Below, piece after piece: positions 1 to 64,000 of a stretch of DNA of 64,000 bases; positions within the stretch are counted from its first letter, which is position 1; every line of letters begins with the position of its first letter. A program made the translations under genes and the position numbers. The notes under the pieces are model-generated. The model saw only the letters and a list, made by a program, of their open reading frames with translations. It searched no databases and was not told the origin of the DNA. The DNA is from Vicugna vicugna. Lineage: Eukaryota. The stretch covers positions 1 through 64,000 of the forward strand of contig MU057889.1 in NCBI GenBank assembly GCA_013265495.1. Direction: 5' to 3'.

Positions 1-325
1 AGTTTGTTTTCTATGTCTGAGTCTGTTTCTGTTTTGTAAATAAGTGTGTTTGTATTATTATTCTTTTCAGTTTATTATTTATTATTTAATTATTTTATTT
101 GGGGGGTAGGTAATCAGGTTTATTTATTTTTAGAGGGGGTACTGAGGATTGAACCCAGGACCTCGAGCATGCTAAGCATGCTCTCTACCGCTTCCACATG
201 TAAGTGATATCATGTGGCACTTGTCTTTCTCTTTCTGGCTCACTTAGTATGATCATCTCTTGGTTCATCCATGTTGCTGCAAATGACATTATTTCATTCT
301 TTTTTTTATAGCTGAGTAGTATTTC
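1..325 (-). mobile_element. L1 3' end fragment, interrupted by a SINE
   Basis: The minus-strand ORF contains the L1 ORF2 C-terminal motif KKKNEIMSFAATWMNQEMIILSE, and 1-60 resembles an L1 3'UTR. Confidence 0.8.
71..189 (-). mobile_element. Vic-1-like tRNA-derived SINE (camelid type), 5'-truncated
   Basis: Reverse complement reads GGTAGAGAGCATGCTTAGCATGCTCGAGGTCCTGGGTTCAATCCTCAGTACC (tRNA-like, B-box GGTTCAATCC) followed by an A-rich tail. Family name is from recall. Confidence 0.7.
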
Positions 326-980
326 TTTGCTTGGAGGCAGACCCCTGGGACCTCTATCCATGAATTCCTGTCTGTGTCCCACACATTCCAAATGCAAGAC
401 TTACAAAGCTGGTCTCTATGCGAGCCACTTCCCTGACACTGGCATGTAAGTCTTAAATCCCAGGCAGGCTTCTGGGATTCCTAGTTTCTGTGGGACTTTG
501 CCCATGAATAATGTTTTCTCTGCTATCCAGAGAAAGGAGATATTTTTTTTAAATTGATGACAGTATTTTTCTTACCCATTTTCCCTCTCTCCCACCATCA
601 TCTGATGATTCAGGATACAGCTCACTCTAGAGCTCCAGCCTTGGGAATCTTTCTCCAGATTGTGCACACACTCATGTTTTGTGTAGACCAATAGATAGAA
701 ATACAACCATGTGAAGAGGTGCTCAGGAAGGAGATTCAACACCAACATTAGTATCTTATGACAGATGTAACAGAATGAAATGCAGCATCTGGGTGGCCTG
801 AGTCTAAGTAGGTGGAAACAGACAGGATGTACCGTCTCTTGGGAACGTTGTCAAGAGGATTCAGGCGGTTTGATCTGAAATTTATGATTCTGTGATTTTA
901 GTGGGATGCCTGAGGGCAAGTGATGGGAATAAAAACAACCGGAACTCCCTCCTGGGACCTTCTCAAGAATGGGCCCCACA

Positions 981-2189
981 ATGCTCCGGCTGCTTCTGCT
1001 GGGCATAGTCACAGTGCTCTTCATGAAGGAGGGTAAGGCTTGGGGAGGGTGGGAATAGGTGGGTGAATGGGTGGGCAGAGAATGTGGGGGGAGGAAGTGA
1101 GGGATTTCATGACCTGACTCTCGTGTCCGGAGCAGAGTGGCTCAAGGAGAATTTTCTTCTTCTCTTCACAGGAGACAGAGTCCTGACAGCAAAATGTATG
1201 GTGTAGTCCGTTGGCAGTTCTTGGATAAATAATGTCACAATGAGAGGGGCCATTTTTGAGTTCTTTGTACATGCTCTCTCTACCCTCTCTGACTCCACGC
1301 TCCTCACCCACTGTTCTAGGGTCTTCTTTCAGCCCCCAGCCTTGGGTGAGAGGGGGTCCTTGACTTGAAGGGAGTAATGACCCCGAGAGAAACTGGGAGA
1401 GGTGTCAGCATCCTTCTTGTGCATTTTGCACCACCTGAGTACAAATGCTCACAAGTGGGAGCAGATTCCTGAAGCAGAAACCCTCTCCCCTGAGCTCTGC
1501 TTTAAAGCTTTCCTCTCTTTCTTCAGATATTCGATTTTGCCATAAGTGTAATAATTTTAATGGAATGGAATGTCGCAGTCGCATGAAAAGTTGTTGGAAG
1601 TTTAACGTGATGGCAGGTAACAGGAGCTGTACCACAGACCACTTTTACTATTATGATCGCTTTCTAGGTAAGTGGGACTTAGAGAGAGACATAAAATACT
1701 ACCAGTAGTGCCCACCATCCCTGGAGTCAAGGTGTGGAGGGAGACTGGGACCAGGGGAGGGAGGAAGTGGGGTTCCCCACCCACAGGCCTGGGGTGGAGG
1801 TTTCGTGGGTGGCAAAAGTCTTTTGCCTGGTGCTGTCTAGAGACACACAGATGAGATGCAGACACAGCCTTTGGGCTCATTCCTGTGTATAGAAAACTGC
1901 GGAGGATCTGGAGAGAAGTATTGCTAGGAAGATGGTGAGGTTAATCGAGGTAATCACATTTGCTTTTCTCTTCTCTTTAGGGAAATATCTGTACCGTTAT
2001 ACAGTACTGTCTTGCAGGGCTTGTGAAGAGGGAATGCTCCAAGTATTTCATGACTTACTGAGAGAAACACATTGCTGTACTCATGAAAACAGGTGTAATG
2101 ATGGAAACAGTTTAGAAGAAAAGACAAAGATATTTGGACTAGACGGAAAAGAAAGTATATATGATACTGAGAAGATTAGCTATAAATAA
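981..2189 (+). CDS. Unnamed PATE-family secreted Ly6/uPAR three-finger protein, 141 aa; exons 981-1032, 1172-1195, 1527-1667, 1981-2189
   Basis: Signal peptide MLRLLLLGIVTVLFMKEG and all introns phase-1 GT-AG. Mature domain IRFCHKC..EC..SCW..SCTT..SCRAC..CCTHENRCN has 10 Cys. An in-frame upstream ATG exists at 969. The 24-nt micro-exon is the least certain part. Confidence 0.85.
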
Positions 2190-4769
2190 AATGATTAATA
2201 TTGAAAATGATCTCCCAGTAATTTTTGCCCTTTCCTTACCGAAAGGCAACATTATCTCCATTTTCTCAAAACCCAGAGCCTACTACTCTATTCCAGGAGA
2301 TCCACCTACGGAAGGTCTTCTTGTGATACTGCTTCCATTCACAGGAAGGTGCAAAGCCACAGGCCACAAACCCCAGCTCTGCCTTCTGCTTGGATACCCC
2401 GTCTTTGCCAGGTGACACCTCCTGGCAAAATTTACTTGCCCTTAAGTTCTGATGCTAAACCTGGCTAAATTCAGAGTTCTAAAGTTTCTGGCAAAGTATT
2501 TTACTGACAGAGTTTCTGAGAGAAGATCAGGGGAAAGCAGACTGGATACAAATTAAGGACAAGAAATCAAAGGAGATTTTTTAAGTATTCAGGAAGAGAG
2601 TAGTAGAGATATGTGGTGGGGGCCAGGAAGAGCTTGTATTAAGCAGGGGCTCGAGAAAGTCAATGTAAAATCAGAAAACACTAACTTCTGTGAGAGGAAC
2701 AGTCAGTACACAAGACATGAGTGGCTGCCAATATTTTTCAAGAACTGTACCAGCCAAGCTACTCCTGACCATGCAGCACTAGGTCACCATGTTTCTAATC
2801 TTCTTATCATATTCTCATGGCCAAAGCCAAGTACATCAGGATGGGCACTTGGCTGAGTGTTGGCCAATTACCCTGTCTCCTGGCGTGTAAGGAATCTTCT
2901 ACCGCCCAGTGCTCAAAAAAATTTAAATATTACCTTTTATTCAGTGCACTCATTGATAGACAACTGGGTGCTTCTTCATCTACTGGCACAGACTTGCAAC
3001 AGAAAATGCTAAAGAGGTAAGTTTCAGGCCTTCAAATTAGTTTTCCTCAAAAAAATAGTAAGGTGTGAAATGATGAAAATTAGTCACAAATTATTATTCA
3101 CTCGCTTTAGGTTAAAAAAAATTTAACCTAAACATATAAATGTTTCTCTATGTTAGAATCTACAGACATTATTATTATTTTATTTTTTAGCTATATATTT
3201 ATATAGACATATATTATTATTCCAGGTTTTGTAGTATTCCCTCTGATAGCCACGCTTATGATTGGTTACTAGTTTCCACCACATTTTATTTATCCAAATA
3301 GAAAAAATTTTAATATACAAAATGATTTAAAAATATTTTCATTATACGTATGCTGGATTCCCCCCAAATTGTATCATGTCAGAATGGACATTATTCTTTA
3401 ACATCTATAGAAACAGAAACATGGTAAATTCCTCCATTCGTGATTGGTTAGTTTATATGTAAAATAGAGATGCTGACAGTAGGTTCCAAATACGAAATGA
3501 GTTGTAGAGGAATTCTTGTGGCTAGTGACTACAATGGTCTAAACAACTCAAAACTAGAAACTAAGACGAAGCTTCAAATTAATGAAGAAGCACAACATGA
3601 AGAAGGTAACTGGTAGTTGGAAGAGTAGCAGATACACACTGAGTGATACAGACAGATGGAAACTGACTGCCACACATTTATAGCTAAGCTTGAAATGAAG
3701 ATTCATAAACTACTGTGGCCAAGCCTCTAGAGTTTCATCATATCTAGACTGGCCCTCTAGGTCCGGTCCTCCCGAGCCTGCCCTTTATGTTTCCTGTCTT
3801 GGATTTCCATTCGGTTCTGACTCCCATATTGCTCCATGTTACAATACCCTGTCACCCTCTAATTTTCCTGGTCCAACTGACGTGCAGTTCCATTCTTTAC
3901 ATTTTACAGAACAAGCAAACAAAAAGCAAGTGGAAGCAGAGGGAACAATGAGGGAGGCCAGATCCTAAGCAAGTACACTAGTTTGGATTCAGGTCCAGAA
4001 TTCTCTTCCAGGCCAAAGACCCCTTGGTTGGTGGTGGACCTAAGCTGGCAAAATTGATCAAAGAAGACAAATCAATTGTACAGTACTTTAAATCTGGAGG
4101 GTTAGAAGTATTTGGAAAAACAGAGTTCTTTTGTACCAATGTGTGTAAAATCATAGCTTTCCAACAGAAATGTGTTTATTATTGAAAAGTTGTCAGAAAA
4201 TCACATCTCAAAACACTTGTTTGCGAACTTTATACAAGTAGTGATTGTATTGGAATCCAGGAACCTGGCTTTACAACTTCAGCAGGTTCTGTCTAGAGAC
4301 AGTATACGATCTGGGGCTTCTTCTTTGACCTCACGTTTTAATGGACTGGGCTCTAACACAACTACTGAATGTTTCAAAATGTGCCCTGTGAGTATTCAAC
4401 ATGTGTGTGTGTGGATTGCCTGATTTATGCTCATAAGGTGCTGCTCATGGTGACAAAGGAAAACTGGAAAAACAAAATTTATTTGTACTCTTTCAGTCAC
4501 ATTTATTCTACTCTAGACTCACTGGGGCAGGGAAACCTGCCCACTGGCCCACAGGCAGAGGTAACAGCCCCCAGGAAGGATGTTAAGAGCTGCAACTGGA
4601 AAGAGGCTGTGAGTCAGGAAGCTGAAGGTGTTTGCTGTGGGGTTCTTGGGTTGATTTTAGAGCTTTGCTTAGAACTACCTGGGTAGCACCATGGTCTTTC
4701 AGTTGGGAGCTGGAGGGAACAGGATAGTTAATGAACCTTCACAAATTTACTCATATAAAAGGTAGACCA

Positions 4770-7709
4770 ACTGGGATAGCAATGGAAACAACAACCAATT
4801 CGACAGAGACACAAAAAAGCACACACAAACTCGTAAGAGAACACTCTGAACAATCATATGCCAATAAACTGGAAAACCTAGAAGAAATGGGCAAATTTCT
4901 AGAAACATACAGCCTGCCATGACTAAATCAAGAAGAAACAGACAACCTCAACATGTGGCTCACTAGAAGTGAAACTGAATTTGTAATTTAAATAAAACTC
5001 CCAGGAAATAAACGTTCAGGGCCAGAAGCCTTCACAGGAGAAGTCTACCATACACATAAAGAAGAACTTATACTTAGCCATCTGAAACTATTCCAGAAAA
5101 ATTGAAGAGGAGAGAACACTGCCAAATTCATTTTATGATGCTTCATTACCCTGATAGCAAAACCAGGCAAAGACACAGCAAAAAGGAAAATGACAGGTCA
5201 ATATCTTTGATAAAGATAGATATAAAAAATCCTCAACAAAATGTTAGCAAACCAACCAACAATATATAAAAAGGATCATACACCATGATCAAGTTGGATT
5301 TATCCATGGTCACAAGGATAGTTTAACTTTCATAAATCAATCAATGTGATACACTACATTAATGGAAGGAAGGCTAAAAATCACATGATCATCTCAACAG
5401 ATGCAGAAAAAAGCATTTGACAAAATTCAACATCCATTCATAATATAAATTCTCAAAAAGTGGGTATAGAGGGAATATATCTCAACATAATAAAGACCAT
5501 TTATGACAACATCATACTCAACAGTGACAAGGTGGAAGACTTCCAGCTAACTTTAGGAACAAGACAAGGATGCTCACTCTCACCACTTCTATGTAACATA
5601 ATATTGGAAGTCCTAACCAGAGCACTCAGCCAAAAAAAGAAGTAAGAGATTTCTAAATTGGAAGGGAAGAGATAAAAGTGTCAAGATTTGTAGATGACAT
5701 GATTGATACTTTATAGAGAGAACCCTAAAGTCTCCACCCCAAAACAATTAGAACTAATATATGAATTCAGCAAAGTTGCAGATACAAGATTAATATACAG
5801 AAATTTGTTGCATTTCTATATACTAATAATGAAATATCAGAAAGAGAAAGTTTAAAAATCCCATTTAAAATTGCATCAAAAAGGATAAAGTACCCAGTAA
5901 TAAACTTAACCAAGGAAGTAAAATACCTACACTCTGAAAACTATAAAACATTGATGAAAGATATTGAAGATGATACAAAGAAATGGAAGGATATCCCATG
6001 TTCTTGGATTAGAAGAATCAATATTTTAAAATGACCATACTGCCAAGCAATCTACAGATTTAATGCAATCCCTATCAAAATACCCAGGACATTTTCACAG
6101 AACTAGAACAAAAAAAAATTGTTAAATTTTATGGAAACACAAAAGATCCTGAATAGCCAAAACAATCTTGAGAAAGAAGAACAAAACTGGAGAATTAGGC
6201 TCCCTGACTTCAGACTATACTACAAAACTACAGTAATCAAAAATAGCATGGTACTGGCACAAAAAACAGACCTATAGATCAATGGAACAGGATAGAAAGT
6301 CCAGAAATATACTCACATACTAATGGTCAATAAAACTATGACAAAGTAGGCAAGAATAAACAATGGAGAAAAGACAGTCTCTTCAGCAAGTGGTGCTGGG
6401 AAAACTGGACAGCAGCATGTAAATCAGTGAAGTTAGAACACTCCCTCACACCATACAGAAAAATAAACTCAAAATGGCTTAAACACTTAAATGTAAGACA
6501 AGACACCTGCTAGAAGAAAACATAGGAAAAATATTCTCTGACATGAGTCTTAGCAATGTCTCCTAGGGAAGTCTACCCAGGCAACAGATATAAAGAAAAA
6601 TAAACAAATGGGACCTAATTAAACATACAAGCTTTTGCACAGCAAAGGAAACTGTAAACAAAACAAAAAGAAAGAAAAATACTTAGGAGAAAATATTTGC
6701 AAATGATGTGATTGACAAGGGCTTACTTTTCAGAATATGCAAGCAGCTCACACAACTTAACAAAAAAACAAACAACCCAATCCAAAAAATGGGCAGAAGA
6801 CCTAAACAAGCAAATCTCCAAAGAAGACTTACAAATGGCCAATAGGTACATGGAAAAATTCTCAATATCACTGATTATCAGAGAAATGCAAATCAGAACT
6901 ACAATGAGGTGCCACTTCACACCAGTCGGAATGGCCAGCATGAAAAAGTCCACAAACAATAAGTGTTGGAGAGGCTGTGGAGAAAAGGGAACCCTCCTAC
7001 ACTGTTGGTGGGAATGTAGTTTGGTGCAGCCATTATGGAAAACAGTATGGAGATTCCTTAAAAAATCAATAATAGATATACCATATGATCTAGCAATCCC
7101 ACTCCTGGGCATATATCTGGAGGGAACTCTAATTTGAAAAGATACATGCACCTCAATGTTCATAGCAGCACTATTTACAATAGGCAAGACATGGAAGCAA
7201 CCTAGATGTCCATCAACAGATGACTGGATAAAGAAGTATGGTATATTTATACAATGGAATACCACTCAGCCATTAAAAAGAGCAAAATAACGCCCTTTGC
7301 TACAACATAGATGGAACTGGAGATCATCATTCTAAGTGAAGTAAACCAGAAGGAGAAAGAAAAACACCGTATGATACCACCTAAATGTGGAATCTGAAAA
7401 AAAGACACAATGGACTTATTTACAAAACAGAAACAGACTCACAGACATAGAAAACAAGCTTATGGTTACCCAGGGGGAAAGCAGGTGGGAAAGGATAAGT
7501 TGAAAGTCTGAAATTTGCAGATACACACCACTACATATAAAATAAATAAACAAGTCTCTACTGTATAGCACAGGAAACTATATTCAATATCCTGTAATAA
7601 CCTATAATGAAAAAGAATATATGCATGTATCTGTCTGACTGAGACATTATGCTGCACATCAGAAATTGACACAACATTGTAATCTGACTATACTTCGATA
7701 AAAAAAAAA
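4770..7709 (+). mobile_element. 5'-truncated L1 (degenerate ORF2 RT and C-terminal region, 3'UTR, poly(A))
   Basis: ORF2 fragments ([38 protein letters not shown]) with stops and frameshifts; A-tail at 7700-7709. Confidence 0.93.
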
Positions 7710-9834
7710 GACCAGAAGGGAATAAATGGAATCAAATTCCTATACTCTTGTGTTGCTAATAAGGTGGTAAATATACTAATTTAAGGTAGACTGTAAACAG
7801 GTAAGTATGCATAACTATTAAAAAATTATTAAAGAATGTATAATTTAAAAGCTAATAGAGAAGATAAAATGAAAAATACTAGATTAATCAAAAGAACCTC
7901 AGAAAGATAAAAATGGGGAAAATATTCTATAGTTGCATAAAACACAAAATTATCTTTTGCCACACAGCAGGTTCGGATAAGTAAGCACACTGAGAACATT
8001 CACAAGGTATCATTCTTACTCTTCTATCCAGGGGGAGAAAGTTGTAAAAAAAATTTTTTTTGTTATCCTTTTTCCTTACCAAATGATTCTTTTAAGAATC
8101 TTGACTTCAAAGAGTGTTGCACTCTTCCACGAAAAGGGCTATCTTAGTTCACAATCTGCTATGCCAGAAATAACACTGAGACAAGACTTTTGCTGAATTT
8201 ATACAGTGTTTTAAGTTTCTTTGTTAAGACACTTGAAGGATTTTGGCATTTATTCTCTCTCCCTTTATGCTTTTCCTGCTCTTTCTTACTGGGAAGTACT
8301 TAAAGGTTTGTTATCTTTGATAGTCTAACTTCTGTTTTACTTCTGTTTAACTTACGTTTTTCCTTATTTCTCAGGTTTGTATTCTGTAACCCATTCTATT
8401 TTATGGTCATATTTTCTATGTCTTCTTTCTTATGATATTCTCAGAGAGTTCCTCATTCTGATCTTCCAACTGCCTAATTCCTTGCTCATCTTTTTTCTTT
8501 TTTAATACATCTAATATTTCATCTATTATGGGGTTTTCTGATTTGTTATACTTTATACCAAATATTCCCACCTGCTTCTTTTTTTTTATTATTTTGTTTC
8601 AGCTTGCATGTTTAGTTAACTCTTTAAATATATCTTCATTCTTGTCTGAGATACCATGAGGACAGGAATCATGACTACTATATCCTAAGGTCTACTAGTG
8701 CCTGAAACATGGGAATTTTAAAAGAAATGTTTGTTGAAGAAATTAAGGAGGGGTTTGGAGAGGAGAGAAAGAAGAAAACACAATATGGGTATGGAGGAAG
8801 TGTAAATTTCTTTACGATATTTTTGTAATATTAATTAATCACCCCTTTCAGATCTCATCCTACCAGTTGGTTAGGAATCAGTCTCAATTCTTGTGAGCGT
8901 ACATTTTCCAACTTCTGTTTTCCCCAGGCTGCTGGAACTGAACAAGTGGAAGACCTGAGTGTGTGTGAGATGGAGGGGTGGGGAAAGGCATCTGGTCATG
9001 GGGACAACTCTCCACAGAGGCTGCTATTGAGATGTCTAGTGGCCAGACCCACGTGACTCCCTCAGACCCCACAGAGCTCAGCTTCCTCCATGCAGTGCTT
9101 CAGGTATGGGAATATTTATCTGGCTGCTCTGGTCTCATCCCCTTGGAAACATCCTACAGCTTTTGCCTGTTTAAGGGTTGACGACTTCCTGTGAGTTTCC
9201 CAGGGAAGTAGAGTGCAAGCACTGTCTCTGGAATTCCAGAGATGCCTTTTCCTCTTCTTCTCTAACCCCCAACCCTAAAGAGAGTCTCATTCTACAAGGC
9301 AGAAAAATCCCTCTCCCTTCATGGGCCTGGTACACACTTCTTTCTACGTGCTGCCCTTCTCCTCACTCTGGGAATAGCATTCATGAACAAAATTTAACAA
9401 GACTCAAGTCATCTTTTTTCACATTACCCCATCCCTCCTCATGAGACCAGGGCTACATGCTTTAGTTGGAGTGAGATTAGAAGAACAGTACAGAGAGAAA
9501 AAAAAATGAAAATATTCTGCTACGGAAGGAAGCCAAGGAGCAGAGAAAATAAGTGGCCCATACTCTTCTTCCTTTCCCGAAGCAACCTGGGTACCCAGTG
9601 AAAGCACTAGGCTTTGCAACAACCTGCAGGACATGCTGATCTTGCACTCGAGGTGTTTCACCCGCTCAGGGGCCAACGCAGAGAATCTAGAAAAAGAGAG
9701 GGCTGCTTCTTACACGTGCAGAAGGCAGAGCCACGTGTTTGCAATCTGAAGTGTGGTTTTTAAGGAAATCATCGTGAAGAGCTGGTGCCAACAACATCAC
9801 CCAGAGATTGGTGCCGAAGAAGGACCAGCAGTTT

Positions 9835-12239
9835 CTAGAGGTTTTCATTGCACAAGTCATGGCTCCTGCAGCACCTGAAGTTTACCAGGTAGATGCTCCA
9901 TTTTATATTGTCCACATTAGCACAGTTCTCTAGGCAGCCCCTGAAGGTTAACCAGGGGGTACCATCGTCTGCGGAAGGGAGGAGAAACAGATCAGCAAAA
10001 AGGTTTCTGCAAAAACAAAAACAACCAAACGAACCAAAAAACTTCTTTCCGGCCCACATCGGCATATAAAAACCACCTTTGTGCAGTTCAAGGCTCAGTT
10101 ATTCAAATGTGAAGAATTGGAAGATGCTGCAATATGGGGGCTTCCCAAAAGAAACGCAATAGCAGAGTAGTTAAAAAAAAAAAATTCCTGGGTGTGCGGA
10201 GGTAACGACAGCAGCAATTCAAGGACTGCCCAAGCTGGATGTTTCCACCGTGAATCTTAACACTGGTTTAAGTAAGGGACAGAAATATGACGGGATTGCT
10301 CAGCACAAAGGGTAGGAAAGCAGAGAAATCATGATGTTTAGTTTTACCCATCAAGGGTCCTTTAGCCAATATCTATTGCTGACACTGGTCCCTTTATTTC
10401 ACAGTTTAAAACTACCCACAAGGAAGTCCAGGCAGGGACAAAGACAAAGAGCTGCCCTCCCCACGCCAACATCCTGCTGTTCCCCACCGGCCCTATTGTG
10501 TCTCTCCTTCCCCTTCAATTCAGTCTCCCCTGTTCATTCGGGCATCTCAAAACACTGATCCCATAGCTACAGACACCCCCCCCGCCCGCCTTAGTGACCA
10601 CCTCTGTCTATTTTTCATTATGGCACGTGATGGGGTAGAGATACCAGTCATCCCAGGGCCAAGACTCCCTGGGGTGAAGCAAAGTCCCCTCTTTTACTAC
10701 AGCTAATACGCCCCTGTCTGCTTCCTCTGCCTCCTCCTCCTTCCCTCAACCCACAACTTACTTCTGAAAATCCTCCCAGTTGTGCAAGCCTCTTCTGGTG
10801 CTGCAGTGCACACTCCTCTGCCTCTGGAACACTTCTCTCCTGGAAACTGGAGGTGGCACATCCTACACTGAATAATTTCTACAGTTTGGGCCAGAGAGGA
10901 GGGAGACAGAAGTGAGAGCAGACCTCACACTGCCATGAAAGGGCCCACCTCCCCTTTCGAATCTGAAGTCTGCTTGGAGCCCGGAGGGCTTTGCCAAAGA
11001 CTCATTAAGCGCAGTCATCTGCCTCTATTCAAATAGGCTGAGCCAAGAGAGGGACTAGAGTTTACGGCCACAGGAGTTTTAGTCCGAAAAACAGGTAGAA
11101 GGGTAAGGAAAAGAGGAGCAAAATCAAAACTGAGATCATCAGACCGTGCCCTCCTCATACTCACTGGGGAGATGGTCCTCCTCGACATACAGTTCACGGG
11201 CTGTGCTGGCGAAGAGAAAGAAGACGTAGCAGCAATTTTCTCTGCGATTTACCCTTACGTAGGGCCACTGTAATCCTCCTAACACAGGGGGCCCATCCTG
11301 GACCCTTAATCTGGAGCCGCTCGAGGCCCTTCTGTCCCTCCAAAGCCTAGTCACCTGTCTCACGGAATCTCCGCGCCTCTCGCTCCTTTCAGTCCTCCCC
11401 ACCTCCAGAGGCCTCTCGGACCCCCTCCCCATCCCTTAGGGCACTGCACAGACCGCGCTTGTTCTGTACATGTGCCTCACTCCCTTCTTTTTAGCTGGCC
11501 CGTGTGGCCTTCTCACCCATGTGCTCCTGGAAGCTGACAATGGGGGACAGTGTCTCAAATTCATGAAATCACTGCACTTTGGATCTGGCCAGCTAGTACC
11601 TATGAAATCAACATACCACTTCCCCGTTCCCTTTTCCTGGCTCCTAATACACTCATCCTTAGCCAAGTCAACTCTGCTCATGTCCTTGTGTTTTGTTTTG
11701 TTGTCAAACTTAAAATCAGCACCCATCCCAGCCTCATCCTGCTGGAAGAAAGTGCTAGGTGTTGAAATTCAAGGTCTCTCTTCAATGCTCAGTGCTCCTC
11801 CTGTCCCTCATCTCTCCCCACCCAACATTCCCCTTCCCACACCACTGATCCATTTCTACTCACCTAAGTGCTCATTGTCTGAAAATGCCCCAGACAGTAC
11901 TGTTGGAAAAAAAAAATACACTCTCTGCAGACCTCATTTTTCAAATCTCATCTCACAACTTCTATGAAAATCCTCTCAATTCCTTTATAATCCACCCATT
12001 TCCTTTTTAAGGGGAGAATAAGACTTTGGTGAAGGTCACAGAGACAAGACGCATTGTGGATCAAAGTCGTGGCATTAGAATGACAGCTTCTGTTATCGCA
12101 TGGCTCTCATAAGAGAACCTCTGTCATGGGAACCCCAACGTATTCAAGGATCCTGGACACATCTCACCATCAACCATAGGGACTCACCTCCAAAACAGCA
12201 GAGCAGGATGGGGAGTCCTCGCAGGAGGGACTTGTCCAT
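9835..12239 (-). CDS. PATE1: Prostate and testis expressed 1, 124 aa; exons 12239-12188, 11899-11864, 11200-11165, 10878-10762, 9968-9835
   Basis: Translation MDKSLLRGLPILLCCFG-VLSGAFSDNEHL-ARELYVEEDHLP-KIIQCRMCHLQFPGEKCSRGRGVCTAAPEEACTTGRIFR-NDGTPWLTFRGCLENCANVDNIKWSIYLVNFRCCRSHDLCNENL. It closely matches human PATE1 as recalled, including two 36-nt micro-exons. All introns are GT-AG, phase 1. Confidence 0.95.
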
Positions 12240-12286
12240 TTTGGAGGGAGAAAAGAGATGGCTGGAGCAGGAAGCTGCAAGGTGTC

Positions 12287-12294
12287 TATTTATA
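12287..12294 (-). promoter_or_regulatory. TATA box of PATE1
   Basis: TATAAATA on the minus strand about 50 nt upstream of the ATG. Confidence 0.7.
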
Positions 12295-15200
12295 TATTTG
12301 CCAGGTTGGGCTTCCCTAGTAAGGACTAGGGGTGGGGACATTGTGGAAGTCCTTCAAAGGTGTTTCCTGCTCCTAGGAAAACCAGGGACTCTTTCTGACA
12401 AATTGTGGGGAAGAAAGACTGCCTAGGTAAGTCCTGGAACTGATTTTTTCAGCCCTAGCACTCAGGATTTTTGATGCCATCTTCTGTGGTCTTTTCATTA
12501 TATCACACTGTGGGAGACTATGAGGACAAGTCAGGGCTAGATGGGGTGGATTCAGAGCCATTTACACTGAGATGCTCATTAAAGCTGAGAGAATATATGA
12601 ATATAAATAACTGGAATGCAAGAAGTCCAAAAGAAGGCTGAGCACAGAGCCTTTAAAAGGCAGTACTATAGGGAACGGGGAAGAGAGGTGGAGAGGTTAG
12701 ACTCAGGCACTGACAGAGGGCAATCACGAGAATAGCTTCTACTGTCAGTCATCCTGGAACAAAGCAAACCCCAGGATAGAAGAGAGCTGAGGAGGAAACC
12801 ACTTCCCGCACTTGGAGTTTCCCCGAGGTTGAGACTCAGACTTTTATTAAAAGAGAGAGGTTTGAGATGATTTCTCCTGGAGGGAGGTAAGCTGGCCCTT
12901 CCCACTTGACACATGGGGCCAGGTTTTGGGGGTAGCTCAACTCTGAGAATAACTAGGGGGGCGGCAGAATGTAAACTTCCTGTGGAGGGGACTGAGCCTG
13001 TAGATTCAAAGCACAGCCATCTCTAGTCTCATTTTAAGTTTTCTGCTAGTTTCCTTCAGTTATTCCTACACCTTCTAAAAACTGTGATGGGAGTTGCAGC
13101 TTAGTCTCTGCTGTCATTGCAAGGAATTGAGGGAAGGGTCTGTGCCCATCTTAGGGCAAAGCAATACAGGGGAGAGAAACAGCAACTAGGAGGATTGCAA
13201 CAGAGCACAGTGTAGGTCCTACAGCAAAGAGGGGCAGTAGTCAAAGCCAGAGGTTGGCTGAAGAGGCAGAGACAGCAAGAGTGATGTACAGAAGAGATGT
13301 TCTCCAGAATATACTGGAGTTTGTTACTACATATCAAAAGAGCAAGCTGACATTTCCATACAGGGAAGAAGAAGGAAGAGGGCATAACTAGTTAACTGCT
13401 TCCCTGTGGCACCTAGTACCCTGGTGAAGCTTTGAAATAACACCAGGAAGTAATCGTGTATTACTCACACACACACAGTACACCCTCACACACACACACA
13501 CAGATGATATCACTGAATTTTATTCTGCATATTCACTAGCAGATCTGTCCCTTTTCCTCCTTTCAATGCCCTGAAATTTAGCATCTTGTCTTATATCTTT
13601 ACATTCCTTTCTTTGACCTTTTGAGATCTCCCCTCCCTCCTTTCCTTCTAGGAATTCCATATTTAATTCTTTGACTAATGGCAGCCCTCATGAAAGAAGA
13701 GATTTTCTTCCCCTGCCCCATCAGAGACTGTCTTCTCACCTGGATGACACTAACACTCTGATGATATTATTATACCGCTTCCCTTAAAGCAGAAATTTTC
13801 TCCCCCCAGCTTTACTGATCCACCTGAATTCCTCACTTATATTTGAACCCTATCTTATTGACTTATTGTTTTCCCTGAAATTCTCACTCCCAGTCTTAGT
13901 ATCCCATAATCCCTGCTTCTCTTACGTGGCTCCATTCCGTGCCTTCTCCCAGTGCCCCTAATCTTTTTTCTTACCCTCTTAGGGCACCCCCAAATACTTA
14001 TTCTTGTGGCATAAATTACAGACTTATGACTTAGAAGTATTCAGGAATGAATCTCTTTTGCCTGTTGCTCCAAACCTTATTTGGAGTCTGTATGGCTCCT
14101 TAATTTATGACGCCCTCTGTCCGTCACAGAGTCCTGGAGGCACACTTAGTCCAGAAGAGTAGCCCAGGGTTTTCCTCAACTCTGAGAGTGACCAGCTAAG
14201 TATTCAATCATGTCTTTACATATATGATTAAAAGATGTTTAGATTATGGGTTAGGATTTTTGGTGTGCGTCTCTAATGGTACCATGCCAAACAATAAAAA
14301 TGATGTTTCCTGAATGGAAACTCACTTTCCAGTCAGTTACCATGATTTTTAAAAAGAAACAGATTTACTCTCCACAGTGAATATAGTAAAACACCTTGAA
14401 ATTCATTGGTAATTGAGGTATTTTCACATTATGACATCTTTGAATAGGTTAATGGGGCTGGGGGTGAGGACCAGGATTTGAGGAAGGAGATTTCAGCTCA
14501 GGCAGATGCCACTTGTGATGAGGAAGGTCAGCGGATGGAGACTCACAGTTACTGTTCCAATGCAGCCAATGGCCTTAGGCTCTTGTGGTCTTCCCAGTAC
14601 CCATAGGATTTATACCAGTGATCTGGCAGGGAAAGAACAGTTTCTTCTAGATCAGGCTTTGAAGGAACAGCCAGATCAGAAAATCCTGTCTCTTTTATCT
14701 CAGGCAAGGAAACAGCACAGTTCCGGGTGACTGAAACTAGATGAAACTGAGAAGTTCTACCCTCCTAAGGGATGTGAAAACAGAAAAACTTCAGATAACA
14801 TGAGCAGATCTAAAAAAGAACATGAAAGAAGTGTCTCTGGGGAGACTTCCTGTGTGTATTCTTTCCTACCCTGAGACTCGCCAGCCCTGAGGATTTTCTG
14901 GGAGTCTAAGAATTGGTCAGGATGTCCACAATTCCCTTGATAGTTCATATCTATGATGCTGAGGTCTGGGGAAGGTAACACAGATGTTAGAGCAACTAGG
15001 AAGATAGGTCTAGGACTCAACAGTGAAGAAGTAACTAACAATCTATCCATCGTTCCTACTACAGCTTACAGCTCTGGTAAAATCTCTTGTACTTTCAATA
15101 TGCTGTATCAACACACCTAGCTATCACCAGGAGAACTCTTTCTAAGGTGACCTCAGCTTAGGAGGAAGAAGGGATTGCTCTCTTACTTTCCATGGTAAAT

Positions 15201-17654
15201 TCACCAGTCCATGAAGGTCATGTTCAGAGACCAGCAGTCCCAAGGTGGCATCTAGCCCTCTGTTTTGCTGAGTTTATGACTAACTTTTAAAATGTATCCC
15301 TTCAGATTATAAAAACAATTTCTCTGTGTTCAGAGAGACTGTATATGACCAGGTTACTGGAGCAAATTCTCCCTTGTTATTTCGTGTGTGTGTGTGTGTG
15401 TGTAAATGTGGGGAACAAGCTGGAAAAAAAGCTAAGTTATTTTTAAAATGCCACAAAACTTTTCCTACCACATTTAAGCTGCCTTATTCTGATTCAGAAC
15501 TTTCTTGGTTGCTGTAAACCTTGCACAAAGTTGATTGTGATGAATCTTGCTCTTTTTGTCAGCGTTTCTGTGGACGGATTATCCTCCCTCCTCTGCCATT
15601 TCCACTGATGTCACTTTCAGGCCTCCTCAAAAGGTATATTTTAAAATAACGAAATAGCTCATATGTATTAATTTAGTCCCCACAATTCTTCTTGATAGAT
15701 ACTATTTTTTTTTATTTTCTACTGAAAAGAAACACTGAGGATAAAGAGGTTAAAGCACACTCCCAGGGTCCAGGGTCACATGTCCAGCAAGTGGAGAATC
15801 CAGATTTAAACAATGTCATCTGAGTTCTACCTCCTGACCATGATGCTCTAATGGTCACCTGTAGAAAGAAGGTAGCTGGTTTCCTTAGACCAGGGATTAT
15901 AAGAACTCGGTAAGATTTTTTAAAATCTTGTAATGTTCATGTGTTTGAAGTGATTCTCAGCAAACCCCTGAAACTGAGAAGTTAATGTAGGGACACAGAA
16001 CCTAGTGGCCTACTGCATGGCCAGGCGTAAACAGAGAAATTCTCCAAAACATGAAATGGATAGTCATAGTCTGGGGAGGAGAAAAAGACAGTTGAGTCCC
16101 TGGGTCATTGTGGGGAAGCCTAGAGGGTCCTGGAAAGCTCCCCGAGTGGGGCAATGCTCTCTCCTGGTTCCTCCCTATGCAGACAGCCCCACTCAACTGG
16201 CACCCTAAGCTTCCACAATGGAGAACCTTCCTCAGTTCCCTGCAGGAGCCCTGTCCTCTCTTGCACATGCTAGGAAAACAAGTAAATGTTCCTTCTTTCA
16301 GAACTCCTCCTGCGACTCCCAGTTCCTCCTGTGTTCCCACAGCACAGCTGAGAGCCATGATATGAAAATAGTCAGCCTTATCTTTGACTCGTCTTCCTCT
16401 CATTCCACATCAAGCCAGTGACAGAGGCCACCTGTTCTGTCTTCATAAGATCATGACTATCAGTTCCTTCTCCATTCTCGCTCCTGCTGCTCTTGTTATG
16501 ACCTTCATGTTGCTTACTTGGAGCTTATTCTTTTCTCAGTATGTAAGCATTTGTGGGATCAAACCCATTGCAGTCGAGTCTTATGAGCACTGGTTAGAGA
16601 AGAAAGCTTTGCTTCTAATCCTTTGAGTACAGGTGGCTGTCATCACACAGCTGGGATGCTGACGCTGCTTGAAGAAATGAAGGAAGAAGGATCTAGGAGC
16701 TGGAAAGAGAGATTGTTTTGAGCACTTCAACCTGGGAGAAGACTCAGAGGAAGGAATAAAATGATGAAACTGCAGAAAGAGGTGTTGCGTAACCAAAGTC
16801 AAGAGGGGGCCCTGAGAGGAGTGCATCCCCTGATTGTGACCTGCAGCACTGGGGGAACTCAGGCTGGGTCCTGCCCTCAAAGAGGAGCAATAACGTGGGG
16901 GTCCTCTTGGGACTTTCATGTAGCTCGACAGGGCAGGAGGTGGGCTGTGGACACAGTAGTTCAGCAGTTCATAATCCTGATAAGCCTGGGAACGTAGGCC
17001 TTGGATCCAGCCTGCAGGGTTAGGAGAACAGCACATCTTCTTCTTGAGGCCTTGAGCTGAGACAGTTTCTGATCATTAAAGTCCAAATGGGCAGCAGATG
17101 AGAGGTGAAAAGCTTAGTCAGGTGAGAAAGGGGAACAAGGCAACACCAGAACTCTTGGCTCCATCCAGAAGTGGGTGGAGGAGTACGGGCATTAGGACAT
17201 TTAGAAGATAAAAATATAGTGAAAAGAAAAAAAAAACAGTTCTTATGATTTCAAAGACTTAAACATGTGCCAAAAGGTTGAAAATCCAAGGTTAGAAAGA
17301 GGAAACACAGCCTCCTTTCTATGTCTTAGAAATTTTCTGAGAATGAATGCTCACACACAGTATAAGAACGTGAGATTCTTGTAACACCTCCACGTTCCCC
17401 TCCTCACCCCAGAAAAGTTTCTCCCCCAAGCAGAAGTCTGGAATGCACGTCCAAAGACACTAGGATGAGGCCTTTCTGCTCAGGTCAACCGAGGTACCCA
17501 GGTCTCTCAACATTGATGAAACAGCCAAAAATTTAATATCATGGTTAAAACAGGGCATACTTTGAATCATAATATATATATATATTTAATTGTCAGGTAA
17601 TTTTTTTGTTTCTCACTACTTGTCAGTAGTTTACCATTCTGTCTTCTGTCCCAT

Positions 17655-17885
17655 CTACCACTCAGTGCCACCACTTGGCTTTATGGAGTATTGGGTGAGT
17701 GACTTTGTGCATAAACTCTTTAACAGAGAGTCTCTGTTTCCTCCAGCTTTCCAGTTCTCCTGGACATAAACCCTGCTGGTTTTCAAAGCCAAGTTTTATA
17801 GGGGCTTGTCTTCCTGGTGCAGGTCCCCACAACTGGGGTGCCTGCGGGAGGCCTTTGTGACACCCCTCCTGCTTGTGGGTTGCCA
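17655..17885 (-). mobile_element. L1 5'UTR-like fragment
   Basis: Sequence resembles laurasiatherian L1 5' regions as recalled (e.g. AAACTTGGCTTTGAAAACCAGCAGGG on the minus strand). Confidence 0.45.
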
Positions 17886-18463
17886 GGTTGGGGTGGCCTG
17901 TCCTTAGCCCCATAAGTCTCATTTGGTGGATTATACTGTGAACCCATCTGAAAGGAACTGAGTTCTATAGCAGTGAGCCTCAGAGTAAGTTTTTGGACAA
18001 AGCTTTTTTAATTCATCCACAATAGAAGTGGAAATACTTGAAAAGAGAGCAAGGGAACTAACCAGAAGACCAGCAAAAGTAGCTACAGAAGCCAGGCTAG
18101 CAAGGTTAAGGCTTAGACTTGGGTTGTGTCCCCAGATGTGGTCAGACCTAAGTCAGTCAAGAGACATGGCAAAGGGGAACAAGAGGATATAATGAGTGTC
18201 AGGATAAAGGAAGAAAAAACACCTTGGGGCATTTGCAGCTACTTTCCCTTTGAATAGGTGCATAGTTTCCTTAACATAATCTCTCTGTTTGTGTTTACAT
18301 AGGTAAAACGGAATTCCTGCAAAATGAAATGCCAATCTTCTCCTTCATTTCCTCTGCCTCCAGTTTCGCCCGGCTGTGGACTGATGAGTATCGTCTTCTT
18401 AGAGTCCCTATCCTGGGACTGGATCACCCCTTAGAGCAATCTGGCACGGCTACATCTGGGGTC

Positions 18464-18481
18464 CGTCGTCGTCGTCGTCGT
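18464..18481. repeat. (CGT)6 microsatellite
   Basis: cgtcgtcgtcgtcgtcgt is directly visible. Confidence 0.9.
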
Positions 18482-19096
18482 TTTCCATTGGCAACTGAAT
18501 CTGCAGTCTTCAATTCCATTCTTATCGGACATTCTGAAAATCTGAGGTGAGCTGGTTTCTTATCTTAAGTGCTCTCTCCTTTTACCAGCCCAGTGTTATG
18601 TGATTTGGCCAAATCAAGGAATCCAACACAACATACGCGTGTCACATGCACGTGGATAGCTGTGAAGCAAAGCCTAATGCCAGGGCTCGGGGGGGGGCAG
18701 CTTGTGGCATTACACATAGTAAGCTGAATAATCAAAGAAAATGTAGAATCTGAAGATGGCTTCCACCTCTGTTCTACTTAGATCTCCTCCCTTTATGGGA
18801 TGAGGCTTTCCTATCTTGGATAAGATTGCCTCTTTCCCATGTAGATTCCTTTGGACTGTGTTGGCTGTGTCTGCATTCCCCGTGTTGGCCGTGGAACGGG
18901 GAGAGGAAGCAGAACACCCACCATCCTGGAGAACACCCACTCTCCCAGCACAGGTAGATGAGCTGCACCTGTTACAGCGCAGGAGACCAGGGAGGGAACT
19001 ACAGCTCTGCGTCTACTGCATATTCTGTCTAGTGCATCCTTATTAAGCCCTTCCTGCAGCTTGACCACCTGCCTCATTGTCCTTTCCCCAACATAC

Positions 19097-20614
19097 ATGG
19101 ACTGGCTCCTGCTCCTCCTGCTCCCAGGAGCCCTCGTGGTTCTGTGCCAGTCTTCCACAGAGGGTGAGTCCAACGGCAGGGAGGCAAAAGGGGCAGGGTG
19201 ATGGGGTCAGGGACTAATGTCCTCACAAGTCCCGATTAGGATGAGCAGGAGCTACAGAGACAGTATTTGCTGGAGCCAGGCCTCTGAGCCCTTGGCTGCT
19301 GCAAATTCCTTTCACCACCATGAAAACTCTTCCTGGGGACCCTGCTGTTACTGCTATCCAGTAGCTCCACCAAACTCTAACTCCAGGAATGGTGTGAGGG
19401 GAAAGGATGATAAAAAAAAAATCATTGGGAGTCTATTGCTGGGCAAGTTAGAGAGCAGAATCACCTTTCCTCTCAACTAAGGCCCAGGTCTTAATAACTC
19501 AGAAGAGAAATCCTCCTCCTTCCTTTCCCCCCATTACCTCCTGGGCTTCCTCTCTCAGCTAACCTTGGCCAGCCCTACTAGCAATTAAATACCCATTTCA
19601 GTGCCATTTCAGAAGCCACAGCCGCAGGCTGAGCCCGAAAAGAAAGAAGGGTTTGTGTTAACCCTATGATTCCTAAAACCAGATTCCGTGATAGATCTGG
19701 GCTCTGCAGGGAGGGTCCCCAGAGATCGGAAGAGGAGGGCCGGGGAAGCCCAAGGTTCTGGCCTCAGTCCCAACACCTGCTGCAGTGGCCCTTCTCTTTT
19801 CCCATTAACTACTTGGCATCCCTTGGTCTCATCCCATGATTCTCACATAACGTCCAGATTCTACAATGAGAAATATAATTTGCACCTCCTGCGATGAATA
19901 TGTTGGCAAGAACTGCAGAAAGAATTTGGGTTCCTGTCACTCCAAATATCCTGACTTTGCATGCCAAACCAAAGAAATATATTCTCAACATTACACTGGA
20001 GGTGAGGTGAGGGCAGGAGAAGGGGGAGCGATGGGGAGTTGAATTTTATGACTTGGCATAGTGGGGAAAAAAAAAGCACTAGGTATAGAGACAGAATTCT
20101 CTAGTCTGTACTCAGCTCATGGACTGAGGCATATTACTTCCTTTCTCTGAGTTAAAATTTCTCATCTGTACAATTATTGGGTTTTAATGGATGATCTCCA
20201 AATTCCTTCCCATTTCTGATGTTCAGGGATTGAATCCCTAACAGAGCAAGCCTGCTATAGCTCCTCTGCTATAAATGTATGTGGGTGTTGGGAGCAGAAG
20301 TGAGTTGCCCTGGAAGGAGGCTGCCCTTTTTGTGGAAGGGTCTTCAAGTCCAGGCTTTGTCTAAGGAGACAGGTGGGAAGGAAGGGACTGCAACATTCCC
20401 AAGTCTAACATGGACCTCTGTTATTTTCCTACCCTCTTCAGCTTATGTCTACCAATATTCTATACTGGGCTGCCCCAGAAGATGTGTGGAATATATAAGC
20501 TTCACCAGGTGGGAGAAAAACGTATTCTTCTGTTGTAATCAAAGCTACTGCAATAGCTTGTCAGTAAAGGATGAGAGTCCATTCAGTCCCATCATACCAC
20601 AGAATTTAGCCTGA
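19097..20614 (+). CDS. Unnamed PATE-family secreted three-finger protein, 127 aa; exons 19097-19163, 19858-20001, 20442-20614
   Basis: Signal MDWLLLLLLPGALVVLCQSSTE|gtgagt. Exon 2 DSTMRNIICTSCDEYVGKNCRKNLGSCHSKYPDFACQTKEIYSQHYTG. Exon 3 AYVYQYSILGCPRRC..FFCCNQSYCN.. Ten Cys, phase-1 GT-AG introns, AATAAA at 20747-20752. An additional micro-exon in intron 1 cannot be excluded. Confidence 0.88.
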
Positions 20615-21164
20615 TCAGCTCATTTTCAGGGACCTACTCTTGACTGCATTCTGTCCATCATTTCTGAACAAACATCAAGATCCAGAAATGCCTTCATTCT
20701 CAACCACCGTACACAATGCCTCCTGAGAGCCAAGAGACCCCAGAAAAATAAACTGTGGATAAAAAAGAAATGTAGTGCAACTCTGAAATGCTGTTTGGGC
20801 CCAAGCAGAACAAGGCCTGAACGTCTTGTTCTGCTTTCCTGGCTGGGGGCCAAATCCTGAGTCTGTGTGGGGGTCAGAAAGTGAGGGAGGCTTCAGTGGG
20901 ACATCTGGGGGCACTGAATGGATTACAATAAAAATTCTAATGAATAGCAAGACCATATACAAGAGAATTCATGGGCTTTCTCAACAGTAGACCAGATAAG
21001 AAGGAAGGGATACCAGGCAAATAATGATCTGGCAAAAGTCTCCAAGTCATTTTACTTTTCAAATGTTTAGGATTCTAAATCCTATCAGGCCCCTGACACT
21101 CTAGGTCTGAAGAGGTCCCAGAAACAGAGAGGACCTGACAAGGAGGGCCTAGCGTTCCATGGGG

Positions 21165-22140
21165 GCCTAACATACGATCTATCTTGGAGAATATTCCATG
21201 TCACTTGAGAGGAATGTATATTCTGCTGTTGTTGGCATAAACATTTTGTATATGTCTATTATAGCTAATTGGTTTATAACATTTCTTAAGTCCTCTAATT
21301 CCTTGTTGATGTTCTATATGGTTTTTCTACCATTACTGAAAGTGAAGTGTTGTGGTAGAATGTCTATTTCTTCTTTCAATTCTGTCGAAGTTTGCTATAT
21401 ATGTTTTGGTTTTCTGTTCTTTGGTGTATATGTGTTTATAATTGTTAGAGCTTCCTGATAAACTGACCCTTTTATCAATGTATAATGTCATCGTTTATTT
21501 CTTGCAATAGTTTTTGACTTAAGGTCATTTTGTTATTTTTATAGTCACCACAGGTCTCTTTAGGTATCTATTTGCATGGAATATCTATATTCATCCTTTT
21601 AGTTTAAACCTATTTGCGTCTTTAGATATAAAGTGAGTCTCTTGTACACAGTATATATATGGATAACGGTTTTGAAAAATTCGTTCTGCCAATCTCTGCC
21701 TTTTGATTAGACAGTTTAATCCATTTATATCTAAAGTAATTACTGACAAGTAAAGGCCTACCTCTGCCATTCTGATATTTGTTTTCTGTATGTCTTATGG
21801 CTTTTTTATTCCTCAATGCCTCCATTATTAAGTGGCTTTGCATGTTGTTGATTTTTTGTAGAACACTTTCGATCCTCTTTTAAATTTCCTTTGGTATATA
21901 TTCTATAGATATTTTCTCTGGTTACCATAAAAATTAAATTTAACATTCTAGAGTTCCAATAATTTAATTCAAATTGATATGAACTTAACTTCATTAGCAC
22001 ATAGAACTCTACTCATATACAATTTTACCCCCTTATGTTATTAGAGTCACAAATCACATCTTTATGAATTATATGCCAAATAACACAGATTTACAATTAT
22101 TTTTAATGTGTTTTAAATCATGTAGGAAATAAAAAGTAAT
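21165..22140 (-). mobile_element. Old L1 fragment (endonuclease region and inter-ORF)
   Basis: Degenerate L1 ORF2 N-terminal-like sequence on the minus strand. Confidence 0.7.
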
Positions 22141-22189
22141 TTGCCTTCCCAAATAAGAACAACAAATGCTCTTTGAGCAACTACTAATT

Positions 22190-22380
22190 GTTAGACACTC
22201 TTCTAAACATTTTACATGTATCACATCATTTAAAAAATCACCAAAACTCAATGAAGTAAATACTGTCATTACTCCATTTTACAGATGAGGAAATGGAAGC
22301 ATAGACTTACAGTACTTTGTCCAAGCTCATAGAACTAATATGTGCTATAATTGGGATTTAAAGTCTGATGTCTGAGGACA
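22190..22380 (-). mobile_element. MIR
   Basis: MIR core ccattttacagatgaggaaatggaagc. Confidence 0.75.
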
Positions 22381-23969
22381 GAAAGTGCACTATTAATTAC
22401 TACACTGTAAGGATTCCAGTTCTATTCCTTGCCCTATTATCCTTTACCAAATGTGTACTGCACTTACAGCAAGGATGGAGGAAAGTATAACAGATTGTAA
22501 CTGCATGTGCTACTCAGTTATTTCAGTGCTATGTAGAATTCTCCTAGGTTCATTAGCAAAATTTATCAAATATGCTTCCAGCTCCCCTCTGCTGTGCTGG
22601 ATTTCCACTTTTAGACAATTATCTAGAGTAGATAAAGGTGGGGGAGGGAGAGATAGGGAGACAAATAAAGATTTAAAAAAAGAAAAAGTCAAAATGACAA
22701 ACAGAGAAAGGGAATTAAGTAAATAAATGACACCAGGGGGAAAATGTGGTTGTCCTGTTGGTGAGGTGCTTTGCCCTTCAACCTATGTCACTTTTACCAC
22801 CTATCTGGTTCGCCCTTCTGACTCTCAAGTGCATGGTCAGAAACTCTTGAGTCTGTTCTTTTCACTTGTATTATTCAAAATGAAAGAATGAATAAATAAA
22901 TAAACCAAGTACCAGGTTTGAGGGACATCACCAGATCAAAGAGTAAGATTAATTTATAAAACCAGGAAAGAGTTCATTCCTAGGCCCCATGACTGAATGT
23001 CTGATATTTGGGGAAGCCACTGAACAAAGAGGGGAGTACTCTGACCCTGTTTCTGGAAGGGTGATAGACGTTTGCTTAAAGGAGGATAAGAAGATAGGGT
23101 GAAGCATCATCTTACTGCTGCAGTTATTGTCCTAAAATGTTCCCATCATTGAAGAAATGATGGGAAACACAGTAGTTAGCTGTGTTCTATACCAAGATAC
23201 AATCTGTAGTATTTTATAACTGGCCTTTGAATTCTTTAGTTAGTCACTAAGAGGGAATGAAGGAGGGGAAGACAGGAGAGGGAGAGAGAGGAAAAGAATA
23301 GAGAGAGAGAAGAGATGGGGAGGGAGAGAGAGAGAGAGAAGGGGAGAGAGCGAGAGCGAGAGAAGATACCCTCCTAAGGTACTCACAAGACCAAAAACCA
23401 AGTCTTAGCTAAGCCCTGTTCCATGTCCCAGGAAGTTAGACAGCATTCTTCTAGGAGTGTTAGAAGCCTCATGAAAGGGGCCTTACTTTTGGTCCATGGA
23501 GAACACCACATCTTACAAGGATACCTACCCCTAGAATTCTTTCTTACAAAGAGACCCACTTCTATGGAACAATGAATTAGAAGGATGCACAGGCCAGGTA
23601 AAGTGGCTAACACACAATGAAAATTACAGGTAATTAGAATATAGTGTGATAAATGTTAGGATAGCAAAATTATAGGGTGTCACAGGAACACAGAACAGAG
23701 GGACATGTGGAAAGGATGAAAGGTCAAGGAAGGGATAGTGATATCTAAGGTGAGACCTACATAGGCAGAGGAACCAGTACAGGGATAAATCTAAGGCAAG
23801 AGAACCCAGGGTCTTCTCTCTACTGTTGCTGTCAGGAGACCCAAGGAAGGACTAAACGTAAGATAAATGCTTTAGTTTTCTGTAGCTGTACTACAGACTC
23901 AGTGGCTTAAAGCAACACACACTTTCTGCTCATAGTCTAGCAATAAGAAGCCTAAAATCAAATGTTTAT

Positions 23970-24420
23970 CAGAACGTTATTTATCACTGCCTCAAACTTG
24001 AAGCAACCAAACTGTCCCTTAGTATGTGAATGAATAAACAAACTATGATACGTTCACACAATGAAATCTTGTTCAGTGACAAAAAGGAATGAGCTATTGA
24101 TTCATATAACAACATGAGTGAAATTTAAATGCACTTTGCTAAATGAAAGAAATCAAAACCAAATGACTGCATATTGTAAGATTCTATTCATAAGAAATTC
24201 TGGATAAAGCAAAAACTAAGGATGAAAAATTGATCACTGGTTGCCAAGCTTGGGGAAGGCAGAATACTTAAATACAAAGGGAACATGCAGGGGGAACATT
24301 AAAGGAATGGAACTGCTCTGTATGGAAATTGGTATGTGAATCAATGCATTTTGCAAACCCATAAAACTGAATATCACAAAGAGTAACTTTTAATATACAC
24401 AAATTTTAAAAAGATAAACT
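23970..24420 (+). mobile_element. Ancient L1 3' end (L1ME-like)
   Basis: Typical motifs aagcaaccaaactgtccc, aatgagctattgattcat and gatcactggttgcc. Confidence 0.65.
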
Positions 24421-24977
24421 AGAACAGCTTGTAGTATGTCAAAGTGTCTCTTATTTCATGTAGCCTCAAGGATTCTCTTTCTCTCTAGTACAGCAGCCTC
24501 TGATTAATCTAAACTTCTTATGTGGCGGCTCAAGGCTGCAGCAGTGCCAAGAGACCAAAGTGGGAAACGCAACACCACTTACAACCTAACCTTGGAACAA
24601 TACAGCGTCATTTCCACAATAATCTATCAGTCGTGCAGGGTGAAGCAAGTTCAGCATTGGAGAGAACAGCACAAGTGTGTGAAAACCAAGAGGGTTGGAC
24701 GGATGATCTGAGGATCATGTGGGAGGCTGGCTACTACAGTCCTCTCTTTGGAGCTGGATGACTCATGTCTCACCCACATGTAAAATACATCACTTCCTTC
24801 CAGGGCCTCTATTTTTAAAATCACTTTATTGAAGTATGATTGACATTTAAAAAGCTGTATATTTTTAATGTATACAACTTGATGAATTTGGGGATAAGTT
24901 TATATCCAAGAAACCTTCACACTGTATACAGGCCATATACATATCCATCACCTCTCAAAACTTCCTCCCTTTTAAAA

Positions 24978-24979
<2 letters not shown>

Positions 24980-25016
<37 letters not shown>
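24980..25016. repeat. (ATT)n microsatellite
   Basis: Directly visible. Confidence 0.9.
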
Positions 25017-25059
25017 TCATCTTGTGGTAAGAACACTTAACATAAGATTTACCCTTTTA

Positions 25060-25725
25060 GAAAGTTGGACAGCCACATGTAAATCAATGAAGTTAGAACA
25101 CTCCCTCACACCATACACAAAAATAAACTCAAAATGACTTAAAGACTTAAACATAAGACAAGACACTATAAACCTAGAAGAAAACATAGGCAAAACATTC
25201 TCTGACATAAATCTTAGCAATGTTTTCCTAGGGCTGTCTACCTAGGCAATATATATAAAAGCAAAAATAAATAAGTGGGACCCAAGTAAACTTAAAAGCT
25301 TTTGCACAGCAAAGGAAACTGTAAACAAAACAAAAAGACAACCTTCAGAATGGGAGAAAAGATTTGCAAATGATGAGACCAAGGGCTTTATTTCCATAAT
25401 ATACAAACAGCTTATGCAACTTAATAACAAAAAACCAAACAACCTAATCCAAAAATGGGCAGAAGACCTAAAACAATTCTTCAGTGAAGACATACAAATG
25501 GTCAATAGTCACGTTGCTCAATATCGCTGATTATCGGAGAAATGAAATCAAAATTACAATGATATTTGATATCTTGTAGTAGCTTACAGTGAAAAAGAAT
25601 ATGAGAATGAATATATGCATATTCACGTATGACTGAAGCACTGTGCTGTACACCAGAAATTGACCCAACACTATAAACTCATCCTACTTCAATTAAAAAA
25701 ATAATAAAATAAAATAAAAAATAAA
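25060..25725 (+). mobile_element. Young L1 3' fragment with an internal deletion near 25560 and an A-rich tail
   Basis: Close to the L1 at 6405-6900, then jumps directly to the terminal 3'UTR and an aataaaataaa tail. Confidence 0.8.
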
Positions 25726-26929
25726 GAAAGATGGTTTGAGCCCTGAAGGAAAAGGGGAATTCTTCACAGCTCTATACCAGAACCCCCTGACCACGGAACA
25801 CATTTACCATGAACTGGCCAAGAAGTGGTTTTAACAGACATACACACACCATTAGCAGCTTTGCGTGTCACCTTCTCCAAGAATTCCCATCTTTGTAGAA
25901 TTCACATTCACTACACCGGAGAGCTAACGCTGCAGGAAGAAAGACGATGTTGAGAGAAGGGAAGCCCCACTGTAACCTCCCAGCTGGAATATTAAAATGA
26001 CCCTTGGAGCCAGCACAGCAGTTCTCGTCCTTTAATCAACTTTGCTGCTGGTGCTCTGAGTCTCTGAGGCCAGAATTTCTTGTTCCTTCTCCCAGCGCCT
26101 CTCATATTTACTGTGGGACTTGAGGACGTGTCGCCATCCCAGTCACCCTTTCTCACTTTGCTAGGAGAATTAAAATGTCGTGACAAACAGGGCGGCCTAG
26201 GGGCTAGGTAAGCGATTTCGTCCATCAGTGCTACTCTACTGTGCCTGGGATGTGCTGGCATTCTCTTACTTATTTATCCATGTCTATTTCCTAATCATAA
26301 ACCCACGGAGTCCTTTCTCTCAACCTCCTGAAGCACTCTGCTGCTTGTGCAATTATCCATGTGAGAGGAACGAGGTAGCCTGTACTGAAACACGTCACCC
26401 ACACCTAATGCCACAGAGCATTCCTCTTCCCTCCACTCTGAGCTCCTCAGGAAGATGAGCACTGAAAGCCCTTTGTGGATGCAGGACTGTGACAGAGAGT
26501 TGCTTCTGAGAACACCCATAGTAGGTCAGATCTAACCCAAGAGTGGAAAAGGAGGCCAGATATGAAAAGTTCACGGCCCAGGTGCAGAATTGTCAAGAAA
26601 TAGGGGACACAGAAGAGACATTTAACAGAATAACAGAATTTTCTTGCTCTCCAGGGCCAGGGAATAAAAGAAAAACTGTCAAACATCACAAAGGTCTACT
26701 GAGAGAACACAACACAAGCGCTAAGTGCTTGCCAGGACAAGCTGGTCTTATGTGGAGCACATCAATTCACAGAGCACAGGAGAAGAGAATAAATCTGGGA
26801 CTCAAAGTCATAAGGACCTGGGTTTAAATCCTTGCCCCTCCCTTATCAGAGTGTCCATCTAAAGCTGATTTTCACTTTCAGATTTTTTAATTGAAAATGA
26901 TCTTTTATTTATTTTTTTAAAAGGCTGTA

Positions 26930-28585
26930 GTATGCTGTCAAAAAGAACACAAATGGACATCCACATGCAAAAAAAAAAAAAAAGAGCCTAGATACAGACT
27001 TTACACCCTTCACAAATTTTACTCAAACTGGATCACAGACATAAGTGTAAAATGCAAAATTATGAAGCTTCTAGAGGATAACATAGGAGAAAATCTAGAT
27101 AACCTTGAGTTTGGTGATGACATTTTAGATATAACACCAAAGGTACAATTCATGAAAGAAAGAATTGGTACACTGGACTTCATTAAAATTAAAAATTTCT
27201 GCTCTGCAAAAGACACTGTCAAGTGGATGAAAGACAAGCAAAGGATTGGGAGAAAATGTCTGCAAAAGGCATGTCTGATAAACAACTGCTACCCAAAGCA
27301 TACTAAGAAATTCCAAAATTTAACACTAAGAAAACAAACAACCTGATTAAGATATGAACCCAAGACCTTAATAGAGATCTCACCACCAAAGAAGATAAAC
27401 AGATGTCAAATAAGTACATGAAAAGATGCTCCACATCGTATGTCATTAGGGAAATGAAAATAAAAACAACAATGACACACCACTAAACATCTATTAGAAT
27501 GGGCAAGATCCAGAGCACTGACAACACCAGATGCTGGCAAGAATGTGGAGCAACAGAAATTCTCATATATGGCTGCTTGAAATGTGAAATGGTACAGCCA
27601 CTTTGGAAGACAGATTAGCAATTTCTTACAAAACTAAATATACTTTTACCATAAGATCCAGCTGTCACATTCCTTGATATTTACTCGATTTACACTGACA
27701 CAAAAACCTATACACAGATATTTATAGCAGCTCAATGCCTAATTGCCAAAATTTGAAAGCAACCAAGGTGCCCTTTAGTAGGAGAACAGATAAATAGTGG
27801 TACTTTCAGACAATGGAATATTATTCAGCAATAAAAAGAAATGGGCTATCAAGCCATGAAAAGACAGGGAGGAAACTCAAATGTATACAGTTGACTTTCG
27901 AACAATGCAGGGTTTAAGGGCGTTAGGGGTGCCAATCCCCTATACAGTTGAAAATTCATGTATAAATTCATATATAATTTTACAGTCAGCCCTCCATATC
28001 CATGGTTCAGCACCTGTGGATTCAACCAACCATGGATCATGTACTATGTATTTGTTGGAATAAATGTGCATATAAGTGGACCCACGCAGTTCAAATCCAT
28101 GCTGTTCAAGGGTCAACTGCATTACCAAGTGAAAGAAGCCAATCTGAAAAGGCTGCATACTGTATGATGTTCATACTATATGACATTCTGGAAAAGGCAA
28201 AACTACAGAGACAATAAAAAGATCAGTGGTCTCCAGGAGCTACTGGGGAGGGAGGCACGCATAGGTAAAGCACAGAGGATTTTGGGGGCAGTGAAACTAG
28301 CCTGTATGACACTATAATGGTGGAAACAGTTTATTATACATTTGTCCAAACCCATAGAATGTACAATGCCAAGACTGAACTCTAATGGAAATCATGGACT
28401 TAGGGCGATAATGATGAGTTAGCACAGGCACTACTGTGGTGTGGGGTAATAGCAGGGGTGGCTGCGCTTGTGTGGGGACAGAAAATACATGAGAAATTCG
28501 TACTTCCTCATGTACTTTTCTCTGTACTCATTTTTTGTGACCCTAAAACTATTCGAAGAATGAAAGTCTATTTAAAACAAAAAAA
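26930..28585 (+). mobile_element. L1MC-like 3' portion with a nested MITE
   Basis: ORF2 fragment KLLEDNIGENLDNLEFGDD..LDFIKIKNFCSAKD and an L1MC-type 3' end. Confidence 0.8.
27888..28119. mobile_element. TcMar-Tigger MITE (MER8/Tigger2-like)
   Basis: Terminal inverted repeats CAGTTGAC..GTCAACTG, TA on the left flank, about 232 bp. Confidence 0.8.
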
Positions 28586-28609
28586 GTAAGTGGTCTAAAA
28601 ACTGACACC

Positions 28610-29450
28610 AGCAAGGAGGCAGACTAGGATGCCTGAGACCCTCATCCCCCCACGAAATATTAAAACGACAACAGTAACTAGAGACTGGCTAAAATAACTT
28701 TATAAGAGCTCCGGAAAACAAAAACATACAGCAGCCAAGCCAATGTCCAATCAGGAAAAAAAATACCTAAAAAGTTGAAGGAATTTTTGTGGAGTTTTTA
28801 TTTGCCTTTGTTGTTCCTTTCCCTGGTGCAGTGTAGTTGGGAAAGTCAACCTCAGGCTGGAAGAGCAGAACAGGATGTATTCTGTTCTTACGGAGTCGTG
28901 TTTCCCTGCTTTGTTGTTTCCGATGGCTCTGCGTTGATACCTGCACATGCGCAGTCATCTCTGGCAGCCTTTTTGCACTGGCTTCAGTGGAGAAAGGCTT
29001 CACGTGGAGGTGGCGAGGAGGGCATCAGCTGGATGGGCTGCAGCATCTCTGGCTCCTGAGACGGAAAGTGGTACAGTCTGCATTCAGCTCCATCAGAGGA
29101 AGCTGATGTCAAACGGCCTTGCCGGGGTCTTTGGTGGCCAGGACTGCAGAGGTCCTGCAGGTGGCGCTGCAGGGAAGGGCCGCTAGGATCCTTGGGGCGA
29201 CGGCTGCTGGGGTCTTCCTATTCCCCTTTTTTTGCCCACAGGAGGAAGTTCTGACTGAAGGGATCCTTCTCCACCACTGGTTTGGTGCACCGGCACTCAG
29301 AGCAGAATCTGGAGCCTGTGCCTGCATGCAGGACCTCCATTTCTGCGGACCTCGGACAAGCTATCGGGGCTGACAGGCTTCTGTTCTGATGACTCCTGAT
29401 GGGGGAGAAGGTGCAGGGGGCCTGGGAGTGGGATCCCTGGCTCCTCCTAA
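28610..29450 (+). mobile_element. Old L1 5'UTR-like GC-rich fragment
   Basis: Motif aaaataactttataagagctccggaaaac..ttttgtggagtttttatttgcc recalls L1M 5' ends. Confidence 0.45.
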
Positions 29451-30204
29451 TACCCCCCCCCCCGGAGATAACATTTGATATCAGTTGACATTCAATATCC
29501 ACATTCTATATACGATTTTACTCTGTAAAGTATATTTTTTAAGAAATATGTGTGTGTGTATATTTATCATGAAAAGGTCAATGGGATATATATTAATTAT
29601 AACGTTTCTCTCTAATGATATATTTGGATGGCTTTTTAAATAACTTAATTTTGCAATACTTTTAGATTTACAGAAAAATTTTGTCACAACTAATGAAATA
29701 CATTAGTAAGTTAACCTTACACTCCATACTGTATTTAGATTTCATTAGAGTCTTGCCTAGTTTCTGTTTTTTCTTCCAGGATTCCACATTTTATTTTCTC
29801 ATCATGTCATTACCTCCTCTGGGTTGTGACTGTTTCTCAGATTTATTCCTGTTTTTTATAACATTCAATTTGGGGGGGGGCATATGGAACAGGTATTTTG
29901 TGAATGTCCCTCAATATGGGTTTTTAAAAATATTTCACTAGACCTGGGTTATGACTACGTAATATCAACCTGCCTTATCATGAATAATATTAACCTTGAT
30001 CACCTGCTAAGAAGCTATTTGCCAGAGTATTTCTTGTAAAGTTACCTTCTCCCCTCATTTCTGTGCTTTACTCTTTGGAGCAAGTTGCAGAAGTTTTTGA
30101 TTTTCTGTTGTTAACTTATTTGTATTTTCCAAGTTTCCTACAATATCCACAGAATTTCCATTGGTCATTCATGAAGTGAGGAGGGTGGGTGACAAAAAGC
30201 AGGA

Positions 30205-31125
30205 GTTTGGGGGGGGTTGTTTTTATTTTCACTTTCATTGAGAAAAATGTATCTTTTTAATTTCTCTTTTTGTTTCTCAAAATTTTAATTATGGTAAAAA
30301 CACGTAAGTAAAATTTACCGTCGTAACCATTTCTACCGGTACAGTTAAGTAACGTTAAGTATATCCACACTGTTGTGAAACAGATCTTGAAAACTTTTTC
30401 ATCTTGCAAAACTGAAACTCTGTGTCCACCAAGTAGTAACTCTCCATTCCTCACCCCGCTTCACACAAGCCCCGGGCAACCACCATTACATTTTTTTCTA
30501 CAGGCAAACCTCAGAGATAGTGCAGGTTCGGCTCCAGATCACCACAATAAAGCAACTATCACAATAATCAAAGCAATCAAGGATGTCTGTATATGGATCT
30601 GACTCCTTGAGGAACCTCGTGTAAGTGGAATCATATGGTATTTGTCATTCGGATACTGTCTTGTTTTTCTTAGCACAAGATCCTCAAGGTTCATCCATAT
30701 GGCAGCTTGTATCCAACTTTTCTTCCTTTTTAAGACTGAATGACATTTCTTCATATATATGTACCACATTTTATTTATCCATTTATTGGCTGGTGAACAC
30801 TTGGGTAGCTTCCACCTTTTGGCTATTCTAAATAATGCTGCTATAAACATGGGTGTGCAAGTATCTCTTCGAGACCCTGTTCTCAACTCTTTTGGATCTA
30901 TACCCAGAACTGGAATTGCTGGTAATAACAACAATATGATAATAATAGTAACAAGGTGATTATACTTTTAATATTTTGAGCAATCATCGTGCTGTTTTCC
31001 ATAGTGGCTGCACCATTTTACATTTCCACTAACAGTGCACAGGAATTCCTCTTTCTCCACGACCTTATCAACACTTCGTTTCCTTTTTTTGGGATATCAG
31101 CCATCCTAATAGGTGTGAGGTGATA
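30205..31125 (-). mobile_element. L1 3' fragment with an embedded Tigger1 5' end (about 30501-30575); present only in the first duplication unit
   Basis: ORF2 C-terminus [31 protein letters not shown]; caggcaaacctcagagatagtgcaggttcgg resembles the Tigger1 TIR. Confidence 0.8.
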
Positions 31126-32741
31126 AAAGGCAGTTATTGAAACAATAAAAATCCCTCTCATTGGTCTTGCCTCCATCACAGTGACCTCCTCCCCTGACAG
31201 TTCTTTTTAGTGGGACCAGATATAAGTGCACACATCTTAATACAGGCGGGAATATCTGGGTTGGGTTTTATTGCCACTGATTTTGATGGGGCTGTTGCTG
31301 AAATATTTACATATAATAACAAGGCTCTGGCTTAGGCTAAGCTTCTTAGTGGCTAATTCAACTTGTCTTCCTTTCTGTCTCCTATCTCAGCTCAAATTTA
31401 GTGGAGAAATGTTTGAAATATTTAAATTTGATATCCTGAAAGAAAAGTACATTTTTAGAAGATTTTTCTTAAGACTTTGAAATTTTTTAACTAAATAAAA
31501 GTCATAAAGTGATTTAATTTATTCCTTTTTAGTCTTTTAGAGAGAAATATAAAATGTTCCATTTAGTTTGTTTTAAATTTTGAGTGGGAAACAGTCAAAA
31601 ATAAGTAACAAAAAATACAAATAATAATCTCCATTTCTTGTAGCAAACAGCAAAGGAAAAGAGAAAGAACGTATTTAAGACAAGTGATGGAAATTTTAAA
31701 AAAGGAGATGGACAAAAAGAGCAGGAAATATTATATGCAGAAGAGGAGAAGATGTATATATACACATTGCTACAGTTGTAACAAGAGGATTTTTACGTTA
31801 AACGAATGTAAACACCAAGAAGAAAAAAAAATGTTTCTTTGATTAAAAGCATAAAGGTTACTCTTCATATGAAAGATACCATTCCATTTTCTCCATTCCT
31901 CCCAAACTTCTCAAGCGGTTGCCTATCCTATTTCCTCCTGTCACAGCCCACCCATTCCTCAATCCATTGTCATGTGGTTTCTGTGCCTCTTCTCCATTGA
32001 ACCTGCTCTGCCAATAGCATGCAAGTTGTCACAGAAAGCAGAAAGTGACACTCTGCAGTCCTGGTTCTCCATCTACTTCTGTGACCACCACCCATGGCTC
32101 TTTCCAGAGAGTGACTTTCAACCACTTTTTATTTTGCTGGTCTCTAGCATCAATGATCTGTCCACCCTCACTCCCACCTCACTCACTAACAACCTCTTTA
32201 AGTCTTATCACCTAAGCTATCAGTAGATTCTGACCATGTCCATAGCATCTTAATCTGATGATCCCACTTTTTCTGCCTCCAGCCTTGGTATCTTCTTGGA
32301 CTTCGAGGCCCCTCTGTCCATCTGCCAGTTGGACACATTTTCCTGAGCTTCCCACTGACCCCACAAACTCCTGACATATAAAATGGAACCCATCACCTTT
32401 CTGGGCACATTGTAGTCCCTTCTGAGTTGGTGGGATTAGAAGCCAGGCAACCAGAGAAGTAGAGTGACTGTGAGGGATCAGGGAACACAAGGTGAGGTGG
32501 GCTGTGACTTGCAGATGTGAACGAAGCAGAGAGGTGAAACACAGATGAACCAAGAGCACTTGGTGTCAGGGGGAAGGAGCCAGCGGCCAGGGGAGAGGTG
32601 AAGAGGGATACGTGGAGGAGACAGGAGGTTCCTGCATGTTCTTCAGGAGCACACGTGGAGGGATACAGGACCAGAGATGCCAGGAACAGAAGGGTGAGTG
32701 GACACCACTGCTGACAAAGGAATTTGCTGTTAGCAAGCCTA

Positions 32742-34095
32742 TCATAATCGTCCTCTTCCATAATAACTATTACAGAACTCTTGACCTTTACAGCAAAAAG
32801 TTGAAATCTTCAGGTCCCCATTATAGAAACTTGAAGATGAACAGTAATCAAAACAGTCCAACTCAGTGTGGTTGTAGAGCCATCCAGCTGGAAGAGAAGG
32901 ATATTCACACTCAATACCTAGAACTAAAGTAAGAGGACCTTCCCCAACCACACCAAGCCTGGTCTCCAGAGTAGGGACACATCCACCTCCCAGCAAGGGC
33001 TCCCTCAGACTGGAGCCCCTACAGTGTCAGGAGCCAGGGGCCAGCTCAAGCTGGAAGAACCTGGCTTAAAAGCATTACCTTCCTCCGAGAAAATGTAGAA
33101 ATCTCTGGTTCTGCATCCAGGGCCTTGTTCCATCGTGCAATTGCCTTTGCCATTCAAACATTGACCTTTTTTAAAATTTCGGCAGACCATACACAATGTA
33201 TCTGGAGCTGCAGAAAACAGACATGAAGGCTGATCCTAGAGTTCCAACAGGCTGATGTTAAGGTGGGCTAGACCACTGACAGAGCCAAGAGGTCAAGTGA
33301 AAAACATGATCCTAAATACTTCCTCCAATTTACTCTTAAAGCCGGGAAATGTTTGCATCATATTATGACCACCGATTCTTTAAGGATCTGGGGGTTTTCA
33401 TACAGGGATCTTGATTCAATTAAAAATAAAGTGAAAGCTGTCCCCTTTGCTAAGATGCCATTATGCAGAACATTATCTACATACAGCCACCTGAGACCAG
33501 AATATCATGGGACATGAGGAGAGTGCTGGCTCCAAGGTGGGGATGCAGTCTCACAAAATTTCCTACTATATTCCCCACAAAAGATACCGGATATCCAAAC
33601 ATATCTAAGTGACAACTGCATTTACAATGGAAGTATCAGTTCAAGATAAGCCTTTCAGTGACCTGTTCTTGACAGATCACTGCTTCTCAGCTGCTTCTTT
33701 ATAGAAAGTCTTGAGCAACCACTGGCTCTGCCTCTTAGGACCATCCCAGCAAGCCACAAAATCTACAAGTGACAAGAGCTCCCAACCCCAATCGGCCCCC
33801 GGGAGTGACTGACCCCACTCTGAAACCTTGGAAAGGAAGTCACCTCTTTCCCTGGCAGCAGTCGGGGTGGGGATGGCAGAAAGAGACCTCAAATCCCTGC
33901 CGGTCAGGTCATCCCAGAACCTCATCCCTGACTCTGTCCCCTCCCAAGCTGGCCAGGTCATCACCCCGGAGCTGCTCCCCAGCCTACCTCCACAGCCTAC
34001 TCCCTGCCCAGCGACCACAGGCACTCACCCACTCCCTGGAAGAACACGAGCGGGAAGACTCCCAGCAGCAGAAGCAGAAGCAGGAGCCTGTCCAT
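32742..34095 (-). CDS. Unnamed PATE-family three-finger protein, paralogue D, 113 aa; exons 34095-34029, 33207-33079, 32887-32742
   Basis: [113 protein letters not shown]. Ten Cys, GT-AG phase 1, AATAAA at 32128-32133 (minus). Confidence 0.9.
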
Positions 34096-34689
34096 CCCGG
34101 TCTGGGGTGGCGGGAAGATGCAGAGGTGGCTGGAGGGGGGGAGCAGAGTGCCCGGGAAGGGCAAGGACAGGCTGCCCTCGCGTGCAGATGAGGGGGCTGA
34201 GGAATCTGCACTGAGCTGCTCCTGGGCTGTGGGTAGAAGCTTCCTTTTACGCACCTGCCAGTGGGCGTTTCACCGTCACACAGGCCCAGGAAACATTCCC
34301 ACAGAATCAGCCACCTTGGACACTTCCGAGGACAAATGTCCCACGTGCCCCTCCTGTTCCCTGGAGGCTGCCTCCTGATCAATGGGGGACACGATGCCTG
34401 ACCAGATTCGCTGGGCCCCTGAGCAATGCCTGACTCTTCCTAGACATTAATGCCTCAGGCCCAAGAACATGAGCTTCTAATGTGGGCAGAAATTTGCTAA
34501 AAGAGCCATTTCCCCTGGGTCCAGTGTCCCCTATGACTACCTCCCCTCTTGTCCCACAACCCAAGCCAGTACCCACGCTGGGCAGGCACTTGCCCCAGAG
34601 CTCAGAAAGCATTCATCCAGAGGTGCAGTCTGTGCCTTTCGCTTTTTTCTTCCCCCTCCTTCTGTTTGTACCCAGTTAGGATCATGGCC

Positions 34690-35115
34690 CTTTGCTAAAT
34701 AAAACACATTCATGACACTTGTTAAAAGCAGTAAAGTAGACTTTCTTCAGGGTGACAACTATAATGGGGTCTTGTAGTAGGGAAGAAAACTCAGACTCAA
34801 CTCTGAACACAACAAGGACAAGTAGAGATTTATAGCCAAGGAGCAGAGTGGGAGTCAGTGATGCAAAGTTACTAAGAGGAAACATCAAATCTATGGGAAA
34901 TCTTGGTAAGCTGGCTTAACAGGATTCTTGCTGAAGGCAGGGCAGGGTGATAAGATATGGAGACAGGGAATGAAGAATTTGGTCAGATATCAAGGTGGAA
35001 GATTTTTACTAAACTGATCCAGCAAAATTCTTGCTAAAATCGGACTAACTGTGCTAAGGGCAGGGCCAAGGTCAGGAACTAGTCAAAAAGAGTACTCAGA
35101 GAAGCTTGATTCTAC
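34690..35115 (-). mobile_element. ERV1 solo LTR (MER31-like)
   Basis: gacaagtagagatttatagccaaggagcag..actaagaggaaacatc and catgacacttgttaaa match the MER31 consensus as recalled. Absent from the second duplication unit. Confidence 0.65.
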
Positions 35116-37744
35116 AACCACTGCTACAAATGCAAATACATCATTTAGGATATATCATCAGCTATCATAAACACGTCATTAACAGATACACAGCAAACAC
35201 CATCCAAACAACAGAATAGAAGACTTAGAGATAGATAGGTGGCTCCATTATTTACAAAGGATAAAATAATTTCTACCATATTCAACTCTCTTATTTTTCT
35301 TAACCCTAAAAACATAGACCCATATTTACTAAGCTAGATTTATATAGATAGAGGCAATCACTTACTGCTCCAAGACTTGGCTGGAAGGCTCAGAATTTTT
35401 ACAGACACTTGATCAATATGGACTAACGAGGGTGGGGCCCATAAGACAAATAGGGAACAAATATTTTTCTTATTTTTAAATTACAGGAAACTACTTATAT
35501 TCTCTAAAGTGTCTTCACCGCACTCATCATGCTTAATAAAAATAACCAAGCCCCCAACTAGAGTGTTCACACCTAGAGACGCAGTCAAGGGAAGAGAAGG
35601 ATGTAGGAGCAAGATCCCAATGTGCAGGCTGGGCGCCGGAGATAACGTTCCAGGTCACAGGGGCAGTCTCCCTTCCCCTCCCTCCTCCTCCATCTAGACA
35701 ACCTTTTCATGGCAGAGACCTTGACACTCAGGTTCACCATTAGCCAGAAGCACTCGGCACAACACATGGTCCAGTAATATTTCTGACTCAACAAGAATAA
35801 TAGAACAAATAACTGAATGCACGAAGGTCTGCCAGCCCAGAAAGCAACTACGGGAGGGAAAAGGCCAAGAACCTCAACGCACCCACAGACTGAGAGTCCA
35901 GCTGCATCCCACACTTTGAGAGAAGAGATATAAGGCGTGAGGGCTCTCCTTCACCACTTTCAGAAGACAAAGATTGTTCAGAGTAAGATGCTGCAGGAGT
36001 GTGGGGCGCATGAATGAATGATTTCATTTTTAGCCAGTCTCCAAACTGAGCAACTTCGCTGAGTAACCCAGGGTCCCCTGTGTGTTCAGCCTGCCTCTCT
36101 AACGACAGCGGAATTCCAGAGATGCTCATGTTTCCCAAGTGCTACGCCACCCCCATCATAGGTATGCAAGAACAGAAGGTGAAGGAGGAGTAGAAAATGG
36201 AAGAAACAAGTAGGATATAAACATTATTGGAGCTTCCAAAGAACACATTTCTTCTTCCATAGCATTATTTTACTGAAGATACACTGTTCTGTGCAAACTT
36301 GAAGGATGTATTCATAATAACAGTGCAAAATGCATAGTGTATAGTGTAGTATTATAAAGGGACATGTTATCACTAAGGAATCTTGGAAAAGAGTGAAAAA
36401 CAGAAAATGATGATTTGGTTAAATCTTCTCATGGAAATGTATGCTCCCTGAACATTGATGGTGTTTCCAAAAGGAAGGATGTTTGCTTTACTGTGGAATT
36501 CTTTCAGCATTATGTACTTGTTCTATCTAGAGTGCTTATTGTAAACAAATCTTCTAAAGATTTAGGGGATGTGGTCCCACTAGGAAATGTCTGTGACAGC
36601 TATCTAGCTATAATAAAATAAAATGGAGATGCTATATGACTAAAACAGCTCCACACATAAAGTTAAATCTATACCAGAAAAGGCCATGATCTCACATTCC
36701 TGGCAAGCCTTCCTTCATCCACTCTTCCCCGTGAAGTTTCTTAAATAACATTCCATAACGTGCCTATATCAGGTTGTACTGGAAGATAATGGTCATTTTA
36801 AATAGTGGAGTTATGCTGGATGATACATGCACATCCCTGAAAAATGTGAACGTTTTCTGGTTTTTCAGGAGAGGAGACTTCAGAGGTCCATCAGGAATTG
36901 AGAGCTTGATAAGTGTCATTTATTACATTTATCCTGAGCCCATGAGACTCCTAAAGCTGGGAGAGATTTAACAGTTGGTCCTAATCCATGACTTTATTCC
37001 AAGTTTACTTACTAAATTACCCCTTCACTCCTCACATATTTCAGTCTAGGGAATAAATTATATGGTCATTCTACATAGCGGTCATCAGGGACAACCTCCC
37101 TCCCAGTCCAGGAAACTTCTTCTTGCCCCATTCTCATCTTAGAGAAAATGTTTTCTGCTTTTCACCACTGGGTACAATGTTAGCTGTGGGCTTGTCATAT
37201 ATGGCCTTTACTATGTTGAGGTATATCCCCTCTATACCTACTTTGTTGAGAGTTTTTATTATAAATGAATGTTGAACTTTGTCAAATGCTTTTTCTGCAT
37301 CTATTGTGATGATTATATGAATTGTATCCTAGGATATCCTGGAGTCTGCTATACTCTATCGTCTAAAAGACTCTTGAGAAACTTGTAATTTATGGATAGC
37401 AACTACATTCAAGAATATGAGATAATCACTTATTCTTACAAAACTGTAATAATTCTTACAGAGACTCTAATACCCAATAGTAGGCATTTAAGCAGGGAGA
37501 TCCCACACATGGTGGCATCCCTGCACTATTTTAACCCACACTCATGTCAGTGTCACATCAAACCCTTTCTAATCTACTCTGGCCAGGCAGGAGAAGGAAA
37601 CTTGAGAGGACCCCTTCCCCACTGGCTTTTCTCACACCATTTCTTCAAGTTGGTGTTGATGTCGACCTTGATCACCTGGCTGAGGTACTGTTTGTCAGGC
37701 TATTCCAAGTAAATTTATGTCTTTCCCCTTTCCATACTATGTGC

Positions 37745-38595
37745 TTTGTTTTTTCGTTTATTGAAGTATATAGTCAGTTTACAATGTGTCAATTTCTGGT
37801 GTACAGCATAATAGTTCAGTCATACAGGTACATACACATACTAGTTTTCATACTCCTTTTCATTATAGGTTACTACAAGATATTGAATATAGTTCCTTGT
37901 GCTACACAGTATACTTGTTTTATCTATTTTATATATAGCAGTATCTGCAAATCTCAAACTCCCAATTTATCCCTTCCCATTCCCTTCCCTCTCTGGTAAT
38001 CATAAGTTTGTTTTCTATATCTGTGAGTCTGTTCCAGTTTTGTAAATAAGTTCATTTGTTTTTTTTTAGATTCCACATATGAGTGATATCGCATGGAATT
38101 TTTTTTTCTTTCTGGCTTACTTCACTTAGAATGACAATCTCTGGGTCCATCCATGTTACTGCAAACGGCATTATTTTATTCTTTACTATGGCTGAGTAGT
38201 AGTCCATTGTATAAATACACCACAGCTTCTTTATCCAGTCATCTGTCGATGGACATTTAGGTTGTTTTCATGTCTTGGCTATTGTGAAGAGTGCTGCTAT
38301 GAACACTGGGGTGCATGTATCCTTTCAAATTAAAGTTCTCTCTGGATATATACCCAAGAATGGGATTGCTGGATCATATGGTAAGTCTATTTTCAGTTTT
38401 TAAGGAATCTGCATACAGTTTTCCATAATGGCTGCAGCAAACTGCATTCCCACCAACAGTGTAAGAGGGCTCCCTTTTCTCCACACGCTCTCCAGCATTG
38501 TCTGTGGACTTTTGAATGATGGCCATTTTGACTGTTGTGAGGTCATACCTCACTGCAGTTTTGATTTGCATTTCTCTGATAATTAGCGATACTGC
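37745..38595 (-). mobile_element. Young L1 3' fragment
   Basis: Reverse complement of the same L1 3'UTR and ORF2 end seen at 6870-7700. Confidence 0.85.
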
Positions 38596-39555
38596 ATACT
38601 ATGCTCTTTCAAAGCAAGTCACTGAGTAGCTCAGTGAGTCTGTTTTTAACTCTTCTGCTAACTTATTTGTAATTTTCAAATATTTTATGATAGCTAAAAT
38701 TTACATTGCTCATGAGAGTATGGCTAAGAAAGCAGTTTTTAAATAAAGGCCTATCACTATTCCTGCCTCCATCACCCTGGCTCATCCACAGTTCTCTTTA
38801 ATACCGCAAGATCTAACTAAACAAGCTCTAAGTAGGCTGGAATACTTGAGTTGATTTTTCCCTAGTGATGCTCATGGAGTTGTTCTTGATGTTTAAGAGT
38901 TGATACGGATTTGGCTTAGGCTGTGCCCCACAAGAGCTAATCCATCCGGCTTTACCTTTTATCTCCTGTCTCACTTCAATTTAACAGTTTTCCATAATGG
39001 CTGCAGCAAACTGCATTCCCACCAACAGTGTAAGAGGGCTCCCTTTTCTCCACACGCTCTCCAGCATTAATTGTCTGCGGACTTTTGAATGATGGCCATT
39101 TTGACTGTTGTGAGGTCATACCTCACTGCAGTTTTGATTTGCATTTCTCTGATAATTAGCGATACTGCATACTATGCTCTTTCAAAGCAAGTCACTGAGT
39201 AGCTCAGTGAGTCTGTTTTTAACTCTTCTGCTAACTTATTTGTAATTTTCAAATATTTTATGATAGCTAAAATTTACATTGCTCATGAGAGTATGGCTAA
39301 GAAAGCAGTTTTTAAATAAAGGCCTATCACTATTCCTGCCTCCATCACCCTGGCTCATCCACAGTTCTCTTTAATACCGCAAGATCTAACTAAACAAGCT
39401 CTAAGTAGGCTGGAATACTTGAGTTGATTTTTCCCTAGTGATGCTCATGGAGTTGTTCTTGATGTTTAAGAGTTGATAAGGATTTGGCTTAGGCTGTGCC
39501 CCACAAGAGCTAATCCATCCGGCTTTACCTTTTATCTCCTGTCTCACTTCAATTT
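38415..39555. repeat. Near-perfect tandem duplication of about 570 bp (38415-38982 and 38984-39555)
   Basis: Both copies begin acagttttccataatggctgcagc and end gtctcacttcaattt. By eye they differ by two substitutions and one 4-nt indel. Confidence 0.92.
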
Positions 39556-40892
39556 TAGGAGAAAAATTCCATGAAAAATATTTATACTTGACATTTCGAA
39601 AATAGAAGTAGATTTCTAAAAGATCATCCTACAAGTTCAAAATTTTTTAACTAAATAAAAATCACACAAAATGAATATTTTAGATTACAAGAGAAACAAA
39701 ATGTTATTCAAATTTTGTTTTAATTTATGAAGGATCAATGTAAGATTACATTAAATAAGTAAGACAATAATAATATTCTTCATTCTTGCATCATGAGTGG
39801 TAAGAGAAAGAACGGGATAAGGACAGAGGAAATGTAATACAAATGGGAAAAAAAACAGAGGTCAAAGAGGTAGAAAAAACACACAGAACTGGCGATAAAA
39901 GTTTTAAAATGCACATTGGGAGAGATAGTAAGATGGTGACAGATATTACCACAGTCATAATAATAGAGGCGTTTTACATTAAAGAGAAGACATAAACCTT
40001 CCTATGTCTAAAAAGATGTTAAACTCATTGTTTTATAAAAGATACTATTCTACTTTCAATTCCTCCCAAACTTCTCAAGCGGTTGCCTATCCTATTTCCT
40101 CCTGTCACAGCCCACCCATTCCTCAATCCATTGTCATGTGGTTTCTGTGCCTCTTCTCCATTGAACCTGCTCTGCCAATAGCATGCAAGTTGTCACAGAA
40201 AGCAGAAAGTGACACTCTGCAGTCCTGGTTCTCCATCTACTTCTGTGACCACCACCCATGGCTCTTTCCAGAGAGTGACTTTCAACCACTTTTTATTTTG
40301 CTGGTCTCTAGCATCAATGATCTGTCCACCCTCACTCCCACCTCACTCACTAACAACCTCTTTAAGTCTTATCACCTAAGCTATCAGTAGATTCTGACCA
40401 TGTCCATAGCATCTTAATCTGATGATCCCACTTTTTCTGCCTCCAGCCTTGGTATCTTCTTGGACTTCGAGGCCCCTCTGTCCATCTGCCAGTTGGACAC
40501 ATTTTCCTGAGCTTCCCACTGACCCCACAAACTCCTGACATATAAAATGGAACCCATCACCTTTCTGGGCACATTGTAGTCCCTTCTGAGTTGGTGGGAT
40601 TAGAAGCCAGGCAACCAGAGAAGTAGAGTGACTGTGAGGGATCAGGGAACACAAGGTGAGGTGGGCTGTGACTTGCAGATGTGAACGAAGCAGAGAGGTG
40701 AAACACAGATGAACCAAGAGCACTTGGTGTCAGGGGGAAGGAGCCAGCGGCCAGGGGAGAGGTGAAGAGGGATACGTGGAGGAGACAGGAGGTTCCTGCA
40801 TGTTCTTCAGGAGCACACGTGGAGGGATACAGAACCAGAGATGCCAGAACAGAAGGGTGAGTGGACACCACCACTGACAAAGGAATCTGCAG

Positions 40893-42549
40893 TTAGTGAC
40901 GCTTCCAGTGCAGTGATCTCCCCCTATACATATTGCAGAACTCTTGACCTTCACAGCAAAAGCTTGAAACCTTCGAGTATGCACGAATCAACTTCCAAGC
41001 CCTACACTTAACAGAACAGTCCAATTGAGTGTGATTGTAGTGCCACATATCTGGAAGAAAAGGACATTTATACTCAGTGCCAGAGAACAATACTTGGAAC
41101 TAAATAAAGTAAGGGGACCTTCCCCACCACACCAAGCCTGGTCTCCAGAGTAGGGACACATCCACCTCCCAGCAAGGGCTCCCTCAGACTGGACCCCCTA
41201 CACAGTGTCAGGAGCCAGGGGCCAGCTCAAGCCGGAAGAGCCTGGCTTAACAGCATTACCTCTCACATGGAAAAAGTACACATCCGTGGTTCTGCATCCT
41301 GGGCCTGCCTCCATAGTGCAGTTACCCTCACCTTCCAAACATTTGCCCTTCTTAAAAATACTGCAGACTTTACACAAGGTGGCTGGAGCTGCAGAGAAAC
41401 AGACATGGAGGCTGAGCCCAGGGTTGAATGCGCTGAGACCAAGGTGTGTAAGACACATTAGGATCCAGGATTTTAGAGACAAAAGATGACTCTAAATATT
41501 TCTCCTGCAAATAATTTGGGGTAAGAAATACCCCCTCTAGACTGCTTCCATTGGATATTTAAGGAAATGGGGTCTTTGACGTGAGGATCTCAAAATCCAT
41601 TAATCATAAATAACTTGTATATACTTTAAGAGTGAATTGGATGGTATGTGAATTATATCCCAGTAAAGCTGTTTTCTTTTTAAATAACCTTGAACAAGAA
41701 TATGAGACATGACTCGCCAGGTGATATGAAGATATTAGAAGGTGAAACAAGAGAAAAAGGTATGGGTTCTAACCAAGCAAGTGAAATTTCCACACTTGCA
41801 CCTAAACAACACTAAGAGATTATGTCTCCTTAATTTTGGTTTCCTGGGAGCCTGCCTGAGCTTTGTGCTCACATGCTCCCTTTGGCTTTGGATCAATTGT
41901 GCTAAACACATTCAGAACATCTACATATAGTCACCCTGGGCCAGAATCTCTGGGGGAATGGATGGGGCATAAAGACTGCACTGGCTTGAAGGTGAGGAGG
42001 TAGATTTTAGTCTCCAAAGATTTCCTAGGACAGCACCAAAAGTCATCCAAAGTATACACATATCTAAGTGAAAACAGTCCTGTAAAAATACTGGTTCAAA
42101 ATAAGCAATCGAATTACCTCTTCAGATCATGTCACTGACCCGTGGTTGCTTCTTTATAGAAAGTCTTGAAAACCTTTGGCTCTTCCTCTTAGGACCATCC
42201 CAGCAAGCCACAAAATCTACAAGTGACGAGAGCTCCCAACCCCAATCGGCCCCCGGGAGTGACTGACCCCACTCTGAAACCTTGGAAAGGAAGTCACCTC
42301 TTTCCCTGGCAGCAGTCGGGGTGGGGATGGCAGAAAGAGACCTCAAATCCCTGCCGGTCAGGTCATCCCAGAACCTCATCCCTGACTCTGTCCCCTCCCA
42401 AGCTGGCCAGGTCATCACCCCGGAGCTGCTCCCCAGCCTACCTCCACAGCCTACTCCCTGCCCAGCGACCACAGGCACTCACCCACTCCCTGGAAGAACA
42501 CGAGCGGGAAGACTCCCAGCAGCAGAAGCAGAAGCAGGAGCCTGTCCAT
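40893..42549 (-). CDS. Unnamed PATE-family three-finger protein, paralogue E, 117 aa; exons 42549-42483, 41388-41260, 41050-40893
   Basis: Same exon 1 as paralogue D, then APATLCKVCSIFKKGKCLEGEGNCTMEAGPGCRTTDVYFFHVR-DMWHYNHTQLDCSVKCRAWKLIRAYSKVSSFCCEGQEFCNMYRGRSLHWKRH. Ten Cys, AATAAA at 40292-40297 (minus). Confidence 0.9.
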
Positions 42550-45489
42550 CCCGGTCTGGGGTGGCGGGAAGATGCAGAGGTGGCTGGAGGGGGGGAGCAG
42601 AGTGCCCGGGAAGGGCAAGGACAGGCTGCCCTCGCGTGCAGATGAGGAGGCTGAGGAATCTGCACTGAGCTGCTCCTGGGCTGTGGGTAGAAGCTTCCTT
42701 TTACGCACCTGCCAGTGGGCGTTTCACCGCCACACAGGCCCAGGAAACGTTCCCACAGAATCAGCCACCTTGGACACTTCCGAGGACAAATGTCCCACGT
42801 GCCCCTCCTGTTCCCTGGAGGCTGCCTCCTGATCAATGGGGGACACGATGCCTGACCAGATCTGCTGGGCCCCTCAGCAATCCCTGATTCTTTACTCTCT
42901 GGACATCCCACTATCCCAGGTCGAAGATCAGGGGCATCTAACAGGGGCAGGGCTTTGCTAAAATAGTCATTTTCTCTAGGTCCAATGTCCCTTATGACTA
43001 CCCCCTTCTCTTGTCCTACAGCACAGGACAGTACCCACCCTGGGCTGACAGCTGCCTCAGGGCTCAGAAAGCATTCATCACAGGAGCAGTCTATGCCTCC
43101 TGCCTTCCCCTTCCTTATATTTGAGCTCACAGTTGAGACCAGGGGCCTCTCAACACAGAATCAGTGTTGACAATGGCAGGGGTAGTTACAATAGCAAACA
43201 TTTACTTAGTATTTTCCATAAACCAGTACCCACATCTACTGCTACCATGCATATCTTAATCAGGATGTATCTTCAACCCATCATAAACACATTATATATA
43301 CAGCAAATACTTTTTAAACAAAAAAGGAACAAAAGCAATATAGAGAACTAGTTTATTTTATAAAATACGAAACACTTCCTGGTATATTACTGTTATTTCT
43401 CTGGACACTAAAGGAAGCAGATAATACTTTTAATTTAAAATTTTGTTGTTGTTATTCACAGGAATACTTTTGCCCTGACACCTCTGAAATTACAATCTTA
43501 TAGTATCCTGAATTCACTATTTGCATATTTAAAAGAGCCAATTCCCCAACTACAATGTTCATGTTTATATTCTAGTTACATCCAGTCAAGGGAAGAGAAG
43601 GATGTAGGAGCAAGATCCCAATGTGCAGGCTGGGCGCCGGAGATAACGTTCCAGGTCACAGGGGCAGTCTCCCTTCCCCTCCCTCCTCCTCCATCTAGAC
43701 AACCTTTTCATGGCAGAGACCTTGACACTCAGGTTCACCATTAGCCAGAAGCACTCGGCACAACACATGGTCCAGTAATATTTCTGACTCAACAAGAATA
43801 ATAGAACAAATAACTGAATGCACGAAGGTCTGCCAGCCCAGAAAGCAACTACGGGAGGGAAAAGGCCAAGAACCTCAACGCACCCACAGACTGAGAGTCC
43901 AGCTGCATCCCACACTTTGAGAGAAGAGATATAAGGCGTGAGGGCTCTCCTTCACCACTTTCAGAAGACAAAGATTGTTCAGAGTAAGATGCTGCAGGAG
44001 TGTGGGGCGCATGAATGAATGATTTCATTTTTAGCCAGTCTCCAAACTGAGCAACTTCGCTGAGTAACCCAGGGTCCCCTGTGTGTTCAGCCTGCCTCTC
44101 TAACGACAGCGGAATTCCAGAGATGCTCATGTTTCCCAAGTGCTACGCCACCCCCATCATAGGTATGCAAGAACAGAAGGCGAAGGAGGAGTAGAAAAAG
44201 GAAACAGAATATAAAAAAGTTATTGGAGCTTCCAAAGAACACATTTCTTCTTCCATAGCATTATTTTACTGAAGATACACTGTTCTGTGCAAACTTGAAT
44301 AATATATTGATAACAATAAGTGCATACTACATAATGCATAATGTGATATTGTAAAGGGACATGTTATCACTAGGGAACCTAGGAAAAGAGTTAAAAACAG
44401 AAAATAACATTCTGGTGAAATCTTCTCATAGAAATGTATGCTCCTCAAACACTCTGTGATGGTGTTTCCCAAGGAAAGGTCAGCAGTGGATGCCTAAGTA
44501 TGAAATTATTTTAGCATGATGTACCTGTTTTATCTAGGGTGCTTACAATAAACAAACCATGTTTTAAAGATACAGGAGATGTGGTCCCACTAGAAAACAT
44601 CTGTGACAGCTATCTAACTATACTAACATAAAATGGGGATGCTACTTGATTAAAACAGCTCCACACATAAATCATAAGTTAAATCTATACCAGAAAAGGC
44701 CAGGAGCACCTCAAAGAAGAATACACTGCCCCACATTCCTGGTTGCCCTTCCTTTTTCCACTCTTCCCCACAAAGTTTCTTAAATAACATTCTATAATGT
44801 GTCTGCATTAGATTGTACAGGAAGATAATGGTCATTTTAAATAGTGGAGTTATGCTGGATGATACACGCACATCCCTGAATGATGTGGTGTGAAAGTTTT
44901 CCGTTTTTTCAGAAGAGGAGGTCCATGAGGAATTGAGAGCTTGATTAAGTATTAATATATTAAATTTACCTGAGCCCATGAAACTCCTAAAGTTGGGAGA
45001 GATCTAACAGTTAGTCCTAATTCATGACTTTATTCAAAGCTTACTTACTAAATCACTCCTTTCGTTCCCCAAATGCTTTAGTTAGGGAATAAATTATGTG
45101 GTCAGTCTACTTAGCGGTCATCAGGCACAACCTCTCTCCCAGTGCAGGAAACTTCTCTTGGGCAGCACTCAGACAGGGGGTGACAAGAACCACCACAAGC
45201 TTCCAGACCCACGCCAGTCCCCATCAGATCTTTCAGGAATGTGTGTAGGCTGAGATCCCACAAGGAAGTGCCCTAGTCAGAGCACCGGCTGAGAAATCAG
45301 ATAGATCTGGGTTTGAAGGCTCATTCCAACATTTACAGGCTATGAGACCCCAGCAAATCATTAATCTGTAGGGAATATTACAGCACTTACGTCATTAGGT
45401 TGCTGGCTCAATTCTTCATATTAATTTTCTCCTCAATTATTATCAGAGAATCCAGTTAAGAAAAGTTTAATTTAAGAAACAGGATGAAT

Positions 45490-47640
45490 TCAACATCCAT
45501 TTATGACAATACCTCTCCAGAAAGTGGGCACGGAGGGAACATACCTCAACATAATAAAGGTCACATGTGACAAACCCACAGCTAACATCATACTCAATGG
45601 TGAAAAGCCGAAAGCATTCCATCTAAGGTCAAAAACAAGAAAAGGATGCCCACTCTTGCCACTTTTATCTAATATAGTTTTATAAGTTCTAGCTACTGCA
45701 ATCAGGGAAGAAAAACAAAAAAATAAATCCAATTGGGAAAGGAAGAAGTAAAATTGTCACTGTCACTATTTGCAGATGATATGATACTATACATAGAAAA
45801 TCCTAAAGATGCTACCAGAGAACTACTAGAGTTCATCAATGAATTAGGTAAAGTTGCAGGATACAAAATTAATACACAGAAATCTTTTGCATTTCTAAAC
45901 ACTAACAATGAAATATCAGAAAGAGAAATTAAAGAAACAACCCCATTTATCTTTGAATCAAAAAGAGCAAAATACCTAGAAATAAACCTACCCAAGGAGA
46001 CAAAGGAACTATACTCAGAAAACTGTAAGACACTGATGAAAGAAACTGAAGACATCACAGATGTAAAGAAGTATTGCGTTCTTGAAGTAGAAGAATCAAT
46101 ATCGTTAAAATGACCATACTACCCAAGGCAAGCTACAGATTCAATGTAATCTCTAACAAATTACCAATGGCATTTTTCACAGAACTAGAACAAAAAAATT
46201 TTAATTTATATGGAAACACAGAAGACCTCGAATAGCCAAAACAATCTGAGAAAGAAGAAGAGTTGGAGGAATCATGCTCCCTGACTTCAGACTACAAAGC
46301 TGTATGGTACTGGCACAAAAATAAACACATAGATCAATGGAACAGGATAGAAAGTCCAGAAATAAACCCACACACTTATGATCAATTAATCTACAATAAA
46401 GGAGGCAAGAATATACAATGGAGAAAAGTGGTGTTAAGAAAATTGGACAGTTAACACGTAAAGAATGAAATTAGAACACTGTCTAAAACCACACACAAAA
46501 ATAAACTTAAAATGGATTAAAGATCTAAATGTAAGACCAGATACTCTAAAACTGCTGGAGAAAAACATAGGCAGAAAACTCTTTGATGTAAATCACAGCA
46601 ATATTTTTTTGATCTGTCTCCTAGAGTAATAGAAATAAAACCAAAAATAAAAAATGGGACCTAATTAAACTTAAAAGTTTTTGCATATCAAAGACTATAA
46701 ACAAAACAAAAAGACAACCTATGGACCGGGAGAAAATATTTGCAAATGATGCTATCGACAAGGGAGATTAATTTCCAAAATATACAAACAGCTTATACAG
46801 CTCAATATTTTAAAAAAAAGCCCACAGTGAGCTACACCTCATATCTGTCAGCAGGGACATTCTCAAAAAGACAAGAAACAAGTGTTGGCATAGATGTGGA
46901 GAAAAAGAGAATCCTTGTGCACTTTTGATGGAAATGTAAATTGGTACAACCACTATGGAAAATAGTATGGAAATTCTTCAAAAAACTAAAAACTAGAACT
47001 ATCACATGTTTTGGATATTTATCTGAAGTAAACAAAAACACTAATTAGAAAAGATATGTTTACCCCCATGTTCATTGCAACACTATGTACAATAGCCAAG
47101 ACATGAAAGCAACCTAACTGTTCATTCATAGATGAAGGGGTAAAGAAGATGTGATATTTACATACAATACACATATATACAATGGATTATTACCCAGCCA
47201 TGTACAAGAATGAAATCTTGCCATTTGAAGCAACATGGATGGACCTGCTGGATATTATGCTAGGTGAAATAAATCAGACAGAGGAAAACAAATATGATTT
47301 CACTTATATATGGAATCTAAAAGACAAAACAAATGAACAAACAAAACTAAGTCTCATAGAGAAAAAATATGGGGGGTAGGGGTACAGATGAAATAGGTTA
47401 AGAATTAAGAGATACCCCCCCCAAAAAAGAGATACAAACATCTAGCTATAAAATAACTAAGTCATGGGGATATAACGTACACATAAGGAACATATTCAAT
47501 AATATTGTAACAACTTTGTATGGTGACAGCTGCTAACTGGTCATTGCCATGATCATTCCACAATGTATAAAAATACTGAATCACTATACTCTACACCAAA
47601 ATCAAATACAAGACTGTATGTTAATTAAAACAATTTTTTA
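45490..47640 (+). mobile_element. 5'-truncated L1 (RT to 3'UTR)
   Basis: LFADDMILYIENPKDATRELLEFINE RT motif, with frameshifts. Confidence 0.92.
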
Positions 47641-47684
47641 AAAATAGGAGCAGATAATTAGAATGTGCCCTGCCATACAGATGA

Positions 47685-47875
47685 AGCCATTTATACAAAA
47701 GTTATCTCTGATAATAACTCTTTTCTGGGAAAAATTTTCCATTTAAATTCTCCCACGTAGTTAAAGGAGAGGCAATAGTTTCTCTTGAGCCCACAGGGTC
47801 TCGATTGCCTTTAGCTCAAAATAACCCACATGCCAAAGTGACTCATCTTGGAAAGGTCTGTTCTGAATCCCTACA
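47685..47875 (-). mobile_element. ERV1-type LTR fragment
   Basis: ctcaaaataacccacatgccaaagtg..ttctgaatccctaca resembles a MER41/MER4-group LTR terminus. Confidence 0.5.
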
Positions 47876-48099
47876 ATGCTAAACCTGCTGAATTGCATAC
47901 ATTAAATTTGAGAATGATTTAATGAAAATAGTTAGAAAAAAATGTAAAGTGCTTAAAACAGTCCCTGACATAACTCTCAAAAAATGTAAGCTAAGAGTTT
48001 TATCACCTCATTGTTTTTAATTTCATTTTATTCTAGGCATTAAAAGGTGGGTCACCTGTTTCCTCCCTTACACTTCATCTTTCAGTCATATATGTTTTT

Positions 48100-50100
48100 A
48101 TCAAGTGCTTTTTCTGCATCTATTGAGATGATCATGTGATTTTTGTCTTTCCTTTTATTGGTATGGTGTATCACATTGATTTCTGTATATTGAACCGTCC
48201 TTCTGACCCTGGAATGAACCCAACTTGTATAATCCTTTTTATGTATTGTTGGATTCAATTTGCTAATATTTTGTTGACGGTTTCTGCATCTATATTCATC
48301 AAAGATTGGCCTGTAATTTTCTTTCTTCCTTTCTTCCTTCCTTTCCTTTCCTTCTTCCTTTCATTCCTTCTTTCTTTTTGTATTGTCTTTATCTGGTTTT
48401 AGTATCAGGGTAATGGTGGCTTCATAAAATGACTTTGGCAGTATTCTCTTCTCTTCAATCTTTTGGAAGAATATGAGAAGAATCAGTATGAGCTCTTCTC
48501 TGTATGTTTAGTTGAACTCCCCAGTGAAGTCATCTGGTCCTGGACTTTTGTTTGCAGCAAGTTTTTTTTTTATTATTATTACTCTATTTCACTTCTAGTG
48601 ATCAGTCTGTTCAAATTATCTGTTTCTTATTGAATCAGTTTTAGCAGGCTGTATGTATCTAGAAACTTGTTCATTTCTTCTAGGTTGTCCATTTTGTTGG
48701 CATCTAACTGTTAATAGTGTTTTCTTAAGTGACTTTTAAAAATTTTTTCTGGTATCATTTGTTATTTAACCTCTTTTATTTCTCATTTTGTTTATTTAGG
48801 TCCTCTCTCCTTTTTTCTTGGTGAGCCTGGCAAGAGGTTTTTCAACTTTATCCTTTCAAAAAACCAGCTCTTGGTTTTATTGATTTTTTTCTATTATTTT
48901 TTCTCAACTTCATTTATTTCCTCTCTGATCTTTCATATTTCCATCCTTCTACTGAATTTAGGTTTGTCCTTTTTCTAATTCTTTTAGGTGGTAGGTTACA
49001 TTCTGTATTTGGGTTGTTTTTGTTGTTGTTTTTTGAGGAATACCTATATCACTACAAACTTCTCTCTTAGAACTGCTTTTGCTGCATCCCATAGATTTTG
49101 TATGGTTGTGTTTTCACTGTCATTTATATCAAGTTATTTTTTGATTTTTCTCTTTGATTTCAAGTTGGCCTATTTTTTTTTTAGTACCATGTTGTTTAGT
49201 ATTCATGGAATCTTTTTTTCTTTCATTTCTTTCTCTGGTTGATTTATAGTTTAATGCCACTGCAGTTAGAGAAGACACTTGAAATAATTCCTATCCTCTT
49301 AAATTTATTATAGCTTGTTTTGTGTCCTAGTATGTGGTCCATCCTAAAGAAAGTTCTACATGCACTTGAAAAGAACGTGTATTCTGGTTTTTTTGGATGT
49401 AGTGTTTTGTAGATGTCAATTACATCTAACTGCTCTATTGTGGCATTCAGGAACCCTGTTGCCTTATTATTTTTGTCTGTAAGATCTTTCTATTGATCTG
49501 TCCATTTGTCAGTAGAGTGTTAAAGTCTCCTATTATTGTATTCTCATCAATCTCTCCCTTTAAGTCTGTTAGTATTTGTTTTATGTATTTAGGTGCTCCT
49601 CTGTTGGGTGCATATATGCTACTGATTGTAATATCCTCTTCTTGTATTGATCCTCTTATCATTATATAGGGTCCTTTTTTATCTTTATGGCCTTTGTTTT
49701 AAAGTCTATTTTGTGTGATATGAGTATTGCTACCCCTACTTTCTTGTCATTTCCATTTACATGATATATCTTTTCTGCGTGTTATGAGTATTGCTATTCC
49801 CACTTTCTTGTCATTCCATTTGCATGAAACATCTTTTTCTATCCTGTCACTTTTAGTCTATGTGAATCCTTTGCCCTTGCAGTTAGAATACTGTAGGCTC
49901 CTGTTTTATTATCCAATCTGCCACTCTATGTCTTTTGATCAGAGCATTTAGTCCATTGACCTTTAAGGTAATTATTGATAGATACGTATTTATTGTCATT
50001 TTAGACCTTGTTTTCCAGTTGATTTTTTATTTCTTCTTTGTTCCTTTCTTCACTTTGTTTTTCCTTTTGTGGTTGAATGGTTTTCTTTTGTATTATGCTT
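48100..50100 (-). mobile_element. L1 ORF2 (endonuclease to RT) fragment
   Basis: MIRGSIQEEDITISSIYAPNRGAPKYIKQILTDL..IIGDFNT endonuclease motif. Confidence 0.9.
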
Positions 50101-52117
50101 GAATCTCAGGCCATTTCTTAATAACAAGGACTCATACTACCACACCCACCACCACCACTCACTCTTTCTTCCTCACCCCTTCTCACATTTCATCCACCAC
50201 ATTAACATTGATGTTTCCTGGTGTTTATTCCTCGGTGCTTTTCTCACAGAGTTCATTGGTGGGGGTGGGGGGCTCATTAACTCTCATAATGATAGCCATC
50301 AAATTCTCTTGGGCTACACTTAACCATCTACTATACAGGCTAATGGTCTCAAGTCTTTTACCCATGGGCTTTTTGGATCCTTAGACCTCTCTATGAACTT
50401 CCTGTTATGATGGCCAACTGGATTTTCCTCTGGCCCATCATATTCATTATGTCCAAAAGAGATCTCATCGTCCTCCCATGAAAACTGCTTTGCCCCCCTA
50501 AATTCTCAGTCTAAATACCTTCAATTACTTCTAGTCCAGAAACCTGGGAGTTTGGTCTGTGATCCCCACCCCCTCATCCAACCACAATTTTACCAGCTAA
50601 CATATTGTAAATCTGCTTCTCCTTACCATATCTACTAAAACAGTTCTAACAACTTGGCACACAAAGTACCCCAAGGCTTTGCCCCTCCTTCCTCTTTGGC
50701 CTCCTCTCCCACTTTCTTTTTTTTTTTTTTTTACTTTACTCTTTAGTAATTCTAAACAGATTGTGGCTGCCCACATACAACTTGCCTGACTCCAAGTTTT
50801 TGGTCTTAAAGTACTCTTTTCCTCAACTTTCTCTAAATAATCCTCATGTATTTTACTCAATTATCATTTCTTATAAATCTAGAACCCCTAGACCAGCTTA
50901 GATGCCCCTGATCTGTGCTCCCATAGGAACCCATGCTTACTTTCTTCCCATATATACCACATTATGATGAAATTTTTTATGTCAGACTTCCTAAATGAAG
51001 GCAAGGAATGTAACTTTTCAATATTTAACTGTGCTTTAAATTTTTTTTATTTAAAAAGTTGATTTATAATATTGTATTAGTTTTAGGTGTACATCAAAAT
51101 GATTCAGTTATATATATACAATGTATCAAGATATATTTATCTTGAGATATATATATTATACATATATTTTTAAAATTATGAATCTCAAAAATATATTGAA
51201 TATAGTTCCCTATGGTATACAGTGGCCCCTATTGTTTATCTATTCTATATATAGTAATGTATATCTGTTAATCCCATACTCCTAATTTATCCTTTCCCCT
51301 CCCCTTTCCCCTTTGGTAACCATAAATTTGTTTTCTGTCTGTTGAGTATGTTTCTGTATTATAAATAAGTTGATTGTATTTTTTTTAGATTCCCTATATG
51401 TGTTATTATGTAGTATGTCTTTCTCTGTATGACTTATCTCAGTATGATAATCTCTAAATCCATCAATATTGCTGGAAATGGCAATATTTCATTATTTTTT
51501 ATGGCTGAGTAATAGTCCATTGTGTGTGTGTGTGTGTGTGTGCATGACATCTTCTTTATCCATTCATCTGTTGATGAACACTAAGATCGCTTCCATGTCG
51601 TGGCTGTGGCAAACAGTGCTGCTGTGAGCACTGGGGTGCATGTATCTCTGCACTGGAGTATTTGTCTTTTCCAGATATATGCCCAGGAATAGGATCACTG
51701 GATCATACGGTTAAGTCTATTTTTAGTTTTTTAAGGAACCTCCATACTGTTTTTCAAGGTGGTTACACCTATTTACAGTCTCACCAACAGTATACAAGGG
51801 TTCCCTTTTCTCCATATCCTTGCCAACACTTGTTTTCTTGATGATGGCCATTCTGACAGGTGTGAGGTGATACCTCATTGCGGTTTTTGATTTCAATTTC
51901 TCAGATGATCAGTGATGTTGTGTACCTTTTCATATGCTTGTTGGCCATCTGCATTTCCTCTTTGGAAAAATGTCTATTCAGTTCTTCTGACCCTTTTCTA
52001 AATTGGGTTGTTTGTTTTTTTGGTGTTGAGTTGTATGGGCTTTTTATATACAGTGGATATTAATTCTTTATCAATCACATCATTTGCAAATATTTTTTTC
52101 CCATTCAGTATGTTGCC

Positions 52118-53596
52118 TTTTTTTTTTTTTTTAAGAACACCGTATTAACTTTATTCTAAGTCTCCATAGCTCCCCCAGGCCATCGGGCCAGTAGCAGGAA
52201 CAGGCCTCAGGCCTGTGAGGTTACAGGGTTCAACACGAAGTATTTTTCTAGCACCAAAATGCATTTCCTCCTAGTCCTGGGGCGCCGGCAAGAGCCCTGG
52301 GTGGTGGGAGCACCTCCACCCATTGAGAAGGGGGCTCGGCGCTCGGCGCCCCAGAAAGCCGCAGCTACTGGCCGAGCGCCGTGGAAGAACCCAGCCTCAC
52401 CCAAGCTCCCGGCGCGACATCGCCCTAAGGTCTGCGGGCCGCTGAGGCGGAGAAAATGGTCGCAAGGGAGGAAGGGACCGAGCGTGCGAGGGGCGTGAGG
52501 CTGCCGGCTATGCGCGTCCCCACGGGCTCGGGGAACCAGGGTCCCGGCGCCCGAGCCTCTCCCCGCGGGCCCTGGCTGGGGAGGTGACATGCCATCCCGC
52601 CCCCTCCCGCCGGCCTAGCCCGGCCACTCCCGTCGCCTGAGCCTCGTGCCCACCCGCCCACCAGGCCCGGCTCTCACCGTCCTCAGGTTCACACAGCCCA
52701 AGGGGCGGCGGGCGATCACGTCACTGCAGACCCGGATGCAGAGGATGGCCCGGCCGGGCTGAACCTGTCGCGGAGCATCGCCTCGGTCACATCGGGGTGA
52801 GGCCACGGGGACGCTGGGGTTCACCCTGCCTCAGGCCGCGACCTTTCTGTGAGGAGAAAAGCGGGTGCAGGGCCGGGGGCGGAGCAGGAGCCGGAGGGCG
52901 GGGAACGAGGGCAAGCGCCGAGGGCCAAAAGTCACCCGGACTCGAAAACTACGCCGCCGCCGTAGGACGGGGTCGATGGGCTGCAGGCCGGGCCGCCAGG
53001 GCGGCGGTGTCGGGGCCGCGCAGCCAGGAGGCCTCGGCCGCCTGGTTCCCTCGGGGAGCTGCTGAGGCGCTGCGGGCCGGCGGGTGGGTCGGTCTTGGCT
53101 GCTTCACCGGGTTATTTCATAAAAGAGGAAGAAATACTTCTCCAGCCAGGAAGACGCGGATTTCTTGTAAAAATTTTTGAGGGATTTTAAAAGATTGTTA
53201 TTTAGAGTTTTTTTTAAATAATAAATGTGTGACTGATGAGGGATGTTGAGGGTAGGGGAATATATATATGTGTGGGTGGGGAGGGCTTTGTGGGAACTCT
53301 GTATTTTCTGCTCAATTCTGTTGTGAACCTGAAACTACTCTAAAAGAATAAAGTCTATTAAAAATAATAATAGAAGGATATTTTAATTATAAAGTTCTAA
53401 ATGGGCATTTTAAATCGTGGTGTTTACCCATTTGAACTCCTCGAGGCAGCAGTGCCTAAAGACATTAACTGTGGGATTTTTCAGATATATATGCCAATAA
53501 ATTCCTTTTCCTTAAAAAAAAAATGATAATAAATGTGTGATCGGAGCCAGGAGCACACACTCGGTCCACACTCAGCACTAACTGCTGGGGGAAGGG
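52118..53596 (-). pseudogene. PABPC1: PABPC1-derived retrocopy: 5'TOP, 5'UTR, degenerate exon 1, retained intron-like sequence, AATAAA and poly(A)
   Basis: Minus strand starts CCCTTCCCCCAGCAGTTAGTGCTGAG and contains an A-rich tract and TGAAATAACCCGGTGAAGCAGCC..GAAAGGTCGCGGCCTG, all matching the PABPC1 5'UTR as recalled. The CDS remnant reads (V)NPS..HPDVTEAML..FSPAG..ILCIRVCSDVIARRPLG..VN. GACG|GTGAG at 52678/52677, AATAAA 52155-52150, A15 52132-52118. Confidence 0.85.
53233..53525 (+). mobile_element. Nested retroposed fragment (L1MC-like 3' end, MLT-like poly(A) region, A10) with a 15-bp TSD
   Basis: ATAATAAATGTGTGA at both 53218-53232 and 53526-53540; AATAAA 53496-53501; A-run 53514-53523. 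Confidence 0.8.
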
Positions 53597-54727
53597 ATTT
53601 TGTTGGTGGTTTTCTCTGCTACGCAAAAGCTTTTAAGTTTGATTAGGTCCCGTTTGTTTATTTTTGCTTTTATTTCCTTTACTTTAGGAGACGGATCCAA
53701 AAAAATACTGCTGCGATTTATGTGAAAGTGTGTTCTGCCTATGTTTTCCTCTGGGAGTTTTATAGTATCCGGTCTTACGTTTAGGTCTTTAATCCATTTT
53801 GAGTTTATTTTTGCATAGGATGTAAGAGAATGTTTAATTTTGTTCTGTTACATGTAGCTGTTCAGTTTTTCCAGCCATGCTTATTAAAGACACTGTCTTT
53901 TCTCCAGTGTATATTATTGCTTCTTTTGTCATAGCTTAATTGACCGTAAGTTCATGGATTTATTTCTGGGCTCTCTATCCTCTTCCATTTATCTGCGTGT
54001 CTGTTTTTGTCATTAATCTATGTGCCAGTACCATACTGTTTTGATGCTGGCCTCATAGAATGAATTCAGAAGTGTTCCTTCCTCTGCAATTTCTTGGAGT
54101 ATTTTCAAAAGAATATGTGTTAATTCTTCTCTAAATGTTTGGTAGAATTCACCTATGAAGTCATCTGGTTCTGGACTTTTGTTTGTTGTGAGTTTTAAAA
54201 GTACTAATTCAGCTTAAAGTACTGGTAATTTGTATGTTCATATTTTCTATTTCTTCCTTGTTCAGTTTTGGGAGCTTGCTTAGATGTGATACTGGAGAAG
54301 GGCTCCCAGAAGAGCGCTGGAGACCATGCCACCCGCTTCAATTCCCACAGACTTCCCACTGAGGCCATCGAAGCTTTCTTGGGTTTTCCCTAAACTCCCG
54401 GAACACACACAAACAACACGGTGAGGATCACAGCTGTATTATCTGTGTTCTGCTTTGCTGTTAATTTTCAAAACAAACAAACAAAAATAATATAATGTGT
54501 GGTAGTGAAAAAAGCTTTATCTAGAAAAACCTCAGACTCTCTGTATAAGCCTGGATATTTACATCTGTAAGCCTCAGTTTCCTGATCAGTAAAGAGAGCA
54601 GAGTTCACTAGATGTAAGGCAGCTTGCCCCTCCAGTCATCTAAGGAGCTGGCACAGAGCTGAGCCCTTTGAGGTGCTGGACTTGGCACATCTCTGTGCTC
54701 CCATATGAGCCCAAGAGCTCTCCAGAC

Positions 54728-55063
54728 GGGGATCATCACCTGTGACCTATGGGCCAAATCCAGCCCACCGCCTGCTCCTGGATGGTGCATGCACTAAGGA
54801 TGGTTTTCACATTTTTTAAACGTTGGAAAAATTCAAGAGAAGAATAGTATTTTATAATATGTGAAAACTATATGAAGTTCAAATTTGAGGATCCATGAAT
54901 AAAGTTTTGTTAGAACACAGTCATATTCATTCATTTACATATTTTCTGTGGCTGATTTTGAGCTACACATGGCAGAGTTGAATAGTTATAATGGAGACCA
55001 TACGGCTCTCAAAGCCTAAAATATTTACTCTCTGGTCCTTTAAAGAAAAGCTTGCCTATCCTC
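54728..55063. mobile_element. hAT-Charlie MITE (MER58B-like)
   Basis: gggccaaatccagcccaccgcctg..aaagcctaaaatatttactctctggtcctttaaagaaaag. Confidence 0.75.
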
Positions 55064-56690
55064 GCTCCAATAAATAACTTGTAGATTGTGGAGAGAAGTA
55101 TTGTGAACTTTGGAGACAGGTTGGGTGGAAATCTGCTTCCGTAGTTTTGGGAAACTATCACACCTCTCTAGGCTTTCGGTCCCTCATCTACAACATGGGA
55201 ACAGTAATAGTACATCCCCACCAAAATTTTCTGCAGACACCTCCCAAATGAACTATCACATTAGAATTCTTGTCTCAGGCTCTGCTTCAGGTGAACTCAA
55301 ACCATGACCGTGGGAAGGACGAGAAAAGCCTCGAGTGTGCAGAATCCATTCTTCTGTGAAAAGTGGGGTTCCCGGTCAGGTTTTGAGAGGCTGCCTCCCC
55401 CAGAGCTCTACTCCAGTTCACATCATCCACCGCCTGAGCCTAGGACTCATCTCCCAAAATACTGAGCAAGGCAGCTGTGCACAACAGGCTGAATTTTCTC
55501 ACTGAGCAAATGCTGGAAAGGCCCTGGGTCCAGAGAAGACCTGCGCATCAGGGAGATGGGGAGGCTGGAGCAGGACCTGGTTACCCCCCGGGCTTGGGGG
55601 GGGTGGGTCCTCGGTGGCTATAGTGCTGTGAGGGCAGTCAGTAGAAAAGCAAACTGACCTTCCTGGACTCCAGGTGAACCTTGCCCCTTCCCCTCCCGGA
55701 TGTATGTGGGGGATGACTCCCTCCCGTCTGCAGCACTGCTGAGGGCACCTGGCCAACGGACACCTCCCCCACTGGATTTATAGCCTGGACTCATTGCAAA
55801 TGTGAAGGGGACGCGGTGGGGTGCATTGTACTTACGAAGCCCCTCCTGACGCCTCTCATTTATCGTCTTCAGGAATCCGTCCATCTGTTAGTTCCCTCTG
55901 AAAACTTCTAAGGTCCCAATTTTCCAGTAGAAATTCTGAACAATCCAGTGACTCCCCTTTGCAGACAGTTGCTAACATCTCTGCTGCTCCAGAAGATAGA
56001 CTTTGCTGCCCCTTAATCTCCTTCCTCCTCCTCTTCCTCCTTTCTTCCCCTTCCTAGGCAGCCTTGTCTGTGGCCTACCTCAGACCACAGATCTCTCTTT
56101 TTCGGTGGCCATAATGCTCACAAGCCCTTCCTAGGTCCAAAGTCTATGCTGCATTTGGAGGTGGACAGGTGTAAGTTCCACTTCTGTGTTAGATCGCTTT
56201 ATCATAAGTGCCTCCATTTTTTACTGATTTAAGCCACCAATAACTTCAGAGATTTGTGTCACAACACCTAGCTCACTCAACTAACATATCATTTGTGGAC
56301 CTCCTCACACTCCCACCATTTTCAGCTTTTGAAGACTCTCCCTTCTCCTTCAGCTCCTTCTTCCGGAACACAAACAATCACAATTTCATAGTCTTCCCCA
56401 GACACTGCCTTTTTAAGCAGCAATCAATGCGACTGAAGATTAGAGCCAGAAAAAGTACCCTTGGACCTCACTATGCCCGCCACTTTTTCACTCCAGTTTG
56501 GTTTTAAAGACCATCCTGAGGGCATTTCACAATGAAGGGAAGGACATGGAGCCTGAAAACAAAATGAGACTGAGGCTGCTTCTCACAGGGGACCTGTATT
56601 CAGATCACAGAGTCTCAGAGACTGTGGTAGCAGAAAGAGATGCTCAGTTAGCTTTAACCACCAGATCAGGGCAAAAGCTGGGCGCTGTCT

Positions 56691-59600
56691 TTAGAATTTG
56701 TTGCAGAGAGGTGAGTCATGGCAGCATTTAAACTCCACAGTAGTGATGCGATTAAAGAGCTTCATGGGAATACATAGGCTGCTACAACCCTGGTATCCAT
56801 AGGAAACGGTGTCACCTGGAGAGAGGCAGAGAAGAGGGCAAGTGAGGACCCAGAACCCAGGTTGCAGGCCTGTGGGTGTGGGGTCCAGCATGTCCTGGTG
56901 TGCAGCTCAGTAAATATTCCAGAATAAATCCGAGGACCAGTGCATCAACAAACTAATCAAGGAATGAGGGGAAAACAGCACTTTCCATGAAGAACTCATA
57001 CTCTTGGTAAATATCTGCCTCCTGGGATTGAGATGCTGGAGGTGGGGCCCCCTAGTGGAATCTCCTAGGATAGCTCTGCAAACTTCGCTCAATCAGCTCC
57101 CCTCAAAAAACACACACAAGAGAGGATGAACAAACACTGCCCTCCTCCCTCCTCTCCCCCAACCTCTGTCCCTAGTTCCCCAAACCCCATCACAGTCAGG
57201 TCCCACTCTGGGGAATTTCAGCACCCCAATTCTAGTCACCCTCAGGAGCTAAACAAAAGACCCCTACTTCAGTTACAGGTCACCATCCCAGTTAAGGGCC
57301 ACTGGGAGCCCAGTACCAGAATGAGATGATACTGCTTCATCTGTTCAGGTTAAAAGAAGAAAACTACCCCCTTTCTATGCTGCTCCTACTCCCAGGGCTC
57401 CTGAGGGGCCACCTCCCTGAGTCCTACAGCCACCCCACCTTGTCCTTGGGGCCCAAGCTCTCATGGAGTCCCACGTGGAGAGGTTCATTCTACCCCCATC
57501 ACCACCACCCCAACACCCACTGCCAGCCTCTAACCTCAGGCAAAGGTCACCCAGGAGACCTCAGGCCCCACCTACCTTCGTAGACCTTCTTCAGGAAGCA
57601 CTCCTCGCTGCCTTGAGTCTGGCAGAAGCTTTCTCCAGTCTCACAGACCCCGCTGGCATTGAATCGTTCACACTGGAAACACTGTAAAGCTGGAAAGTCA
57701 AACCAGCATAGTGAGGCTCTTCCAGCCCAACCTCCCCGCTGGTCAGAAGACAGCGCGCACCTCTGAGCCAGGTGCGGCCTGGGCGCGGACCGGTTCCCAC
57801 CACCTGAAGCATGTGCTTGGTGTGTGCGTCACTAGGCACAGGGTCTGCACCTGAGCACGGACGGCTCTTCCTGTCCCCCCAGGAATGGGCTGTGCTGCTA
57901 GAGGAAGGTCAGGCCCTTCACTGCAGCCCTGCTGCCCCCACTTGCCAGCTGGCTACCACACCCAGCCCAGGAGACACCACTGAAAACATGCTCCACGTGA
58001 ATGGCACCTGCAGAGGCAGAACAGGTGGCTGCTGGAGTTGTGTGAGGAGTCGGCGCTGCCCAGCCCTGCTCTTTCCTTGCTGCAGCTTCATGAGGCCCCC
58101 CTCCCCCGTCCTCCATCACACTGAGCTGGCTCGCTCCCTCCACTCTCCCCTTTCATCTGAGGAGTAGGGCTCGGAGGAGGACCCCAGGACTCAGCCTATA
58201 AGGAGAGCTGAAGGAGGCAGGGAGGGGAGAGAGAGGGGTGGGAGGAAGCAGGATGGGAAGTAAAAGAGAAGATGGGATGAGAGTGAGGTGAGCTAGGGGG
58301 AGACTGAGGGGAGAAGGAAGGGCGGGAGGAGCTGCAGCTCCTGACTCCTCCTTGGGATAAGCACCCAGCAGCCCCTGCGCTGTTCAACAGTGAGCACCTG
58401 ACGTGTGCAAGGCACTATTCCAGGTGTTGGGCTGGGAACAGAGCGCTGAAGGGAGCCGTGAAACATCCATTCCACTTAATTAAACACTAAACAAATAAAT
58501 GGGGGAAATGACTGACAATGAAGAAATAAGAAAGGTTATTTCAGGTCCTGGTGACTTGTGAAGATGATGAGGCTGAGGAAACGCTGCAGAGAGGGTGTGG
58601 TGAGGCAAAAACATTTTCCGAGGGGTTATGTAAGCTCAAATCGGAGTAATTTTTTAAAAAGTTGACTACTTGACTGGGAGAAGTTGGGAAACTGGTTACA
58701 GGACAAGTGCAAAGAAAGGTTCTGAGGTGGAATTAGCTTGGCCAGTTTGAGAAACAAAAAGAAGAGCACAGGTAAAGTGGAAAAGAGTGAGAACATGATA
58801 ACTTGGGAGTGAAGAGGCCAGCAGGGACCAGACCGTAAGGATGGATCTTCTTACACCTGCATTGTCCAACACGGTAGCCACAGGCCACAGGTGGCTATCA
58901 AGCCTGTGAAATGCAAGCAGTCCAAAGACATAGGCTCTAAGTGAGTTTCAAACACTTAGCACAAAAAATAAAAATTTTAAATTGTTCATCAGTAACTTCG
59001 ATGTTGATTACATGCTGAAATGATAATATTTTAGATATATTGGGTTAAAGTCTACTATTAAAATTGATTTTACACATTCCTTATTTTTTAAAATATGCCT
59101 ACCAGAAAATTTAAAATTACATGTGTAGGTTGGTTTATTTCTTATTTGTACAACACAGGTTAAGCCACCATAAGAATTGGGATTTTATTCAAACTTGGAG
59201 GAGGCCACTAGAGGTTTTTAAATAGGGAGTGACATTAACTGGTTTCTGTTTTGCAAGTACACTCTGGCAGATGTGCAGACAGTAGATTTTAAAGAAGGAG
59301 AGAGTAACAGAAGCCCGGGAAAGAGGTAGCAGAAAGAGGAAGTTGAGAATAAAGCCACCAGTCAACTGAGTCAATGTAAGACACGAGAAATTAAAGGTCA
59401 AGTATGGACCTAATTAAACTTATAAGCTTTTGTATAGCAAAGGAAACCATAAGCAAAACAAAATGACAACCTACAGAATGCGAGAAAGTATTTGCATATG
59501 ATGCGACTGACAAAGGCTTAATCTCCAGAATATATAAACAGCTCATACAACTTAATAACAAACACCAAACAACCCAATCCGAAAACAGGCAGAAGACCTA

Positions 59601-61676
59601 AACAAGCACTTCTCCAGTGAAGACATACAAATGGCCAATAGGCGCATGAAAAAATGCTCAATATCACTAATTATCAGAGAAATGCAAATCAAAACTATAA
59701 TGAGGTATCACCTCACACCAGTCATTCAAAAGTCCACGAATGATAAATGCTGGAGAGGCCGTGGAGAAAAGGGAACCCTCCTGCACTGCTGGTGGGAATG
59801 TAGTTTGGTGCAGCCATAATGGAAAACAGTATGGAGAGTCCTCAAAAAACTAAAAATAGACTTACCACATGACCCAGCAATCCAACTTCTGAGCATATAT
59901 CTGGAGGGAACTCTAATTTGAAAAGATACATGCACCCCAATGTTCATAGCAGCACTATGTATACAATAGCCAAGACATAGAGACAACCTAAATGTCCATC
60001 AATAGATGACTGGATAAAGAAGTTGTTTTATGTTTATACAGTGGAATACTACTGTAATGGCTGTAGATAATTCACATGCAGTTTCTTTCCATAATACGGA
60101 AAATATTTTAAGTCTATCTTTCTATTGGAAGGATAAGTGGCTAGAACTGCTGTGTTTGCACTCTTCAAAATACACTCTATCCTTGGCTCTCCTTGAGGCT
60201 TTAATCCAATTATTCTGTTCATTTTCACAAGAATACAAGGGTTTCCTCTGGAGTAGCCAAACTCCGGGTCATCCACACCATCGCATGCTTCAAGTAAGAC
60301 AAGAGGAAATTGACTTGCAACGTTAACTGGACCCTTCTGTTCAAACAGTGCTCCATCAGGACAAACTGTGAGATTCTTCAGTTCTTCTAAGTCATATGGC
60401 TTTAGGAACTTCTTAAGGTCATCAATGTACCCTTGATAGGACTGTGGATCTGACCTGCTGAATGAGTAATCCAACGCAGTCATTGGTTTTGGAAAAACCA
60501 TAAGTCCTGGACTAGGAATCTGGTCACGGTATTTTGGAACCTCATCATTCAGGGTCTGAAGCATAACCCACATTGTGAACGAAAAGAGTGCCGCCAGGAA
60601 CCCATAAAAGGTTACGGAGAAGAGCAAGATCAAGCCGCAGCTCTTGGCGGTGCGCCCAGGAACTCCCCAGTGGTCGGACTGTAGATGAAGAGCCTCCACT
60701 CGGCCGGGCTTTGGTTGAGGACTTCCCTCGCTTCGCTTCGCCGCGGTGTGTGTGCCGACGGCGAGGGGAGCGGCGGCCGCGAGGCAGGAGGCGGCGGGAA
60801 CACGGCGGCGCATCCCGGATGGAGCGGCGGCAGGCGGCCGGCAGAGGAGACCTCCCGGTTGCCGTGGGCGCTCCAGCCAGTGTTCCACACTTTTTTGTTT
60901 TTGCTAAAAAGCCCCTCAAATTGGTTGCATTTTGGTCATGCAGTATAGTGTCCAACTTCACTTTTTGATGTTTCACAGCCGACAGCCTTGAAGTCTCTCC
61001 CCTTGCCCCCCCCCCCCCCAGCGCCAGGAGCCCCCTCCTTCACCACTGGTGGGAGTTTCAAACCACACACGCCCCGGCCTGCAGGAAGGAGCCTCGCCCT
61101 GCCGCTCTCCCTCTCCGCCGTATAAATTCAAGACTGTCTCCTTTCTCAGCTCCCTCAAGCCATTTTGAGACCAGCTTGACAGTAAGCCCTGCTCTCCCAA
61201 GAAAGCCTCATTAGGTAAGTAATAAACTTTTTCATTCCCTCCTGGTACATGTGTGGCATCGCCAGTCTTGACAGCTGAACCGAATTTTGGGTGAGGGTCC
61301 ATCCTGTTTCTGCAGGATAACCCCAGCAGTTTGAAATCTTAAAGCATTCAACAAATGGGGTACCCAAGCACTTCAGCTTTCAAAAATGTTTAAAGCAGTT
61401 GAAATCAAGAGGCTCTGAAGCAGGAAGATATTAATGTATCCCCAGAAAAGCAAAATGACCTTCTTAAATCATAATGTATATGGTAGTCTTATCTGTTGGA
61501 CATTCCAATGTCAAGGCAGGGAGACGTAGAGTCAAACAGGTGACGCCTGGAAACATAACCTGCCACTCATACAGATTCTCCGTAGTCCCCCTGCCTTCCT
61601 GCCCCAGGGACTCACCTTGCAGGGAGCCCAGCAGCAAGGACAGGACCACCAGCAGCAGCAGGAGGCTCTTACCCAT
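56691..61676 (-). CDS. SOLD1: SOLD1 / PIP-1-like secreted Ly6-domain protein, 99 aa; exons 61676-61616, 57689-57576, 56815-56691
   Basis: [99 protein letters not shown]. Ten Cys, GT-AG phase 1, strongly resembling bovine SOLD1 and porcine PIP-1 as recalled. The gene model is more certain than the symbol. Confidence 0.85.
58855..59160. mobile_element. hAT-Charlie MITE (MER33/MER3-like)
   Basis: gcattgtccaacacggtagccacaggccacaggtggctat..aaattttaaaattacatgtg. Confidence 0.7.
59403..60053 (+). mobile_element. Young L1 internal fragment lacking both ends
   Basis: ORF2 C-terminal region ([18 protein letters not shown]) stops abruptly at gaatactact, with no 3'UTR or poly(A). Confidence 0.9.
60055..60880 (-). 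pseudogene. ATP1B3: ATP1B3 (Na+/K+-ATPase beta-3) processed retrocopy, 3'-truncated, in intron 1 of the SOLD1-like gene
   Basis: Intronless [75 protein letters not shown]. The N-terminal [22 protein letters not shown] lies in another frame (frameshift), the native ATG is lost and the GC-rich 5'UTR is retained. Confidence 0.93.
60975..61325 (+). mobile_element. ERVL LTR (MER74/MER73-like)
   Basis: TATAAAT near 61121 and AATAAA at 61221; 3' part tgtgtggcatc..gaattttgggtgagggtccatcctg matches the family consensus as recalled. Confidence 0.6.
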
Positions 61677-61757
61677 CTCTGGATTCCGCCCCAGCTCCAA
61701 AGATTTGCAAGAGGCAGGACAGAACCACAGTCCTCAAGAGCCTCTGAGATCCCAGAC

Positions 61758-61765
61758 TTATAAAT
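61758..61765 (-). promoter_or_regulatory. TATA-like box of the SOLD1-like gene
   Basis: ATTTATAA on the minus strand about 85 nt upstream of the ATG. Confidence 0.55.
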
Positions 61766-61867
61766 CCAGGCTGGGAGGAGCAGCCAGTGGCCGCCCAGAC
61801 AGAGGACTGCACTTCCTTCAGCAAACAGGGTGCCTGAAGGAACCTGGGCCCTGCATTCCTTCCAGCA

Positions 61868-61916
61868 TTACTGGCCCTGCTCACCTTTACTGGCCCTGCT
61901 CACCTTTACTGGCCCT
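61868..61916. repeat. 19-bp tandem repeat, about 2.6 copies (TTACTGGCCCTGCTCACCT)
   Basis: Directly visible upstream of the SOLD1-like TATA. Confidence 0.85.
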
Positions 61917-63399
61917 ACTGAGGGAGCCAAGTTATGTAAGAACTGGCTCTTTTCACAGCTGTAACATGGAAGGCTAGAGTCTGATTATATCACCCAAGGA
62001 TTTGGGGAATTCAATCGAGTTAATGAAGTTTCACCATGTAAAAAGGTTTGCCATATTAAAGGGCACTACTAGAAGGATGGTGTGAATAAAGATTCTCCAA
62101 CTAAGGCTACTCTCTTTTTAAAATAAGCCTACGGAAATAAACACATGCTTAGAATTTGGTAAAGTGCAGGTCAGACACAAAGAGCTTTTAATGGTAGTAT
62201 TGCCTCCTTTCTTGGAAATGAAACACACCTGCATCTGTTTTGTCATGTTTTGGCAAACAGGAGCAAAGTGGAGCATTTCTCCCCAAATCTTCAAGATGTA
62301 TGCTACAAGCAACCCATAGTTGTCGTCATTTTTTCATCTCACTATTTCTTTTTAAGTAGAATTTTCTGTTCTGGATGCTACATTGCAGCCAGCGGAGAAC
62401 TCCCTTTCCAGAGTGGTGTCAGGAGATCTGCAGACCCGACCCCACCCCACCCAATGAAACCACTATAACTGGGAAAATAGATTTTTTTTAATGATCATTT
62501 TAACTCTCTAGAAATTGTCCTAAGGGCATACAGTAAATCAAGGAATATTTCCCCAAGAAAATCTCAGCAAGGACAGTGAGGATCTGCAGCACCTGAACCA
62601 CGACTTGCTCTCTTCCTCCCTCTCCCTCCCAGCTCAGCAGGAAAGAAACTCCGCTCTGGGTTGGTATGGCTGAGGAAATGGGGTACTCTTTCCCCTCTCC
62701 TCCCACTTAAGGGATGTGGCATCTCGCTGGGAGGTTTAGACCATTAGCATTCCTCAAGCACCCCAGCTCCAAGTTGCAGAGGCAAAATTCCTGCAGATGT
62801 GGCCAGGACAGGTGGGTCCCTTCCCCCACCCAGCCCCCACCCAGAAAGCAGAGCCTCTAACCCTGGTATGGCAGGCTGATAATGCTGAGTCCCAATTACC
62901 CCAGCTCACTTTATGGCAGGGATTCCATCCCAAGAAATGCAAGACAAGAAGGCCAAAGGCTACTGCCCCTGGGCAGTAACTTGCTTGGATGTAGCTCGGC
63001 TAAGTAGGCCCCTGCCCCTCCATAAGCTCTTGGGAAATGGCTTAGAGATTTTGCCAAGGGAGAGGGGCAGTCCATAAGGATGGAAGAATCTGAAGTTCTC
63101 CCCAAAGGAGCGAACTTTATTCTAAACAGAGTGTGGGGGCGCTCATGAATAAGGGCGCCATCATAAACAACAGAGGGTAGTAAGCAGTTAAAAAGGAGGA
63201 GCTTATCTCCCTGCGAGCAACACGTTAAACTGTAGGTTAGCTAGTTTACCAGAGACAACTGGAGAAAGACTCATCTAAGAAAAATCCTACTGGGGGCAGA
63301 ACAAATATGAAAGCCTGGCCGGAAAAATGACCTTTGCAAAGGGGCCTGAAATTAATCGCATCAGATTATGAAGCTTTTCACATCTCAGGGCATTGCTCA

Positions 63400-63820
63400 C
63401 AGAGCCATCAGCCAGTTATGCATGGAGCGCACAGCTTGGTGTGATACCAACGGAGGCTGACAGGTTAACAGAGCATCAGGGAGACAGATGTTCCCAAAGA
63501 GCCTTGGTCATCCACTCTCATCTCAGGGTGACTGTGCCCCTGCACACGCCTGTGCCCTCCGAGGGATGACATCAGAGGTGTCACGCTGCAGGGGAAATAG
63601 ATGTCACTAAAATAGTCCAGCCAAGTCACTAAACAAACAAAATGACAAGAAGCCCTGGGAGGTAACATGAAAGAGCAGGAATCAGTATCCAGAGTTGCTA
63701 TAATAATTTACCTAGAATGTTCAGGTTTCAACCCAAAATTACGAGACATGCAAAGAAACAGGAAAGTATGACCCATACACAGGAAGGGGGAAAAAACAGC
63801 CAGTAAAAACTGCCTGTGAT
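63400..63820 (+). mobile_element. Old L1 5' region / ORF1 start remnant
   Basis: ccagagttgctataata..aaaattacgagacatgcaaagaaacaggaaagtatgacccatacacagg resembles L1M 5' ends. Confidence 0.55.
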
Positions 63821-64000
63821 TGAGGGGTGGAAGGAGTCAAGAGGGAGATGTGAAAGACTAGAAAACTGAGGTGGCTCCTGAGTGGTTCAGGCCTGTGCCT
63901 CTAGCTAAACTGATCTTGTGACTAACACGCTCCCCACCCTGTGCACTCTTTCCTTAGAATAACTTATCCTTTTACCCTAGAGGTCTTGAAAGAAGATCAC

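Follow-up and report, generated by a model that had tools for sequence, protein, structure and literature searches.

How can two tandem genes carry almost the same signal exon and non-coding flanks around mature domains that diverged long ago? The question is raised by genes A and B in a 64-kb window of Vicugna vicugna, the window being the whole stretch of DNA analysed here. An earlier note on this sequence had proposed an old duplication with recurrent gene conversion, from which selection excludes the exons of the binding domain.

Genes A and B in the PATE cluster

The window represents the camelid PATE cluster. It holds four further LU genes beside A and B, one of which we take to be PATE1-like, and orthologues of A and B carry the names PATE or Sslp1-like. 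Judged by its sequence, the predicted gene A (113 aa) is of the Pate5 (PATE-A) type and is placed with Mus Pate5-cluster members in the LU tree. Gene B, the product of which has 117 aa and is 99.1% identical to alpaca XP_031526227.1, is the sister type of gene A and probably the counterpart of rat Pate-F, since the hamster B protein is named Pate-f in UniRef and rat PATE-F scores 50 with PATE-A. The PATE names do not map simply, because the gene described as mouse 'Pate-F' has 8 cysteines (PMC3192744) and mouse Gm5916 belongs to the A type. A candidate for the mouse orthologue of gene B is Gm27235.

Both are predicted three-exon genes with phase-1 introns. The Leu-rich 22-residue N-terminus, a predicted signal peptide, has its own exon, and the stop follows 8–12 residues past the CN, with no GPI tail. 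Each protein shows 10 Cys in an LU pattern with a CC-x-CN end; all ten are invariant in one alignment (A6), nine are invariant and one near-invariant in another (A5). A orthologues score above the cut-off of Pfam UPAR_LY6 (goat 26.0 bits, porpoise 26.3 bits) and mouse Pate5 slightly below it; alpaca B gave no match and single exons gave no LU match, while PF00021 is precomputed on several B orthologues. The structure model of alpaca B is of low confidence (pLDDT 55, pTM 0.36), and searching PDB sequences with the profile of B gave no hits at E 0.1. Toxin_TOLIP matches stay under the cut-off, and no test here marks the A and B proteins as toxins. Two RNA runs labelled reproductive system contain 0.25 of unit A's words, many words being common to A and B; RNA runs with small word shares (0.12, 0.09) were disregarded.

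The features of both units are as follows.

31001..31894, no strand: diverged homologous flank downstream of unit A, 62% identity to 39318-40064
31895..32668, minus strand: tract 1 of unit A, predicted 3'UTR and ~235 bases downstream, AATAAA at 32133
32742..32887, minus strand: gene A, coding part of exon 3 (second LU half, stop), from splice sites and translation
32888..33078, minus strand: gene A, intron 2, 92% identity to intron 2 of B
33079..33207, minus strand: gene A, exon 2 (first LU half), dS 1.14 against B
33731..34407, minus strand: tract 2 of unit A, ~310 bases 5' of the ATG, signal exon and first 300 bases of intron 1
34029..34095, minus strand: gene A, coding part of exon 1 (predicted signal peptide)
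35582..36197, no strand: tract 3 of unit A, candidate enhancer block lying 1.5–2.1 kb 5' of the ATG
36198..37125, no strand: older layer, 85% identity to 44199-45160
40059..40832, minus strand: tract 1 of unit B, AATAAA at 40297
40893..41050, minus strand: gene B, coding part of exon 3
41051..41259, minus strand: gene B, intron 2
41260..41388, minus strand: gene B, exon 2
42185..42861, minus strand: tract 2 of unit B
42483..42549, minus strand: gene B, coding part of exon 1
43583..44198, no strand: tract 3 of unit B

The homologous unit is only ~6.1 kb long; the ~8 kb given earlier for each unit fits the repeat spacing of 8.0–8.45 kb. The diverged flank downstream of unit A includes an old L1-like piece common to both units (65% identity) and is a marker of the age of the duplication. 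A near-identical tandem duplication of 570 bases sits between the units.

Identity between the units

Compared without gaps at the coordinates of the earlier note, the three sharply bounded tracts described there are indeed near-identical, with 0/774 differences in tract 1 (31895-32668 vs 40059-40832), 4/677 in tract 2 (33731-34407 vs 42185-42861) and 1/616 in tract 3 (35582-36197 vs 43583-44198). The longest identical run is 774; when the 5440 aligned columns were shuffled 2000 times, the longest run averaged 38 and never exceeded 76. Intron 2, also correctly described as highly similar, is 92.1% identical over 190 aligned bases, including a perfect run of 68 bases (32947-33014). Exon 2 reaches 72.9% and the exon 3 CDS 66.4%; the count of 34 differences in 83 residues of the LU domain (residues 23–105) was reproduced. 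The remainder of the units is clearly diverged, as had been noted: the downstream flank is at 59–62%, the middle of intron 1 at 62%, and 34669-35529 at 59% to unit B with many gaps. Identity resumes precisely at the donor of exon 2 and again ~20 bases past the A stop.

A recent duplication of the whole unit is ruled out by the flanks of 59–62% and by the LU split common to several orders.

Two labels need adjustment. The '3'UTR region' does contain a 3'UTR with AATAAA at 32133 and extends ~235 bases beyond this signal. 'Exon 1 plus promoter' is right for the signal exon, but ~300 bases of intron 1 are included, and the promoter is one that we infer, tract 2 having no TATA match. The GC content of the tracts is 0.50, 0.61 and 0.50, against 0.32–0.42 in the flanks, with an abrupt fall to 0.32 at the border of tract 3. 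Since the matching 770 bases after the four other LU genes have a GC content of 0.41–0.48, the signal of GC-biased conversion is weak for tract 1. Scanning for androgen-response and ETS motifs gave no full ARE and no enrichment in the tracts.

Signal exon and LU domain group differently

The grouping test per segment that the earlier note had proposed was run on proteins, in which the signal part consists of 20–22 low-complexity residues. In the LU tree of 45 mammalian proteins, which has no outgroup root, A and B lie on opposite sides of one branch (1 label change). This branch has a support of 92/80, under the tool's starred level, and appears in 93% of 200 bootstrap trees. The signal tree requires 18 A/B label changes, at least 14 of them forced by starred branches. 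The nearest neighbour of a signal is the paralogue from its own family in 39/48 cases, an orthologue from another family in 5/48, and tied in 4/48, whereas for LU domains it is the own-family paralogue in 0/42 and the orthologue of another family in 42/42, without ties (0/42). LU identity between A and B is 0.606 within a taxon and 0.600 between taxa; conservation is 74% among orthologues of each type and 60% between types.

Several signal states are common to both paralogues of a lineage: a two-residue deletion in cetaceans, KP and a longer Leu run in pig, AVFPF in canids, MDKS in otariids and FMFF in vesper bats. Even within one genus, both paralogues have SLMFF in Peromyscus maniculatus and SLVFF in P. 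californicus. Nine of 24 A–B signal pairs are identical and nine have 1–2.5 differences. In some of the identical pairs the gene models could be using one annotated exon in common. The A–B signal distance is at most 1.5 in 11 families, and between families signals differ by a mean of 5–9 units. Both copies occur in one chain in a dolphin model (P0106) and a horse model (P0115); upstream, 44 residues are identical in the dolphin model and 26 in the horse model. This upstream peptide is ~50% identical between camelid and dolphin, and 48 residues of the dolphin B-upstream peptide match unit B, among them a segment missing from A.

Conversion of the signal has lapsed in four murine pairs, where A and B are 7.5–8.5 units apart; in rabbit and hamster it is weak. 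The C-terminal tails show no within-lineage grouping (paralogue 0/71, orthologue 68/71, ties 3/71), so support for conversion at the 3' end is confined to this window. Among read-through peptides of intron 2, a bat B piece resembles bat A pieces; this was not a same-species pair and was left uncounted.

At the protein level, the proposed history of an old duplication with recurrent conversion is thus supported, with signal exons grouping by lineage and LU domains by paralogue. For exon 1, these sequence comparisons support recurrent gene conversion over an assembly artefact.

LU exons are unconverted, not accelerated

The LU exons of A and B align without indels, with dN 0.283 and dS 0.747; in exon 1 dS is 0. 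Residues 77–95 alone have dN 0.74 vs dS 0.45, on 13 synonymous sites. The JC distance of 0.083 in intron 2 stands against an LU exon dS of 0.75 on both sides of it (15/190 in the intron vs 24/51 in the LU exons, Fisher p = 1e-9). With dN below dS and 74% conservation among orthologues, these exons are unconverted rather than accelerated. The same two values make the resemblance to snake three-finger toxins, drawn in the earlier note, a superficial one. The further claim made there, that selection keeps conversion out of the LU exons, is likely in view of a dS of 0.75 vs 0.08 in the intron. The exclusion would not be absolute, given that GQEFCN is common to both exons 3, possibly by micro-conversion, and that a Cnephaeus A model carries a B-like exon 2.

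Origin of the mosaic

We explain the pattern, at a probability of about 0.78, by an old duplication with recurrent non-allelic conversion, in which the LU exons were spared by selection and the spacers escaped passively. As the LU tree shows, A and B, predicted secreted three-finger proteins of the PATE family, descend from a tandem duplication before the split of Laurasiatheria and Euarchontoglires. Conversion between units 8 kb apart has recurred independently in many lineages, as shown for the signal exon; dolphin and horse show it for the adjacent upstream sequence too. It is seen in this camelid only at intron 2, in the 3' tract and in the upstream block. Selection would purge tracts entering exon 2 or 3, since these would replace a surface specific to one paralogue, and this may be why identity stops at the exon edges. 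Unconstrained spacer DNA may have escaped passively through indels and decay. The promoter-proximal, signal, 3' and upstream segments would remain alignable as constrained sequence that serves A and B alike, and conversion there would therefore be tolerated and self-sustaining. The expected outcome, to judge from the rodent orthologues, would be two different ligands from the same epididymal cells.

It has to be asked whether selection directly favours converting the regulatory segments, A and B being needed together at a fixed ratio. With the upstream block, 5' region, signal exon, 3'UTR and poly(A) region, the converted set comes close to a complete collection of cis-regulatory parts, the pattern is kept in the 11 families with a signal distance of at most 1.5, and co-regulation is reported for rat Pate-A and Pate-F. 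We nevertheless consider this unlikely: merely tolerated conversion predicts the same map, intron 2 is homogenised too without an obvious regulatory role, and the murine signals are 7.5–8.5 units apart, yet co-expression continues in rat, if rat Pate-F is B. The suggestion that conversion serves matched expression, secretion and mRNA control would go beyond the present data, as four murine pairs have lost it and co-expression of rat Pate-A and Pate-F is still reported.

Established theory permits passive escape from conversion, and the LU exons could have passed the homology threshold early, with no ongoing selection needed; at 66–73% identity they are now poor substrates, like the spacers. 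This neutral course is improbable, however, for exons that are free of indels and under purifying selection (dN 0.28 < dS 0.75), because constrained indel-free DNA is expected to be the last to escape neutrally. Moreover, converted DNA lies on both sides of the exons, with identity resuming exactly at the exon 2 donor.

Could the identical tracts stem from collapse during assembly or polishing? The 0/774 differences are extreme, a near-identical duplication of 570 bases lies between the units, and 33% of the 31-mers of unit A are also in B, so that a run search cannot separate the copies. The share of unit A words of 0.88–0.93 in 14 DNA runs of 7 studies shows that the sequence exists in other animals; it cannot test collapse. 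But collapse requires near-identity beforehand, and 4 differences persist in tract 2 and 1 in tract 3. At most, it could have removed the final percent of divergence. The same exon 1 pattern is seen in independent assemblies of many species, including nine pairs with 1–2.5 differences, and dolphin and horse carry both copies in series. We regard such an artefact as very unlikely. Strong purifying selection on plausibly functional tracts since the duplication, without conversion, can practically be dismissed, as it is contradicted by the within-lineage grouping, the segments differing between species and matching within species, and by identity that extends to intronic and third-codon sites (exon 1 dS = 0).

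Comparison with related systems

Segmental conversion around a spared specificity region is already known; for PATE genes we did not find it in print. In primate L/M opsins and clustered protocadherins, introns or domains are homogenised and specificity exons are excluded from conversion; the opsin duplication is much younger than that of PATE A/B, and protocadherin conversion affects coding ectodomains. Snake three-finger toxin genes have conserved introns and variable exons, a pattern put down to accelerated evolution of the exons in young duplicates. The PATE pair has in common with them the predicted fold superfamily, the three-exon layout and non-coding DNA more alike than exons, but it is an old duplication with dN < dS, in which conversion has reset the non-coding identity.

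Among the closest systems are the ancient tandem paralogues TLR1/TLR6 of mammals and TLR1A/B and TLR2A/B of birds, described as undergoing recurrent lineage-specific conversion, with the converted part grouping by species and the unconverted specificity region by orthologue (PMC3125219, PMC6107061). In both systems conversion lapsed in one lineage, reportedly most primates for the TLRs and murines for the PATE pair. The converted part of the TLRs is described as coding (the C-terminal region), with borders mostly short of the 3'UTR, whereas in the PATE pair the signal exon, an intron and non-coding flanks are converted around a fully unconverted mature domain. In the salivary SSSGP-1 family of the Hessian fly, promoter, UTRs, signal-peptide region and intron are likewise reported as conserved around a divergent mature region, and short conversion tracts were proposed to homogenise them (PMC2955719). 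That family is described as an array of seven insect genes whose mature region is under strong positive selection (PMC2955719), unlike the two PATE genes, which are maintained throughout placental orders and whose mature domains are each under purifying selection. Rodent Pate5 and rat Pate-F are, as described, also three-exon, ten-cysteine secreted LU proteins of the PATE cluster; the portions of this literature consulted make no mention of conversion (PMC4839075, PMC3192744, PMC3316536, PMC6744855, PMC10266198).

Implications

The locus is a compact, clean natural case of conversion and probable selection side by side: exons of 129 and 146 bases stand at their ancient divergence, and both the intervening intron of 190 bases and the non-coding flanks were reset. 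At least 11 mammalian families show the pattern, and the murines, in which conversion stopped, are a built-in control lineage. In livestock camelids, A and B cannot be distinguished by 3'-tag RNA-seq, by probes or by short-read variant calls, since their UTRs and first exons are identical.

Mouse Pate5 is described as specific to the initial segment. Rat Pate-A and Pate-F are reported to be each other's closest PATE, both restricted to the caput and first seen at day 40, and DHT restores neither. An 841-kb deletion in mouse is reported to cause loss of sperm ADAM3 and to block passage through the uterotubal junction (PMC6744855), and Pate5 is placed inside the deleted interval (PMC10266198). 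Pate5 and its sister are conserved placental genes, not mouse inventions, which makes them prime candidates within this deletion. As a speculation to which we give little credence, A and B might be the ancient, conserved core of the mouse Pate8-Pate10 fertility interval, with a joint effect on sperm either as a pair of partners or as separate ligands in a single pathway that retains ADAM3 at the sperm surface; conversion would then have been selected since the early placental radiation to lock enhancer, promoter, signal peptide and 3'UTR for secretion at a fixed ratio.

Gene content of the window and identity of A and B

Besides A and B, the two paralogous minus-strand PATE genes, the window holds four further genes for LU (Ly6/uPAR-type) domains. 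Its gene order matches the fused gene models of dolphin, horse, sheep and a bat.

Features of the window
about 2000-2150, plus strand: LU gene
9800-11200, minus strand: LU gene, presumably PATE1-like, with its LU exons near 10867 and 9873
19881-20614, plus strand: LU gene, last exon with extended C-terminus
gene A, minus strand: 113 aa, three coding exons, phase-1 introns, Leu-rich signal exon, ten cysteines
gene B, minus strand: 117 aa, otherwise as A in exons, intron phase, Leu-rich signal exon and cysteines
52100-53200: GC-rich, resembling an island, with several long open frames; adjoins L1-like sequence and is possibly an LTR or a promoter
56690-58800, minus strand: LU gene lying upstream of B; the fused sheep and bat models contain the Sslp1/Pate14-like exon that it matches
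60049-60903, minus strand: intronless open frame of 284 residues, which we take to resemble a Na,K-ATPase beta subunit; probably a processed copy

Gene A falls with the mouse Pate5 (PATE-A) cluster, which also contains Gm5916, an A-type copy with an altered C-terminus, and B is its sister type. B and alpaca XP_031526227.1 differ at a single residue (99.1% identity), number 79 in exon 3, which is Val in the window and Asp in the alpaca reference protein; the window is thereby marked as camelid DNA. A hamster B-type protein carries the UniRef name Pate-f, and PATE-F is reported as the rat PATE closest to PATE-A (ClustalW 50, others at most 33; PMC3316536); we infer that B is rat Pate-F. One pig RefSeq model of A takes the sequence orthologous to 34256-34327 as its first exon and joins it to exon 2; this may be a modelling error, or a hint that transcription or splicing also takes place upstream of the signal exon.

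Near-identical tracts within diverged units

When the window is aligned to itself, three large blocks join 31.9-37.1 kb to 40.0-45.2 kb. The near-identity noticed earlier is borne out by base counts: 0 of 774 bases differ in tract 1 (3'UTR and downstream flank, 31895-32668 and 40059-40832), 4 of 677 in tract 2 (5' region, signal exon and start of intron 1, 33731-34407 and 42185-42861) and 1 of 616 in tract 3 (upstream block, 35582-36197 and 43583-44198). Intron 2 is indeed highly similar (92.1% identity), while 34 of the 83 LU residues are different, exactly the earlier count; identity is 72.9% in exon 2, 66.4% in exon 3 and down to 59–62% in the spacers between the tracts. The longest identical run measures 774 bases, whereas shuffling the 5440 aligned columns 2000 times never gave one above 76. 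Each tract has two copies in the window, no more. The tract pattern is real.

The downstream flanks of the two units are homologous, with 62% identity across 784 columns and an old L1-like piece in common, so the duplicated unit spans about 6.1 kb and is old. The tracts have a pooled divergence of only 0.24%, which at an assumed neutral rate of about 2e-9 substitutions per site and year puts their last reset roughly within the last million years; JC divergence is 0.083 in intron 2, 0.165 in 36198-37125 and 0.5–0.6 in the spacers. Because dolphin B and camelid B share a segment absent from camelid A, part of the block at 36198-37125 (85% identity between the units) would predate the camelid-whale split, unless A lost the segment later. 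Between the units, a stretch of about 570 bases (38415-38982) is followed in the same orientation by a near-identical copy (38984-39555) that differs by 2 substitutions and a 4-base indel; either the duplication is genuine and recent or the assembly has created it falsely.

Age of the A/B split

From the proteins gathered in three homology searches and three look-ups of protein clusters, A/B pairs were kept if the signal exon was intact on both sides, which gave 24 pairs; a model was discarded when its N-terminus was missing or mis-predicted. In three of the pairs A and B come from different species of the same genus or family (Bos, Myotis, otariids). Pig is represented by an A model that agrees with B in its Leu run, another pig A model being two Leu shorter. 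In the LU tree (45 rows, no outgroup, three partial or odd B models omitted) one branch separates A from B, with one label change, support of 92/80 and presence in 93% of bootstrap trees. All 42 complete LU domains are closer to an orthologue from another family than to the paralogue of their own. For 11 laurasiatherian pairs, A-B identity comes to 0.606 when both proteins are taken from one taxon and to 0.600 when they are taken from different taxa, and conservation within each type is 74%. As LU domains group by type across taxa, the split predates the divergence of Laurasiatheria and Euarchontoglires, in agreement with the old duplication proposed in the earlier note. Pate5 has been described as possibly mouse-specific (PMC4839075), which the homologues gathered here contradict.

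Conversion of the signal exon across lineages

Recurrent conversion should make converted segments group by lineage, and at the protein level signal exons do so whereas LU domains group by paralogue. The nearest neighbour of the 48 signals was the own-family paralogue in 39 cases and an orthologue in 5, with 4 ties; the signal tree requires 18 A/B label changes, at least 14 of them forced by well-supported branches. Nine pairs have identical signals, nine differ by 1–2.5 units and six by 3.5 or more. Both paralogues share a two-residue deletion in dolphin, a KP insertion in pig, Ala at a Gly position in carnivores and MDKS in otariids, and in Peromyscus both have Met in one species and Val in the other. 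This cross-species evidence comes from a short stretch of protein sequence. For tracts 1 and 3 and intron 2 the case for homogenisation is drawn from the window itself; C-terminal tails grouped paralogues within a lineage in 0 of 71.

It is unlikely that the assembly homogenised the tracts, although polishing could have erased the last percent of difference: an assembler cannot homogenise sequences that were not nearly identical beforehand, and the signal-exon pattern recurs in independent assemblies. Some identical signals could be one exon annotated twice, but the dolphin P0106 and horse P0115 models run through B and then A, and both genes contribute a signal copy of their own; 44 and 26 upstream residues, respectively, are identical between the copies, while the dolphin and camelid upstream peptides match at about 50%. 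In murine models the signals of A and B have diverged (P0162, P0165, P0168, P0190, P0191), thus conversion seems to have stopped in Murinae.

Distinctness of the LU exons

The LU exons themselves have remained unconverted. Their dS is 0.75 (exon 2 1.14, exon 3 0.48), with 24 of 51 synonymous sites differing against 15 sites in 190 bases of the intron between them (p = 1e-9), and identity returns at the donor of exon 2 and some 20 bases beyond the stop of A. With dN at 0.28 they are not accelerated, and the likeness to snake toxins suggested earlier fails in this respect. Constrained, indel-free exons flanked by converting DNA would be expected to be good conversion substrates; that they are nevertheless excluded suggests selection against overwriting paralogue-specific surfaces. 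The exclusion does not appear absolute, given a shared stretch in camelid exon 3 and a bat A model. In exon 3, 32769-32800 and 40932-40963 (32 bases) show 2 differences, both camelid genes encoding GQEFCN, whereas the motif reads GRDFCN or GQDFCN in the proteins of pig, ruminants and whales; this is a possible micro-conversion. In Cnephaeus nilssonii (P0034, P0074) exon 2 of the A model is B-like and the B model is out of frame, which would reflect either a gene-model chimera or conversion entering an LU exon.

Conversion favoured or tolerated

Conversion of the regulatory parts might be favoured by selection, as the earlier note had it, or merely tolerated. Against its being favoured, the signals of four murine A/B pairs are 7.5–8.5 units apart, yet rat Pate-A and Pate-F (the latter probably B) are both reported to be caput-restricted, with expression that begins at day 40 and does not recover under DHT (PMC3316536). 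We favour conversion that is tolerated and self-sustaining. A fraction of 0.25 of unit A's words occurs in two reproductive-system RNA runs, which fits expression of A, B or both.

Relation to other families and function

Opsins and protocadherins likewise have converted and excluded segments. The A/B pair resembles TLR1/TLR6 (PMC3125219, PMC6107061) and the Hessian fly SSSGP genes (PMC2955719), in which some segments are converted and others excluded, so this mode of segmental conversion is already known. For PATE genes, a literature search largely confined to open-access papers found no published report of conversion; PMC8830517, which came up in it, appears not to address the subject.

Mouse Pate5 is described as specific to the initial segment and under lumicrine control (PMC10266198, PMC3192744), and it lies inside the Pate8-Pate10 interval (PMC10266198), whose 841-kb deletion reportedly removes ADAM3 from sperm and nearly abolishes fertility (PMC6744855). 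Being conserved across placentals, A and B would be natural candidates for this phenotype.

What the first reader, a model, noticed from the sequence alone, without database searches (positions are those of the whole stretch)
52118..53596. Retrocopy of an unspliced, intronically polyadenylated PABPC1 transcript
Seen: the insert begins at a pyrimidine 5'TOP-like start and runs through the PABPC1 5'UTR and exon 1. At the position where exon 1 ends (..GACG|GTGAG, 52678) it does not continue into exon 2. Instead about 520 nt of GC-rich intron-like DNA follow, then AATAAA, 17 nt and A15. It splits an L1 and has no clear TSD. Established: ordinary PABPC1 processed pseudogenes are spliced, PABPC1 autoregulates through its A-rich 5'UTR and associates with L1 RNPs, and premature cleavage in first introns is normally suppressed by U1 snRNP. 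Inference: a fossil of a short germline PABPC1 isoform ending in intron 1, possibly an unrecognised regulatory or decoy RNA carrying the TOP and A-rich elements, that L1 mobilised.
Basis: partly seen in the sequence, partly recalled or inferred. Interest (0 to 1): 0.85.

Follow-up and report, generated by a model that had tools for sequence, protein, structure and literature searches.

The report
Retrocopy of intron-terminated PABPC1 transcript
This is a dead, L1-inserted DNA copy of a short PABPC1 RNA that was never spliced and was cut and polyadenylated inside intron 1, so it is a tidy molecular fossil of premature RNA termination but not a new kind of element.

Summary
On the minus strand, 53596 to 52118, lies a copy of the PABPC1 5'UTR and exon 1, running unspliced into 545 nt of intron 1. 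It ends with AATAAA, 17 nt and A15.

The parental PABPC1 gene is in the same assembly (G000:C6043, locus L002). Homology starts at the TATA-predicted transcription start. It stops 16-17 nt after an intronic AATAAA that lies 561 nt into the 3006-nt intron 1. At that point the parent has a GU/U-rich stretch and no A-run. This rules out DNA duplication and internal priming.

The copy splits a minus-sense L1 ORF2 at a TTTTT/A site without a target-site duplication. It is dead: ATG is now GTG, with 29- and 16-nt coding deletions and 16.8% divergence.

It is the only one of 8 non-parental PABPC1-like places in the genome that enters intron 1; three are spliced.

Present-day use of the site could not be shown, and a regulatory or decoy role has no support. 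Verdict: real and well explained, a new member of a known kind, of modest interest.

The parts
52118..52132 (-). Poly(A) tail of the retrocopy (A15). Up to 5 of these T's on the + strand may belong to the L1 target.
   Evidence: T run 52118-52132, 15 nt. The parent has no A-run at the matching place. Other L1 copies have TTTTT at this point.
52150..52155 (-). AATAAA poly(A) signal inherited from PABPC1 intron 1. 17 nt (52149-52133) separate it from the tail.
   Evidence: The same hexamer lies at L002 2039-2044 in the parent.
52133..52677 (-). Copy of the first 561 nt of PABPC1 intron 1 (545 nt here), starting with the intact 5' splice site GTGAGA.
   Evidence: 83% identity, E 1.1e-159; the only other match in the 2.03-Gb assembly is the parent. 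(77 mismatches in 543 aligned columns).
52678..52824 (-). Exon 1 coding part, now dead. The former ATG is GTG (52824-52822). There are 29-nt and 16-nt deletions and a 1-nt deletion.
   Evidence: Parental exon 1 translates to 64 aa that match PDB 1cvj poly(A)-binding protein 1 residues 1-64, E 2e-45.
52825..53232 (-). 3' part of the 5'UTR copy: the GC-rich part and the degraded A-rich tracts. It has an 18-nt deletion just before the start codon. 53218-53232 is one copy of the 15-bp duplication made by the nested insertion.
53233..53525 (+). Later nested insertion. About 130-148 nt match the 3' end of a young high-copy L1. About 150 nt of other DNA follow, with their own AATAAA and A10. The insertion is flanked by the 15-bp duplication ATAATAAATGTGTGA (53218-53232 and 53526-53540).
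   Evidence: duplication. (1944 candidates, 40 scored, 87-95% identity over query 1 to about 130-166). (the extra part has a single relative, on C11445, with no L1 upstream).
53526..53596 (-). 5' end of the retrocopy, starting in the pyrimidine tract at the parental transcription start. 53526-53540 is the second copy of the nested insertion's duplication.
   Evidence: query 1-70, 86%, E 1.4e-12. (homology stops at L002 805/806, about 30 nt after TATAAG at L002 775-780).
51434..52117 (-). Host L1, the part downstream of the insertion in L1 sense (ORF2 C-terminal region).
   Evidence: minus-strand frames. (51726-51908 matches human LINE-1 ORF2p residues 1103-1126, E 6e-05). (other copies in the window).
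53597..53847 (-). Host L1, the part upstream of the insertion in L1 sense.
   Evidence: matches human LINE-1 ORF2p residues 949-1026, E 1.8e-19. (other copies run uninterrupted across the insertion point).

Best explanation
A PABPC1 pre-mRNA started at the normal transcription start. It failed to splice at the exon 1 donor site. It was then cleaved and polyadenylated 16-17 nt after an AATAAA that lies 561 nt into intron 1, at the downstream edge of the promoter CpG island.

In a germline cell the L1 machinery used this roughly 1.26-kb polyadenylated RNA as a template. It nicked a TTTTT/A site inside an older L1 ORF2, primed on the poly(A), and copied the RNA to its cap. No target-site duplication was made.

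The copy has no promoter of its own and has since decayed: the start codon is lost, the reading frame is broken by deletions, and a younger L1-derived piece has inserted into its A-rich UTR. It is a pseudogene fossil without a demonstrated function.

Shown: the anatomy, the parent, the exact ends, the absence of a templated A-run, the L1 host and the target site.

Inferred: that cleavage and polyadenylation made the 3' end, that L1 did the copying, and that the RNA was a sporadic by-product of a very highly expressed gene rather than a maintained isoform.
For: (1): 52133-52677 matches only itself and G000:C6043:9457115-9457674 (83%, E 1.1e-159).

(2): that locus is the multi-exon PABPC1 gene. 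It has a TATAAG, a pyrimidine-tract start and an A-rich 5'UTR. Its exon 1 matches PDB PABP1 residues 1-64 at E 2e-45. Exon 2 lies at L002 coordinate 4506, so intron 1 is 3006 nt.

(3): homology runs from L002 805/806 to 2060 and stops on both sides. Upstream promoter DNA and downstream intron DNA are not copied.

(4): the parent has AATAAA at 2039-2044, then 16 nt, then GGTGGTGGCTATCAGGTTTTATGATTT. That is a GU/U-rich downstream element with no A-run. The copy has A15 there instead.

(5): the 940 nt of intron beyond the site occur once in the genome.

(6): other L1 copies read ...GTTGTC TTTTT GTTTTG... across the point where this one is split. The flanks here are GTTGCC+T15 and ATTTTG. The nick site therefore fits the L1 endonuclease preference, and nothing is duplicated.

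(7): three other PABPC1 copies in the genome (C3345, C2471, C11790) join exon 1 to exon 2 as ordinary spliced retrocopies. Retrocopying of this gene is therefore recurrent here.
Against: No direct evidence shows that the intronic site is used today. In one search no reads or contigs with loose A-ends were seen. The one run that covers the whole stretch (X1) has contigs on both sides of the site, with mean word depth 82 upstream and 56 downstream.

The held supplementary text of one human intronic-polyadenylation atlas (4 files) does not list PABPC1.

The usual target-site duplication of L1-mediated insertion is absent.

The base between the last matching nucleotide and the A-run (a T at 52133 against G in the parent) leaves the cleavage point uncertain by 1 nt.

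Only one such copy exists, so the abundance of the template RNA cannot be judged.
Confidence: 0.9

Rival explanations
1. The template was not a sporadic by-product. It was a regular, evolutionarily maintained short PABPC1 isoform ending in intron 1. It would carry the TOP start and the A-rich autoregulatory tracts and act as a regulator or decoy.
For: The parental site has the full architecture of a strong poly(A) site: AATAAA, a UGUA about 70 nt upstream, and GU/U-rich DNA downstream (by inspection). It still has this after the time it took the copy to diverge by 14-17%. A related organism's contig (X1) shows no change in the hexamer. Five RNA-labelled runs from 2 studies hold 0.65 of the sampled words of the intron's first 561 nt.
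Against: Only 1 retrocopy of this form exists, against 3 spliced ones. Intron RNA is also present beyond the site. No poly(A) ends were seen. PABPC1 is absent from the held supplement text of one human atlas. No paper was found that describes such an isoform (listings only, two passages read). The predicted product is 64 aa of half an RRM plus 12 intron-coded residues, which has no obvious use.
Confidence: 0.1
2. L1 reverse transcriptase primed internally on, or switched template to, an unprocessed nascent PABPC1 pre-mRNA. No genuine cleavage and polyadenylation took place at this site.
For: Internal priming on this gene's RNA may occur. Two paralogous loci (C5574, C11569) hold a 92-nt copy of the 5'UTR that ends in its A-rich tract and has a duplication-like flank.
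Against: The parent has no A-rich stretch at or after L002 2061 to prime on. The end falls at the canonical distance after an AATAAA. An A15 tail is present.
Confidence: 0.04
3. A DNA-level (segmental) duplication of the PABPC1 5' region was later trimmed by deletions, and the A-run arose by chance.
For: The CpG-island character is well kept (GC 0.68, CpG observed/expected 0.80), as it would be in a young DNA duplicate.
Against: Both ends coincide with RNA landmarks, the transcription start and the cleavage site. No promoter or further intron DNA is present. The copy sits inside an L1 at an endonuclease-type site, and it has an A15 tail.
Confidence: 0.02

Closest known systems
Ordinary processed (spliced) PABPC1 pseudogenes, e.g. 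the copies at G000:C3345 and C2471 in this genome
   Same: Same parent gene, the same full-length 5' start in the pyrimidine tract, and the same RNA-mediated origin.
   Different: Those copies join exon 1 to exon 2 and continue through later exons. This one reads through the donor site into intron 1 and ends at an intronic poly(A) site. It contains no downstream exon.
Partially processed (intron-retaining) retrocopies, such as the rat preproinsulin I gene. They are cited as 'partially processed retrogenes' in PMC5470649 (passage read). Baertsch et al. [quoted passage not shown]
   Same: The retrocopied RNA still carried intron sequence.
   Different: Those copies keep a whole intron between two exons and end at the gene's normal 3' end. 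Here the RNA ended inside the intron, so only the first 561 nt of 3006 are present.
Intronic (premature) cleavage and polyadenylation isoforms with a composite terminal exon. The process is normally held down near the 5' splice site by U1 snRNP. This is general knowledge; the review PMC7471841 was seen only as one passage.
   Same: An unspliced first donor site, a canonical hexamer and a downstream GU/U-rich element in the first intron.
   Different: What is seen here is a DNA fossil of such an RNA, not the RNA itself. Current use of the site is unproven.
The use of retrocopies as fossils of past transcript variants (Shemesh et al. 2006, seen only as an entry in a reference list; the paper itself is not held)
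   Same: The same logic: a retrocopy records a transcript form that was present in the germline.
   Different: I could not read that paper, so I cannot say whether intron-terminated forms or PABPC1 were among its cases.

Membership tests
L1-mediated retrocopy (retropseudogene) | Homology to the parent confined to transcribed sequence, beginning at or after the transcription start | tested here: met
   homology begins at L002 805/806, about 30 nt after TATAAG. The promoter is not copied.
L1-mediated retrocopy (retropseudogene) | Untemplated poly(A) tail at a cleavage site downstream of a poly(A) signal | tested here: met
   A15 lies 17 nt after AATAAA. The parent has GGTGGTGG... there.
L1-mediated retrocopy (retropseudogene) | Introns removed | tested here: not met
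   the copy reads through the exon 1 donor into 545 nt of intron 1. No exon-exon junction is present.
L1-mediated retrocopy (retropseudogene) | Flanking target-site duplication | tested here: not met
   compared with uninterrupted L1 copies in the window, the flanks abut without a duplication. At most 5 T's are hidden in the T15.
L1-mediated retrocopy (retropseudogene) | Insertion at a T-rich/A endonuclease-type site | tested here: met
   other copies read TTTTT followed by G/A at the split point. The preference for TTTT/A is recalled knowledge.
Intronic polyadenylation isoform of the parent gene | Canonical hexamer 10-30 nt before the end, plus a U/GU-rich element downstream in the gene | tested here: met
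   AATAAA at L002 2039-2044, the end at 2060/2061, then GGTGGTGGCTATCAGGTTTTATGATTT.
Intronic polyadenylation isoform of the parent gene | RNA 3' ends with untemplated A's observed at the site | tested here: inconclusive
   4 runs laid. There were no loose ends. The raw-read run X23 laid 0 reads. In X7 and X8, contigs over the upstream part were absent from the lay, although says these runs hold it (a filter drops human-like records). X1 covers both sides.
Intronic polyadenylation isoform of the parent gene | Conservation of the signal in other mammals | not testable with these tools
   No other mammalian genome is held. Pattern scans of metagenome and prokaryote collections gave 0 or chance hits.
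Segmental (DNA) duplication | Copy extends beyond transcript landmarks and lacks a poly(A) tail | tested here: not met
CpG island (sequence criteria, recalled: length over 200-500 bp, GC over 0.5-0.55, observed/expected over 0.6) | Composition | tested here: met
   for 52133-53130, GC 0.684, 93 CpG, observed/expected 0.797. The window as a whole has 0.246. Methylation state is not testable here.

The most novel reading that the evidence does not exclude
The AATAAA at the edge of the PABPC1 promoter CpG island may be a maintained, regulated early-termination site. Its roughly 1.26-kb product would carry the TOP start and the A-rich PABP-binding tracts but almost no coding capacity. It could be a real germline RNA that takes part in PABPC1 autoregulation, as a termination switch or a decoy for the protein. 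On this reading, the retrocopy shows the RNA has been made for tens of millions of years.
Probability: 0.08. Interest if true: 0.6.

Novelty: new member of a known kind. Interest (0 to 1): 0.3.

Why it matters
The copy is a clean, fully traceable case of a retrocopy that records premature cleavage and polyadenylation in a first intron, which U1 snRNP is thought to suppress. It shows that such an RNA from PABPC1 was stable enough, and present in the germline, to be copied by L1.

It gives an exact coordinate (G000:C6043:9457674/5) at which to look for a short PABPC1 RNA.

It also points to a blind spot. Retrocopy pipelines score removed introns as their strongest signal and align mRNAs only (methods passage of PMC2584115). 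They will therefore miss single-exon-plus-intron copies like this one. A search of this text library for 'retrocopies' together with 'intronic polyadenylation' found 0 papers.

Beyond that it is an ordinary dead pseudogene.

Tried and rejected
(1) RNA evidence. I laid 4 of the 24 listed runs on L002:1500-3500, which is intron only.
- X8 gave 1 contig piece (3158-3500).
- X7 gave 3 pieces (2728-2878, 2851-3284, 3383-3500).
- X23 (raw reads) gave 0 reads.
- X1 gave 2 pieces (1500-2122 at depth 82.1, and 2094-3500 at depth 56.2).
- No joints, no loose ends and no pile of ends were seen.

The tool warns that human-like records are dropped and that contig depth is flat, so this neither shows nor excludes use of the site.

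(2) Cross-species conservation. A 21-nt intron pattern found 0 metagenome contigs. A 23-nt exon 1 pattern found 3 metagenome loci, which match only the 23-26 nt themselves (chance), and 0 prokaryote-genome contigs.

(3) Protein search with the 76-aa read-through product (1460 hits at E <= 1e-5 among 1506 candidates; 18 of the 120 listed were read). Many vertebrate contigs encode exon 1 read into intron 1. These ORFs end long before the poly(A) site and say nothing about it.

(4) RNA fold around the site: z-score -0.57, so there is no structure worth noting.

(5) Pfam on L1 pieces. There was nothing for the flanks, and RVT_1 was found only weakly for a different L1 at 48082-48360. L1 identity was instead shown against solved ORF2p structures.

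(6) An attempt to get a full-length young L1 yielded a truncated copy only.

(7) Rfam on 48000-58000 gave 0 matches.

(8) Earlier-findings look-ups gave nothing.

(9) Literature.
- The search for PABPC1 with 'intronic polyadenylation' listed 15 of 30 papers. I read one passage in each of two of them, and both were irrelevant.
- The search for PABPC1 with 'premature cleavage and polyadenylation' listed 12 of 13 papers. I saw listings only.
- The search for 'processed pseudogene' with 'intronic polyadenylation' listed 9 of 10 papers. None is about retrocopies, judging by title.
- The supplements of PMC5928244 hold no PABPC1 in the 4 held files.
- The supplements of PMC10227441 could not be read and might list the site.

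Full report
**What is there.** Read on the minus strand, the stretch 53596 to 52118 has the following parts.
- It begins in a pyrimidine tract.
- It continues through a sequence like the PABPC1 5'UTR, with A-rich tracts and then a GC-rich part.
- It passes a former start codon, now GTG at 52824-52822, and an exon-1-like coding part that ends ...GACG at 52678.
- It then continues without a break into GTGAGAGCC... for 545 nt (52677-52133).
- AATAAA sits at 52155-52150. 17 nt follow, and then A15 (52132-52118).

**The parent.** The assembly that holds the window is available (2.03 Gb, 12405 contigs; the window is C1017:1-64000). The 545-nt stretch matches only itself and one other place, C6043:9457115-9457674, at 83% identity over 1-544 of 545, E 1.1e-159.

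That place (locus L002) is the 5' end of a multi-exon gene with these features:
- TATAAG at L002 775-780.
- A pyrimidine tract at 802-816.
- A-rich tracts at about 870-935.
- ATG at 1308.
- Exon 1 ending at 1499, followed by GTGAGAGCC.

Its exon 1 gives 64 residues that match human poly(A)-binding protein 1 (PDB 1cvj, residues 1-64) at E 2e-45. Spliced copies elsewhere in the genome place exon 2 at L002 coordinate 4506, so intron 1 is 3006 nt.

**The two ends.** A global alignment of the copy against L002 780-2100 was made with the nested insertion removed. Homology runs from L002 805/806 to 2060 and stops abruptly on both sides.

Upstream, the promoter is replaced by L1 sequence.

Downstream, the parent reads AATAAA (2039-2044), then GTTAATATGGTGTTCT, then GGTGGTGGCTATCAGGTTTTATGATTT. 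The copy reads AATAAA, then GTTAATACGGTGTTCT, then T and A15. So the parental intron has the signal, a GU/U-rich stretch where a downstream element should be, and no A-run.

The 940 nt of intron beyond the site occur only once in the genome.

It excludes internal priming on a genomic A-tract and makes a DNA-level duplication untenable. The 3' end lies 561 nt into the intron and about 1255 nt from the transcription start, where the GC-rich promoter island ends.

**Insertion site.** Both flanks belong to one minus-sense L1.
- The right flank (53600-53847, minus frame) matches human LINE-1 ORF2p residues 949-1026 (E 1.8e-19).
- The left flank (51726-51908) matches residues 1103-1126 (E 6e-05).

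Four other copies of this L1 region in the window align to one or both flanks. Where they cross the split point, for example at 25290-25385, they read ...GGTTGTC TTTTT GTTTTGTT.... Here the left flank ends GTTGCC and is followed by T15. The right flank begins ATTTTGTTGG.

Nothing is duplicated. At most five T's of the T15 are target DNA. A nick after TTTTT and before A/G fits the known preference of the L1 endonuclease (recalled knowledge). The lack of a duplication is unusual but known for L1 insertions.

**State of the copy.** Against the parent there are 192 mismatches in 1143 aligned columns (16.8%) and 125 gap columns. By segment:
- 5'UTR: 91 of 454 mismatches.
- Coding part: 24 of 146.
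- Intron part: 77 of 543.
- Outside CpG columns: 112 of 876 overall, and 41 of 420 for the intron part.

The larger gaps include 18 nt just before the start codon, and 29 nt and 16 nt in the coding part. The copy cannot encode a protein.

With a neutral rate recalled from the literature (about 2e-9 per site per year), this divergence suggests an age of some tens of millions of years. This is a rough inference.

One difference can be polarised. At L002 2052 the parent has T, while both the copy and a related organism's contig (X1) have C. So the parent changed there.

**A later event inside it.** The A-rich UTR is interrupted by 293 bp on the + strand (53233-53525), flanked by the 15-bp duplication ATAATAAATGTGTGA (53218-53232 and 53526-53540).
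- The first 130-148 nt are the 3' end of a young high-copy L1 (1944 candidates, 40 scored, 87-95% identity).
- The remaining roughly 150 nt end in their own AATAAA and A10.
- This remaining part has a single relative in the genome, on C11445. That relative is about 90% identical apart from a 26-nt gap and has no L1 upstream.

This looks like a 5'-truncated L1 with a 3' transduction, or a chimeric copy. The source was not found.

**Other PABPC1-like places.** The parental 5'UTR plus exon 1 finds 9 places (11 matching pieces). Classified against 33 kb of the parental gene, the places other than the parent itself are:
- C3345 (92% in exon 1, 95-99% in later exons; ORF stops after 371 aa), C2471 and C11790 join exon 1 to exon 2, so they are spliced retrocopies.
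- C9999 and C12154 match the coding part of exon 1 only, and are probably intron-bearing paralogues (not followed up).
- C5574 and C11569 are two copies of one locus that holds a 92-nt piece of the 5'UTR ending in its A-rich tract.
- The window copy is the only one that continues into intron 1.

Copies below roughly 70% identity could have been missed.

**Is the site used today?** This could not be settled. 19 of the 24 listed runs hold half or more of the sampled words of the intron's first 561 nt. Five of these are on record as RNA, from 2 studies, with a share of 0.65.

I laid 4 runs on L002:1500-3500, and none showed loose A-ends, joints or a pile of ends.
- The two RNA-labelled runs showed only low-depth contigs far downstream: from 2728 in X7 and from 3158 in X8.
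- They showed none over the part they are said to hold. The tool warns that human-like records are dropped, so this hole proves nothing.
- X1 (kind guessed) has one contig over 1500-2122 (depth 82.1) and another over 2094-3500 (depth 56.2). RNA or DNA from beyond the site is therefore also present.
- The raw-read run laid no reads.

**Reading.** The simplest account, which I hold at about 0.9, is an L1-mediated retrocopy of an unspliced PABPC1 RNA that was prematurely cleaved and polyadenylated in intron 1.

Such an RNA would encode 64 residues of RRM1 plus 12 intron-coded residues before a stop.

PABPC1 is among the most highly expressed genes (general knowledge), so a rare by-product is enough to explain one retrocopy against three spliced ones. 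The idea that this is a maintained regulatory or decoy RNA is not excluded, but it has no support here (about 0.1).

**Comparison with what is known.**
- Retrocopies that keep intron sequence because of incomplete processing are recognised (PMC2584115, methods passage; PMC5470649, 'partially processed retrogenes').
- Intronic polyadenylation is widespread (titles and abstracts).
- Retrocopies have been proposed as fossils of transcript variants (Shemesh et al. 2006, seen only in a reference list; the paper is not held).
- I found no paper in the library that links retrocopies with intronic polyadenylation (0 papers), and none that describes a PABPC1 intron 1 site (listings and two passages only).

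The object is therefore a new member of a known kind. It is a well-documented example, not a new mechanism.

**A side observation.** The copy still looks like a CpG island: GC 0.684, 93 CpG and observed/expected 0.797 over 52133-53130, against 0.246 for the window.
- 56 of the 109 parental CpGs are shared.
- 39 CpGs are present in the copy but not in the parent.
- The older spliced copy on C2471 also keeps 0.70 in its exon 1 part.

This would fit a retrocopied island that stayed unmethylated in the germline, but no methylation or expression data could be examined.

Noticed in passing
window 53233-53525 (+), duplications at 53218-53232 and 53526-53540: A young 5'-truncated L1 3' end, plus about 150 nt of non-L1 DNA with its own AATAAA and A10, inserted into the A-rich UTR of the retrocopy with a 15-bp duplication. 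The extra part has one relative in the genome (C11445, locus L031 about 1495-1624) with no L1 beside it. It is probably a 3' transduction or a chimeric copy. The source was not found.
   Followed up: partly
L011 about 1500-1600 (minus) and L012 about 1500-1600 (plus), i.e. G000:C5574 and C11569: Two paralogous loci each hold a 92-nt copy of the PABPC1 5'UTR (L002 824-915). It ends in the A-rich tract and is flanked by a repeated TTAAAAAG.AACTTTAA-like string. This suggests a mini-retrocopy primed on the internal A-rich tract that was later duplicated with its surroundings.
   Followed up: partly
window 52133-53130: The retrocopy keeps CpG-island composition (GC 0.68, observed/expected 0.80) despite about 17% divergence and an L1 neighbourhood at 0.1-0.3. 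It may have stayed unmethylated in the germline as an orphan island.
   Followed up: partly
L004 2015-3130 (G000:C3345): A full-length-start, spliced PABPC1 retrocopy. It is 95-99% identical in exons 2-8 but 92% in exon 1/UTR, with an open frame of 371 aa before a stop and a jump from exon 8 to the last exon. It is probably a younger pseudogene. Function was not assessed.
   Followed up: partly
L008 and L009 (G000:C9999, C12154): Two places match only the coding part of PABPC1 exon 1 (81-83%), and homology ends a few bases past the donor site. They are probably intron-bearing paralogues of the PABPC family.
   Followed up: no
window 48082-48360 and 49244-49698 (minus frames): A separate minus-sense L1 with frames that look like reverse transcriptase (RVT_1, weak, E 9.4e-4) and endonuclease. 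It is not the element that hosts the retrocopy.
   Followed up: no
proteins P0004, P0006, P0007, P0009: Read-through ORFs from other organisms' contigs share a ...HFLL(C/R)DHFL..SQTLG string. It corresponds to L002 about 1715-1766, so that part of intron 1 is conserved between species.
   Followed up: no
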